Assembly: GCA_046563655.1 (NCBI GenBank)
Contig: CM102285.1
Location: 1,116,001 to 1,180,000 of the forward strand
Origin: Yuukianura sp. NJ FZ-2021
Lineage: Eukaryota
Reading direction: 5' to 3'
DNA: 64,000 nucleotides
The notes under the pieces were generated by a model that saw nothing but the letters and a program-made list of their open reading frames with translations, did not search any database and was not told the DNA's origin. Below are positions 1 through 64,000 of this stretch, piece after piece. Numbering within the stretch: the first letter of the stretch is position 1; each line of letters begins with the position of its first letter. The translations under genes were made by a program, and so were the position numbers.

Positions 1-804
1 TGAAAATGAGGGAAAGTCAATTCCAAAGCTCATGCGCTGCCTGATTCCAATTTCGGCGCCAAGCCACCCGAAAAAATTGACGAACAAAGTGTACCTAAGT
101 TCAAATTCTGATACAAAATTTGAAACTTTATTTTTTATTGTAACTTTAAATATTTTATCACACTTTTATTTTTTAGGTTGATGGTTGACTTGGCGCTACC
201 AGTTGACGCTGCGAGTGGGTACCAACGTTTGGCGTTGCTCGAACGCCAAGCACAGAAGGAACGCATTGTCAAGTCGAGTTTGGTGACATATTTGTTATTT
301 CTTCTGAATGCTTCCATGCCAAAATGCTGGATGGTTCCAGTTCTTCCAGTAAACACAATACTTGCAAGTATATTTCCCGGACCAACAGAGCAATTTTATG
401 TTGGTGGAAACCCTGTGGAGGATATGGCGTACGCTTTGAATGGTGGAACTCATGGTACATATTTTTATAATGCATGCATTTTTATTAAAGCATCTAACCT
501 AAAATAGTAAAAGGGTTAGGTTATGTAATTATTATGTATATATATAGTGTCATGTCTAAGCGATATAACAACAATATATAACATGTACCAGAATATATAT
601 AACTAGAGCATATCTAAAGAATCAGAAATACTTTGTTTAATAGCACTGATTGTGAACATTTGTTCGTACAATGGAAACTTTCGATACTGGCTGGGAGTCG
701 ATGCTAAAATTTCCTCAACAGAACAAAACGCAGAGGAATTTGTTCAATACCTTGGCGATGAACTTCATGAGCTAATCAAATCAGAGTCTAATGTGACTGT
801 TTAA
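1..804 (+). CDS. WS/DGAT family wax ester synthase / O-acyltransferase, 3' part (exons <1-90, 177-454, 644-804)
   Basis: GT-AG splicing gives ENEGKSIPKLMRCLIPISAP..LTNKVLMVDLALPV..SIFPGPTEQFYVGGNPVEDM..ALIVNICSYNGNFRYWLGVD..*. This matches the WS/DGAT C-terminal pattern (PvslR..gN, SNvPGP..y..G..v, SY.G....g...D). The catalytic HHxxxDG motif would lie upstream of the window. Confidence 0.75.
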
Positions 805-1362
805 CTTTCATGAAACAAATCATGATTATTAATAAATTAATTAATTCATTAAAGATAAATTAACTCAAAACAACATGGGACAAAAAAACTCAACCTAAAA
901 TGTTTTTTGAATCAAGTTCTTGAAACAATTTTGAACTAAATGGCTTTCTTCCTTTCCATGTTGCGGCATAAATAAAAACTAGTGTTGGTGGATGCTTAAA
1001 CGTCCAGTGAATTAATTGCCACTTCCACTGGATATACACTGGAAGAAATGCACCCGAAATTGGTGAAACTTTTAACGAATAGAAGAAATTAAGAGTTTAT
1101 CGCGAAATTCAAAAAAATTCAAATTGAAAATTACAAAATGATATGCAAAGAGTTTCTTTCATCATTAAAATTAATTATTTTTTTTAAAAGTCATATAAAA
1201 ACGATATTTCCTTCGTTTTTGTACGGTATTTTGAATTCGTTTAAGCTTTATGTATTTAATTAATTCAAACCCCGCGGGCAAAGCTCCGCCCCCTTCGGTT
1301 CATCCATTTCGTCCATTTCTTCTACTGGATATCCAGCCGTGGATGAAATGTCGGAAAAGTAA

Positions 1363-1428
1363 ATCCGACGGCAACGTTTTTATCAGTGTTGATGGATGTC
1401 AACACTGATAAAAACGTTGCCGTCGGAT
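1363..1428. repeat. Perfect 30-bp inverted repeat with 6-nt loop
   Basis: atccgacggcaacgtttttatcagtgttga (1363-1392), loop tggatg, then the exact reverse complement at 1399-1428. Confidence 0.95.
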
Positions 1429-2574
1429 GCATACGAACTTTCCAACTTTCAAATCCTGCTCACAATGGGTTGAAGCATGTCGCGACGATGTCCAGATTTG
1501 TTTTCAAACGTTTTGTTTTCAAACGTCAAACGTTTGTTTTATCGAGTGGGTATTGGCGGATAAGTGTGGTAGCAATTTTTAGTACTTTGCCAATGTTTTG
1601 CTGAGTATTTTCAACGGCAACTTTCCGCTTCTCAACCGCCCAAACAAATTCTACTGGTTGAGGTCACAGTTGTATGGAGTAAGCCTAACGACCTCATGTC
1701 CGTTGGCTCTAATTGAGTTATCCACGCCGTAGTGATTTTCTTTTGTTTTAGTTTTTTACCATATCCCACAGGACATCACGTCGAGTTTCTGTCAAAGTTC
1801 CGAGGTGACAAAAAAAGATGACTTTGACCTTTGACCCTTTTAGACGTCACTCAACGTCATCAAAATCGGATCCCCGCAGACCCATTCCGAGTCTGCTATC
1901 CGTTTCCGTAATGTAAATGGGGCATAGCCTAGACCTTTGACACCATTGTAGATAACTTGAGGTGAATCCAAAAACTAATTTTTAGTTATCTGGTCAGTAG
2001 TTACTAATTGAAAAAAAAAACTCTTAGAAATTAGTGCAATGGTTGTCGAGTTAAGCATTGGACGGACAGACGGACGGATGGACAAAACGATCTCTAAAAT
2101 ATCTGACGATACTTATTAGTGACGAAACAAAAGGACTGATAATACTGACGAAACAAAAGGTGAGAGACTGAGTCCTAACGGCGAAATCCTACTTGGACGG
2201 AACATCAGAAATGCACAATACAATACGATACCTTCAGTACGTCAATTACCTTCAAACCCATTCGGGAATGCAAATTAAAAATAAACTTATCTCTTTCTTG
2301 TTTTATGACATTTTTTACAAATTAGTTAACCAACTTTCCAGTGAATTAGGATTAATTAAACTGTAATTAATAATTAATAAAATAAGAACAAAAGTTAAGT
2401 TTCACATCACCACATCTCAGAAAACAAACTTTGATTTTATGGAGCCCGCGGTCAATCGTTCGGTTGTTAACAAAGTGAGACAAGAACACGCAACTTGTGA
2501 CCATAAGAAGTCAGTTTTTGGGACAATAAGAAATTGCTTTATTGTTTCAACTTTGCAAATACAACGTAAACGTT

Positions 2575-3405
2575 TTACTTTCCAAATCGCTGTTCACTCT
2601 CTCCGAAAATCCGAAGCCAGTTTTCCAAATCCGTTTCATCGCATTCCGGGAAGTACTTGTTTTCGTAGTAAAATTCCGCATAAACCGATTGCCAAATTAA
2701 AAACCCCGAATTACGAAAGGTTCGCGAATCTTTTGCTCCAGTGCGCACAATCAAATCAGGTACTGGGTACTCATCTCCCGCCATTGAAACATACCCAGAG
2801 ATTGTTTCGACAGACATTTTTTCAACAGAATCAAGATGTTGAATTTTTCGAATTGCTTCTACAATGTCTTCCCGTCCACCATAGTCGATTGCAATGTTGA
2901 GACAATGGTCTGTTCTGGATTTCGATTCAGTTTCAATAGTGTTCATAAATTCAAGTATGCTTTTTGGTACTCTGTTCCTCTGTCCAATGAATCTCACTCG
3001 ACAATTGAATTTATCAGCAAGTTTTCTGCAAATTGAAAATTGTTGACCCAGTAACTTAAAAATAATTTCCAGTTCTGATTTCGGACGGCCAAAGTTGTCT
3101 GTACTGAGAATCCACATGGTAACTGTGTGAACTCCGCGTTCAAATGCTGCTTGTCCCAATTTGAAAAGTACGTCTATCCCTCTTGAGTACGCAGTCAATT
3201 TTGTCACATTTGCTTGGCGGGAATACCGACGATTTCCGTCTGGAATAATTCCGAGGTGTTTCACATTCGTCGACAGTGTTCGCTCTGGGGCCGGTTTACA
3301 GCCAATATCGGCATTGAGTTGCGATATTCCGTTACTTTTTGCATTGGATACCGATTTCAATCCAGGTTTGGTTTCGGTTACCGATTTTCCGCAACAATTT
3401 CCCAT
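2575..3405 (-). CDS. cis-prenyltransferase (UppS-like isoprenyl transferase), intronless, 276 aa, N-terminal MGNCC
   Basis: HLGIIPDGNRRY (region I), LSTDNFGRPKSE, IDYGGREDIV, PDLIVRTG..RNSGFLIWQSVYAEFYY..FPE and C-terminal RFGK, all in one uninterrupted ORF. Confidence 0.93.
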   Translation of the reverse strand: MGNCCGKSVTETKPGLKSVSNAKSNGISQLNADIGCKPAPERTLSTNVKHLGIIPDGNRRYSRQANVTKLTAYSRGIDVLFKLGQAAFERGVHTVTMWILSTDNFGRPKSELEIIFKLLGQQFSICRKLADKFNCRVRFIGQRNRVPKSILEFMNTIETESKSRTDHCLNIAIDYGGREDIVEAIRKIQHLDSVEKMSVETISGYVSMAGDEYPVPDLIVRTGAKDSRTFRNSGFLIWQSVYAEFYYENKYFPECDETDLENWLRIFGESEQRFGK

Positions 3406-4476
3406 TTGAAAAATAATTTTTAGAAGATAAAGCGTGTGCCTACTTTGTACCCAACCTTGAGCTTAAAGTTTAAATATTTTAAAAATCTAAAATTTAAAGT
3501 TCGAAAATTTCGGAACCGTTGTACCTTGACAGACAACCAACTTATGAGGAGTGACTTTTAGAAGATTTTTGGAAACAATTTTAAAGTAATGCGGAGTCCA
3601 GAAAAGTGTCACACGAGGAATGAGTTTCGCCCGTTTCTCAAAACGTTCTAGGGAGTTTTTTTTAAAGCCCTCAAAGTGTCATAAAAGTATAAAATTGTAA
3701 AATGGGTTTTAACGTAGAAAGTTTGAAATCGAAATGAATTTTTAAAACTTGATTCACATTGAATTGCGTAGTTGTAATTGTCACGTCTGAGAAAAAAATC
3801 TTGACGTAAATCAGTATTGACGGGGGTTGGATTCCACGTAGGGGCTTAATTTTTTTCACGTTAGCAAATCAAATTAGTGTCAAAAATTATTTTTAATTAT
3901 AAGAAATTTTATTGCCATTAACCAAATTAATTACTGCGGATGAAAACCACTCCTCATTTTAGTACCTACTATAATAAATTTCGCTTGACGTATCACATTC
4001 ACAATTCACACGAAAAGAATTCACGTAAAGGATAATTCTAGGTCATTGTTTCTGAATGCTATTTTGCCTTGATTGTTTCATGGTCACTTTTGTCAACTCA
4101 ACTTTTATCTAACTTTTCAAAAAGTTGGAATATTTGAGTTGATTATAATTTAAACTTATCATTTGATCAGATTGCGCAAATTTTCTATTGATTACAAATT
4201 TTTGTAGGATTCTCGGCACCTCAATTTTGTGATTTAGTCACATTTTTTATTTTTTGGCTGCCTTTAAATAATTTTAAATCAACTTTTGTCTGCCAACTTT
4301 TTGTTTTCTCAGAGAGAAGAAGAAGTTTGCTCCTGAGTGAAGAAAACTTAAGTATTAAAACTTAACATAACATAACATAAAATTCAAATTTAATTTAAAA
4401 AAAAAGAGTCGTGATTTAATTCAATCATATTGTAATACGAAATCCTAACTTAAGTAATATGACAAAAATTTGCGTT

Positions 4477-5378
4477 TTAGAAGCAAAGACAAGCCATTTT
4501 CCTTGAGATGCGCAAACGAGACCCATCTTTGCTTGAGTTGTGTTGCTCCTGCGCAGTTTTTGTATTCGCAGCGGCAACTGCCATTGTCAGTGGATGTGTT
4601 TCTTCCTTGTTCGTTTTTGTGGCTTTAGAGTCACGAATGAGTCGCAAGAGGTCAAAAAATGCTTTGTCCACATTTTCCCTTGTTTTGGCCGAAGTTTCAA
4701 CGTAGCTAACTTTCCAACTTCGCGCCATAAAATCTGCTTGTGACTTTTCCACTTTCCGACGGTCGCCAAGGTCACATTTGTTCCCCAGCAGAAGCAGAGG
4801 CACTGCGTCGGTGTCTTTCACCCTCAGAATTTGTTCCCTGGTTACCAAAAAACGAAATTTTGAAAATCAAAATTCAAAAAAAAAACCGAAAAGTTTTTGC
4901 ACATGCTCATGGAATCTCAACTTGCCTCATTTCTGCGCATGCCGTCAGACTATTTTCTTCAGTGATTGTGAAAACTGACAAAAAACCTTCGCCTGATCGA
5001 AAGTAGTTGTCTCTTATGGCTGCATAATCTTCTTGTCCCGCAGTATCCAAAATGTCTACCAAAATTTCATCACCATCCAGAATAACCTGAAACGTAAAAA
5101 TTAAAATTTTGAATTTTTACATTCTTAAAAATGAATCATGAAGGCCATAATTAGCTTAATTTTAGTGTTAGGTTTAAGTGTTAATTACTTTTTTTCTGTA
5201 GGAATCTGCTTTCGTGGGTTCGTAATTTTCTACAAATTCGTCATACATGAATTGCAGCGTTAGAGCACTTTTTCCCACTCCGCCTGCGCCAACCATGATG
5301 ATTTTGTACAGTGGAGGCTTGGCGATTCCCTTCGTTGTTTGGGCATCTGAACTCGTCGTGGCCTGTACAGTTCCATTT
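4477..5378 (-). CDS. Ral: Ral-family small GTPase (exons 5378-5189, 5086-4926, 4837-4477; start exon not located)
   Basis: [71 protein letters not shown] and C-terminal CLCF (CAAX-like). YEPTKADSY is the Ral-specific effector loop. Confidence 0.92.
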
Positions 5379-7715
5379 CTGCAAAAACAGAAAGACGAAA
5401 ATCAAATACCGTAAAATTCCTAATAAAAACCCAGGCTTGTATTCATTCCTCCCACTCTCTGACCCAGTTCGACTTAGAAACACAAAATTCCCTGACCTTT
5501 GACCTCTGGCCTTTGAATTGGTACACTTCGGTTAAGATCTCAGATGAAATCGTAGTTTACGATCAAACGATCATGAAAAAGAATGCCTGTGCAGTGTGGT
5601 TGGCTTCATTGCAAAAACTGCACATGCGCGTGGGAAATGGAACGTTACCTAGCGGAAAACGAAATTCACTTCCCTTTATTTACTAAAACGGTGAACACCG
5701 TGTGAAATACTTCGTCACTTTTTTTTTAAACCGTTTTTATTCCGCCGTATTTCTCAAATTTACACAACAAAGTTAAGAATTTATACGATACGCGCCGTTG
5801 ATTTTCGAATTTACTAAAGTAGTTTTTGTTTTGCCGCCAAAAAAAGGTGACAGGGGATTTTTGTTGTTTTTGTTAAAGGCAATGTTGTATGAAATTTAAA
5901 AGCAAGTTGGTAAAAATTAGGAACAGTTCAGTGTTAAACTGTGAGGAAAACAACGTTTTTTGCGAAGTCGTTTCGTGCAAGGTGGCTTGCATAATTTTGC
6001 CTTTAAAAAATTTGAATTTAAATTTGTACTTTACCGCGCGCCATAACACAGTGGTTGTTTTTTTTATTATTTGGTTCTCATGGAATTATATAAATTTTGT
6101 AAACAAACTAACTTATCAGTGTCATTTTGACACAAAAATTGAGGTACCGATTGATTTTTTGCCTCAAAATGCCTCACCCTCTAATGACAAACCCAACGGT
6201 GATTCGCGTTGTGGAAGCCTTGGTCTTCAATGTTTTGAGGTGGAACTCGGTAGATACTGCTTAATTATTACGCAAGGCTTATCCAAAGTGTTCCTAAATT
6301 CTTGTTTATTTTTGTTGTTGCAATAATCATAATTTGCGAATTTGTGATTTCGCACCGACTACTTGATGTTATACCATGATATTTAGCGTACTTTCGAAAA
6401 AAAAAACTGAAACCAAACATTCATTGTCTTTTGTGCCTGTTTGGTCGGTCGTCAATCAAGTCCAAGTCGTTTTTCGAGTCAGAGTCAACGGTTAATCCAG
6501 GCCCCACACTGTTTCCTTCTTTCAACCGTCTCAGTTGTCAATGGAAACGTTGTGATTAAAGTTTGTTTCAAATCAGAACCGAACCTTTTTTTCACAATCC
6601 GACCACTGTGCATAATAAACCTTGACCGCAACTGCATCATTGCCCTTAAGGAAAAACAGATTTTATTAAAGCCATTTTGCGGCAAGAATTTGGGTTTTGT
6701 ATTTGTGGAATTTGGGTTAGTGGCTCTGGTTGGCACGCCTTGGAGCAGAAGAAATTAGGTAAATGTCATGATCATGAACACATTTCACGAATAGCCCCAA
6801 GGCACATCTACTCACCCAAACACAGCGTGACCCCTATGACCCACATTTTGAAATTTCTGACCCATATTTTCACATTTATGACCAAAATTTTGACCCTCCT
6901 GACCTCCTGACCTCCATTTGGAGATTTTTGATCAAAATTTTGACTTTTCTGACAAAAATTTTAAGAAAAGACCCTCCTGGCACACATTTTCAGTGAAAAT
7001 GTGAGAATTTTTCATATGCGGATTGAGATCAGAGGATTAGGGTTACTCAAATCCTAGATTTTGGAACAAAATGGAAAGTTTTGAGGGTTGGTCGAAATCC
7101 TCAAATTTTGAAATTTGAGGTCACCCAGCCCTCTGATTTTTGAATTTTTTTAATTTGGAAATTTGGAAATATAGCTAAATAGGACTTGCCTGGACGGTCT
7201 AATTTTGGAAATTCTGAGAAATTTTTGTGCTCGATTCCACTGATTGTGAATTCCATTGCCACTGCGCAGAACGATTCTTCTGCCTTCTTGAATGACGGTG
7301 ACGCGCAGGTCCTGCACTCTTGTCAACAAAGGCATTTCAACAGTGTCTCCTTAGCTCATTTGCATAAATTCCACTTTCACTTAAGACAATACTGAAATTT
7401 CCAGTTTTTCAGTCCTCGCTTTCCATTGGTCACTTTCACACAAAATGAGAAGCCGCAGATTGGCCCTTTCTATTTCATTTCTAGATAAGTTCAAAAATTT
7501 GAACGTGAAATCTGAAACCAAGGTGTATTTTAAAAACAAGAATTTAGAAATTTTAAAAAAAAAATGAAAATTTGAAAATTTTACTGAGAGGATGACTCAC
7601 AGCGGAATGATGTGTACTGTTGGACTTGTTGAGCCTCTCTGTTGTTACTTCCTCAGGAAAATCGAGATCAGTATAACTTTCTTGTACCTTTCGCTTAGTC
7701 ATACTCATGTTAGCA

Positions 7716-8043
7716 CATGCCATTTTATCGAAAGAATTACAACGAAACAAATTTCTTCGAATGAATTTCCCCGAAATCACTTACAACGAAAGTCAAATTC
7801 CAACGAAAGTTGATATTACAACGAAAGTAGCTCTTTCGTTGAATTACAACTTTCATTGTAATTCATATTTCCTAGTAAAAAAAAATCAACTATCGTTGTA
7901 GTTTTGTAGTTCGAATTAGTAGTAATAATTCCACTTTCGTTATAATTGGTATCGGGGTAATTTGATTTTCGATGTTTAATTGTTTCTGGGAAATTCATTC
8001 GGAGAAATTCGTTTCGTTGTAATTCATTCGATGAAATGGCATG
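7716..8043. mobile_element. MITE/foldback element with ~55-bp imperfect terminal inverted repeats
   Basis: catgccattttatcgaaagaattacaacgaaacaaatttcttcgaatgaatttccc ... gggaaattcattcggagaaattcgtttcgttgtaattcattcgatgaaatggcatg, with internal acaacgaaa subrepeats. Confidence 0.75.
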
Positions 8044-10297
8044 AACCATCCCTCATGGTAAGCTTATATGAGCTCTTATTGTTAGCTCTTGAGAGTAGCC
8101 GGATGGGAGGCACTTGAAGGGGGTACTTGGCGAGGTGTGAAGTGTATCCGTTAGTTTGTCGTTTCCCCCTCTCCCTATTGTTCTATTTTGAACCTGTGCG
8201 TCCCATATCCCATGAAGTTTAGTAAGTATTATAAAGGCACGCAGGAAGTAACAGTTGACTCACACTATGCATTCTAATGAGTACGAGAATTTACAAAGGG
8301 ATCACCAATTGCAATTTGTAACCGTGGTTACGAGGAAGTGACGATATACGCTACTATAAAAAAAAACGCGTTTAAACCATTTTTTTTAAACCGCTCTTCC
8401 TCGGCGTAAAAATTTGCGAGCTTTGACACTTGATTAATTATTACTGGACATGAGAATGACTTTTGTTTAGCTCCCAAAGTACTAAGGATTTAACACTACG
8501 GAACTCTAAAAACTTACATCTTTAATAAGTTACATTACTTTTACGTTACGTAAAATCCAAAACAAGTTTTTTCAATTTCGTTAGTAAGCACCACGCTATG
8601 AATTCGCCCCCGCCGCCTTGCGGAAGAAACGAGAAAAACGTCTGCAGTTTCCCAACTTTTCAGAGAATTTGTCAGTTGCGTTGTTGAAATTTGACGTAAA
8701 GAGGGCGGACGGGAGTGCAGGATCTCTTGATACGAAATTCGAAAAATGTGAAATCAAGGGAAACTGGAATTGGCAATTTACGTTTAATTAAAATTTGGTT
8801 ATGGGCTTTGACAGGCTTAGTTATGAAAATGAACTTTTGTTAGGAAACATTCCAAAATACAAACATGATGAGCAAATGTTGTTCTTTACAAAAAAAAATA
8901 ATTTTAACACAAAATTTTTATTTTAGAATTTGCTATAAAAATAGAAATTTTCACAAAAAAAAAATTATTTTAGAATTTGATGTAAAAATAGAAATTTTGA
9001 GCAAAAGCACCTCAATTTTCTAAAGTCACACTTTTTTCTCTCATGGTCTCCACTTGTAATTTCTAATCCGAACAAGTGACAAAAACTGATTGGATTGTTG
9101 TTTTTGAAGGAATTTGCGGTTACGAAGGAAATTGGACAGAATGAACGTGTGAACCTGAGAACAGAAATGGGGAGGTCTACAATAACCTAACCTAAACCGC
9201 ACAAATTTCAAGTTGATTATGACTACGATTCAGAATTATTCAAACCAAAATTCAATTACGATTTACATTCCAACCACTACCGCAAATTTACACTCCACTC
9301 CAAATACCAATGTACACAAATCATCAATTTCCAATTTTTCAAAAACGAAGTTTCAAAAACTTTTCGCTTATGTGTTTCTGATAAGTTTTTTTTTTCCAAA
9401 AAAAAATCTCAACTGAAAAACATGAATAAAAACGAGGGATTTTTCATTTCTACGAAAATCTCGCTTCAAAATCCAAAATTTGCTAAATAGTGGCGTCCTG
9501 TTGTTAGGTTGTTTGTGTAGTGCCGACAAAAGAGACGACGGGGGAGGGGGATGCTTTCTCCATTTGTTAGGTTATGGCTCGGTGTTAAGCAAAAGGTAAA
9601 ATTGTTAGCCTAATTTCATGTTTTCCCTCAGTTCCTAGAAGGATGAGTGAAAAGTTCATCTTTCCTAATCTCCCGCTTCCTTTTGCCTCAAAATCAACTT
9701 GTAATCAATCAAAACGCCGAGAAAGGACCAAAAACTGTTTGAATAGCTCCCTGTCTCAAAATTACCGTAAAACTTCTAATAATTGCCCCCACAAATTTCA
9801 AAATCTGAGTTTATACTCCTATTCTCCTATTGATTCCGGCACTTATTGGAAATTTGACGGTAAGTGGCTAATCGTTTTGCGATGTAAGAGATGAAGAGAT
9901 TCTGTTTGATTTTGGATTTGGATTAATCGTGTTTAGTATTGGAATAAGGGAGGAGGGGGATGAGGAGGCGGAGCTTCGGGTGACTCCGCCTCCCTATTGT
10001 ACTTTTTTTAGGCCACGCCCACTGGATTCGTTAGATTCAGGCAGGTGAGAATGGAGTTGAGTCAGAGTAGAGCTGGATCTTGGGCACGTCTCACCTCAAC
10101 GTCTCGAAAGACAAAGACAATAGACATAAAACAATCAGACCAAGCTGAGGTACCCAAGGTACCCGGTCAACCTTGGCGTCGGTGGAACCTTGCGGGTCAA
10201 ATTGGAAGTGAGTGTGACTGTGATTTTTGAGTGAGGTCACGGAAGGTCACTGACTGGCGACATTCCTGGGCGACATTTGAGTTGCGTGTAAAGTCGG

Positions 10298-13110
10298 ATG
10301 ATGATGGACTTGAGTTGGAGTGGGAAGGGGCGAAGTGAGGCCGAAGTCCGCGGCGGGTCAATGGCTTCTGGAAGACCCGCCAAGTCACTCTTCTCCATCA
10401 GAGATCTAGTGGAGTGTGACAAGGATCCGCAAACTCCAGGTACGTTGGCAAGTTAGTTACATGATGCAGCCTGCATGATTATGTAACTTACATGATGATG
10501 TAAGGTAAATGAAAATGTCTTGGCCAAGGTTGCTATAGAACCCATTTATAAATGCGCTAACAGGTTATGCCATGACTCTGATTTAAAAAAAAACACGAAA
10601 AAAACAACTTTTGAACCAATTTTGTTTACTTTCACAGCAATCTTTTTTTTCAATTTTCACGTTGTTAAGCCATAGTTCTATTTCGAATTGCTAATAAAAC
10701 GAAGCTGCATCAGATAGGCGGTTCAAAAAATTTGAAAATTTGAAAAGTGGAGTTATGGTATAACCTGTTAAGAAAAAATAACAAAATTTCTTGGTATTTA
10801 CTACACCGATTGAAGGCTTTGGGACTGATTTTTATGTAATTTTTGACATTGAAGATGGTGCTGGAGAAGACAGTCGGAAGCGAAGTGTGTCTCCGTCACA
10901 TGCGCACTCCAAGGGCTCTTCCCCTACGCATTCCCTGGATGATGCTGATGGATTGTCAGAAGGCGGGTCAGAGGGTACTGATGACCTTCCGAAGCGGAAA
11001 CAACGCAGATACAGAACTACTTTCACCAGTCTTCAACTAGAGGAACTCGAGAAAGCTTTTGCACGCACGCACTACCCAGACGTCTTCACAAGGTCAGCAC
11101 AAAATTCCCTAGCTATTATGCAATAAGGTCAAAAGTAATTTGGTCGAAAAACAAAAAGTTCAAAAATACAAAACGAAAAAGAAAAAAACTCTGCAAAACC
11201 CAGACTTGTCGAATCCATTTTCCGTTTTCTTAATTGGACGATATAAATTTTTTTTTTGCTCAACTTGCCACTTCTTTTCTTGAAATTTTGATTTTTAAAA
11301 TTAATTTTGTGAAATCTCCAGGTTGTGAACTTTCATTGCTTGAAATTTACAGTGTTTGACCGTTTTCATTTTTTTGAATTTTACTTTTTGACATTTTTTT
11401 TTTGAAGTTTCACTTTTTGACCAAATGTTTTTTTTACATGGAACTGGAACTCCGCAACCTTGAAAGTGTTAATCTGTGGCGTTGGTTGCCCTTAATAGTT
11501 TTAAAAGGAAAAAGTGATTAGGACCTTAAAAAAGGTACGGAGATTTGTGGAAAATCTTTGGAGAGAGATCAAGATTTTTTTCATAGAAACAAAAAAAAAA
11601 CCAAAGTTTGTTCAAGGTTAAATGTCCAATGGAGGATGGAGTGTTAATTGAGTTTGAAAATCCAATTAGGCCTCAATTAATGGACTTAAGTGGAAGTACT
11701 AATAATATTTTGGTTTTAGGGAGGAACTGGCCATGAAGATCCAGTTGACAGAGGCCAGAATCCAGGTAAGATGCTGTCACACCTTCTCAGTCTCAGTTAA
11801 TGTTAAGAGTGCTAATCGGAGACTGGGCACTTCTCGCTTATCGCCAAAGTGCACTTTGACTCTAATGGACTCAGCAATTGACTTCATTATGACACAAACT
11901 TCCCAAAAGCATTCCACAGCCACGCAGTGAACAAAGTTAGGCTTTAACTCGAGGGAATTCGGAGGGATTCGGAGGAATTCGGTAGAAACCAAGCTCGGGA
12001 AAAATTGGTTGAAAAAAATTTTGAATTTTTTTTTTTAAATTGCGAGAGAACAATTGAATTAGGAAGTATTAGGAATCTCACGGCCACTTGAGCATTAATT
12101 GCATCTTCAAATTACACTTCAATTACAATTCACAACATTCGTGATTTGACTCGTGTCAGGCTCTGGTTGGAAGTTTAGACATTAGGTTTGGTACAACAAA
12201 TTGTCACTCATTATGTCAATTAGTCACTTGCAAGATAATGTTGCATTCCACATTCATTCCACAATCCACAATCATTCCACATTCAATCCACAATACAAAA
12301 TCATTCCACATTTAAGACTATGAAACAGCCTCCCCTTAGCAATTTTCAAAATTTAAAACCCAAAACTAATGAATTCTTGGAAAATCTGTAAATTTATAAA
12401 CTGAAAAAATTTTCACTCAAATTAGCAAGAATTTATCTGGATTCTGATTGGTTTGAATTTTATTTCAGGTTTGGTTCCAAAATCGGAGAGCAAAGTGGCG
12501 AAAAAGCGAGAAGGTGGGACCACAAGCTCATCCTTACAATCCATTCGGAACGACCACGGTGGGGCTCGGTGGGACTCAGCAACCCACCCAAGTTTCTCAA
12601 CCTTCCGGCATTCCATTCCCACCTCTCTATCTCCGTAAATCTCTCGACCCACCGACAGTCCTTCCCCACAGAATTCCCCACCCCTGGTCCCACCACCCCA
12701 TCCCACCCCCTTACTTCCCCCACCCACTCGCCCCCTCGACTAACCACCTCAACGGAATGAGAACAGGGGGTCATGGGTCAGCATTTCTGAGTCACCAGGC
12801 AGCAGCGTATTTGCACTCTGGTGGGCCCTCATTTCAGAACTTGTTGGCTCAACTGAACGGCGCCGCCGCGGCGGCAGCAATGCAGCACCACCAACTCCTC
12901 CTCCACCAACCACCGCCATTTCCACCACTTACGACATCAACTGCGTCTGAATTCGTACTGAAGTCTTATCCTTCTGACAACTCACGTAGTCCTATCCAGA
13001 CTTCTGGAAGTGACAGCGAAGAGAGTAACCATGGTAACCAACCACTAAGTAACGATCTGAAGAGAGACGAAGTGAGTGTGCGTAGAGGTCCTGACGACAT
13101 TCTCATCTGA
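10298..13110 (+). CDS. al: Aristaless paired-like (Q50) homeobox protein (exons 10298-10439, 10855-11092, 11720-11765, 12469-13110)
   Basis: The spliced homeodomain [74 protein letters not shown] closely follows arthropod aristaless. Exon 1 has an eh1-like FSIRDLV motif. All junctions are GT-AG and in phase. Confidence 0.92.
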
Positions 13111-13191
13111 AACTGTAACTCCTAGAATAAGGTTTTCATAGGATTAAGTTATGTTAGTATTAATATTAGAAAAGAAATACTCGTTTCAGAT

Positions 13192-13724
13192 TGAAATTGA
13201 GATTCTCACATTGCCCCGGCTTGTTCTCACCCCCTATCACCCACTGTTTTTTAGAGTAGTGCACCGCGTCAGAACAAACAAGAAACAGACAGATGGTGTC
13301 CGAAACACCAAGGTTCGTTGACAATGGATTTGTATTTTCTACAACAGGTTGTCTAATAACTCAGGGTTTTCAAAAATTTTAGCACGAATCTTTTTAAATA
13401 CATTTTTCCCATTTTTTTTTCAAACTGTAAACACTTCAAATCGCATAGGAATCAAATAAAAGTGGGGGGAAAATTGAAAAATTGTCATAAAAATAGAGAC
13501 AAGTTTAACCCGTTTGGTTTTTGAAAATTTTGGCAAAAAATTGAAAAACTCAAGTTATTGGACAACCTGGTGTAGAAAAAACATTTTCTTTGTCTCGAAC
13601 CTTGAGAAATACAGTTTTTCTTTTTAGCTTTTAGCTTTTTTGCGCGAGTTCTCTCCGACGCTGCGCAGTTGTCTAAAAATAGTGGGTGCGAACATGCTGG
13701 GGCAACTTGAGAATCCCATTTTCA
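13192..13724. mobile_element. Older MITE with ~80-bp inverted arms, containing the nested element at 13309-13604
   Basis: tgaaattgagattctcacattgccccggcttgttctcaccc.. is matched by the reverse complement of ..gggtgcgaacatgctggggcaacttgagaatcccattttca. Confidence 0.7.
13309..13604. mobile_element. hAT-type MITE family A, copy 1 (CAAGGT...ACCTTG)
   Basis: Terminal caaggttcg/cgaaccttg, subterminal inverted caggttgtcYaataac, degenerate 8-bp flanks cgaaacac/agaaatac. Confidence 0.8.
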
Positions 13725-16700
13725 CTTTGTAGTAATTTAAACATTGTAAATGCCAATTAGACTTAAGTGTTGACTACTCCTTGGAAATAAGTCTGATCTC
13801 AACTGTACTCCGTCCAGGAAAAGACAATCCGAGAATTACTCCGTTAGGTTTACATTAGGTTAAGGTTAGGATGAGCTCATGTTAAAGTTCCACAAAGAGA
13901 CTTCTGCATTCCGTCCACTTTGAACCAAGCAATAAACAAGTAAAAGTAACTGCAAAACTGTTTTTGAGTCATTTGGACAGAGACAAAGGGGGTTGACCTG
14001 CCCTTGAAGGGAGACAGGCGGGAGTTTGGCTGGAAGACAAAAGGCTGAAATTGGTTGTCATTAGACTAGGTGCGAGTGGAGCCTGGAGGTGCCATTGGAC
14101 TCTAGTCACGTTTCCCCCCTTGCCAGGGGGACCTTTGACTCTGGACTTTGTGGGCGGGAGTTTGAAAAAGAGTGCCTTTCATTAGGCCTAATTCCTCTCT
14201 CTAAACACAACCCATACTTAGGGAATTAATGTCATTTAGACAGAGACACAAAAACACAAACTCACCCTCCAACCCTCTTTCAGCACAAGAAACAATGCAC
14301 AACTTCACATGATCACTTATGCCCGGATTCGGTCAATTCGGTCAACAATTTATTATGTCATTCCCGTCTCCGAATTCAAAAAATTTCTAAAACACACAAC
14401 GGGGCCAAATTCATTCTCGGTCAATTCGTTCAACAATTCATCCAGTATCTTCTTATCCGAATTTATAAACTTGTAGATAAGGTTGTTTAAATTGAAATTT
14501 TGTATTTTTTTCTTAACATAGGTTCTACCATTACTCCTTTTTTCAAATTTTTTTGAACCTCACATCTGACGCGGCTCTTTTGCGATAGGAATTCGAAATC
14601 AAATCTATATCAGCAACGTGAAAATTAAAAAACTTCAAGAGATTTATTGTGAAAATCAACAAAATTGGTACAAACTTTTTTGTTTTTGTTTTTTTTTTAT
14701 TTTAAAAAATTGGAGTTATGGCATAAACGTATTAGGGCATTTGTATAAATGACGAGCAACATTACTTGGAGAATATACATTTCAACACATTGGCCAACCC
14801 AAATTCGGTCAACTTGACGCGCAACCGATCAAGTTTTCTCCATAATTTACCCCGCTCGGTGCACCTTGTCAACATTACACCATTTCTCTTCGATTCACAG
14901 ATATTCAGAGACGATTTCGCTTTTGAGGAAATTGAATTTGGTCAACGCAACTAAAGTTGATCAACAATTCATGAAAAATGGATGATAAGTTAACAAAGCT
15001 GACTTTGTTAGATTCGTGTTGATTGAGGTTTAGGCTGTTGCTGGCCTATTGAAATTGTAATTAGGAAGATGAGGTGTGGGAAGATGCGGATCCTCCAAAG
15101 TCATCGTGGTCCAATTAAAGAAAACAATGGAAAGAGAGCACAGGGACTAATTGAAACGGAGGGACAAGAGGGGGGAGTGCCCCCGGGGGAGCTAGGGGGC
15201 GGAGTGGTTGTGCTCTTTTATTAGGAGCAATTAGAGGTCAATTACTTTTTTGTGGGACGCTCTGCCCCCCTCCCCACTTCCCTCTCCAACAAATTGCTCA
15301 AATTATGCTTCAAATTGGTCTTCATTACAAGAGTACAAGTAATGTCTCCTAATTGCAATTTATGAGACCCAATCAACCCAAGAAACAAAACAACCACTCA
15401 CGAAACGCACAAAAAGAGCGGGAAAGTTGAAAATGATCAAAAAGAGAAGGAAAACGAGAATTGAAAGTTTCAAACTTTGGAAACAAAAAAAAAGTAGTGA
15501 GATTTGAAAGTTAATTGAATTTATGAATCTGAATTGATGAGATTCATTCCAGCGATGAAGCGCAGAAGTTGCCAAGTCATGGATTTCTAATTAACTCAAC
15601 AGGTAAACCGAATTGGACCCTGCTCTACATTTCTCCTTCCACAATTTATGCAATTTCATCCTTCATCAGTCATGTCTCCAGGCAGAAACTTAAAAAAGGC
15701 GGCTGGATTCAAAATTTGAAAATGTTCAACGCCTGGATTCGAAATTTGAAAACCTTCGTTGTTTTCAAGTTGGCGCCGGAGAGCTGAGTTGAGGTTGCGG
15801 TTTGAACCCAATGAGCCAAATCTGTCGTTTCCTCTGTTCCATTGTTTCCTCAGTCCAATTTCCTCGGAGGTAAGGTGAGAAATATGTTTGTTTAGTTTTG
15901 GCTTAGGTCAATTACCACCTCCTGCCCACCTCAATTTCATCCCCATTAAAGTTTAGTGTTGAATTGGGGTTGGATTCGGAGGAACAAGGGAGGAATCAAT
16001 TCGTGACTTAAGCTTTTCTATCAAGTCCCTCCAATTCTCCAATCATCCGCTAATGGTCCGTGCTTCCTCAATTCACACCAAACATACTTCCAACAGGGTT
16101 TCTCAACACTACCTTGTACACAACTGGGCACCAAACAAACATAACTTTTAAAAAAGTCTAATCTTCCCCAAACCTTACGAATACGATCCCGTGTTTTGAC
16201 GTTAAAATCAAATAGAAGCATTTTTTACGAGACGCCTTTCATTTTTCCGAACATTGTTTGAACCTGGACGAATTTTAAAATATTTTCCTAAACATTGGCC
16301 AACAATCAAGCCATCCTCCTGTAAGATGGGGGTAATCAATACCAAAACGATGCAGGCATCTGCTTATTGTCAGCCTTGCAATTTGAAAATTTCTGGCATT
16401 GCTCTCCAAATTCCCTCGCAATAAAGCAATCCGGCAAGTCCACGCTGCCTAAAAATTTTTAGCGGGAGTTTAGCACAGCATGTGGGGAAATCATTCAAAT
16501 ATAGTTATGTTGTCACCCTTTTTACCAATTTTAGCGTTGTTCTTCAAATTCCCCCCCATAATGTAATCCGCCAAACCTTAGGAAAGTCTGCGACGGCCTA
16601 GAACTTTTGACAGAAAGTTAGCACAACATGTGGGGAAATCATTACCTAAATTATTTAGTCAAGTCTCTATATATTGTCCCCCTAGTTTGCAAAATTTTGA

Positions 16701-17514
16701 CATTGATCTCCAAATTCTCTCACATAAAATAATATTGAAAATCTTGATAAACGCTTTCAACTGCCCAAAAAAATGTCTCATCTCGCCTCTTCGAGTAATT
16801 GTCTCTTGCCTCTGCCAGACGGAGTTGCGTAACCCTGGTTTTTCGAAATGGGAAATTTGGATCCTAATCCAGCGTGAAGAAGATGAGAAGAAGAATCAGA
16901 AAGGTAAATGAGAAGATGAGATCCCAACCGGCACTACGCCACTTCAACTCTCCCTAATCCACTTCCCAAAAAATCAAATCAAAATCAATTCCACTTTGTC
17001 ACAATTTAAACCAGAAAAAAAAACTTTCTTTCTAAACTGGGCCTCTTCTCATAGAATTGGAATGTAAAACAAAAAAAAAGCGGGTGGTGGGAGCAGCGGA
17101 GTAGGGTTAATTAAATTGGGCTTCATTTGTAATTGGTTGATTGTGATTATTAGAGGTCGTAAACCCATTGCAGAACAGAGTCACAATCTCACTCCCAAAT
17201 CTCTCAGGAGGCAATAAACCTCTTGGTCAGACGAAATTCAAAGGAGTAGAGCGCCTGCGCAAAACTCCATTGTCTTTAGCCCTGGCGTCACAGACGCAAC
17301 TACTCATGGATTGTATATTTCTCATTAGGGAAGGGAGGCTTTGCAAGCGAGGTAATTGAATGAGGAGAAGGAGTGATTTGTGGGAGTTTAAATAATTAGA
17401 AAGACAAGAATCCTGGCCCATTACTCACCTCCATTTATCCACTCATGTCTAACCCATGCGCAAACAGGGTTAGGCAACGCTATGCCCACACTCGTAATGA
17501 AACTGTAGAACAGC

Positions 17515-17895
17515 ATTTGTATCTCCAAAAATATATCGTGCCAAAATATCTCCAGAAAATATCTCGATGTGATAAGTTTGGACTTGGGATATCTCTGAAG
17601 ATATTTTAGCCGGAAACCTGTTTGGACTCATTTTGTCTCCAGATATTTTCCAAGATATATCATAGGAGATATTTTTACTCAAGATATTTTAGAACATATA
17701 TCTCAGAAGATATCCTTACTCAGGATATTTTCGGAGATACTTTGTCTGGAGCTGATTTCATCGAAATATTTTGAGTCAAAATCTTTTAGGATATTTTTAT
17801 GAGATATTTTGGCTCGAGGTATATTTGGAAACATTTTTGAGATATTTTGAAAAGATATTTTCAAAAAAACGTTTTGACTGGAGATATTTGCGGGT
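17515..17895. repeat. Low-complexity repeat block built from gatatttt / aaaatatc units (foldback-like remnant)
   Basis: Many gatatttt-type motifs, with the inverted form aaaatatc at the left end. Confidence 0.5.
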
Positions 17896-19212
17896 AGACA
17901 TTGTTTAAGAGGACTCGGTTGCTATGAATGAGAGTTTGAATTGCGTAAGAGCGGAAAAGTGAGCGGAATCCGGAACAAACTGAAAGATTGTTCTCAGAGT
18001 CTTAAAATAGAGCAGAAAGTCGTTAGCCAATTATGGAGATTGTTCTGGAGTCAGTAATTGAGCACTTGTGCAATTAGCTCCAACCATTAGAAGTACATTT
18101 GAGTGCGTTTAATTGTAGGTTTTAAGTTTAAGTCTAAGTTTAAACTTAACTCAATTTAAATTTTCCCGCTCTTCGAGATGGAACTGCTCTCAACCAACTC
18201 TCTCCACAGATTATTTCTCACCCTCTCTAGTAAATCAAACCTTGAACTCTACTCTTCACGTGCCATTTTTCTTAAAACTTGAAAGTAAAACTGAACTTCA
18301 GTTTGTTACAAAAAGTTAATTTTTTCTAAAAACATCCAGATGTCGGCACTTTTACAACAATTTTTCTAAAAACAGACTCAGAGTTTAACTAACATCAATC
18401 TGTGTTCTTTTTCTAATCAAAATATGGAAAAGAGAAAATGAAAAACGGCGGGAACTTCAGTTTTTTTAAACTGCTGAAAGGTTTTGGTGGTGGAGACATG
18501 TGTAGTTGAGCCTCTGGCTCCACAGGACTCTGTCGACCTCTGACCCACAACAAATAAAAACAACCCTCACGCAACTCACTAACAAAAGTTTAAACTTTAA
18601 CAAAAAACAAAAGGAGGAAAACAATTAGAAAGAAGGAATCCACAATTTAATTATGGCACCAAAACCCGCCTTTTTTAAATCATAAATTCAAAAGAGCTTG
18701 AGAATCCGAAAGGAAACTCATTTTTTTTGGTAAAGGTTTTTCCGAAATCCAATTTTGTTTTGGATTTGGGAAGGAGGAGTGGCTGTTTTGAGTTAGAAAA
18801 GAGAAAGCAGCGGGAGACTCTCCTCATCCAATTGAGGGCATTAGCATTAGTTAATTTAAGAAATTTCAAATTTTTTTTGTTCTTACTTTCCCGCCCCGAG
18901 GAAAGTTGGAGAATAAATTAAGGAGAGTTTAATTAAGTTTAGGATCCCGTTGTGCAGATCATCTACAAAAAACATGCGCAGTTTAACAAAACAATTCCCC
19001 TGCTGGAATCAAAATGATCCATTCAACTCATCATTTTGCTCAGACACAGTCACTATGACGACCTGTCACAAACTGAATAACCGGCAAGGACGAGTTGTGC
19101 TAAAATTGCCGATGTTTGCCCATCCACTTTTTCATCAATTCGAAATGACCCGCCCAACTTTTTTCAGTCGTTGACGACCACGAACTGTCGTCACAAACGA
19201 GAAATCCGGGAA

Positions 19213-19441
19213 CAAGGTTTCTTGACACCCGAATTGAATTTCCTACAAAACGTTGTCCAATAACTCAGGGTTTTCAAAAATCTTACTTCAAACAACTTTT
19301 AGCACCAGTTTAGCACCAATCCCATTTACTGTATATGCAAAAAATTACCATAGAAAGACAGATTTCCTACTTTCAAACAAAGTTTAAAACTTCGAGTTAT
19401 TGGACAACCTGGTGCAGAAATTTTTTTGTTTACGAACCTTG
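19213..19441. mobile_element. hAT-type MITE family A, copy 2
   Basis: caaggttt...gaaccttg with TSD tccgggaa/gccgggaa. Confidence 0.82.
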
Positions 19442-22194
19442 GCCGGGAATGAGTTGCGTTAAAATTGCCGATCCCTGCCAGCCCAGTTAGTTTTTAGCGC
19501 TGGAATCAAACGATGACTGGGCTGCTGATCAAATCAGCAGTAATTCTGCTTCAGTTGTTGTGATAAACCGGTAAAGATGAGTTGAGTTGCGTTTAAATTG
19601 CCGATGTCTGCCCGCCCACTTCTTTTTGGCCAAAAAACTAAAGACAAGGGGATTTTGGGGTTATTAATTGCCTTCTCTTTTCTTTCCTAATTAGTAACAT
19701 GACTGGCTTTTGTTCTTTACATTTTTCAAGGCTCATTTTTTTCTCCAAATTTTTTGTTTCAAGTCCAAATTGGCTGCTGAAGTTTTTTTGTTGTAGAAGA
19801 TCGTTTGGTAATGCCTATGGAAATGTTGGTAATGTTTGATTTGTGTGTGTAAGTGGTTTTATTCGTGTTTAGGAGCTGTTTGTTTTGTAGGAAAGTGACA
19901 GGAGAGTGGTTCATAATCTGAGAGACCCCCTCCCCTCACGAGACTCATTAGAAGGTACTCAGAGGGGGCGGGGGAGGGGGGCCACAGATGAAATATGGAG
20001 ACTGGATTTATTGGCCGTCGAGTCCAAATCCAATTGAACTCATTCCACCAAGTCATGAGTGGAAGTGGGTGCTGGGCTTAAGAGCTAATGGTCTCTGCCA
20101 GTGAGCCTAACTTCATTAAGTTGATTGGCACTTTCAATTAAGAGTGGGAAACAAATGGAGGACCTCCGCAGAGACTCAGTCTAAACGCTAAATCAACAAC
20201 AACATCTAACCTCCCTTCTGGTCCAAATCCAATTAATCCAAACCAAATCAAACACAAGAGAGAGGATAAGCAATGAATCAGAAACCAATCAATTAATCAC
20301 AATCACTCTCAATTTTAAATTCATCCCAATCAGCTTCCTATTTATATAGATCTCACAATCAGCGATTTTCAATCTTCCAATCTCGTAAAAAACGTTTCTA
20401 ATACTAAATATTTAGCAAAAAATGGTATAAAGTGAGAGTGTAACAAGCAGGACTCGGCATTCCTCCGACTTTGCTAGACGTTATAGACGGAATTCTCAAT
20501 TTTTCTCCGTTGTTACTTGAGAACTCTGGTTTTCGAAATTTCAAGAAGCAATTGAATCTGCATCTGGTCCAAGAAAAAATGAAATTCTTAGTTTTAAATT
20601 TTGAAATTTAAATCCATTATAACATTTTGAACACAAGGCTTTTATTGGGGCAGGGAATTTGGAGAAAGATGCAAAAAATGTTGCAACATTTTGGTAATGG
20701 TTACCCTCAAACCCGCGGAAGTGCTAAAAATGCCCCTGTTTGAGAAAAGAATTGTTCTTTTTCTTCAAATTTTTCAAAGTGCGAAAAAAATTGCCGATCT
20801 TCCTAAAGTCATAACGTTAAATCCGAGTACAAGAAATGCCGGTATGTAGTTAGTAGCACTCGCTAAGCCAGTTTGTACCCGTTACTAGGCGGGTATTTCG
20901 GAGTCTGCGTTTTTATAGTCTCCATTGTTGTTTGAAGTAGAAGAATAAATTGTGTTGGGGTCGCTGGCAGAGAAAGGGAGGTTGATGCCCATTTACTTTG
21001 ATAGTTCAACTCCGCCCTTCCCAAACTCTCCTGTCAGTTGCTTTTCCCAATCAAAACCCACCGTATGCGATATTCAAACCACCCAAAGTCCTCTCTGACC
21101 CCTCCGAGCTCAACTCTACTCAAAAGCAAGCTCGTTCTGAACGGAACTTTTAGTGCCGATGTCGGACTCCATTGAACTGAACTCAGCTCAAGCGCAAACT
21201 TCCTGAACAGAGGTTTTAGTGCCGACGTGTGTTGTGTTGGCGTTTAAACTGTGTTGGTATTAATTGGAGTGATTCGTGTGAATGATTTGTGTTGAATTGG
21301 GAGTGTGATTGGAGGAGAATGGCTGTTGATTGAATGAGGGATGGGTGGTGGGTTAATTGGAGACTGAATTACCTAGTTACACATCGGGGGGTGACACAGG
21401 GGATAAGTGGACTCCACACAACCTAACAATAACAATCCACAAATAGGCAATCAGGAACTAATTGATTTTCAATCTCACCAAATCAATCTCTCTCTCATCC
21501 TCAATTCAAAACTAATCTTTTACAATTCAAACTCAACTAAGCAGAATCCACTTTCTTTCCACTCCCTGATACCTGCAACAAATTGACTAAATTAAAATAG
21601 TGGATCAAAAATTCCAAAGCTTATAAGCAAGCAGAAGTCGACGGAAAACAAGGAAAGCAAGAGATGAGAACGGAGCAGGCGAATGCGGAGAAAGTTGATT
21701 GAAATCGAAGCTAGCTAGCATTGCACTTGCTCGTACTCCTTTTGTTACAGAAATTTTGCTTTTACTGCAAAAACAGCAAAAAGGCAAAGCATCCGAATTT
21801 AAAACCTTCTTTTGTGCCATAGTCTCGAAGAATAATTTACAAGTCCAGGAATTGCATCGGATTTCTTTCACAGCAAAAATTCTGCTATTACAGCAAAAAA
21901 TCTGCCTTTGCAGCAAAACAAGAGCTAATGACAGCAAAAGGCAGAGCATCCACTTTAAAAATCTGCTCTTCCGCAACATCGTCTGCAGAGATCTTGACGT
22001 TTGAGGTCGTCCGACTTACTTTACTTCTGCATAAAGGTTGTGTGAGGGCCCTTGAAGGGCTCCATTACCTGGAAAACTGGCTAAGAAAAAAAAACTCCCT
22101 GCAATCGGCACCTCTTCCCTCTTATTACACTGCAACCAAGGCCCCCCTCTCTCTAATTACGCACACAAACAGATGCTGTTCAACTTCCGCTTAA

Positions 22195-22445
22195 CAAAAC
22201 ACACAATCTTACATCTTTAACTCAAAAAACACACAGTCTTACATCTTTCGCTCAAACAACACACAATCTTACATCTTTCGCTCAAAACCACACAATGTTG
22301 CATTTTCGCTCAACGAAAACATACACACGATCCTGCATCTTTCGCTCAAAACCACAAGTTTCGCACCTTTCGCTCAAATACAACTTTTTTTTTGCATCTT
22401 TCGTTTAAAACACACAACCTTGCATCATTCGCTTAAAAAATACAA
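22195..22445. repeat. ~31-bp minisatellite, about 8 degenerate copies
   Basis: Repeats of aaacacacaatcttacatctttcgctca. Confidence 0.8.
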
Positions 22446-23394
22446 AACCTTAACTTGCTTTAGCACTAACTTTTTTTTAAACTTGCTTAACACTGACTTT
22501 TTAACAATACTCTAACTTGCTTAACACTAGTTTTTTTTTCTTAAAATACTCTAACTTTTCCTGTTCGAAAGCCTGGATAGAGAGCACGAGAAAGCAAAGA
22601 CTATGGAAAGTGATGAGTCAGGAGCTGGAATTAGAAACTAAATCTCGGCGGGTGGAATCAATTTACTAGAATGATCAAGTCCAATTCCAAAAGGGCTCCT
22701 GTGACCTCTGACCTCAACTATTTACTGCCACTGGACAACATCAATTCCAAATCAACATCAAACAAAAGAACCTCGGAATGAGAGTCAGCAGGGAGTCTTG
22801 AATCTTCTCATCTAAATTCCATCAAGTCTGAAATTCATTTAAAATTAAATTAATTAGACAACATGACTTTCCACATCATTCCCAAAATCAAATCATACAA
22901 AACGCTCTTCACTATCTACAAATTTCAAAATCCAAAAAGCAACAATTCATCTTTTTTTTTTTATTGAAAAAGGAAACTCCGGTGGAGTAGGGAGCCATTA
23001 GTAGACTTGAAATTTTGAACTTGAAATAAAAGGTGCGTGTTTTCGTTACAAACTGAAACTTTTGTTACAAAAACTTTGACTTTTGAGTTTTTAGTTGGGG
23101 GATGAAATGTAGTGCTCATTAGAAGCTGCCTAATCCCTCTTAATTTCTGGTTTGTGTTGTGTTCCCTCGTTAATTCCTGCGTTAACCTCCCCCGCCCCTT
23201 CCTAATTTATCAATTTATTAATGAGTCCACTTCAAATAGAAGGAGAGGCACGCCCACATCCACAAACAAAGGAACTTCAGCACGCCTACGCGCCAAACTT
23301 CCATTTTCACTAAAACATGTCATTGTATAACATTTGCCTTATGTTGGAACCGGAGAATGCGCAGTAGAACGACTGTAGATTGCGCAGACGATGC

Positions 23395-23620
23395 TACGTT
23401 CGTAAACAAAAAGAAGCTTTTTCTATACCAGGTTGTCCAATAACTGGAAGTTTTAAAATTTGTTTGAAAATAGCAAACCTTCCTTTCTATAATATTTTTT
23501 TTTTGCATGTGATATAAATGGGATTGGTGCAAAAAATTGTTTGAAGTAAAATTTTTGGAAACCTTGAGTTATTGGACAACCTGCTGTAGGAATTACAATT
23601 TCTGTTATCAAGGAACCTTG
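23395..23620. mobile_element. hAT-type MITE family A, copy 3
   Basis: Same caggttgtccaataac / gttattggacaacctg subterminal inverted repeats; right end aggaaccttg. Confidence 0.72.
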
Positions 23621-26600
23621 ATTTTCCCCAATTCCGAACTTTTTCAAGAAATTGTAGAATGCGGAGATCAGAAAAACTTAATTTTCTATTTGATTTCCAA
23701 ACTTTTTCTATTTTTTTAGCTCCTAACTAACATCAAAATTTGAATTTAACGGAAAGAGAGAAAGTCAGAAATGCCGAAAAAAGCGAAGCAGAAGGGAAAG
23801 TCAATGATTTTCTTACCATTAAAGAGAACGCTCTCTATTCGTGGTTAGGCAAGTACAGAACTACAATGTGAAAATTTCTCTTTCCAGTGTGACTTCTTCT
23901 CACTTGGAGGCGACACTCATCTGAGACGAAAAAAACGAGACAAAATGAAGAGAATGCGACAAACTTTGCCAAAATGTTCCAAAATCAACAAAATTGTTTC
24001 AAACTCAACAAGAAAATAGTCCAACTCAGCAACAAATATTTCAAATCCAGAGAAAATTATCCAAGATCAACAACAACAAACTTCCAAATTGAAAAATTGA
24101 GTTAAAACGATATTTCAAGTTGTAACATGAAAAAAGTAGTACGTAGATAATCTGTTTCATCTTTAAAAGACATACGATACAACTCATAAAATTTCCCACG
24201 AGGAAGGAAACACGGTTATAATGAGATTTTGTTACAAATACAATTTTTGTAATTTCAATTCCGTTATTAAATTCAGCAACCTTTCTAAATAGTTGAGTTT
24301 AAAATTTAAAATTTACTGAAGAAATTTATTTTAAAGATTTATAATTATTGAGTATTTTTTGATAGATTCAGTCGGTTGAAAAGAGTTTTTTTTAAGTTTT
24401 TGTTTTGTTCTTTTTGTGTTTAGATTGAGTTTGAAAATTTTTTGGATGCGTACAATGAGGAATTAGGATGAGTGATGTAAGTGGGAAGCAGAATGTTGAG
24501 TAGCATTGGAATGCTGATGTGGTGGGTGGTTTGTAATTAGGAAAAAACAAAGTGGCAGGAACACAAGAGACGATTAGATGTGCATTCCACATTGATCTTG
24601 GGGTGACAAGGGAGACAGAAGGACGAGGTCAACCCACCTCGTCACAAAAATCTACACAAAGTCACTCCGATTCTACCCGCATTTTTTCACACTCTACCAT
24701 ACTCTGAACGACTCCTAAATTTAGACAGAAACGAGAAACCGCGCATCAGTGTAACAGCCAAGCAAAAATGCTCAAAAAACTACGCAATTCCTCCAACAGT
24801 GCCAACAAAGATACCAAAATTAAAAAAAAACGCCGAGAAAATGTTGTCTCATTCGAGCACAATTTCCTAAATTTCAAAATCGGAATTTCAAAAAAGAACC
24901 ACGCCCTATGTCCAAAGTTGGGACTCGCATCCCAAAAAGTTCGCCTCAAATTCAGAATTTGGCTAATTTAAAACAACAACTTTTTTTGAAAACTTTTTTT
25001 AAACTTTAGAATTATATTTTGTAGAGATTATTTTTGTATGGAGAGACAGTCCGTGGGAGTGGAATGCGTTGTATACTGTCTAATAAACAATACTAAGAGT
25101 AATTTTGTTTCCAAAATACCCGGGTATTTTCAAATGCTACTATTTCCCAAGTTGTTCTGTGTTTCAAGTGTTGATGACCTGTAAGGAGCCCATTCCCATT
25201 TCTTTTCTGTGTTTTCTTCCCACTTACTTGTCTTTTTAAACTGTGTCGTGCTCAATCCGAACCAATAAATCCAATCTACGCAAATATAAATTTTCCAAGT
25301 TGAATCAAAACACATCTGAGGATCATTTGGAAAGCAGACGCATGTCGAAGCCAAAACAATTGAGAGCACATTTACCCAACACCACACAAGGCGCCTCTCT
25401 TTAAAACACAGTTTGAACCTCCGTTGTTTACTTTGAAAATAAACAAAAGGAACCTTGTCCATCACCAAAATCCTTTGGAGTAAATATCCACGTACCCTCC
25501 AGCTACAACTTTGTTTAAAAAGTACTAACCTCGCAGTTTCAAACAATTCAAACAGGAACTGCATAAAACCTTGCTTTTAGAGGATTCATTCATAAACTTT
25601 TCAAAGAAAAAAAAACTGCAAGGCAAGGATAAAAAAACTAACAGAAATCGCTTTTTATTCGCCGAAGCTAAAATATTGTGAATAGAGGTGACACGAGACG
25701 ATTTTTGGGCAGTAGATGTCTATTTTTAAAGATTTTATAGACTACTATAAAAGTGAATTTGAAGAAAAATGGCAAAATTAACCAATTAGGACGGCAAAGA
25801 GCCGGTCCTTCCTGCGTCATTTTGGCAATGGTTTCCCCACATGATGTGCTAACGTACTGCCTCAACTGCTAGAACCGACGTAGACCTATGAACCGAAGCG
25901 GCTGTGGTGTTTAAACAGAGCCGACATGGGCAATTTGATGTTTAAACAAATTTTTAATGATTTTAAACATCACTGCATGCGGAGTGAATTTGGAAAAAAA
26001 TGTCAAAATTAGTAAAACTTCTTTGGATGACAAAATACAGATGCTTGTCTGCGTCATTTTGGTAATGATTTCCCCACATGATGTGTTAGCGTGCTGCTAA
26101 AAATGGTTCTAAAAGTTTACTTTTTTTTGGTGGCTAAATTCGGCTACTAAAATTTAAACTGTCCTTTTTAACTATTTTAAACTACTGCATCCGGAGTCCA
26201 TGCCATAATCTATGCATCAACAAAATCTAAGTATGCCTCATTAGACAATTAGTACTAAAATTAAACTAATCAAAGCCTCATTCGACTAACCTAACTACCA
26301 AACCTAATGCAAATCCTCGGTAACGTCATGCTTCAATTTTAGGTTGCTTAGATTATGGCGTGCTTCGTTGCTTCTGGAGTGAATTTGGAAAAACAAAATG
26401 TGAAAGTTAGTTAAAAAAATTTTGGGATGACAAAATACAGATGCTTGGCTGCATTATTTTGGCAATGATTTCTACATATAATGTGCTAACTTGTTGTCAA
26501 AACTGTCAAAACACATTTACCAACAATTTTGGACTGAATTCGAACAAAGTAAAAAAAAGAATCGCCTGAAATGTTCCAAGTCATCGGTCATTAGGGCGAT

Positions 26601-28640
26601 GCAATGTCTGATCTGGTACGGTCTCATGCTAAAGCGGTTGCTAATGGCGCGGGAGTTTGCGAGGTTTGAAATGTAGACGTTCCAAAAATATTTAGTTCCC
26701 ATGCCTGTAATGTTAACAATATCAATATTTTGGGATTTTTTATTACTAAATATTTATTGATTTTCCCATCCCCTTAAATGTTAACTAACTAAATATTTTG
26801 AGGTTTTCGATGAAAAATATTTAATATTTAAATATTTCGCCGTTTTTAGTAAATATTTTTGGCATGTCTAGAAATAACGAGCTTCGTCGTCTGCGTTTTT
26901 ACAAGGTTTCATTGTTGTCTGAAGTAGAAATGGTTTGAATTCGGTTGTTTACTGCTGAAATACTTGGAAACAGAAGTCTAAACAGCACGTGTCTGTGCTA
27001 ATTAATGTTGTTGATGTTAGTTTTAGACATAATATAGAGTATTTATAGAGATCGTGGGAGTACTGGATATGTAAGTTTCTGTGAAAGTGTCAATGTCAGA
27101 AAACGAGTCAAGGGGAAGGAAGATCATGTGTTGGCCAAGAGAAAAGTAATGATGGGGGACATGTCAAAAAAACTTTCATTTCGTTTCTCCATGCTCTGCA
27201 ACATCCACATCCACCTCCTCTTCGTCTGCTCTTCTAAATTCAAACATCTTAAACACATCTAAAACGACAAGCGACAACCAATTCAGAGGCATAAAATTAA
27301 AACTACGCCACCAAAAGACTTAAAAATATGCCAAAATCCTCTCTGTCCAAAACTCAACAAGATGATTCAATCCTTCCAAAAGTACCTAAAGGTATTCTCA
27401 CAAGAATCTACTCAACTGAATGGGAGCGTGTTGAGGACACAATTTTTTGTAACTCTCAGTTTCTCTGCGCGTGTAATTTTATAGTTCCAGAAATTTCCGA
27501 CTTCATTCTAAAAACTTGGCTTATGAGCGTCCAGAAAAATTTCAAAGGTTTGACAACAGCCGCTGAAATCTCGGACGCAGAAAAAGTGTTTCCCAATTAC
27601 TATGCTTGCATCAAATATCTGCGAATCTAAAAAATCTTTTTCGCAACAAATTCTTCAAACTGCGAAATTTTAATCGTTACCTATATTGTTAAGAGGTTTT
27701 TTGGTTTTAGCTAGAATAGACATTAGCCAATTTTTAACCAAAATTTTTAAACAATTGCAACGTTACGTGGAGTAAAAACCGCTTTCATCCCGACTTTAAG
27801 CACAGTTCACACAACACTTTGATTCCATGCAGTTTGAATATTTCCGAATTGAAAATACTGTGTAACTAACACTAGTGTCCTCTGAAAATTAGTTCTATTG
27901 TTAGTATTACATATAGTACATATAGTACTGTGGTTCGGCTTACTTGTTAGTAGTTTTCTGTCTAGTAATGTTCTTATACTATTGTCTCAAGCAACGTTAA
28001 GTGGAATTTAGAAATCAAATTAAAATTGAATGCCAAAATTGGGATTTGGGTTCAAACTAAATTCAAAAACAAAATCGGGATCAAAATCTCGAAAATTCTC
28101 GGCCAGACAGGGAACGCCAGACAGGGAATGACCAAAAAGTAAAAAGGCTAAAAAGTGAAAAGATGAAAAAGTGAAATGGCGAAAATAAGAAAAGGCCAGA
28201 AAGTCAAAGGACTAGAATTAGGAGAGGAAAAAAGGTTTTCAATGGGTAACTCGGATTTTCTTCATTTTTCTTTACAAATACCTTTGACCCCTTGACCATG
28301 AATATATATATATATATTGTTTTCGAATTTATAGAATATTTCGCTTATATTTTATATAAGCAAAACATAGGCACAACATAGGCAAAACATAGCCAAAACA
28401 GGCAAAACATAGGCACAACATAGGCAAAACATAGCCAAAACCAGGGTTCGAAGGCTGTAACTTACGTCCTGTAACTTACGTACGCAAGTTACGTAATTTT
28501 CAGAAGGGTTGTAATTTTCATTCTTTTGAATTTTACGCGGGAGGGAGACAGCGTAGGAGTCAGAGGAGCGGGAGAAGTCCAAAATAACAATTTAAACAAA
28601 CAATAAGAGCAGTGATTTAGATGATTATTTTTTCGGTTTT

Positions 28641-29766
28641 TTCTCGAGCAGACTGCTCGAGAAATACCAGGATATTCTTCGAGCAGTCTGCTCGAGAAAT
28701 ACCGTGATAATTCTCGAGCAGTCTGCTCGAGAAATACCAGGATATTCTTCGAGCAGTCTGCTCGAGAAATACCAGGATAATTCTCGAGCAGTCTGCTCGA
28801 GAAATACCAGGATATTCTTCGAGCAGTCTGCTCGAGAAATACCAGGATAACTCTGGAGCAGTCTGCTCGAGAAATACCAGGATATTCTTCGAGCAGTCTG
28901 CTCGAGAAATACCAGGATAATTCTCGAGCAGTCTGCTCGAGAAATACCAGGATATTCTTCGAGCAGTCTGCTCGAGAAATACCAGGATAATTCTCGAGCA
29001 GTCTGCTCGAGAAATACCAGGATATTCTTCGAGCAGTCTGCTCGAGAAATACCAGGATAATTCTGGAGCAGTCTGCTGGAGAAATACCAGGATATTCTTC
29101 GAGCAGTCTGCTCGAGAAATACCAGGATAATTCTGGAGCAGTCTGCTCGAGAAATACCAGGATATTCTTCGAGCAGTCTGCTCGAGAAATACCAGGATAA
29201 TTCTGGAGCAGTCTGCTCGAGAAATACCAGGATATTCTTCGAGCAGTCTGCTCGAGAAATACCAGGATAATTCTCGAGCAGTCTGCTCGAGAAATACCAG
29301 GATATTCTTCGAGCAGTCTGCTCGAGAAATACTAGGATAATTCTCGAGCAGTCTGCTCGAGAAATACCAGGATAATTCTCGAGCAGTCTGCTCGTGAAAT
29401 ACCAGGATAATTCTCGAGCACTCTGCTCGAGAAATACCAGGATATTCTTCGAGCAGTCTGCTCGAGAAATACCAGGATAATTCTCGAGCAGTTTGCTCGA
29501 GAAATACCAGGATATTCTTCGAGCAGTCTGCTCGAGAAATACCAGGATAATTCTCGAGCAGTCTGCTCGAGAAATACCAGGATATTCTTCGAGCAGTCTG
29601 CTCGAGAAATACCAGGATAATTCTCGAGCAGTCTGCTCGAGAAATACCAGGATATTCTTCGAGCAGTCTGCTCGAGAAATACCAGGATATTCTTCGAGCA
29701 GTCTGCTCGAGAAATACCAGGATAATTCTCGAGCAGTCTGCTCGAGAAATACCAGGATATTCTTCG
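28641..29766. repeat. 35-bp palindromic tandem satellite, ~32 units, mostly a 70-bp dimeric higher-order repeat
   Basis: Core (tt)ctcgagcag-t-ctgctcgag(aa) plus ataccag, followed alternately by gatattcttc or gataattctc. Confidence 0.95.
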
Positions 29767-29805
29767 TAGCTTTTCTTTCTGTTGTTTTAACTGGCTGTTA
29801 TTGAA

Positions 29806-30030
29806 ATGCCACGAGTCAGAGATCCGATTTGGAACGATTTTGACCTTGAACCAAACCCGGGCAGTAAGATCCCCTAGGCAAATTGTAAGTTGTGTGATTG
29901 GAGACATGCAGGAATCCCGGACAGGATGAAATCACACTTACAGAAACATCAAAACGTTGGCAAAGACTCCGAATCAATTTTGGCCAAGTACGTCATGTTC
30001 ACTTTAATATTTTCAGAGTCTAATTGTTGA
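29806..30030 (+). pseudogene. hAT transposase N-terminal BED zinc-finger remnant with an in-frame stop
   Basis: MPRVRDPIWNDFDLEPNPGSKIP*ANCKLCDWRHAGIPDRMKSHLQKH fits the BED pattern W..F...CxxC...HL..H; no catalytic domain follows. Confidence 0.75.
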
Positions 30031-31644
30031 GAGCGATGCGAGCCTGAGGAAGAGTTAGATGTGATGGCAGTAGAATAATAAGTGTTATGTTTCTCGAACT
30101 ATTTGTGTTAATTGCGTTAAGTGTGTTAGTTTAGTCTTAAAAATAAAATAGTAGTAAATATTGTCTACCGCAGTATATTTCTATCAGGCCTTGGTTTGAT
30201 TTTTAACGCAATTAGATAGTAGATATTAATAGTTTATGGTTTGGGGATGGGAGTGGGGTGCGGGCGGCTTGTTTTGAAAATTACAATCTTACGTAGATTA
30301 CGTAGTTACGGTAATTACGTAATTACGTAGTTTTCGGCAAAAATACCATAATTTTCGAACCCTGGCCAAAACATAGCCAAAACATAGGCAAAACATAGGC
30401 AAAACATAGGCAAAACATAGGCAAAACATAGGCAAAACATAGGCACAACATAGGCAAAACATAGGCAAAACATAGGCAAAACATAGGTACAACATAGACG
30501 CAACATAATCTAACCAACATAGACATTTTTTCCTAGTTCTGATCTTTTCACTTTCTGGTCTTTTCTTATTTTGGCCATTTCACTTTTTGGTCTATTCACG
30601 TTTTGGCCTTTTTTAATTTTTGGTCATTTCCTTTCTGGCTTTTTCGAATTTTGGCCTTTTCACTTTTTAGCCATTTCAATTCTAATCTGTTCACTTTTTG
30701 GCCAATTCACTTCTGTCCATTTCACCTCTGACCATTTCACTTTCGGCGAAATTGTTTTGGCCAAATTACATGGAATCCTAGGTCACTAATCATAATCTTG
30801 AAACCGCACAGTGTTTACAGTGCGAGAATTCTGCCTCTATTCTTGGAACTAAGTCCCGGGAAAGAATTAAACGAAATTGATACTACCTTTATAATAGGGT
30901 TATAGTCAATTTTCATTAACCGTTAACATATTCAGTTCTGTTCTGTTTATTAATTTCATTTTTTTTATTTCTAATCACACAGTTAGTTGAAGCGCTTTAT
31001 AACCGCAATAAAAAAACAACGAACGGAATCCTTGAGAAATCTTCTGGATGAACAGTCGAAGCATATGGCGGACCATTTTTAGCGCTTATGGTAGGTTAAG
31101 TTATGTTTATCATGTTTATGTTTTTTTCCAAGTTTTGAACCTGAAATGCTTTCGTTAGCTTACGAACCTAATGACAATTTACAAATTTGGTCTACTTACG
31201 AATTGACCGTGCTTTTCACGAATCTGAACTGACGATTAATTAACCTGGAACTGGGCGGATGTTGCTAAATGAGCACTTTATTCCGGTCATAAATTGAACC
31301 TCTTTCAATTTCCTGTCGTCAAAAATTAGCACATTATAAATCCCATTGTTTTCCATCCTAATTCCATAGTTGAGTAGATCAAGATGAGATTCTGTTGGGA
31401 AATGTGGAAAAGCAACCTACGCCTGCCAAGGGGAGTTGAGCATCTTGGAGATTCCTTCCTCTTCAACCCCTCAAACTTTCTTTTGAATCCCGCAAACTTG
31501 AAAAGTGTAACCCTGAAAAAAGAAGATACGACACTCCTTTGAGTAAAGACATCGTGGAATTTTCAATGTTCTAATGTGACGATGTAACCAAAAAAATTAC
31601 CGAGATCAGAGCCCAAATGAGATTCACATTAGTTTCGAAACGAC

Positions 31645-31651
31645 TATAAAA
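31645..31651 (+). promoter_or_regulatory. TATA box of copy 1 (conserved ctataaaagtcac also near 35835 and 40229)
   Basis: TATAAAAG is conserved ~115-135 bp upstream of the ATG in all three copies and is followed by a conserved gcacagtctcc. Confidence 0.65.
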
Positions 31652-31766
31652 GTCACAACGTCTAAATACTTCCAAGCACAGTCTCCAGAAAGTAGCCAAC
31701 ATTGTATCTCACAACGAAGAATACTCAATTTTAAACTTTTCAAAGCAAATCAAAAACTTTAACAAA

Positions 31767-32986
31767 ATGGTAAAGTTTCAAAATTTTTCTGTAAAAGTCT
31801 CAACCTTCACTTCTGCAGCATATCATTTTACCCAATTTGTTTTCGAAGATTTCACAAAAATTTTAATTGTTTCAACGTTTTTCCCGATTTATTTCTCAGA
31901 AAAGTGAAACTTTTTAAAAAGTCTCTGAATTCAGTATTTAAAACGGAAACCTTCTCCACGTTTCCAGCTCTAATAAAAAATATTTTAAAGTGGGTTCTGC
32001 CGGTTGTAAACTTTGGAAGCTTTAAAAAAATGTATCAAAATGAGAAAATACTTAAAATTTTTTTTGCATTGTTGGATTAGCACTCTTCTCAAGAAAACAT
32101 CGATGAAGGACACCACGTCACTTTGTTCCCAACGCGCCTGCGTGAATTTGACGAAAAGAACAACCTTGTTTTTCATCATTACCTCAGCGCCAAGGAAGAG
32201 CTGCGACGCAACTCAGACACACCCTCTTTTGGTGACCAGTATACACGCAGGCTGTCCTTTCATGAAGACCGCATCGACGGAGATGACGAAGTCTTCAACG
32301 GTAAAACACAGCAATTAATTACTTTTCATGAACTACTCAATTACATATTTATTTATATATTTATTTATGCATGTGTTTAAAATGTTTCACACGAGTAGCC
32401 ATGAATAAGATCTTCCGTCGTTCATCCATTGTGGACCCGAATGTCCCAAAAGTGCGGAAGGAAGTTCTGGAAACGCGTTTGATCCCAATCATTTTTGCAA
32501 AGTTGGGCCAGGAGTACGACACTGAAGAGCTACGCAAGTGGATCAAAGGACAAGACAGACACGGTTAGTTACTTTTATTATTTAATATATTATACAAAAT
32601 ATACATAATTAAATTTAGAGCTACTGGCATTATGAAATATGTCGTAACTCAGAAGAGTGGCAGATATTTGTAACCTTGCCCTCTGTCACTCTTCTCCTCG
32701 ACGGAGGGTGCTGATTGCTAAATCGGCAAACAAACATTACTCAAAACTTTTTTTTAAATTCTAAAAACATAAACCATTTTTCATGTTTTAAAAATTTGCG
32801 TTGGATTTCTTAGGTACTGGAGTTGTGGACTTTGATGGTTACCAGCGCATTTGTGTCCACTTTGTCAAGGACCCAGAAGCCATTGAGCGAGCGAAAACAC
32901 AGGAATTTTCATTTGAGAATCTCGTCAGTCGTTCTCAGTCGGACGAAGACGTTTCTAAGAACGAGTCAGAAGAATGTTCACAGTAA
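31767..32986 (+). CDS. Truncated troponin C/calmodulin-derived EF-hand protein, copy 1 (exons 31767-31769, 32081-32300, 32399-32563, 32814-32986; 186 aa)
   Basis: AMNKIF..LETRLIPIIFAKLGQEYDTEELRKWIKGQDRHGTGVVDFDGYQRICVHFVKDPEAIE resembles the arthropod TnC N-lobe and linker. Introns fall after the ATG, in phase 1 before helix A, and in phase 1 in the DxxG/G loop, as in calmodulin-family genes. Confidence 0.8.
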
Positions 32987-35950
32987 ATTCCGCGCAGTGA
33001 GGAGTCGCACGGAAGGACTAAATTCTGAAAACTAAATTTTCAAATTTTTTTGCCATCTCATTTTTTGTAACTTTTAGTTTTGGAGGTAACGTTGTATCGC
33101 ACTACCTTCCACTTTCCCTCGCACCCCAAATGTCACCAAGTACCTTCTATATAATATTAATCACATACTGGTAATCTCGTCTCAAAACTCGAAATAAAAT
33201 TAAAAGTCTTCACTACCAACTTCTAAAAGTCATTTCAAACTTGAATTTCAAAATGATCAAAATGAAGAATTAATGCAGAAATTCTGGAGCCATGAAATTA
33301 TGAAATTCCAACTCACCCCGAACCTATTTTCAAAATTAAATGCAGGAAAAGCTACATAAACTTATTTGGATGTGACAATAGACGATTTTCGGGCGGTTTA
33401 TTTCAAGATATTTGAAAAGATTGTAAAAATTATCATGAGGGAATTTGGAGTGCCATGCCAAAATGAGTCAAATTGCTTGGGTGACATAGCGACCGCAATG
33501 ATTTCCGCTTATGATGTGCTAACTTGCTGCCAAAATTAGCAGCACATGGCACATTAACCGACAGTTTTGCACTGGTTTGAAACAAAGTCGAAAAACAAAT
33601 GATCGCCTCAAGGCTTTCACTTCCACGTGAAATCACTCAACGCAAATTTACTCAAGAGCGTGGATGCAAATGGCGCGAAAACATGTCTGCTATGTCACGT
33701 ATATTCAACTCAATAGAATTAGAATTACATATATTGAATGAATATATTGCTAAAAAAGAGAATTTTTTGAGTTTTGAAATCAACAAGTTCACGTGCTACG
33801 TTCTTACAAGTTTTCATAGTTGTTTGAAGTAGAAATACTATTTATACGTTTTAAATGTATAGATAGTAATTTCTACAACAAAGTTTCTATTGGTTGTTTA
33901 CTGTTGAAGTACTTGGAAACAGTATGTCTAAACAGCATGTGTCTGTGATAATTAATGTTTTTGACGTAGGTTGATGAGACATAATAGAAAGTATTTATAG
34001 AGAAATGTGGGAGTTACTTGGATATTTTAGTCCTGTGAAAGTGTCAATGTCAGAAACCGAGTCAAGGGGAAGATCACGTGTTGGACAAGCAAAAAAGTAA
34101 TGAGGAGGGACACTTCAAAAAACTTTCACTCCGTTTCTACATGCTCCACGCTCTGCAACATTCACATCCCTCGTCTGCTCTTCTAAACTTTAAAAAACCT
34201 AAACCAGAAGAGACAACCAATTCAGAGGCATAAAATTCAAACTACGCCGCCAAAACACATAAAAATCCACCGAAATCTTCTCTGTCCAAAACAACCATTT
34301 GATATAATCTTCCCAAGTGTACTAAAGGTATTCTCACATAAATCTATTCAATTGAAGGGAGGCGTGCTGAGGACACAAACAATTCTATTGAAACACTTTT
34401 AGTTTCTCGAGCGCGTGCAACTTCATAGCTCAAAAATTTAGTTTAAATTTAGTTTCAATCCAGAAATGTTTGTGAGCGTCAAGAAAGATGTTGAGGCTTA
34501 GACAACAGCCGCTTACGCTTTCTGCTGTCAATTGTACAAAAAAACAAAAGTGTTTACCGATCACTATACTCTGAGACATCTGGATTCTGCGAATTTAGAA
34601 AATCTTTTTGGAAGAAAATTTTTGCAACAAAAGTACAAAGTTCTCGAATTTTCTGTCGAAATGTTGATTTCAAACTGAGATTTCAAGCAGTGAAGTGGAA
34701 AACAAATGATCAGAAATGCGTATAATAATCCCCACACATGCATGGCTGCCATGAATTCCTGTAAACAAAGGAAGTCCTTCACCAGTTTTCGGAATGAACA
34801 GCGCAAACATATGGCTGATCTTGCAATAGTTAATTTTTTTCCCTCTGTGCAGTTGCTGATTCGATTTTCGATGTGTCACCCCTCCCCTACACACGTCGTA
34901 GGTTGAAGTAAACTAAACTCAGACTTCACGTCCACTTATTGTGCTTCATATCATGCAAAATTTTCTAGAAAAATTTCAGGCGTTTTGAAATTTGGTGGCA
35001 TAATACTCTAGATTTCCACCTAAAATTTGTAGCGATTTAAACGAGTTTGGAAATTTTCTTGAGTTGTACTCAAAACTTCCACCTTGTAACGTTTTGAAAT
35101 TTAAATAACTTCGCTTCTATGTCGTCTCGAGTGTGCCAAATTAATTTCTATTTAGTTGAAAAATATGTGAAAAAAAAAACAATATTTCAAATAAAATAAA
35201 ATAGGAATAAATAAGGATATTTGTGCCTTTAGAAAATGTAAAATAAATATTTGTGAAGAACGTCTTGATTTCCGGGTACATGTATAACCGACCGACTCAC
35301 TTCAACCTCTGACGTTTCTAGGGGTGACGCGTTAAAAATGAAATCAACAATTCAACAACTGCACACGGAAGAAAAATGAACAATAGGTGGGCACAAACAT
35401 GGAACTTGCTGGGTAACTTGGTAACCAGGAAATTTTGGGCGAAAATGTTCTTTATTTTCGAGTTATTGCCTAACCTGTTAAAGAAAAACTATTTCTTTGT
35501 GCATCCAGTGGAATCCTCTGTCCTCGTTAATTAGCAGAATTCTAATCCCCTTGTTTTCCAAATTCCGTAGTTAACAGATGATGATGAGATTGTAATGAGA
35601 AATGTGGTGGAAAAGCGACATACGCCTGCCAAGGGGAGTTGAGCATCTCCCAAATCCCTGTCTGTCTAATCCCACAAACTTTCTCTTTGAAAAGTGTAAC
35701 CCAAGGCAACACGGCCGTCTGTTAGGGTAAAGACGACATTGAATTCTAACCAAATGTTGCCCTGTGTTGACGGAACCAAACAAAGAACAAAGATCAGAGC
35801 CCAAATAAGATTCACATCCGTTTCAAAAACCACACTATAAAAGTCACGACGCCGCAATATTTCCAAGCACAGTCTCCAGGATCAACACTATATAAAACAA
35901 CGAATCATACTCAACCGTACACTTTTTAAAAACACAAAAACTTTAACAAA

Positions 35951-37230
35951 ATGGTAAAGTATAAAAAAAGTTTTAAAATTTTCCTTTAATAATTTCCCAG
36001 TTAAACTTCTGCAGCTTAAGAATTTATCCCATTTTTTTGAATTCACAAAAAATTTACATTCTGAAAGTCTTTCTTAATCTAATTCTCCGAAAACTTTTTT
36101 TTCTTTTCAAGAGTCTCGATTCTCGAAATTTAGTAATTATTAGCAACAGTATCAAAATCTTGTACAATTTTCCAGTTCTAAAAACATTTTAAATTGAATT
36201 CTGTAAATTGCAAAGTTTTGAGACTTTTGAAAATAAAACTGTTAAAATGAGAAAATACTTAAAAATTTTTTCTGTATTTTTGGATTCTCAGTCTTCACAA
36301 GAAAGCCTCCACGAAGAGCACCATGCTACTTTGTTCCCAACGCGCCTGCGTGAATTTGACGAAAAGAACAACCTCATTTTTCAGCATTACCTCAGCGCCA
36401 AGGATGAGCTGCGACACAACTCAGACACACCGTCTTCTGGTGACCAGTATCCCCGCAGGCTGTCCTTGCACGAAGACCTTATCGACGGAGATGACCAAGT
36501 CTTTAACGGTAACAACAGCAATTAATTACTTTTCATGAATTATGTAATTAAACATTTATTTATATATAATTTTGTATATGTTTAAAATGTTTTAGCCGTG
36601 CGGAATATCTTCCGTCGTTCATCCATTGTGGACCCGAATGTCCCAAAAGTGCGAAAGGAAGTTCTGGAAACGCGTTTGATCCCAATCATTTTTGCAAAGT
36701 TGGGCCAGGAGTACGACACTGAAGAGCTACGCAAGTGGATCAACGGGCAAGACAAACACGGTTAGCTATTTTATTATTTATAGTATAGCATTTTATATAT
36801 AATACACATAATATGTAATTCCATTTACTCCAAATATCAGAATACTGGCATATATTACATAATTTATATTTTAAACATAAATTCAAATATACATAGTAAT
36901 TAAATTTTGAGCTGCTGGCCACACCGCCAGCAAACGTTACTCGAGAACTTTTTAAAAAATCCAAAAAGCTATAACATTTTGCATCTCTTAAAAATTGGTA
37001 TTTTTTAAATTTTTAAAAAATTTTTAGGTACTGGAGTTGTGGACTTTGATGGCTACCAGCGGATTTGTGTCCATTTTATCAAGAACCCAGTAGCCATTGA
37101 GCGAGCGAAAACACAAGAGTTTTTATTTGAGAATCTCGTGAGTCGCTCTCAGTCGGACGAAAACGTTTCTAAGTCAGCAGAATGTTCACAGGAAGAAAGT
37201 CCGCGCAGTGAGGAATTACGGAACGACTAA
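35951..37230 (+). CDS. Truncated troponin C-derived protein, copy 2 (exons 35951-35953, 36292-36508, 36596-36760, 37028-37230)
   Basis: Paralogue of copy 1 with an intact frame; the exon 2 acceptor is shifted by one codon (ttag replaced by ttctcag). Confidence 0.78.
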
Positions 37231-38371
37231 ATTCTGAATTCAAAATTTTTAATTTTCAAATTTTCCCGCCATCTCATTTTTTGTACCTGTCAGTTTTCGA
37301 GGTAAAGTTGTACAACCTTACACTTTCCCTTTCACCCAAGTGTCACCACGTACCTTCTACATATTTATCAATTTATGTGTATTCTCGTCTCTAGACTCAA
37401 AATAAAATAAAATTAAAAGTCTTCACTGCACCATTTGCTAAACGGCATGCGTCCTCATGTCAAACTTTAATTTCAAAATGATCTGCATAAGATTTAATGG
37501 AGAAATTCTGGAACCACGAAATTATGAGATTCCAACTAACCCCGAACATAACTGTAAAATTAAATGCAAAAACTTAAACTCATTTAGAGGTGATAATAGA
37601 CCCTTTTCGGACGGTTTGTTTTAAAATATTTTAAAAAATTGTAAAGATTATTATGGGGAGGGAATTTGAAGTACAATGCCAAAATGAGTCAAATTGCTCG
37701 AGTAACATAGTGACTGCGTCTTTTCTCAATGATTTCCCCACATCATGTGCTAACTTGCTGCCTGAAATCCCAGACCCGCCATGGAACTATGAACCGAAAC
37801 CGCTGTGGTGTGTGAGTAGAGCCGACATGGGCAGTTTGATGTTTAAACAAATTTTTTAATGATTTTAAACATCACTGTATGCGGAGTGAATTTGGAAAGC
37901 AATGTCAACATTAGTATAAATTCTGAAAATGACAATATGCAGATGCTTGTCTGCGTCATTTTGGTAATGATTTCCCCAAATGATGTGCTAACTTACTGCC
38001 AAAACTGGCAGCACATGGCACATTAACCGACAGTTTTGCACTGGCTTAGAACAAAGTCGAAAAACTAATGATCGCCTCAAGGCTTTCACCTCCACGTGAA
38101 ATCACTCAATCAAGGGCGTGGATGAAATTGGCGCGAAAACAGGCCTGCTAATGTCGCGTCTATTCAACTCAATTAAATAGAATTATATTGAATGAATATG
38201 CTGCTAAAAGCGAAAGAAGTTTAGGGGTTTGAAATCGACAAGTTCACGGGCTGCCTTCTTACAAATTTTCACTGTTAGTTTGAACTAGGAATACTATTTA
38301 TACATTTAAATGTATAGATAGTATTTCTACTTCAACAGTAAACAACAAATTGGTTGTTTACTGTTGAAGTA

Positions 38372-38597
38372 CAGTGCTGTTCAGCGAAAAGTAGACACCA
38401 ACGAACTCAAAAGTTTCTTTATTCTCAAAATTGTAAGGGGTGATGAGTACCAAAAATTCAAAAAGAAACTCTGCTCAATATAAATTCGATTAAACGTATT
38501 TTGTTTTTTGGCCTCAATCTCCCCCCAGAAATCACGCATCTAAAAAAAGCGTCACGAAAACGATTTTGGGGTGGCTACTTTTCGCTGAACAACACTG
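38372..38597. mobile_element. Tc1/mariner-type MITE (family B)
   Basis: TIR cagtgctgttcagcgaaaagtag / ctacttttcgctgaacaacactg flanked by TA on both sides. Confidence 0.82.
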
Positions 38598-38602
38598 TAC
38601 AT

Positions 38603-38852
38603 CAAGGTTGCTATAGCAACCGATTGTATTTGCTGCAAGAGGTTGTCCAGTACCTCAATACTTTAAATTTTTGGAAGAAAACAATTTTTCCCTCAAATTT
38701 TCCTACATTTCCTATTAAATTACATACAAATCATTACCATAGAAAGGCACGGCGATGCAAGTTTTGCAAATTATGTGAGAAAATTAAAAACGTCGAGTTA
38801 CTGGACAACCTGGTGTAGAATAAACAATTTGTTTGCTTGTTTACCCACCTTG
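38603..38852. mobile_element. hAT-type MITE family A, copy 4
   Basis: caaggt...accttg with perfect 8-bp TSD ctgtacat. Confidence 0.88.
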
Positions 38853-40363
38853 CTGTACATTTAACTGTACAGATAGTATTTCTACTTCAACAGTAAACAA
38901 CCAGTTGATTGTTTACTTTTGAAATAGTTAGAAATAGTAGTTCAAACAGCACGTTTCTGTGAAAATTAATGTTTTTGACGTAGGTTGATGAGACATAATA
39001 GAAAGTATTTATAGAGAAATGCGGGAGTTGCGTGGATATTTTAGTCCTGTGAAAGTGTCAATGTCAGAAAAAGAGTCAAGGGGAAGATCACGTGTTGGAC
39101 AAGCAAAAAGTAATGAGGAAAGACATCAAAAACTTTCATTTAGTTTCTCATCCACTCTCTGCAACATGCACTTCCACCTCTTCTAAATTCTAAAATCCTA
39201 AATAAGAAGAGACAGCCAATTCAAAGTCATAAAATTCAAACTACGCCGCCAAAACTCATAAAAATCCACCAAAATCTTCTCTGTCCAAAACAACCATTTG
39301 ATTCAACTTTCCCAAATGTACATAAAGGTATTCTCACATAAATCTATTCAATTGAAGGGAAGCGTGCTCAGGACACAAACAATTCTTATGTAGTAAACAC
39401 TTTTAGTTCCAGCGCATGGAATTTTATTGCCCAAAAATTTCTGATTTCAATCTAAAAACTGTTCTGATGAGCGTCCAGAAAAATTTTGAGTCTTTGACAA
39501 CAGCCGCTCAAATCTTCCGCTCACGCTTTCCGCTGGCAATTGAACGCAACCAAAAACTAAAAAGTAAAAAACTAAAGTGTTTACCTATTACTATTCTTAG
39601 ACATCCGCTATCTGCGAATCTAAAAAAAATTTTGGATGAAATTTTTTTTTCAACTGCGAAATCCTAATCACTCTCGCCAATTTTTTTTTGTCCAAAGTTC
39701 TCGACGCTTGTCACTCTCTCGTGGTGTCTAAATCTTGATCTCAAACTGAGATTTCAAGGAGTGAAGTGGAGAACAAATGATCAGAAATCTAATCTTCCAT
39801 TATGTGAGACATGAATTCCCGTAAACAAATGGAATCCTTGACGAGTCTTAACAAATGGCGGGTGTTGCTAGGTGGGCACTTTGTTTCTGTCATAAATTGC
39901 ACCTCTTCCAATTTCCTGTCGTCGTAAATTAGCACATTCTAATCCCATTGTTTTCCGAATTCCGTAGTTGGTAGATAAAGATGAGATTCTGGTGGTAAAT
40001 GTAGTGGAAAAGCGACCTACGCCTGGCAAGAGGAGTTGAGCATCTCCCGAATCCCTGGGCTGTCCAATCCCACTAACTTTCTCTTTGGTTTGAAAAGTGT
40101 AACCCAAGGCGACACGGCCGCCTCTGAGTGAAGACACCGTGGAATGCGCAATGTTCTGGTGTGGCGACGGAACCAAAAAAAGAACAGAGATCAGAGCCCA
40201 AATCAGATTCAGATCAGTTTCCAAACCACTATAAAAGTCACGGCGTCCAAATATTTCCAAGCACAGTCTCCAGAAAGTAGCCAACACTGCATAACACAAC
40301 GAAACAAAAACTCAATTTTAAACAATTCAAAACTTTAAATTAAAAGAAAAAAACTCGGACAAA

Positions 40364-41739
40364 ATGGTAAAGTTTCAAAAATTTTCTCATACGTTTCATT
40401 TCATTGCTCTGAAAAATCTCAAACTTAAGTTCTGCAACTCAACAATTTGTCCAATTTTTTTCGAAGATTAACCAAAAACGAAGGGAAATTTTTGAGAAGT
40501 TTGATAATTTTCTTTTTAATTTTTGATAAAAAGTTTTTATTTAATCTTGCTCACGGAAAGTCAAAACTTTTTTTTTTGTAAAAAAACTTGTGAAAAATGT
40601 GAAAATACTTACATTTTTTGCATTTTTGGATTAGTTTTCGTCACAAGAGAGCGTTGACGACGGACGCCAGATCACTTTGTTCCCAACACGACTGCGTGAA
40701 TTTGAAGAAAAGAACAACCTAGTTTTCCACCACTACCTCAGCGCCAAAAATTCTCTGCGACGCAACTCAGACGCTCCCTGCTTCGGTGACCAGTATGTCC
40801 GCAGGATGTCCATGCAAGAAGACCTCCTCGACGGAGATGACCAAGTCTTTAACGGTAAAACACAGCAATTCATTACGTTTCATACATTATTTCACATTTA
40901 CATATTTATTTATGTATTACCCGAGTAGCCATGCGGAAGATCTTCCGTCGTTCATCCATTGTGGATCCGAATGTCCAGAAAGTGCGGAAGGAAGTTCTGG
41001 AAACGCGTTTGATCCCAATCATTTTTGCCAAGCTGGGCCAAGAGTACGACACTGAAGAGCTACGCAAATGGATCAAAGGACAAGACAGAAATGGTGAGTT
41101 ATTTTTATTCTTTATATAATATATAATATAAATAACCTAACCTAATGCATAATACACAATATATTTAATTCCAAATACTCCAAATATTAGAATTAACCAT
41201 AGAGTTGTCAAGGGGATTGTTGTTTTTTCTTTGGTTAGAAAGATAAAACGGAAAATCCCCTTGACAACTCTATGGAATTTACATCATATAATTTATATTT
41301 CAAATATAAATTTACATATAATAACTAAATTTATATGTGCTGACATTATGAACTATGTGGTAAATGAGAAGAGTGGCAGATAGTATTTGTAACCTTGCCC
41401 TCTGTCACTCTTCTCCTAGACGGAGTGTGCTAATTGGGCACTCTTCCAACAAACATTATTCAAAACCTTTTTAAAATTTTCAAAAACCTCAACCGTTTTT
41501 CATATCTTACAAATTGGTTTTTGATTTTTATAGGCACTGGAGTCGTAGATTTTGATGGCTACCAGCGGATCTGCGTTCACTTTGTCAAGGACCCAGAAGC
41601 CATTGAGCGAGCAAAGACACAAGAGTTTTCATTTGAGAATCTCGTCAGCCGATCTGAGTCTGACGATGACATTTCTGAGGGCGATTCGGAAGAATGTTCA
41701 GAAGACAGTCAGCGCAGTGAGGAGTCACGGGAGGACTGA
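40364..41739 (+). CDS. Truncated troponin C-derived protein, copy 3 (exons 40364-40366, 40635-40854, 40929-41093, 41534-41739)
   Basis: Paralogue with an intact frame; EF loop DRNGTGVVDFDG. Confidence 0.8.
41198..41274. mobile_element. 77-bp mini-MITE in intron 3 of copy 3
   Basis: TIR catagagttgtcaaggggatt / aatccccttgacaactctatg, flanks gaattaac/gaatttac; absent from the matching introns of copies 1 and 2. Confidence 0.82.
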
Positions 41740-42498
41740 ATTCAAAATTCAAAATTTTAAAATTTTCCCGATATCTCACTTTTGTACCTTTTAGGGAAAG
41801 TTGTACAACCTTCCACTTTCCCTTTTTACCCAAATGTCACCTTGTACCTTCTACATATTTATCACTTTAGTTGTAATCTAGACTTGAAATAAAATTAAAA
41901 GTCTTCTTTAAACCAGTTTCTAAGCGTTATTTCAAACTTGAATTTAAAAACGAAAATTTCAAAGAATAAATGGAGAAAGTCTAGAACTATGAAATTATGA
42001 GATTCCAGAATTCTCCTGTCAAATCGTTTGGTGTTCAGTAAGCATTTCAGCTCAACAAATCATCTGCGTATAAGATTACTTTGAGAATATTTAAGCTAAC
42101 CAAATAAGAAGTTTTTACAGGGTGATCAACATAATAACTAAACGCTCATGCAAAAAACAAAAACTAAATAACGTCAAACTGATCCTAAACATAACTCCAA
42201 AATCAGATGCAACAAAACCTCCTGAAATACAATTAGACGCCACAACAGAAGCATTTCGGGAGGTTTGTTTCAAGATATTTTAAAAATTTAAACATTTTTA
42301 AAGTTACAGGGGAAGGAATTTGGAGTACAATGCCAAAATTGAGTCAATTTGTAATGGCTGCCTCATTTTGGCAATGACTTCCCAACGACCTAGCAACGGC
42401 AGTTGCTACACGCAACCAAGTTGCTGATTTCAGCAATCTCATTGCTGGCCGATGAATTCCCCACATGCTGTGCTAAACGGCTGTAAAAATACTACATA

Positions 42499-42710
42499 AA
42501 GCGTTGTTCAGCGAAAAGTGAACACCCCAAAATCGTTTTGTTTTAAAGCGATTTATGGGGGGAGATTGAGACCAAAAAATGAAATAAGTTTAAAAGAATT
42601 TATATTGCACAGTATTTTTTTGAATTTGGTATTCATCACCCCCCTACAATTTTGAAAATAAACAAAATTTTCAGTTTGTTGGTGTGTCTACTTTTCGCTG
42701 AACAATACGG
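42499..42710. mobile_element. Tc1/mariner-type MITE family B, degenerate inverted copy
   Basis: tgttcagcgaaaagt ... acttttcgctgaaca; the interior is the reverse complement of the interior of 38372-38597. Confidence 0.72.
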
Positions 42711-42803
42711 AAAGAAGCCGTCTATTCAAGTCTTAAGTGTGTTGACCTCAGTTGATTAAATATCTGATGATCACCCTAAAGCAGCACTTTATGGTTCCAT
42801 TTT

Positions 42804-43630
42804 TTAACTTAAAATGTGAATAAGCTTCAGAACTTCCAGTAACTTTTGTTGGCAGAGATGACCGACATGAGACGGCCTGTTCCCCATTCTACTTTCGACC
42901 TTAACCTTGACATGCTTCTCTGCTGCCATGTCGGATCCAATTGATTGTTTTAAAAACTGCATTTTAGAATGTTGGAACTTGACTTGACGCGCATTTTCGT
43001 GATACAAATAGAAGGAAGAGTAGAGCAGATGCGGATATACGCCCTTGAGGCTCATCAAAGGATTCCTTTCACTCTCATCCATCCAAACACACGATGACAT
43101 TCTAACGGAGTAATCCTTTGATTTATACGAATCTTGACTCTTGCCCAACTCCATTTCAAATGGAATTTCTGTTTGTTCAAAATCGTTTCGCGGTTCAAGG
43201 GTGAGCGGGCAGAAAATTTGAGCAGAAATAACCGTTTTCAGCCAATCCTCGGCATCTGGTCGATTTGTTTTCTGCAAATTAAAAAAAAAAGAAATATTTT
43301 TAGCATCTTCTCAATTTATTCAGGTGACACTCCAACATTAACTCAAATTTTTCTCTCCACCACATTCACTTTTCATGTAATTTCACTTTCAACATCAGCG
43401 TTTCAGCGTTGTCGAGTGGGGAGATGATAAATGATTTTCTAAAACCTAAAACTCGCACATGCATTTTTCGCATGCCAAAAGTGCTACCTTTAATTGTGCG
43501 AATCGGAACACATTCGACTCCTTCCATTTGTTTCTCAAGTTGACATTGGAAATACAAGCTTCCCACACGTCCAGCACACTCTCTCAACTTCCAGTTGAGT
43601 AAGGACAGAATTAGAAACTTAAAAATAGCA
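42804..43630 (-). CDS. Uncharacterised multi-exon gene or pseudogene; structure unresolved
   Basis: A 157-codon ORF behind a polypyrimidine-CAG acceptor plus an upstream ~85-codon open frame. I could not join them in phase and recognise no domain. Confidence 0.35.
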
Positions 43631-44127
43631 CTAAAAAAAATAAAAGTTCAGGAATAGAACTCAGAGATCTTGTCGGTTTGGGTGGAGTTGGACTCCGCGG
43701 AGCCACTTGACACAATTGGAAACGAATCAAACAGTAATTCATTTCCATCAATTTATGGCCACACAATCCTACATAAAAATCTACTTTTCCTACAATTTAA
43801 AAACTGCTTTTTCCTACTTACGGCTACTTGGATATTCAATTTATTTTGGCTGTTGACCCAATTACACAGGCGACAGACTTCCATGCCTTTCAATACAAAA
43901 ACAAAAAATCCAACCATAACTCCATCACTTTCCTACTCAATCCAATTTGTTGTCACTCCATAAAAGAAAGTGTCGAAAATTTATCTAAATTTGTCACTTT
44001 TTCCGTTTTGCAGTAAACACAACTGATAGAAGCAAAAACTTACTTTTTTTTTTGCTTGGAAGAACTTGATGGAACTACTGCGCAGCATGAATTTGGTAGC
44101 TACTGCGCAGCAGCTTCAATTGGTTGG

Positions 44128-45656
44128 CTACTGCGCAGGTACAATTTCCATTTGGAGTGTTCCGTATCTGCTTTTGCGCTGAGCTCCAATGACATTGGCG
44201 TAGATTTGTCCATCTATGAATTCCACTGCAAATTGGGCCAGTCTAGCCACCGACTCTTCGTCAGGAAAAGCATCTACCAGTTTCTTGGCGCAGACTTTGA
44301 TGTCCTTGATGATACTGCGCAGTCGCCTTGTCTCGAGATCAACAGCATCCTGGAGTGACATTCCCTGCTCGACCACTCTTCTGAGAACCACCGTAGCATC
44401 GGTATCTCCCGTGACAATATCTTTGTTCACTCCCAGAATGTCGTTGATGAGTCCTCCGAAGATCCGCATATTTTCAGACAGGATTCTGAACAACAAAGAC
44501 TGACGGACGTGACTTGGCAACGTCGCTTCTGCCACCACGGCTCCAAGTTCTGCAAAAACGCCGAGCCCTGCATCGTAACCACGAATGACCCGCTTGGCCT
44601 CTTCACTGAATACGTCACCTTCGGTTTCTGAATGGAGAGATTCCAGGTTGAGGAAGACTCCTTCTGCTGAAATGAAGAGTGACCTCATAATGGGGCTCAC
44701 ATCCGCAGCGGGAATTACTTTTTGAATTTTCCTCATGGCAGCCACGAACACTTCGTAGCAAGTGTCCCACCCAGGTACAAGTGCAGTCAACTCCTTCACT
44801 CTTTCAAGCTCTCCCGCAAAAACTTTCTCCCAAACATTGTAGTTTTTGTACAGAAAACTCGTGGTAACCTTGACAAAAAAAAATTCAGAAATTACGAGAA
44901 AACTCAATCGGGGAGCAGCCTGTTTTTTTTTTCATGAGTCCAAATTGAAAAAAAAAATGTTTCTCACAGTGCCCCAGTTTGTGTGCACCCCTCGAACATT
45001 CCCTCCTACAATTTCCCGGGCCGGGTAGAGTTGCTTTGAAAGTCAATGCTTTTTCATACCGCCTATCATTATTGAGGCGACTGGGGAAATGTGAAAACGT
45101 AATTGTCAATTTGGACCGAGAACTTTTAAACTTTTGTTTTGGGCTTACTTGGAATGGAAACTCGTCCATGTTGTCAAAGAGATCGTCACTGAAGTAGGCA
45201 CTGTCGATCATGTCCAACACAACTTCAAAGAGGGGGCTATCTGTAGGGACACGAGGAAAGCACAGGGCAGCGACAATGTTGATTGTGCGACACCAATGTC
45301 GCAATTGCTCTTCGTCCCACTCCTCATGCAGTCGCCCACACCGCTTCACCGTATTCTCCAAAATCACATTCTGCTCTTCTTCACTCAGTCCAAAGTATGT
45401 CGACACTGGAAATGACCTAAACATATAACAAACAATTGAAGATTCAGTTTTCAAAAAACAAAATTTCAAAGTTTTGAAAAAACTTTGAGAAATGATACCC
45501 CATGGGGAGCAGGAAGTGAAGGTGGCCTTTGAGCTCTTGAGCTTGTCCATAGATTGGATGGTCGATTGGTCCGAAGTTAAAGTTGAGCTGGAGTGGCGTC
45601 CCTTCAGCGACGCTGTCCAAACAGCCAAGCTCCGCGTAAAGTGGTAAAGTGCTCAT
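44128..45656 (-). CDS. Microbial-type class I terpene synthase (proposed exons 45656-45499, 45416-45149, 45033-44968, 44868-44128; ~410 aa)
   Basis: DDLFD (DDxxD), IRGYDAG (effector Arg), NDILGVNKD (NSE/DTE variant) and C-terminal RY occur in the expected order and spacing. Exon phases are consistent if the AAG acceptor at 45034 is used. Confidence 0.85.
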
Positions 45657-46386
45657 TTCGATTTGAAGTTGTAGCAAGTATTTCTAGAGTGTGCGGATCC
45701 AGCGGATGAGTGATGCTGCTTCTGCAGTGGCGTATTAAATACTGCACAAGCATCATTTGAATACTTGAGAATTGCATAACAACGTCAATGTAGATGGAAT
45801 TGAAGGTCGTTTGGAGGGAATCCCAGTCGCACCCAACGCAATTTAGCAGGTTGAGAAAAAGTTCTTCTAAAAAACTGGACCTACGAGAAACAAGGAAGAA
45901 CAAGTCAGAATTAAAGTCAAAGTCAAACGTAAAACTCAAAAACCAAAACAAGTTCCCACTGGGCTTCCCTGTTCCTTGCTCTCAAGGAAATTCTTGAACT
46001 AAAATCTTTGCGTTAAGCAGCACAAATCTTAGCAAAAAAAAAATCACCTCTTATTGTCGTCAATTTTCTCCCACCTGAATGAATTGATTACCAAATTAAA
46101 ATTAATAGCTAAAGAATTTCAATTTTTCTCTAAATCTAAAAACTGTAATGTCCCAAAAACTGATGCTATTTCCCCACTTTTAAAAACAAAGCAAAAAATG
46201 GTAGAGAAACCCGACCTGCGCGAGTTACACAAAAAATCGATAAGTTGTTAATACCTCACCCCTGCTTTCTCTGACTTTCACTTCCAGTCCAAAACTTGAG
46301 AAAGCATTGAAAAGACGGAGTTAAAGGCGGCCTTCACTTGACCTTCGCTTGACCTTTCGGAATCACTGGCACACTGATCGGTTGAA

Positions 46387-49300
46387 ATGACTGAGCGATT
46401 CATAGAATTGATTAAAGATGACTCCAATACTTTCGGATTCAACATCAAGGGAGGAATTGACCTAGGTACAAAACAACAAAACTAAATTAAAACTTAGTAC
46501 ACAATTAGTTAATTATTGTAACTAGTTAATCTAATTAACTGATTAATTTGTAAAATCAAAGGATGTCCCGTCTACATATGGCGAGTGGAGCCGGACAGTT
46601 TGGCCGACAACGCCGGAATTCTCAGCGGAGACGAAATCCTGAGCGCCAATGACGTTGACTTTACTCAAATCACTCACACAGAGGCTCTCAAAGCAAGTGA
46701 TTTCAATTGACACAAACGATTAATCATGAATTCACTCAGTTAATAGTGCCTAATGTGTTATGCGTAGGTGTTAAAAAGCACTTCTACGTTGAATCTCTTC
46801 CTGCGAACGTCCCACTTGCCCACAAATGCCAACACTAGCTACTACTCCTGGGCAGACAGTTACAGTGGAGAACCTACCCAACCTCCCTCTGACCTTGAAC
46901 TCCTCAGGGCTCCACGCAGACTCGTTGACCTCACGATCGAATCCGGTCAGAACCTTGGTCTCATGATTCGCGGTGGAGCTGAGTATGGCCTTGGGATCTA
47001 CATCACCGGGGTGGACAGGAACTCCGTGGCGGAGAGAATGGGGCTCAAGGTCAGTTGATTCCAAATGCTGGCAGTACCTCCAGTATCTATAAACAAAACG
47101 ATAAGTTAACGTTTAACTAATGATAAGTTTTTGGAAATGACAGAGAGGGGATGAAATTCTGCAAGTGAATACCAAGTCATTTACGAATTTGGCACATGAC
47201 GCAGCAGTGAACATTCTCAAGTCAAGTCGAAAGATGATTTTGACGGTGGCTTACATCGGGAAGATTCCAATTGATTTAAAGGACTTTGACAAGTCAACTT
47301 CATCTGTGCTGGGGATGATTGAGGAGAAGGCTAGGACAGTACTGAACAAATCGGAGCACTCGCGGTTTACTTTCTACCGACTGGAATACTCCAATGGATT
47401 CCTGGGACTCAACACCTTTGTCCGAATCCTCCTTGAGCTACTAAATACAGAAGAGAAGGTAAGTTAATTAATTGATTAATTCAGTTAAACTTAATTACTT
47501 ACAAGTTCCGATCGGGCAAGGCATGAAGTTTTTGTTTTGTTAAAGTACACGTTGCTGACTGAGGTTCGTGAAGTGATTCGTGAGGAAGATCTTCAGTTGT
47601 TTGACGAGTTGATTTACAACAAGGAAAGCGCGAAGGGAGTTTGTGCCATTGGTACTGGAACTCCTGATATCAATCTCCAAAACATTCCAGGTCTCCAGCG
47701 AGACACGGATCTCCTGGAGCGAGACGATCAGCTTCCGCTTCCAGCTCAACAGGAAATTAATGTAAGATTCCTTAACACACAAGAACCCCATTTGAAACAA
47801 CTCACATCTAATACGACCACTTAAACCTTAACGACTACTTATAACAGAATGGAGACTTGATTTACCTTCGTGAATTCCAGCACCAAGATGGAGGCAGTGC
47901 GTTTTTACGTGGAAGTTCGACGGGTGGAGCGGAGCAGCAGCAGAGGTATAATGTTTAAACACTATTGAAAGAGATCCAGTTATTCTTATTAAAGATTAAG
48001 ATGATTTTTGTTTTCGATGATTGATAATTTATTCCAATTATTGCAGAATGCCACCGATCACAGCAGAGAGAGACGGAGTATCTAAAAAGGAATTTGTGGT
48101 AAGTAATCCTTCAGTAGAAAGTGTGACATATGACTGTAAACTGGACAGTACCTTACTTAATTACATTGATTATGATAGTTATATGGGTTATGAATTGATG
48201 AGTAGATTAGTAGTCAATAGGTGGTTCTTCGTAAGGAAACGAATTCGAGGCAGTGACTGAACGAACGGGCAGTTGAGAGTTCTGGCGGCCATCTTTACAA
48301 ACAGCATCGTTTCTGCAATCCGAATGAAAACATATTAAAAACCTAAACGAAAAGCGAAGAAATAGCTTAGCATTTGAGAAATATCTCACAAGTTACAGTG
48401 GACGAGAGCAGCTGTGGCATCCTTCAGTTGGACTGTGACTGATGACGAAGGGCCAGTTGACGACAGTTTGGGACGAGGAATCTTAACTGGTGCATTCTCA
48501 TCCGTTCGTTCCATGCTGGACAGTATATTGGACGTTTCGTTGGTAGTTGACGCTTAAAGTGGTTCACACTTGATGATTAGTAGAGGTAGACGTGACCTTT
48601 GACACTAGATAAGCGAATTTCTCGAGGTCAATTGAAGGGAGAGGCAGAGTGTAGTATGCCCTTTGTTCTTTGTCTGGGACAGAATGGCGGGAGGGAAATA
48701 GACGCTTCAATCTTTTAGCGCGAAATTCAAAAGCAGCTTTTCGTTATTCAATTAAAAAAAATACTGAAGTTTGAGTAACAGATACTCATCACTCAGCTGA
48801 TCGAGCGAATCATACGGAGTTGGGCACCTGAAATTTTCCTGAATTAATTAATTCTAAGTAATTAATTAATTGTAGTAACTACTAATTAACGAATTGTAAC
48901 TAGTTAATTAATTGCTAACAGTATTAACCGAAACACATTAATAGTTTAATTGCGATAGAAGTTTAGTACGGATCATTGGCAACTTTTAGATTAAAGTATT
49001 ACCTGCTTGAAGCTTGATCAATTTGAAAGATAATCGATTGATTTCAATCGTTGGCTTGCTAACTTGATAATCAGACCAATTAGATTCGTCATAAGTTAAG
49101 GCTGACATTAACAATGCATCTTGATTCTTTTGTGTAGCCAACAGGTCAAGGGTCAGGTGGCAACTCTACTCCCGCAATTCGGTATCGCGTTCGCATCCAG
49201 AAGACGAAGCCAACTCTCGGGATAACGATTGAAGGTGGATCCAACACTTCTCATCGACTTCCGCGTATTATCAACATTCACGTAAGTTTTGTTAAAGTAA

Positions 49301-49545
49301 TTAAAAAGAAGACTGACCTACGACGTGATTGTTAATTTTAGCCAACTGGAAGTGGATATGAGAATGCAAATCTGAAACCAGGAGTGGTCATCGTGTCAGT
49401 CGATGGAGCCAAAGTGGACGGACTGTCTCATGAAGAAGTGGCCAAACTCATCAAGGACTCTTACGAAGGTGTCAAGAAGCACATTGACCTTATCGTAGTA
49501 GAGAACAGGAGCAACTGCATTGTACTTGGAGGAATTGGCGAATAA
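46387..49545 (+). CDS. Whirlin/dyschronic/PDZD7-like scaffold (PDZ-PDZ-HHD-PDZ), multi-exon
   Basis: FGFNIKGG (PDZ1), LGLMIRGGAEYGLGIYITGVD (PDZ2), EEKARTVL..ELLNTEEKYTLLTEVR (harmonin-homology domain), LGITIEGGSNTSHRLPRIINIH (PDZ3). Middle exons are not fully resolved. Confidence 0.85.
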
Positions 49546-49930
49546 TCACTGAATATTCGCCAATTCCTCCAGGCTCCAAGTAATACTAAATATCCGCATT
49601 GGCACTGACTATTTGTCGGGGCCAAAGTGGATATTTCCATGATGATGTACCTCATCCATGATCTCAGAGTTTAATAGAGTTATAAAAGCCATTTTACTTT
49701 AAATATTTAGTAATTGACCCTTCACCATCTAAATATACTTTAGGATAAAGTTTATCCGATAAACTATCTATAATGTTAAAAAGAGAATCCTCATGATAGG
49801 ATAGTGGAATTCATGCTGTTTAGGGTACCTAACTTGACCTGACCTTAGAAAGGGAGAATAGGAGTAAGGATACTTCCTCACCCGATTTCCTGGAATTCTA
49901 ATTTTGTGCTAAAGAATATAAACAGGATGA

Positions 49931-51790
49931 TTAAATTAAAAAGTGGAATTGTTTTTGGAGGAGGCCTCTCAACGTTTTCACAACGTTTGAAAGCGTGTCC
50001 AACATCGTCAGTAGAACGTTTAGATGTCCATTGTCGTCCATACCAGCAGCATACTGGTCCTACATTTGGCCAATTTCTATCTCCGTCGGTTCCATCTCTG
50101 TCAAATTCAGCATGATTAACGCTTAATTTTCAACAACTGAGCATTGTGTGAGCGAGTAACTTACTTCTGAATTGGATTTGGTGTTGGTCTGTTTGTTCAG
50201 CAATGTAAACGCGGGAAAATTCAACGCCCTCCAAGTGCGACGTGTCTTCTTCAACTTCTTGTTCTTCGTCAGTGGGTGGTGGAATGGGTGTAACTTTGGT
50301 GTCAATGCCGTGGACCCGTTTCAGATGGGCGTGAAATCGTGACGTGGATCCATCCAGAATCTTCTGCACATTGATGTTTCCTGCTTTGAAACAGAGGTTG
50401 CAGCGAGCCTTGTTTGCTTCAGCGTCCTTGAACTTTGTAAAGTAGTTCCAGATCGGACTCTGCGTCCTTCTTGTTCCGTCAACTAAATCAATTAAGTTCC
50501 AATAAAAATCTATAAAATGCGACTACAAATATATAAAATGTAAAAATGGAGTAAGGCATACCTGATTTCCTGGGCGGAATCAAAGCCATTTCGTGAAGAT
50601 CCAGTTGTGGACCATGTTGTGCCGGCGGTGGCTTGGCATCCACCACTTCTTTGTGTTTGAAACGCAAGTGACGATGAAGTGTCGAAGTGCTTCCTTCCTG
50701 CACTTTCAGAATACGTTGAACTCCTTGATCGTCACACACTTTGCAGAGGGCAGTTTGTCCATTTTCCTCTCGCATGTAGTACTTCCAAACGGGGTTGCAG
50801 CTCTTCTCTCCCGTCCGAACTTGGTTCTTGTCCGTTGAGTAATACTCCACAAACACTTTCCGTTCAGCAGAATCAGAATCTGCAAATACCAACTCTATGT
50901 TAAATTAACTTTTATGTTAAAACTACATAACGCTAAAGGTCATTTTTATACAAAGAGTGAACTGTTACCGTCGTATTCTTCGCTGTCTCCACCACCTTGA
51001 AACTGCGGAACTTCCGGCGGAACCAAGTGCACTTCTTCAATCACACCACCACCACCATCACTATAGTGCCCTTCCTGATCTGAATCAACTGTCACATTAA
51101 AGTGGTTGCTTCCTGAAAAAAAAATTCATTAATGGGAGCATGAAATGCTCACATTGAACGCTGAATATCTCTAAGTAAAGGTTATTTCTGTAAGTAAAAG
51201 TTACCTCCAGCGATTTCGTAATCGTTTCTAATTCGTTTTTTCCGTCCACGTCTTGCAGCAGCAGCAGATCGTTTGGCAGCAGAAGCAGAGGACTGCTGCT
51301 GCGGAAAGTCTATGACGTCCAGGTCCACCGCTCCGTCGGAAAACTTGATGGAAAGACCACTGGCAGCCATATCAGCTATGTAAATAAGCAAACAACAAAA
51401 TATCTTTTGGTAAAGGTGTTTAACTACAAATCCTAATGCTAATGACACAAAACAAGTTGACACTTTACCAGTATTTTTCCAGTGGGTCATCACAGACTCG
51501 TAGAGGGAATGTTCTCGTTCCAATAACTTCTTCTGGACGAAGAATTGCTCTGAAACGAAGCGAGAAATGGATTAATCGACATTACTTCATTCTATTAGGA
51601 TGAGACTATTAGTTCCAATTTTAATTAGCATAGCGTGTTACCATTTCTAGTGGTTAGAATCTGTTCGATGATTGTCATCTTGAGGTCCACTTCTGCTCTG
51701 AACGTCTTAAGACTCTGCTCCAGCTGTTCCACTTTGTTCTCTAAATTACCCATGTTCGTCTGGTTCTGATTCGGTCGCCGATTCATCTCG
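49931..51790 (-). CDS. Protein with two BED zinc fingers and an N-terminal coiled coil (multi-exon; ends approximate)
   Basis: NPVWKYY..ALCKVC..GSTSTLHRHLRFKH and SPIWNYF..ARCNLC..GSTSRFHAHLKRVH; several in-phase GT-AG introns; no transposase core or TIRs. Confidence 0.75.
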
Positions 51791-52310
51791 TCTAAACCCA
51801 ATTTAAACAGAGTTATTTAACATCAAAACTGATATAAGAATCAAGCAAAATCTGCAATTACAGTACAATTACCTGCTCAAGTGATATTAAGTCTGAGTTC
51901 ACCTTACAATGCAAATGCAACCAGATGAAGTAAAAGTGAAAAATTCCAAAGGTTGTTTGCTATGGACAAGTGTGGTACGTTCCGATGTTGGTTAATTAAC
52001 CGCTTGGCTAATTGATTAACTTAATTAGTAAACAGAATTTAAGAACAAACTACACAAATTGCATAATGAAACAGCAGATGACAATCAATCTTAATAAAAC
52101 AACAAATCAGCTCCAACTATTCGTGTATTTTGCACATGGCTAGCCTAATCCCCAGAATCAGATGAACTACACTGCGACCGTACACAAACAAATACCGTGA
52201 TTTCATTCTCAATACATCCACCTTAGTATTTACAATAAATATTATTTTAATTGCAATTAAAAATAAGAGAATGAGATACGTAATTATGGTAAGGTCCAAA
52301 CTAAAAGTGT

Positions 52311-53160
52311 TTAGCAGTTTAGCAACTGATTTTCAATCGTGTTCAACTGAATCCATGCCATCGTGGGACCAATGGTCACGGCACATGCGCACAGAAACTT
52401 TCTAAATCCAGGAAGCGAATGTCGTTGAAGACGGCGCCTGAGTAGAAACATGGACGCCGTGGAAATGCAGAGACCAAGAAGTTCCTTCCCTTCTTCTGCA
52501 AACATTGGGCCATTTTCCCGCCAATCTGCTTGAACTTCAAGGTCAAAGGTCAACCAAAGAGTCTTCAGGCCCAGAATAGTGCAGTAAAATAAGTGAGTCA
52601 CGAACACTCCTTCCCACAATTGTCCTTCAGGCTCCTTCTCTTCTTTCATCAAATTCCAAAGGGCCCACGCACTTCGGACACTCGGAACTGCATACGGAAC
52701 CTACAAAACACAAAATTCACGTTACTTTGCAATCCAGGAAACATTTCAAAATTTCAAAAATTTAATTTTTCGAACTTTTGAAATGAACGGAAATGTTACG
52801 AAAACTGTAAGGTAAGTAAACAAAAAAAAAGTTTTTTCTCCAGCAGGTTGTCCAATATGTCGGAATTTTTTCAATTTCGTGCAACAATTTTCAAAAATAA
52901 AACGGGGTGAAGAAAAATATAGGAGAAAACTTAAACAAAATTGGCGCAAAGAAGTAAGATTTTTGAAAACCCTGAGTTATTGCACAACCTGTTGTAGGAA
53001 ATAGAATTCGGTTGTTAAGGAACCTTGGAAAACTGCATGGAATGCTTACAATCCAGATGAGAGGATCTGGGTCATTGAGTTGGACGACAGTTGATGAAGC
53101 GAAGAAGAGAACCATTAAGGCCACCAGTAGTCGCCAAGAGGTCAAGTAGGCCTTGTCCAT
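52311..53160 (-). CDS. TMEM220: TMEM220-family membrane protein (exons 53160-53050, 52700-52311; 166 aa)
   Basis: FF..TVVQLNDPDPLIWIVPY and EEGKELLGL motifs. Confidence 0.8.
52808..53027. mobile_element. hAT-type MITE family A, copy 5 (in the TMEM220 intron)
   Basis: taaggt...gaaccttg with perfect 8-bp TSD gaaaactg. Confidence 0.88.
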
Positions 53161-53869
53161 TGTAGATCCAGCTGACCTTTGACCTTTAGGCGGTGAACAA
53201 GAAGCAACAGTAAGTTTGTCAAGTGACATTGCTAAGCACTTTGAGATCTTGGTCACTCCGAGGTAATACCAACACTGCCACAAATATTGGCCTTCAAAGA
53301 ATGCATCTTCTTCATCTTTTGTAATGAAATTCCATAGTTGATTACTACACTGGCACAAGCTCCTCCCCTCCCTACTAATGAAAATACTTCAATGAGATAC
53401 CCCGAATGTTACTCATGGATAGCTCCGTAGCAGGTCATTAGCGCGAAAACAATAAGTGCGAATTCGGCAGGTAATGTAGGTTCAGTGTTGCCAACTTTTG
53501 GAATTCGATCTTATTGTTTTCGCGTTAATGCCCTGTGGGATTCCTGGTTAAACTTGTCATCTTTTAATTATTTTTGACTGGAAGGAATAAGTCGAGTATT
53601 AAAAACAACGTTGAGTTCGAGTTAAGAATAAGTTAAAGTTACATTAGATTCACGGGGCAGGGATGAGATTACTTGCGTCAGTTGGGAAGAGTTAAATGCG
53701 CGGGGTTCCGTTTGAGTCGTCCTAAAATCTAAATTCAAAATGTCCTACGGCTTTATACAAAACGGTGTTGGCTAGTCACTAATAAAATGTTGGTTATTTG
53801 AATTTGGCGGATGACCGATTCCCGCCGTGTGCTTCCGGATCAAATGGCCGTGGGAACCGGCACTGACTG

Positions 53870-56556
53870 TCAGCGCCACTTTGAACGTTGGGCTGTAAAG
53901 GAAAAAAAACGTTTAAAAAAATGCTAAAAACCGTACAGACAACAAAAATTGAGTAATTTTAAAAAGGAATCTCACCAAAGACGTCTGCTCGGAGATTCTG
54001 CGCGAAACAAATCCCCAAAATCTAGGAAAATAACAAAGACTGATTAGAAATTAATTTGCTTTTTGGTGATTTCGATTTGGCATGAGAAAGAAAGGCACTG
54101 GAATATCAAAAGAATGTGCTGGAATGAGCAAGAATGTGTATATGACAGAGTTATTACCTGTAGAAAAGCAATTGCAACGAAGAAGGAAGCCACACTGACA
54201 AAGTTCATCTCGAGCCAATCCTCCGCCGAACTTATGCATCCTGTCTCGTAAATAACTTTTGACGCATCCAAATTCTAATCAATCAAACAGACATAAAGTC
54301 AAGCAAGTATTTGCCAATATTTTACCAAGTCCAGAATTATTTCTGCAAGTGAACGTAGAGTCGGAACTTACATATTCTGGTTTGCGTACATCGTAGCCAC
54401 ATTGGGTATTCCGAATCCAAAGCTAGCAAAAGACAGAAAAATGGAATTCATGAAAACAGTTTGTGCTGTAAAATTGTTTTCGAAAAAGTGTTTTCCTTTA
54501 CCGATTGTTGTTTGCAACAACTAAATGGAACTCCGCAACTCTCTCTGGCGGTTGAGTTGCAGTTGAAGTAAATGTTCTTGTCCCAATCCCTCGGACCTTC
54601 AATTCCACAACACTCTAGCCAACGTTCCTGGAATTGACAGTCAAGTTTACTGGATGTAAACTTTGCATTACAACTAGTACCTGAAACCAAGATTCTAAAA
54701 GTTTGAAAGCTTACTTGTATCCAGTCAATGAGATTCTGCTGGTCTGGATCCTCTCGGTAGGAAACGATGAAAGACTGAAATCCGCTCGTCGCCTCACTCT
54801 TGATCCAATCCTTGAACACAAACCTAAACAAACAGTCAATTTTAGTCAGTCAACAATTGATTGATCAATTCGTCATAGTCAATGGAGCCACAACGTTGAA
54901 TCAATCCAGAGACAAATCATACGTCCGGAATCAGGTGCCGATAATACGTATTTCGGTGCCTGCCGAAAAGTTGTCGGCTCGTCGGCTGCCGAAATCGGCA
55001 GCTGAAAAATTCGAAAAAATGGGGATTTTTTCTTCAAAAAACGAAAAATTTCTCGGGCCTACGGCCCGGATAGCCTCTATACTGCTGGGCACGGCTTTTC
55101 TCTTCCAAATGCTTCGAAAAATTGACTTTTGCTGAATTTTAGCCTTCTTGGGATATCTTATTTTCGACTTTTACAACCCAAAAACCGATTTTATGTAGTT
55201 TTTCGAGCCAGAAGCCGATTTATTTTGGGTTTGTCTGCCATACAAAGAAAAACAGATACTCCGTCAGTATCCGGACATCCTCCTCAGACCGAAGCTCTGC
55301 CGGCTTAATTTTCAGCCATTTTGGACCCGATTTGCGGGCTCAGATGTGATTTTTCGGATTGCGAAATCGAAAAAGCTTCGCGCCTAGCGGCGCGATTTTG
55401 TTATTTCTACCCATTTTGGACCCGATTTGTGGGGTCAGAAGTGATTTTTAGGATTGCGAAATCGAAAAAGTTTCGCGCCTAGCGGCGCGATGTCGTTCCT
55501 TCTAGGATTTTCGACCCAATTTTCGGGGTCAGAAGCGATTCTTCTGATTGTAAAATCGAAAAAACTTCGCGCCTAACGGCGGGATTTGCTTCTTTCACGC
55601 CGTTTTCTACCCAATTTGCGATGCCAGAACGGATTTCGGGGCTGTAAATTGAGAAAAGCTTCGCGCCTAGAGTCGGCAAGCTAATTTCGCCGTAATTTTT
55701 CGTCCAATTCATTTATATAAATCACTCATCTAGTTTTCACAATTTCTGGAGTCTCTGGTAAATTTTTGGGTCCCGAAATCAAAAAAATTCTCGCGCCTAA
55801 CGGCGCGATTTGAAGCTAATTTTACTCAATTCGTGCACCCAAATAGGACTTTTGAGTGCCGAATTCAAAAATTTGCTATTGTAATATCTATTTTTGCTAT
55901 TATATTACTACTTATCTCTTCTTTTACGGCATCACTGCAATATTATGCTTCCAAAATTACCAATTTCTCGCGTACGACAAAAATAATACGGTATTTTGCA
56001 AATGCGATATCGAGTCCGCCATTTTTAGTCAGCGGCCGAAATCGGCAGCTGAAATTTTCGACAAAATCGGCACCTGATTCCGAGTCCATTCCGGACGTAT
56101 GAGACAAATCAAAAATTAAGAATCAGTTATTTTTACCCGAGGACTCCAGCTGATATTTCAGCGAGGAGAATAGCTGCCAGGAAGACGGCGTACACTGCGA
56201 GGAGACAAGTGTTCTCCCTCAGAGCTCCAACACACCCAGTGAATCCTATGACGAAAGTCATGGTGCCGATGAGGACTAGGATAAAAGCGGGGTCAAGAGC
56301 TACCCGGGTCAAACGGGACAAGTTGGACAGAGTCTCCTTCTCACTCCATGCCCAAACACCGATCCCCACAACCAACAACCCAAGGATCTAAAGAAACCGA
56401 AAACCAATTAACAACACAACCACGAAAAGTAAAACGTTTGTAACTCGTTTTTACCCAGAAAATGACATTAAATCCGAAGATGAGGTATTTCAAGCAGCAA
56501 CTGACTTCGCTCTCGTGTCGACGGTACTTTTTACGAGGAGCTGGTGGCACTGGCAT
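53870..56556 (-). CDS. TspanC8 tetraspanin (Tspan5/17, Tsp26A-like), 8 coding exons
   Basis: EVSCCLKYLIFGFNVIFW, GCVGALRENTCLL, NLIDWIQ, CCG..GPRDW..NIYFNC, CGVPFSCC, NTQCGY, IYETGC, GICFAQNL. Confidence 0.92.
54918..56101. mobile_element. Non-autonomous hAT-type element (1184 bp) in a tetraspanin intron, with internal ~90-100-bp tandem repeats
   Basis: TIR CATACGTCCGGAAT...ATTCCGGACGTATG, perfect 8-bp TSD agacaaat, repeated ttcgcgcctagcggcgcga units at ~55310-55810. Confidence 0.88.
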
Positions 56557-57547
56557 CCTGACGTCCTTCCGATTCACTTTTTTTAAAATTTCCAACCAGT
56601 CACGCACCTAAAAAAAATTAACGTTGGAATAACATTGGAATCTTGCGTTGTTGGTGTAGTAAAAATGCTTAAAACTCCTAATACTACTTAAGGATTGACT
56701 TACCCAATGTGATTGTTTTGAGGATCAGCTGCTCTTCCTTCCCTAATCTAATTTTGGTCATAAATTCATGTCGGTAGTCAAGGTTGATGGTCTCATGATG
56801 GTGGTCACTGGACAAGGGCCGTAACGTGTTTAATATGAAAAGTAATTGGAGTTGTGGGTTGTTTATGATTTGTGATTGTGAATGAACGTGATGATTGAGG
56901 ATACGAAGGCGGAAGTAAGTGGGATGAATGCCCTCCTCCCGTTTTGCTTTGGCTCTACTGATCTCGTTGACCTTTTACGGAGGAATACAGACTCCAAATC
57001 TTGCAAATCTTCACATCTGCATCTGTGATCTGTGGCAGTGGAAATTCGGGATTGGCTTATCTAATCCTCCGAATCAACCATACAATTCCGACGCCCCAAA
57101 CACAAGCAAGCCCTATATAACGATTCCGAGGAATTGGCAGCCCTGATTTACATTAAGATGAATCCCAATTGGGTTGGAGTTAGGCTTAGAAGCAGGTTTG
57201 GAAGTAAGGCTTTATCCACTTTGCGGTTACAATAACTGACTGTTCTGTTGCCGCTGTGGATTAGCTGTAGTTGACATGGCTACATAAGTTGCCATCGAAT
57301 TTTAGGGGGTACCACGTAACTGGGATGGGTGTCTATTGCTGTTACATTGATGATCGTTAAGCGTTATGGCATCCTCCAATCACCATTTCAAAACAAGAGG
57401 GTGTGACTTTTCATCAGAATCAGCTGATTCGCAGGCTGACAGACAGCCACCGCATAATTTTTTTTATTCTCGTTCTTTCATCTGTAAATCTTAATTGTTT
57501 GATTAAAATTCAATTAAATACTGGTCTACTTCACTTTCTGCTGTGAA

Positions 57548-59269
57548 ATGGATTTCGAGGTTATCGGTTTATTGGAAGATTTAGGGTAAGAAGAAGAATA
57601 ACTACAAACAAATGACAAGTTGTAGTTGTGTTTCCGACTGCGGATCTGCAATAAATTGTTTTGATTTTTAGGTATGAAAGGAAGCTGGACGCCATAACTT
57701 TGCATCAATTGCTTGAAGACTGGACTGAATACTCCAAGGCACTTGCATGGGCGTCTACTGAGCTTCAAGTTGTCACTCAGATTGACGAGACAGTCAATGC
57801 ATTGGGCGCTGGTGACGATGTTTATGTCGTACAATTTGAACTCAGTAGTTTGTTGAATGGTAAACAAAGTTTAAAAGTATTTTCTTTTTATTACTACGCT
57901 TATTGATCGTTTTTTCTTCAACAGAATTGCAATGTCCTTATTCTCTTATAATGAACTCAACGGATGCAAAATCTCGATTCGACACGCCTGACAAACGCCT
58001 CCTAGCCTTGTATTTTCTACTCACCGAACTCAGCTCAAGTCGGATTCTGTATTTCGAGAAACCACAGCAAATGGAAATTGAAATTGTAACTAATTCAACA
58101 AAGTTTATAGGACATCGGGCAGCTTGTACTTAGAAAGTCTTAATTTTAACTGTCTTACTACGATTTTACAGGAAGAGAGCTCAGGAGCACGACTGATGAA
58201 AGAAATTTCAATTGATGTTGGACTTGGACCGCCTCCGGCTAACCTTGCAATACGTGCCATTTGGGCAGAAATAAAAAAGCGACTAGCCAGTGCCCAATCG
58301 AAGTTGAAAGAATCTGGAGTCGAAATGGATCCCATTTTCAATGGGACTTTAAGTCCAAGTCAATGGACAGAACTGGAGCAACTCCATACTCAATTTGACA
58401 CCGAGTATGAAATCAGAAGAGAAATGTTACTCAAACGAATAGATGTCACAATTCAATCTTTCCACGTAAGACCTGGTGGGACCATCAGTCGAACATAAAA
58501 CGACTTATGACTTAATCTATACATCACGTGACTAATTTTTGTCATGTTTACAGTGGTCGGATAGATTGACTAAGCAACGAGATGCAATGTCCGCCGTATT
58601 TCACGAACACAGACGCACTTTGGTACCAAAACCATCAGTTAGCCTCAGCGATATTTTGGCTGCTCGGAAGGACTTGGCCATTATCGAGAAAACTTCCTGT
58701 GCCTCAGTACGGAAACACACAAAGTCTGCAATCAACTCCGTCACAATTGGAATGGTGCCGGACAGAGGTGGCAGACCAAGCGAAGCATGTGCTCCACAAC
58801 GCGAAATGCCTTCTTGGCAACAGCGACAGGGTAAGGTTGTATAAAGTTTCTGCAAAGTTTAGAATCACGAGTTGTTATTTTTTATTCCTGGATAAATTTT
58901 TATTTTGTTTCAGCCGGACCAAGCGGATCTGTTGGTTGGACGAAAAGCGCTGCTGGAAGTAGGGGCGGCGGTTACCGAGGAAGAGGTCGCGGTGGTGGAG
59001 GTGATCGTGGCCGTGGAGATTCACATCAAGGAGGATTCAATGAATACAGCGGTGGAGGTTCCTACGGCCCTCCCAATGCCGGGTATCATCAACAAGCTCA
59101 CTACAGCAGTAACGAAGGGTGGAACCAGCATGGCGGGAGAGGCGGAGATTTTCAAAATACTGGCCAATATGAACAGTATTACGACCCAAATCAACAAGGA
59201 AATTACCAACCGAGAGGTGGTGGGAGAGGCGGCAAACGCTCCAAAGTTCAAGGCGGATGGAACAACTGA
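57548..59269 (+). CDS. FAM98: FAM98 family protein, multi-exon, RGG-rich tail
   Basis: LLEDLGY, FELSSLL.EL.CPY, EYEIRREMLLKRIDVTIQSF.WSDR, IEKTS, VPDRGGRP, EMPSWQQR, then an RGG-rich last exon. Confidence 0.9.
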
Positions 59270-59926
59270 AAAAATCTCAGTCATTTTCCCCAATTCTTTC
59301 AAAAATGTTATTATTTGTCTAGCTTTAAAGTAACTCTGTCCATATCATTTACGTTTGCTTTTGCATTTCCTGGTTAAATCTACTTAACATAAGTGATTCC
59401 ATTATCCATGCATGTCAATTACTAATGATTATGCCAATCTTATCAGCTTAGCGCTTAGCGTACCTATTCGTATCCCGATAAATCCCAGTTCGAGTCACAC
59501 TCGGAACAAAAGTATAACGGAAGTGAAAGTATGGACAGAAATGTATTGTTTTATGCAAATTCAATAAATAAGCAATGAAGAGGAGTAGAATTTCTCTTTT
59601 TCGTGGAAAAACTTGAGCCACTTTGTGGAAAGTTATGATTAATTCAAAGTCGGAGGGAAATTTTTGGGAGAAAGTCGATACTTACTTTCATATTTCCCTA
59701 TTTCCATAGCCATTTCAAAAATCAATGCCAAATTGACCGCTAAATGAGCTCTCCCCGCCTTTTGCTTTTCTTCGTTTTATGTCAGTCTAATTCTAGCTTT
59801 TGTCTTGACCTAATTTTTAGGTTTGGAACATCATAAATTTTTTTTACTAACCTAATCGAAATCTAACACTTGCAGAAACAGTAACATAAACTTAACAAAC
59901 TAAGTTAACCTTAATTTAACTTAATC

Positions 59927-61898
59927 ATGGTTAAGGGTCCCTCCGGTGGCATCGTGGGACTTTTCAAGGACTTTTTTGTCTTTATAGTAAAGTATGGATA
60001 CATTCCACTCGAGTGGTACCTCAAAAAGAAAGAAAAAGAAAAACCGGCAGTGAATAGTTCAAGTAAGCAGTACTTTTCGAAATTATATTTTTAGTTTTCA
60101 AAAAAAAGAAATTTGTTTTGACGTACTTTTTCAGATCTTCAGATCCGGCCTAATCGTCTAGTGGTGATAACAGGAGCAAATGGTGGACTAGGGTCAGCAT
60201 TACTCAAAAAACTGCTGGAATTGGACGCCGACGTGATCGTAGGTAAGCAGTTTTGAGAATTCAAATTTTGGCGCCAAATTTTAGAACAATCACTCAACTT
60301 ATACTTATAACATTTGATCTAAAATTTTTTAGTTCTGAATTTTTTTACATTAGGGAGTTTGCGTTGTAAATCATTTGTAGAAATTATAAAAATTATAAAA
60401 TTTAGCCCCGCCCCTTCCCACCACCAACAACCCGCTTTGCTACGGCTCCCGTGATTGGTTGATTTCAAATTTGTGACGTCACTTTTCAAAATTTTCTTTA
60501 TTTATGGATCTTATTTCCCGTGTTGATAAATTTTGTAAAGCTGAAAAGTTTGAAAAATGACGCCTAATTCCATACTTTCTATAAGTTCTATAATTTATTT
60601 ATAACGCAAACTCCCTATTGGTTTTTCTTTTCCTTAGGAGTTCGGAATCCAGAAGACATGAAACCAATTCTGCAAGAAATTCGTCAAACAACTATGTCTG
60701 GGAACCTGACATCGCTAAAACTTGACCTGACGTCACTGGATTCCGTGAGGTCATTTGCCCAAGAGGTGTCAAAAGAAGACAAGGTCATTGGAGTTCTGAT
60801 CAACGCTGCAGGGATCCAGGGGGGCCCTTACGAACTAACCAGAGATGGATATGAGCAGCAGTTTCAAGTGAACTACTTAGGTCACTTCCTACTGTCAAAC
60901 TTGCTTGTGACCCGGATGACCTTGACCTCTACAGAAACCGAACCTGCGCTGATTCTCAATTTAACATCAACCGTCCTGTCACATGGAAAATTGGACTTTA
61001 AAAATCTCAACAGCGAGTGAGTTTTCATCTTTAGTTCAAAATTAAAGAAAAAGTCTGTTTTCATTAAAGTTTTTTGGTTTTTAGAAAATGGTACAACGCT
61101 GCACAGGCGTATTACAACTCCAAACTGTGCATTGCTGCCAGCACACATTTTCTGGGCCTGCGCTTGAAGCAGAAAGGAATTCAAACTAGAGTGAACGCAA
61201 TTCACCCGGGATTTTTAAACACCAAACAGTGGGACAACTACTGCGTTGGATTCCTCCAGAATTTCTGGAAGCATAAGTTACTGGTACGCTAAATTTTGTT
61301 GTTGTTTTTTTTTTTGGGAAATTTCTTTGGCTTCAAAATCAAAATTTTGAGTTTTATAAAACATTTGATTTAGTCTCCAGCAAACGGTGCTGACGACGTC
61401 CTCTATGTCGCATTTCACCCCGACACGAACAGTGTCACGGGGTCGTTCTACGTCAACCAATCAGTGGATCCCGCAATTCCCGCCTTAAAGTGGCAACAAC
61501 TCGAAGAACTCTGGAACGTGTCATGTGACTTCGTCAAAATCCCGAACATCTACTCCTTAGCTCCGCCCACTACCCACATTGAACAAAAACTGAACAACGA
61601 AGTGCTGCTAGACTTGGACGTTGAGAATAGCAAAAATGGCGCCAAAAAAACTTTGAACAAAAAAGATCGCACGATGAGCGTCATTACGATCAACAATCTG
61701 GAGCAGTATTCAGCCAATGAAAGAAGAGAATCGGCACTACTAAAGCGCGGAACGAGCCAAATTTTTTCAATAACTCCATCCACGGTGGCTGTCGCTCCGC
61801 TCGAAGTTGAACCAGCTTCACTGGCAGCCGCTCTTGTGCCGATTGGTGGAATTGGATCGCCCAACACCAATGTCTTCGGCGAACTTTCAAAAGTCTAA
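59927..61898 (+). CDS. Retinol dehydrogenase/DHRSX-type short-chain dehydrogenase (exons 59927-60062, 60135-60242, 60638-61016, 61085-61283, 61374-61898)
   Basis: VVITGANGGLG, LDLTSLDSVRSFA, LINAAG, FQVNYLGHFLL, YYNSK, AIHPG; long C-terminal extension. Confidence 0.88.
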
Positions 61899-62527
61899 CA
61901 ATTTTAACCAACCTAATCTTAACCTAAACTGCACCTTCTGTACTACCTCGCTTGTTGACAAAAAGTGAGAGAAGGGCGGGTCACTTTGGGTCAAAAGCTG
62001 AGGATAAAATTCAATGGAAAACGAGTTTCAGTACCGTTCAGTTTCGAAACCACTCCAGATCGAAAGTTTGGATTGGCGGGAGCAAAATGGCTTTACCACT
62101 AAACGAAAATTATGAAAAATCAAAGGCGACAACATTTTTCTTGAAAGGTTCCAAAATTATTTACTTGATCGAAATGTCGAAGCCTGAACTAATTGAATTT
62201 GCTTCCTCACATTAAGCTTACGTTGGCCCACTTACACTAGCCAATTTAATTGATCCTTTTAGTATTTAACCTACACAGTTTAGAATTACGAAGGAAATTA
62301 TCTTAGTTGAGCATTTTTATGGAGGATATTGCTTAAATGTTACGAGCTCACGACGGCAATAAAATTGGAAATTACAAATTAAGTTGTTAACTTACAAAAT
62401 TGAATTGAATTGCAATAAAAATTGAATTGAAACACTTACATACAATTATTAAATCAAATTTCCCTTAAAAAAAAACAAGGGATTCAAAAAGAGACGTTAC
62501 AATATGTTTCGTGACCTAGTTTGTTAG

Positions 62528-63028
62528 TTACTTGGTTTCCTTTGCTTCGACCTCCAATAGTTTTTGTATATCATCGACCTCTTTGGCACTTGAACATTCA
62601 TATCTGAAGAACCACGACAATTTGCGAACTTTCGTGCCTGAAGTTTCTATCTGCAACAAATTTTCCTCCCTTTGGTTTTCATCCAATGGTACTTTATTTC
62701 CAAGGAGACAGCCTTTTGCATAAGTATCCCCGTTCCAAGATACGTTCTGCTTCTGACCGCTTTCGGTTGTGCCAATGCCCTCAAACTTCCGGTCTGAAAA
62801 TTGATGGAAAGATTGAATTATGACTTCAGTTTTTTTCAAACTTTAGTTCTTTTCTTAGAGTGGCCATAACGTACCAATGCTAATTTTGAATTTCCCGTTG
62901 ATTTCTTCCATAGTCAGCTCACATTCGTGCTGGAATAGCTCTTTGCATTTGGGAAATGCAATTCTTAGTTCCGTCGTGAACACGTACTTTTTTTGGTTCG
63001 GCTCTGCGGTTGATGCTGCTGCTGCCAT
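62528..63028 (-). CDS. Small uncharacterised protein (exons 63028-62875, 62793-62528; 139 aa)
   Basis: gacATGG start context; an in-phase GT-AG intron joins two ORFs; no recognisable domain. Confidence 0.65.
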
Positions 63029-64000
63029 GTCACACGAAATTGCTTCAAACCTCAAACGGCGTCTGATGACCAGTAGGTGATGAGAGATGTCCAGAGTCAA
63101 ACAAAGTTCTGAATTGGAAATGACCACTGACTGTGACGAACAACGGTATTTATGCTGATGTTGTGACGTGAAGGAAGGACATACAATTCAAGAAAACGAA
63201 GGGACATGGAACATTGTTTTATCATTTCCTAAAATAAAATCACATTTTTACCTGCTTCCTCAATACCCAGAATTTTAGCCCATTTTCAAAAACCATAATT
63301 TTTTAAATGACTGCAAGTAGAGTTTCCAAAACAAATAAAAAAAAAGCCATTGTTGTCTTCAAAGTCAACCAACGAAAAGTGGAGAACAATGGAAATAAGC
63401 ATGACTTTACGAAGTAAATTACTTTGGTGAAGCGGATTAGCTGGCTAAAAGTTTTCTTATCAGACTAGAGGAAGATTTAAATTTAAAAAAAAGGCTTTGA
63501 AAACTAGAATTTTGAAAACAAAGTGTTCGACGTTTTATTTTTGGGAGCTGGTCAAGCAGTTCAGTTCTGAAGACGATGCAAATGCATATCATTTGTAAGA
63601 ATTTCTAATCTAAAAACAGAAACCTAGAAATCTAAAAACTAATTAAACTTTGGTATTTGTTAAATCTGAATTTATAAAAAACTGAGTTGCTCAATAAATT
63701 ATTTGTTTCCTTGCTTTCGAATTTCAAGCTGCAACTAATTTTCAATCGAATTGTTGTTTTTTTTACATAAGTAAAAAAAATTTAAGAGTCATTAAGTAAA
63801 GCATATTTTGTGATCACACTTTAGACTTAGGTTATTTAACGATGGTTATGTTATTCTACACAATTTGTTCAGAAGAATCCATGCCATTACATCAGGACAA
63901 CACACACACACAAAATGTTGAAGCGCGTTTACATCAGCATTAAATTAAATTGCAACAAAACTCAAACCGAAATATGTTTTGCTATTTCGGTTGGAGTCAC

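Follow-up and report, generated by a model that had tools for sequence, protein, structure and literature searches.

We lean towards the view that an animal genome, that of Yuukianura sp. NJ FZ-2021, encodes a self-sufficient cis-prenyl diphosphate synthase of the UppS type which would serve specialised terpenoid metabolism and not the synthesis of dolichol. The protein is referred to below as P0001, and the whole stretch of DNA that was analysed, 64,000 nucleotides long, as the window. To our knowledge, animals are thought to own a single cis-prenyltransferase (cis-PT) system, the heteromeric DHDDS/NgBR enzyme that provides the dolichol precursor, and animal terpene synthases have so far been discussed as users of all-trans substrates. 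If the view taken here is correct, the UppS-type enzyme would be a second, independent source of isoprenoid chains in an animal.

A literature search found no report of a UppS-type cis-PT encoded in an animal genome, nor of a natural fusion between a terpene synthase and a cis-PT, although subscription journals and supplements may hold some of either kind. The accessible parts of a mealybug study (PMC10960109) describe only DHDDS-like cis-IDS genes together with a symbiont UPPS, and those of a sponge study (PMC13483135) trans-prenyltransferases only. The word "prenyltransferase" occurs nowhere in the text of an octocoral study (PMC12685057), and neither "prenyl" nor "undecaprenyl" occurs in that of a mite study (PMC6275457).

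Gene structure and sequence motifs

The features of the gene, all on the minus strand, are the following.

2575..3405 (-): cis-prenyltransferase coding sequence (P0001), intact, a single exon of 276 codons plus a TAA stop at 2575-2577
3385..3405 (-): MGNCCGK, residues 1-7, candidate signal for N-myristoylation (Gly2) and S-palmitoylation (Cys4, Cys5), read directly from the sequence
3265..3384 (-): linker, residues 8-47, low-complexity and disordered, delimited by the AF2 model and the Pfam boundary
3226..3243 (-): PDGNRR, residues 55-60, with the catalytic Asp56 (D26 of E. coli UPPS), from the alignment with E. coli UPPS and relatives
2716..2739 (-): extended loop GAKDSRTF, residues 223-230, between Arg221 (R194) and Arg231 (R200), 8 residues against a family norm of 4
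2578..2589 (-): C-terminal RFGK, residues 273-276, an RxG motif matched column by column by the RFGK that ends A. baumannii UPPS, and by R242/G244 in the E. coli enzyme
2538..2543 (-): AATAAA polyadenylation-type signal, 32 nt past the P0001 stop, read from the sequence

According to the ORF listing and translation, the ATG is the first after an in-frame TAA at 3463-3465; the nearest AG on its 5' side (~3437), read from the sequence, has no pyrimidine tract. All 16 invariant columns of a 13-row alignment are kept in P0001, with D56, G57 and R60 invariant in 13 of the 13 rows. The active-site residues of E. coli UPPS map onto P0001 as follows (D26 to D56, N28 to N58, R30 to R60, S71 to S101, N74 to N104, R77 to R107, D190 to D217, R194 to R221, R200 to R231, S202 to S233, E213 to E244, R242 to R273 and G244 to G275), so that the catalytic Asp and the ligands of the IPP and FPP diphosphates (N28, R30, S71, N74, R77, R194, R200, S202 and E213) are all conserved. 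His43 of the E. coli enzyme is replaced by Tyr73, a change shared with four environmental relatives, P0026, P0141, P0176 and P0216. The stretch that carries the two IPP-binding arginines, residues 221-235, reads RTGAKDSRTFRNSGF.

An earlier, sequence-only reading of this DNA had pointed to the same open reading frame and to its MGNCCGK, PDGNRR, short insertion, linker and terminal RFGK, all of which are found in the translation. The insertion is real, with 8 residues between the two IPP-binding arginines vs 4 in 247 of 272 family rows, and so is the linker, residues 1-40 being modelled with a pLDDT of 42-51.

Family assignment and predicted fold

P0001 is a full-length cis-prenyltransferase of the UppS family with a predicted zeta fold. 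It matches Pfam PF01255 along the entire profile (positions 1-219 of 219; 173.1 bits vs a cut-off of 27; E 8.3e-51), the domain beginning at residue 54, and scores 152.8 bits with TIGR00055 (uppS; cut-off 109.55). Against 15 NF0xxxxx models (14 NCBIfam equivalog models and one subfamily model) it falls far under the cut-offs of 304-535 bits, and 17 other prokaryote-type relatives that were scanned all score higher with PF01255 (184-334 bits vs its 173); P0001 therefore appears to belong to a divergent clade. The AF2 model (pLDDT 87.8, pTM 0.82) has low confidence at the N-terminus, where pLDDT is 42-51 up to residue 40 and 75 over residues 41-50 and where secondary structure is absent as far as residue 50; in most of the domain pLDDT reaches 93-98, with 10-residue block means of 85-98 over residues 51-270. 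In a Foldseek search with this model, E values ran from 1e-21 to 1e-19 and target TM scores from 0.74 to 0.92 among the 34 chains listed, with a TM of ~0.9 to structures of UPPS and of the lavandulyl-PP (LPPS), neryl-PP and Z,Z-FPP synthases.

Sequence comparison supports the assignment of P0001 to the UppS type with its own RxG motif and not to the DHDDS type, as the sequence-only reading had it. Among solved structures, A. baumannii UPPS (6acs) scores 124 bits vs 65.6 bits for human DHDDS, and the match to DHDDS (6w2l, 6z1n) covers residues 48-255 only. Medium-chain UPPS structures score best (124, 116 and 114 bits), ahead of the short-chain Rv1086 (79.9), Z,Z-FPP synthase (90.7) and neryl-PP synthase (93.9 bits). 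In a separate comparison, E. coli UPPS reached 105 bits vs 51 for Paramecium CPT1a and 49 for CPT1b, and the Atlas look-alikes of P0001 are exclusively prokaryote-type UppS clusters (0.92-0.93). The traits of the DHDDS/Rer2 type, that is, no RxG of its own and a C-terminal extension for NgBR/Nus1, are not found, the protein ending at RFGK. In the accessible part of a published account (PMC7573591), short- and medium-chain cis-PTs are described as homodimeric and the human enzyme as receiving its RxG motif from NgBR; subunits of the DHDDS type, with no RxG of their own and with a C-terminal helix-turn-helix, are described there as needing a partner and making C70-C120 chains.

The N-terminus

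P0001 begins with M1 G2 N3 C4 C5 G6 K7 S8, which fits a dual-acylation motif (Met-Gly, a small residue 6 and early Cys), Gly at position 6 being, we assume, acceptable for myristoylation. This N-terminus is kept in no relative. MGNCC is also the N-terminus of plant CDPKs that are listed as myristoylated and palmitoylated where residue 6 is small; in a table of maize CDPKs, proteins starting with MGNCCA are predicted to be myristoylated and those starting with MGNCCR, MGNCCV or MGNCCP are not. Accordingly, of the animal-style lipid anchor seen in the sequence-only reading, the motif stands and the animal specificity does not. On the strength of its motif, MGNCCGK is a candidate lipid anchor, and together with the flexible linker it would probably anchor the enzyme on the cytosolic side of a membrane by means of myristate and palmitate.

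Residence in animal DNA

Three further gene segments lie near P0001.

4477..4866 (-): Ras-family (Ral-like) GTPase gene, the neighbour upstream of P0001, its last coding exon (Pfam Ras, E 6.3e-17)
5177..5401: further Ras-family exon of the Ral-like gene (domain search)
184..801 (+): WS/DGAT-type acyltransferase, the two last exons (184-504 and 607-801), a weak match to Pfam WS_DGAT_C

The stop codon of the Ras-family gene, which we take to be Ral from its signature, is 1.07 kb from the P0001 start codon on the same strand. The P0001 open reading frame is joined to the last exon of this gene in overlapping contigs of public sequencing runs (X3 record 10, 2569-3000; X4 record 19, 2731-3699; X1 record 5, 2973-4884), the last of which, 1912 bp long and with 0 differences, leads from inside the reading frame into the Ral exon. 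This agrees with the linkage to the flanking Ral gene on which the sequence-only reading relied; the bridging runs come from one sample and may be the assembly's own source, so that they are not independent evidence. Among the public runs listed for 2300-5000 there is no RNA run, which speaks neither for nor against expression. The description of P0001 as a single exon among intron-rich neighbours was likewise borne out, the Ral-like gene having at least two Ras exons and the homeobox, DUF2465/FAM98, tetraspanin and terpene synthase genes of the window all being split across exons. The WS/DGAT-type gene is convergent with P0001 and ends 1.8 kb from its 3' end; the match to WS_DGAT_C runs over profile positions 21-99 (E 3.8e-4; 21.0 bits, cut-off 20.7) and then, collinearly, over positions 103-144 (E 0.14).

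The composition of the reading frame (41.4% GC, GC3 36.5%) lies between the extremes of seven exons nearby (41-54% GC and 35-50% GC3), and the 276-codon open frame sits in DNA of 37% GC. Its flanks are AT-rich non-coding DNA of 30-34% GC in which no bacterial gene was found. Between 2200 and 4500 there is no excess of sigma-70-like promoters (6 promoter-like sites vs 7.7 expected) and no intrinsic-terminator-like site. CRE-like TGACGT sites on the 5' side of P0001 were considered and set aside, the window holding 29 vs 23.3 expected, which is no enrichment. Contigs of public runs also contain a second sequence, ~86% identical, in the same sample and another, ~85% identical, in a different organism from another study; the family therefore seems to be maintained in more than one copy.

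A small clade with an extended loop

The spacer between the two IPP-binding arginines, as counted with a regular expression, has 8-9 residues in just five of the 272 family rows, namely P0001, P0124, the L002 ORF, P0126 and P0026 (12 rows gave no match, and one more 8-residue match, P0127, looks spurious). The same five proteins form a clade with a UFBoot of 99 and an SH-aLRT of 96 in a 73-row IQ-TREE analysis and a support of 96 in a 272-row FastTree. They constitute a small, previously undescribed clade that is marked by an extension of the arginine-arginine loop by 4-5 residues, and three of the five (those of the window, L001 and L002) are on eukaryote-like DNA.

No database relative of P0001 exceeds 41% identity. 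The protein search found no named prokaryote above 40%, and searches with P0001 in a collection of 5.8 billion proteins gave no closer homologue; among 20 candidate shorter cis-PT fragments there were two matches, both of 41% identity and bacterial-type by name. A donor was not found among the 600 stretches of GTDB species genomes listed, of which at least 567 encode confirmed relatives; the best 80 of these are 27-35% identical and come from many phyla. A viral vector was considered and rejected: 23 of 80 IMG/VR stretches, including giant-virus bins, encode relatives, but these are only 20-29% identical.

In the best IQ-TREE tree, the clade is nested in a set of 63 rows that includes E. coli and Patescibacteria (99/99), with Thermus, archaea and Paramecium outside. 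The alternative placement of the five rows beside two DHDDS-type rows of Paramecium was not rejected by the AU test (lnL difference 30.46, p 0.097), the DHDDS-type outgroup in these trees consisting of one lineage only (Paramecium CPT1a/b). An ultimately bacterial origin of P0001 is the favoured interpretation of the sequences. The horizontal acquisition proposed in the sequence-only reading agrees with the best tree, which places P0001 among bacterial and environmental rows, away from CPT1a/b; the AU test leaves room for a position on the DHDDS side, and the prokaryotic matches are remote (at most 35% identity in the GTDB matches listed and 40% among proteins), the nearest relatives being on eukaryote-like contigs.

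Association with terpene synthases

The best of 9910 matches to P0001 among 1.84 billion representatives is P0124 (177.7 bits), which in one ORF combines a terpene synthase (PF19086, E 2e-16) and, after it, a cis-PT domain (PF01255, E 1.2e-45). The latter is 37% identical to P0001, with no gap across the extended loop. This fusion exists in two copies, on the eukaryote-like metagenome contigs L001 and L002. Between them, dN/dS is 0.087 for the cis-PT domain and 0.356 for the terpene synthase domain, and the fusion genes are under purifying selection. Both fusion ORFs start at a splice-acceptor-like site, and L001 has 7.3 kb with no other long ORF and AT-rich flanks. A blastn comparison of L001 and L002 with the window found no further DNA in common, repeats included, so their host is not close to the window organism.

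The window contains a terpene synthase gene of its own.

44128..45424 (-): class I microbial-type terpene synthase (Pfam PF19086, E 5.6e-7), two coding exons in a by-eye model

In this by-eye model the exons, 45424-45149 with DDLFD and 44868-44131 with NDILGVNKD, are separated by a GT-AG intron. The encoded protein has an Atlas feature score of 0.96 to PF19086 clusters and is 23% identical to the terpene synthase domain of P0124 (E 6e-10). The gene is located 41 kb upstream of P0001 on the same strand; Ral, a homeobox gene and repeats separate the two. Within the window, cis-PT and terpene synthase were associated with each other post hoc.

The fusion of the closest relatives to terpene synthases suggests that animals may have a terpene route that has yet to be described. 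The sequence-only reading had overlooked the terpene synthase link, which alters the likely role of the enzyme.

Proposed function and alternative explanations

By analogy with the bacterial enzymes, P0001 would condense isopentenyl diphosphate onto an allylic diphosphate primer with the aid of Asp56 and Mg2+, and Arg221, Arg231 and Ser233 would hold the diphosphate of IPP. Given its own C-terminal RxG and its likeness to UppS, the protein is expected to act as a homodimer, in which RFGK would close off the other subunit's active site and an NgBR-like partner would not be needed. Because the clade includes fusions of terpene synthase and cis-PT, we infer that the product is a cis-prenyl diphosphate destined for specialised terpenoid metabolism and not dehydrodolichyl diphosphate; a non-dolichol product is plausible from sequence relationships, and the simplest use of this product would be as substrate for a class I terpene synthase, of which the window encodes one at a distance of 41 kb. 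At tunnel positions, P0001 differs from E. coli UPPS by A69 to I99, A143 to I173 and L137 to H167, and the residue at the A47 position is bulkier too. Reading the chain length from the tunnel was given up, given that Ile, Leu or Met at 143 is also present in ordinary rows of the Patescibacteria type of UppS.

More tentatively, these genes may represent an undescribed eukaryotic pathway, which we regard as possible rather than probable, in which a bacterial-type cis-PT makes cisoid prenyl diphosphates (of the neryl, Z,Z-farnesyl or nerylneryl type) for the microbial-type class I terpene synthases of animals. It would exist in two architectures, the fusion polypeptide of L001 and L002 and, in the window, separate genes with a lipid-anchored prenyltransferase. 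With its relatives fused to terpene synthases, P0001 leads to the prediction of animal terpene skeletons derived from cis-prenyl diphosphates, and P0001 and the window terpene synthase would be a ready enzyme pair for expression tests, along with the natural fusion.

An enzyme of this same kind could have an ordinary medium-chain role, making a C50-C60 polyprenyl diphosphate for polyprenol or polyprenyl-ester lipids or for a glycan carrier, with the terpene synthases unrelated to it. We think this unlikely. It would agree with the top scores of medium-chain UPPS structures (124, 116 and 114 vs 79.9-93.9 for short-chain ones), with a helix 3 that has no deletion relative to A. baumannii UPPS, with the WS/DGAT-type gene that ends 1.8 kb away and with the 41 kb that separate the terpene synthase. 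Bit scores, however, follow ancestry and not product length, the residues that stand in for A69 and A47 of E. coli UPPS are bulkier, and nearest relatives that are fused to a terpene synthase and are under purifying selection are hard to fit to a C55 carrier. If the product were an ordinary C55 chain, the finding would reduce to another foreign-looking gene in an animal genome. It also seems unlikely that no bacterial transfer took place and that P0001 descends from an old eukaryotic cis-PT lineage, either a sister of DHDDS or an organelle-type remnant, that was lost by most animals. The best tree nests the clade in the 63-row set with E. coli and Patescibacteria (99/99); the clade keeps the RxG that is absent from DHDDS-type subunits; the DHDDS match has half the score and ends before the C-terminus; the gene has no intron, all its neighbours being split; and the searches with P0001 in the 5.8 billion-protein collection gave no closer homologue. 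What speaks for such a lineage is the AU p of 0.097 for the clade with the two Paramecium rows, the eukaryote-like DNA around three of the five clade members and the distance of every named prokaryote (27-35% for the best 80 of at least 567 GTDB matches).

We judge it improbable that the gene was inserted recently, has no host function and is silent or in decay. The clade is divergent with low family scores and H43 is replaced by Tyr, as might be expected of such a gene, but a 276-codon frame stays open in 37% GC DNA with 16 of 16 invariant columns kept, its composition fits the host exons, it has gained a poly(A) signal and an N-terminal extension of eukaryotic type, and the ~86% and ~85% identical copies exist in the same sample and in another organism. 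Contamination or an assembly chimera, that is, a gene of a bacterium or symbiont misjoined to animal DNA, is very improbable, even with prokaryotes as the best named relatives and with bridging runs that may be the window's own assembly data. The 1912-bp contig without differences spans 2973-4884 from the ORF to the Ral exon; the AT-rich non-coding flanks (30-34% GC) are free of bacterial genes; prokaryotes stay at or below 40% identity among proteins, the 1.84 billion representatives and the GTDB matches listed; and another study yielded a related sequence from a second organism. A self-sufficient UppS-type synthase for specialised terpenoid metabolism is thus the reading that we retain; if true, it would show clearly how a metabolic gene of bacterial type can take on eukaryotic signals, here a lipid-anchor motif, the composition of the host and a poly(A) site.

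Comparison with known systems

The bacterial UppS/IspU enzymes (A. baumannii 6acs and E. coli 1jp3) have the same fold (Foldseek TM ~0.9), the same catalytic and substrate residues and their own C-terminal RxG, and score best among solved structures (124 and 105.5 bits). P0001 differs from them in that it is only 28-30% identical to the solved structures, has an R194-R200 loop of 8 and not 4 residues, a Tyr at H43 and bulkier residues at the A69 and A47 positions, and carries a 47-residue eukaryote-type N-terminal extension with the acylation motif, in animal DNA with a poly(A) signal. Human DHDDS/NgBR, yeast Rer2/Nus1 and Paramecium CPT1/POC1 share the superfamily, the chemistry and a eukaryotic host, whereas P0001 ends at RFGK and scores 65.6 bits with DHDDS and 51 with Paramecium CPT1a.

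Like P0001, the L001/L002 fusion is intron-free across the cis-PT domain and is encoded on AT-rich, gene-poor DNA. In the fusion, the cis-PT is the C-terminal half of a protein of at least 663 residues, follows PF19086 and ends in RLGK, whereas P0001 stands alone with an acylation motif and the terpene synthase has its own two-exon gene, 41 kb off. Fungal bifunctional terpene synthases of the fusicoccadiene-synthase type combine a terpene cyclase with a trans-prenyltransferase. By analogy, one polypeptide with an N-terminal cyclase domain would both make and cyclise the prenyl diphosphate in L001/L002; in the fungal proteins the prenyltransferase is an unrelated all-alpha domain of the trans type, in L001/L002 a zeta-fold cis enzyme.

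The plastidial short-chain cis-PTs of plants (tomato NDPS1, zFPS and CPT2; 7vpc, 5hxo and 8wu6) provide a working model, being homomeric enzymes of the UppS type in a eukaryote that feed class I terpene synthases. In tomato, the cis-PT genes are clustered with terpene synthase genes. The plant enzymes are usually traced to cyanobacteria and, unlike P0001, are targeted to plastids by transit peptides; NDPS1, zFPS and CPT2 score 94, 91 and 97 bits with P0001 and do not group with its clade by score. We know of no animal equivalent of this plant system, and the pathway outlined above, if it exists, would be the animal counterpart of the tomato trichome system.

A UppS-type cis-prenyltransferase

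Translation of 2575–3405 confirms the intronless cis-prenyltransferase (cis-PT) gene described in the sequence-only reading: the single-exon open reading frame (ORF) contains all four motifs listed there.

Features of the cis-PT ORF and its 276-residue product, P0001 (motifs read in translation)
2575–3405, minus strand: cis-PT ORF, 276 uninterrupted codons; starts at the first ATG downstream of an in-frame stop
P0001 start, minus strand: MGNCCGK
P0001 residues 55–60, minus strand: PDGNRR
P0001 residues 221–235, minus strand: RTGAKDSRTFRNSGF
Last four residues of P0001, minus strand: RFGK

P0001 aligns with the complete PF01255 profile (positions 1–219 of 219, E 8.3e-51; Pfam) and passes the NCBIfam uppS model TIGR00055 (152.8 bits, cut-off 109.55); for 14 narrower equivalog models and one subfamily NCBIfam model, it scores far below every cut-off. 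In the AlphaFold2 model, built from a 79-row alignment (mean pLDDT 87.8, pTM 0.82), residues 1–40 have no secondary structure (pLDDT 42–51); the domain is predicted confidently from residue ~50 onward. The Foldseek matches of this model are structures of UPPS and of lavandulyl-, neryl- and Z,Z-farnesyl-diphosphate synthases (E about 1e-21 to 1e-19, target TM about 0.9).

Compared with solved structures, P0001 scores 124 bits against UPPS of A. baumannii, 116 against that of Campylobacter, 114 for S. aureus and 105.5 for E. coli, followed by plant plastid cis-PTs (91–99 bits), M. tuberculosis Rv1086 (79.9 bits) and human DHDDS (65.6 bits), where the alignment stops at residue 255. Local phmmer gives 105 bits for E. 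coli, and 51 and 49 bits for Paramecium CPT1a/b, the sequences of which were taken from the supplement of PMC12998183. P0001 retains, in E. coli numbering, D26, N28, R30, S71, N74, R77, D190, R194, R200, S202, E213, R242 and G244; H43 is replaced by Tyr and W75 by Phe and, among the tunnel positions, A69, A143 and A47 are Ile and L137 is His. According to PMC7573591, short- and medium-chain cis-PTs are homodimers and long-chain ones heteromers, in the human enzyme it is NgBR that carries the RxG motif, and chain length in UPPS is set by L137. Given these distinctions, the structure scores and the retained residues, P0001 is by its sequence of the homomeric type, with its own RxG, as had been proposed, and not of the DHDDS type.

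The amino terminus

The pattern recognized by N-myristoyltransferase consists of Gly2, a small residue 6 and a basic residue 7. The N-terminus of P0001, MGNCCGKS, matches all three, and its two cysteines are open to palmitate. Of 19 papers that contain MGNCC, the ten listed all concern plant CDPKs, and a table of maize CDPKs gives MGNCCA.. as predicted to be myristoylated and MGNCCR.., MGNCCV.. and MGNCCP.. as predicted not to be. From the pattern match and these plant cases, an acylation signal that depends on residue 6 is plausible; hence, of the animal-style lipid anchor suggested from the sequence, the anchor motif stands but its specificity to animals does not. MGNCCGK is kept in no relative. 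The closest AG upstream of the predicted start lacks a pyrimidine tract, a weak argument against a further coding exon hidden upstream.

Signs of residence in animal DNA

The genes in the window are of animal type and, in a Pfam and ORF survey, are split into exons, so that the cis-PT ORF indeed has intron-rich neighbors.

Neighboring genes and exons
4477–4866, 5177–5401: Ras-family exons (Pfam), presumably a Ral-like gene by its signature
10782–13110: paired-type homeobox
Elsewhere in the window: PDZ, BED-finger, TMEM220, tetraspanin, DUF2465/FAM98 and SDR exons

Words of 2300–5000 occur in five public sequencing runs, four from one sample and one (X5) from another organism and another study. 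Aligned to 1–9000, overlapping contigs of the first sample run from the cis-PT ORF into the last Ral exon, which supports the linkage to Ral, although the sample may itself be the source of the assembly, so that the contigs are not independent of it.

Contigs of the first sample that span the region
2569–3000: run X3, record 10
2731–3699: run X4, record 19
2973–4884: run X1, record 5, 1912 bp, 0 differences

The cis-PT ORF has a GC content of 41.4% and a GC3 of 36.5%, within the range of seven neighboring exons (41–54% and 35–50%), and its flanks have 30–34% GC. An AATAAA read from the sequence lies 32 nt past the stop codon. Near the gene, bacterial promoter-like sites show no excess (6 vs 7.7 expected) and terminator-like sites number 0. 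The host-like composition, the AATAAA and the lack of an excess of bacterial signals are signs of residence in an animal genome.

Diverged copies are present in the same runs. A sequence matching the 5' part of the cis-PT at ~86% occurs in the first sample (X1 record 4, X3 record 11, X4 record 20); X1 record 4 has 84 differences plus 19 gap letters against 2965–3575. In the other organism, a 332-bp contig (X5 record 27) is ~85% identical to 2571–2911, the 3' part. Because the Ral exon contig of that organism differs from the window at only 6 positions, the cis-PT contig found there may come from a paralogue instead of the orthologue; overall, the ~86% and ~85% copies may be paralogues, divergent alleles or orthologues.

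Several other elements of the window were recorded. Contig depth at 901–1500, 1801–2100, 6001–6600 and 7501–8100 is tens to hundreds of times that of the surroundings in all four runs compared, which marks these stretches as dispersed repeats; they bracket a single-copy block with the cis-PT and Ral genes. One exon is present in three tandem copies with ~4.2 kb spacing (32081–32377, 36193–36522 and 40635–40925, plus strand), sharing the conserved peptide ..TLFPTRLREF.EKNNL.FHHYLSAK..DGDD.VFNG, which has no Pfam match; this looks like a small duplicated gene family. A long tandem repeat at 28355–29931 leaves several minus-strand frames open for 200–390 codons (..YPGISRADCSRIILVFLEQTARRISWYFSSRLLE.. 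repeated), and its Pfam matches, no single stretch being significant, were dismissed as low-complexity artefacts. Two adjoining exons at 50130–50904 (minus strand), each with one BED zinc finger (E 1.9e-8 and 2.4e-5), suggest a ZBED-type gene, possibly transposase-derived.

An extended loop, its clade and the origin of the gene

In an exhaustive search of 1.84 billion representatives with P0001, the top one of 9910 matches is P0124 (663 residues, 177.7 bits), a metagenomic protein in which a terpene synthase domain (PF19086, E 2e-16, residues 191–308) precedes the cis-PT domain (PF01255, E 1.2e-45, residues 444–662). The BLASTP alignment of P0001 and P0124 is ungapped across RTGAKDSRTFRNSGF / RTGSKDAGTVRISGF. 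The spacer between the two arginines of this loop has 4 residues in 247 of 272 family rows and 3–6 in seven others, with 12 of the 272 unmatched by the pattern; only P0001, P0124, a second fusion on contig L002, P0126 and P0026 have 8–9 residues. A long-spacer match in P0127 was discarded as clearly a different site.

These five rows form a clade in the 272-row FastTree (support 96; five rows of short coverage were excluded beforehand) and in an IQ-TREE of 73 hand-chosen rows, namely a 39-row FastTree neighborhood, 14 rows that are named or serve as references, and 20 more (99/96). In the latter tree, the sister group consists of six unnamed rows (92/84), a Patescibacteria group joins next with weak support, and a 63-row set with the five-row clade and E. 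coli is supported at 99/99, leaving Thermus, archaea and Paramecium outside. One member, the 236-aa metagenome protein P0126, has the extended loop together with N28->E, N74->S, E213->K and RxG->RFE, all at sites that other rows conserve, and may be a paralogue that is inactive or serves regulation.

The nesting of P0001 within this set favors a bacterial-type ancestry of the clade, and the proposed horizontal acquisition, by some eukaryotic ancestor, is likely. Against it, forcing the five rows together with the two Paramecium rows lowered lnL by 30.46 and was not rejected (p-AU 0.097), in a test where the group was named after the tree was known and Paramecium was the one DHDDS-type lineage. 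A scan of GTDB genomes confirmed at least 567 relatives, with no close named prokaryote among the matches listed (best 80 of 567, 27–35% identical to P0001). Viral contigs, including giant-virus bins, contain relatives at 20–29% identity. In a collection of 5.8 billion proteins, 296 of 708 candidates match P0001 at E <= 0.001; the best are 39–40% identical, many being Patescibacteria-type proteins of ~426 residues, and the short-protein class adds two matches at 41%.

Link to terpene synthases

The terpene synthase domain was found in one of 23 Pfam-scanned representatives, P0124; eight have acylphosphatase, NUDIX or subtilase domains and 14 have PF01255 alone.

Fusion ORFs on metagenome contigs
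L001:4860–6989: P0124 fusion ORF, on a 7259-bp contig
L002:302–2380: second fusion ORF, 86% amino-acid identity to P0124

The two ORFs, in AT-rich DNA with few genes, have no start codon of their own and open directly after a pyrimidine-rich, splice-acceptor-like AG. L001 (7259 bp) has no further long ORF, and its flanks have 33–42% GC vs 46–49% within the fusion gene. Comparison of the two copies gives a dN/dS of 0.087 in the cis-PT domain and 0.356 in that of the terpene synthase. The fusions resemble functional eukaryotic genes and have no other DNA in common with the window.

Judging by the fused relatives, the cis-PT of the P0001 clade works beside a terpene synthase of class I. On the strand of the cis-PT gene, the window encodes such an enzyme.

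44128–45424, minus strand: class I terpene synthase, microbial-type

Modeled by eye, it has coding exons 45424–45149 and 44868–44131, a GT-AG intron and the motifs DDLFD and NDILGVNKD (Pfam E 5.6e-7; Atlas 0.96), and is 23% identical to the fused domain of P0124 (E 6e-10). A gene of this microbial type is unusual in an animal. In tomato trichomes, a cis-prenyl diphosphate is cyclised by a terpene synthase. With this as the model, the simplest mechanism, by analogy, is that P0001 would make a cis-prenyl diphosphate that a terpene synthase would then cyclise. Against this link, 41 kb and several unrelated genes separate the two loci, their association was drawn post hoc, and the P0001 sequence gives no reading of chain length. 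A fair rival is a medium-chain polyprenyl product, perhaps esterified, given that a WS/DGAT-type (wax-ester synthase / acyl-CoA:diacylglycerol acyltransferase) gene ends 1.8 kb from the cis-PT; its exons match only weakly (21.0 bits and E 0.14).

184–504, 607–801, plus strand: WS/DGAT-type exons, collinear, C-terminal domain (profile 21–99, 103–144)

This gene exits the window at the left end and is convergent with the cis-PT.

Taken together, the observation made on 2575–3405 is confirmed and its interpretation partly supported; we infer that the gene is expressed, that its protein is active and acylated and which product it makes, and that the genome encodes a dolichol enzyme besides. The terpene synthase connection raises the interest of the finding above what was first proposed. 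In the literature covered, mostly outside subscription journals, neither an animal-genome-encoded UppS-type cis-PT nor a natural terpene synthase/cis-PT fusion is described. P0001 itself belongs to a known superfamily; what appears new is the clade, with the extension of its loop, the eukaryotes that host it and its connection with terpene synthases.

Follow-up and report, generated by a model that had tools for sequence, protein, structure and literature searches.

In insects, for example flea beetles and stink bugs, terpenes are made from prenyl diphosphates by terpene synthases (TPS) that go back to trans-isoprenyl diphosphate synthases (IDS). The discovery of microbial-type TPS in animals changed the view that animal terpenes are products either of symbionts or of such IDS-derived enzymes. 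Canonical TPS genes have been described in sciarid flies, in mites and in the springtails Allacma fusca and Folsomia candida, and three springtail enzymes (FcTPS2, FcTPS5 and AfTPS2) are reported there to have activity with both GPP and FPP and, in two cases, with GGPP as well (PMC11665903). A survey of springtails gives 277 terpene synthase genes in 21 of 26 genomes, 55% of them with introns; it places these genes in a clade of their own with an origin that it leaves unresolved, and it reports four of the five Sinella enzymes (ScTC1-5) to be active on substrates from FPP to GFPP (PMC13638087). As presented in these two accounts, the Collembolan TPS stand in a clade apart from the bacterial, fungal and mite enzymes (PMC11665903, PMC13638087), and the TPS of mites and sciarid flies form a clade separate from that of Collembola (PMC11665903). 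Higher terpenes are described as widespread cuticular lipids of springtails (PMC11321324).

Here we describe a TPS gene in a 64-kb window (the whole stretch of DNA that was analysed). It is very probably an intact nuclear animal gene for a single-domain (alpha) class I microbial-type TPS, belonging to a divergent arthropod family in which the only named members that we found are from Folsomia candida. Most likely, an ancestor of the lineage took the gene up from a microbe in the distant past. It resembles the Collembolan TPS, as PMC11665903 and PMC13638087 describe them, in encoding an alpha-only class I protein in an arthropod genome, in having introns, as many of these genes do, and in having the Asp-rich motif, the sensor Arg, RY and a form of the triad. 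It also resembles the TPS of mites and sciarid flies, which are microbial-type genes of arthropods, have introns and are regarded as horizontally acquired (PMC11665903). Springtail microbial-type TPS were already published in 2024 and 2026, in the accounts cited above; the window gene fits them and overturns nothing. It is one more intact, intron-bearing microbial-type animal TPS.

Gene structure and genomic setting

The TPS gene lies on the minus strand at 45656..44128, with its start ATG at 45656 and its TAG stop at 44130-44128, and its uninterrupted frame encodes 388 amino acids in three predicted exons separated by two GT-AG introns:

Exon 1, 45499..45656, minus strand: 52 codons plus 2 nt; N-terminal segment with the conserved DHPxYG motif (gene model).
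Intron 1, 45417..45498, minus strand: 82 nt, GT..AG, GC 0.22, interrupting a Gly codon after its second nt.
Exon 2, 45149..45416, minus strand: Asp-rich DDLFD at 45173-45187 (gene model).
Intron 2, 44869..45148, minus strand: 280 nt, GT..AG, phase 0; in the window gene only.
Exon 3, 44128..44868, minus strand: 246 codons plus TAG; sensor Arg238 (44581-44583), NDILGVNKD (44419-44445) and RY (44164-44169).

This model is supported by comparison with relatives. The exon 1 segment was recovered by tblastn in two related loci, L002 (E 1e-9) and L003 (E 2e-6), and the start Met of the window gene aligns with a Met of L002 in the same search. Exon 2 aligns to the N-terminal part of three related proteins (P0001, P0002 and P0005), and when it is spliced to exon 3 the product aligns to P0001 without a gap at the junction; more generally, the window protein is colinear, and gap-free at both junctions, with relatives that do not have intron 2. 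The C-terminus, MEIVPAQ followed by the stop, agrees with the ends of the relatives, so that no third coding intron is needed; such an intron was considered and ruled out on the colinearity of the protein with its relatives at the two ends and the two junctions. The span of 44128-45656 proposed in the earlier note on this DNA was therefore exact, while its count of three introns has to be reduced to two (82 and 280 nt), given a frame that is colinear with the relatives lacking intron 2.

The neighbours of the gene in the window include a Ras-family exon, two zf-BED ORFs, a tetraspanin exon, a DUF2465 exon and SDR exons, and animal genes are found on both sides of the TPS within the 64 kb. The TPS coding sequence (GC 0.494, GC3 0.534) is at the upper end of its neighbours, whose exons range from 0.41 to 0.54 in GC and from 0.35 to 0.53 in GC3, with one neighbour exceeding it in GC and none in GC3. 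The gene and its flanks are also covered by independent short-read DNA contigs from four runs of two studies; those of one sample bridge the ends of the gene into both flanks. A homologue search with the DUF2465 exon found nothing, the window gave 0 Rfam families and 0 tRNAs (ARAGORN), and no further copy of the TPS, or of the cis-prenyltransferase considered below, was found within the 64 kb. Two further features of the window are recorded here in their own right:

Homeobox gene, 10782-13110, plus strand: paired-class, aristaless-like, with an intron inside the homeodomain; an ordinary animal gene.
Satellite, 28641-29766: a 70-bp unit made of two 35-bp halves, repeated about 16 times with 97% matching; the array gives rise to long spurious ORFs in three frames.

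Family, fold and predicted active-site motifs

The earlier note had proposed an HMM search, and exon 3 alone matches the Pfam model PF19086 (Terpene_syn_C_2) at 30.2 bits, above its curated gathering cut-off of 23.7 (E 4.6e-7); in NCBIfam, the same exon gives weak matches to isoafricanol and epi-isozizaene synthases. None of the three exons matches the polyprenyl synthase (trans-IDS) family in Pfam at E<=1, in which the window gene is unlike the IDS-derived insect TPS, and at the same threshold the window exons have no match to the plant TPS models PF03936 and PF01397. In our alignment of 46 rows (44 database proteins plus window exons 2 and 3, referred to as A3), PF19086 matches 36 of the 46 rows at E<=0.001 and PF03936 a single one, weakly. 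When the profile of this alignment was compared with the PDB, 100 sequences matched at E<=1, the best being 10-epi-cubebol synthase (7zrn, E 6e-23), followed at the top by T-muurolol, BcBOT2 and epi-isozizaene synthases, and every one of the 60 matches listed of these 100 is a terpene synthase or an engineered variant of one. In two such alignments the family triad pairs with the NSE motif of the solved enzyme, and in the first of them DDxxD also pairs with the Asp-rich site and RY with RY.

Structure prediction points in the same direction. AlphaFold models of P0001, a relative that is 49% identical (pLDDT 94.1, pTM 0.92), and of window exon 3 alone (pLDDT 93.4) have the all-helical alpha (class I) terpenoid cyclase fold, with a Foldseek probability of 1.00 and TM scores of up to 0.72. 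The P0001 model superposes on BcBOT2, T-muurolol, pentalenene, avermitilol and epi-isozizaene synthases at TM 0.62-0.72 with sequence identities of 13-20%, and the exon 3 model likewise finds epi-isozizaene synthase and other class I cyclases. The terpene-cyclase fold on which the earlier reading depended is thus present in both models, and its central claim of a spliced microbial-type (alpha-domain, class I) TPS, as opposed to an IDS-derived one, is borne out by a fold and a profile that are bacterial/fungal and by the lack of polyprenyl synthase and plant TPS matches noted above.

All four motifs named in the earlier note are present in the spliced protein. DDLFD occupies residues 130-134, in the same alignment column as the DDxx[DE] of the relatives, R-G-Y-D-A-G (its R-x-x-D-x-G) occupies residues 238-243, NDILGVNKD residues 284-292, and RY residues 376-377. 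The sensor R238 is exactly 46 residues before N284, and R376-Y377 are 92 residues after it. We take the spacing of 46 to be that of the pyrophosphate sensor in bacterial cyclases. The two deviations that the earlier note had pointed out were likewise read in the sequence: aligned to the NDxxSxxxE of 7zrn, NDILGVNKD keeps the Asn and has Gly for Ser/Thr and Asp for Glu, and the residue six before RY, in the context GAQRKSRY, is G and not W. Overall, the window gene is like the bacterial and fungal class I cyclases (7zrn, T-muurolol synthase 9hqd, BcBOT2 8h6q, and the pentalenene and epi-isozizaene synthases) in fold, motifs and Arg-triad spacing, and unlike these solved enzymes in its G/D triad, in the absence of a Trp six before RY, in its spliceosomal introns and in its location in animal DNA.

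The deviations look different once the family is considered. In the corresponding column of the alignment, the 44 database relatives have the following triads:

N..G..D, the form of the window gene: 30 of 44.
N..G..E: 4 of 44.
N..S..E, the canonical form: 4 of 44.
N..G..Q: 1 of 44.
S..S..E: 1 of 44.
Other residues at the triad position: 4 of 44.

Of the two Folsomia candida proteins, one carries N..G..D, the other N..G..Q. The window gene and its closest relatives have in common the additional residues in front of RY as well as the missing Trp; several distant family members keep WYxxxxRY. Judged from these alignments, N..G..D is the norm of the family and not an oddity of the window gene; the usual triad in this family is this one, and not the textbook N..S..E. 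The motif deviations therefore do not single out the window gene, because both the form of the triad and the loss of the Trp are common to its relatives. The suggestion of the earlier note that atypical motifs might go with an unusual substrate finds no support here, with the same triad in 30 of 44 relatives, including one from Folsomia candida. The window gene does differ in this respect from the Sinella enzymes, for all five of which NDxxSxxxE is quoted (PMC13638087).

Catalysis, substrate and product of this predicted TPS are extrapolated from homology. By analogy with class I cyclases, the diphosphate of a prenyl diphosphate would be bound by a Mg2+ cluster, held by DDLFD on one side and by N284, D292 and the position of G288 in the opposite helix on the other, and Arg238 and Arg376-Tyr377 would clamp the diphosphate. 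Ionisation would then yield an allylic carbocation, and its cyclisation or quenching within the helical pocket would produce a terpene, either a hydrocarbon or an alcohol. The substrate is probably an all-trans C15-C25 diphosphate, as for the characterised springtail enzymes, and the product may serve as a cuticular lipid, in defence or as a signal.

Relatives, shared intron and origin

A phmmer search of 1.84 billion representative proteins returned 47 relatives at E<=1e-3, of which 17 were at E<=1e-10 and five at E<=1e-30, the best (E 4.5e-65) being 49% identical; a word-indexed homologue search with exon 3 gave 0 matches. We looked up 30 of the 47, and the only named ones are two RefSeq proteins of Folsomia candida (XP_021952902.1 and XP_021959800.1); the other 28 come from short environmental or Logan contigs, and no named mite or fly protein is among the 30. 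This branch of the family is therefore populated almost wholly by environmental animal DNA. The earlier note had framed the gene in terms of insects, a framing that these results do not support, as the sole named relatives are springtail proteins and it is in springtails that the family has been published (PMC11665903, PMC13638087).

The product of the window gene is only about 30% identical to the two Folsomia proteins over some 150 C-terminal residues, and it clusters with environmental sequences. In a tree built from the 33 rows that are 250 amino acids or longer, it pairs with P0001 (support 100/97), and the Folsomia rows sit on long branches in the opposite half of the midpoint-rooted tree. 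This tree is made of phmmer matches only, without outgroups or the published springtail enzymes, and because it has no outgroup it is silent on origin. The simplest assumption about the host is that it is a springtail, which we consider more likely than not; the neighbouring genes by themselves point only to an animal. A scan with two peptide patterns, covering one genome each of 185,579 species, confirmed no bacterial or archaeal relative.

The introns bear on the age of the gene. Three related loci on environmental contigs were compared:

L001, 595-1593: TPS on an environmental animal-type contig.
L002, 442-1655: TPS on an environmental animal-type contig.
L003, 866-2454: TPS on an environmental animal-type contig.

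The position and phase of intron 1 (after the second base of the codon) are common to the window gene, L002 and L003, and L001 has the same acceptor. Intron 2 is absent from all three, in which exons 2 and 3 are contiguous. In the part encoded by exon 3 the products of these loci are 34-47% identical to that of the window gene, and those of L001 and L003, which come from one metagenome, are 38% identical to each other. Intron 1 thus predates the split of relatives that are now only 34-47% identical in this part of the protein. The locus of P0001, the closest relative (11.6 kb), holds a 524-aa C2H2 zinc-finger array, a BTB domain and an EamA gene that is in pieces as if split by introns. That the gene is old and domesticated, as had been proposed, agrees well with this shared intron, with the host-like GC and GC3 and with the outcome of the 185,579-species scan. 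After its acquisition, the gene would have gained introns and diversified by duplication.

A neighbouring cis-prenyltransferase and the alternative readings

The window contains a second isoprenoid gene, at some distance from the TPS:

cis-Prenyltransferase, 3405..2575, minus strand: intronless, 276 aa, similar to the bacterial homodimeric UPPS, in animal DNA.

It scores 172.8 bits against PF01255 and 152.5 against TIGR00055 (cut-off 109.55), and it is far closer to a bacterial UPPS (6e-35) than to human DHDDS (4e-17). The protein starts with MGNCCG, which is acylation-like, and ends with RFGK, keeping the C-terminal RFG of the homodimeric enzymes. It has DGNRRY and STDNF where ten aligned relatives have DGNRRW and ST[ED]N[WRF] (mostly STENW), and its RTSGE-R-S loop contains a four-residue insertion that is absent from all ten. 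The best relatives in a word-indexed search reach no more than 40% identity; those with names belong to Patescibacteria and Micrarchaeota. An AATAAA is present 32 nt past the stop codon. Taken from its sequence, this gene is possibly a second acquired isoprenoid gene. We found no report of a bacterial-type cis-prenyltransferase in arthropods in the horizontal-transfer literature, nor is a prenyltransferase mentioned in the springtail TPS paper, and this gene may be the less expected element of the window, more so than the TPS itself.

Its presence raises the idea that the TPS uses a cis- or irregular prenyl diphosphate supplied by this enzyme and that its triad reflects such a substrate. In favour of this idea are the occurrence of a full-length intronless UPPS-type gene in the same window, its closeness to bacterial rather than human enzymes, the insertion in its RTSGE-R-S loop and the unusual higher and irregular terpenes that are described from springtail cuticles (PMC11321324, PMC11129290). 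The two genes are, however, 41 kb apart, with the Ras gene, the homeobox gene and the satellite array between them, and none of the three related TPS loci, which are only 2-12 kb long, contains a cis-prenyltransferase; because of this distance and of these three loci, we give a functional link between the two genes a low probability. Nor is the triad tied to the neighbourhood of the cis-prenyltransferase, since N..G..D is found family-wide (30 of 44 relatives), and the characterised springtail enzymes are reported to take ordinary all-trans substrates (PMC11665903, PMC13638087). We therefore consider it quite improbable that the TPS depends on its neighbour in this way. Equally doubtful is the broader proposal of a non-canonical terpene pathway that the animal would have put together from acquired genes. 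In it, a prenyltransferase anchored in the membrane, with cis or irregular coupling, would supply microbial-type cyclases or act in parallel with them, and the outcome would be the unusual higher and irregular cuticular terpenes described from springtails.

The changed motifs could also be read as those of a catalytically dead or repurposed relic that has kept the fold and lost the ionisation of prenyl diphosphates: two of the three NSE positions are altered (NDILGVNKD), the Trp before RY is gone (GAQRKSRY), and one of the five Sinella enzymes is reported to be inactive in vitro despite good motifs (PMC13638087). This is unlikely in our opinion. The frame is intact over three exons, and DDxxD, the sensor Arg and RY are kept, with a triad Asn that is nearly invariant, in relatives down to 20-30% identity; this conservation of the metal- and diphosphate-binding residues across distant relatives points to purifying selection on that site. 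The change from Glu to Asp is a conservative one that retains the carboxylate, and Gly at the middle position of the triad occurs in known active synthases. Moreover, most of a large and retained family has the same variant of the triad. A third alternative is that the gene comes from a microbial contaminant or from chimeric assembly. Its fold and family are indeed those typically seen in bacteria and fungi, and a language-model look-up, taken as a lead only, came nearest to PF19086 clusters that are mostly from Ascomycota. Against this stand the two predicted spliceosomal introns, the animal genes on both sides within one 64-kb window, the host-like composition, the DNA contigs from four runs of two studies with one sample bridging both flanks, the relatives with the same intron on animal-type contigs and the pattern scan without a bacterial or archaeal relative, all of which make contamination or chimerism extremely improbable. 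An intact animal gene for a microbial-type TPS that would probably act on an ordinary all-trans substrate is the reading that we retain.

Two minor observations concern the region of the TPS gene itself. In one run of the second study (X5), which has a different organism label, contig depth is about 90-122 at 45005-45861, covering exons 1-2 and the 5' flank, as against about 5 or less around it, and a single contig leads from 45861 back to 45079. Either an assembly artefact or a tandem amplification confined to this part of the sample's DNA could account for this. At the other end of the gene there is a short repeat:

CTACTGCGCAG, 44075..44138, plus strand: three exact copies (starts 44075, 44100 and 44128), running across the TPS stop codon and the 53 nt of 3' flank next to it.

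The exact copies are spaced 25-28 nt apart, and two overlapping near-copies lie inside exon 3 at 44312-44325. With at most one mismatch, the repeat has 10 matches in the window as against 0.18 expected, and its core, CTGCGCAG, is a palindrome.
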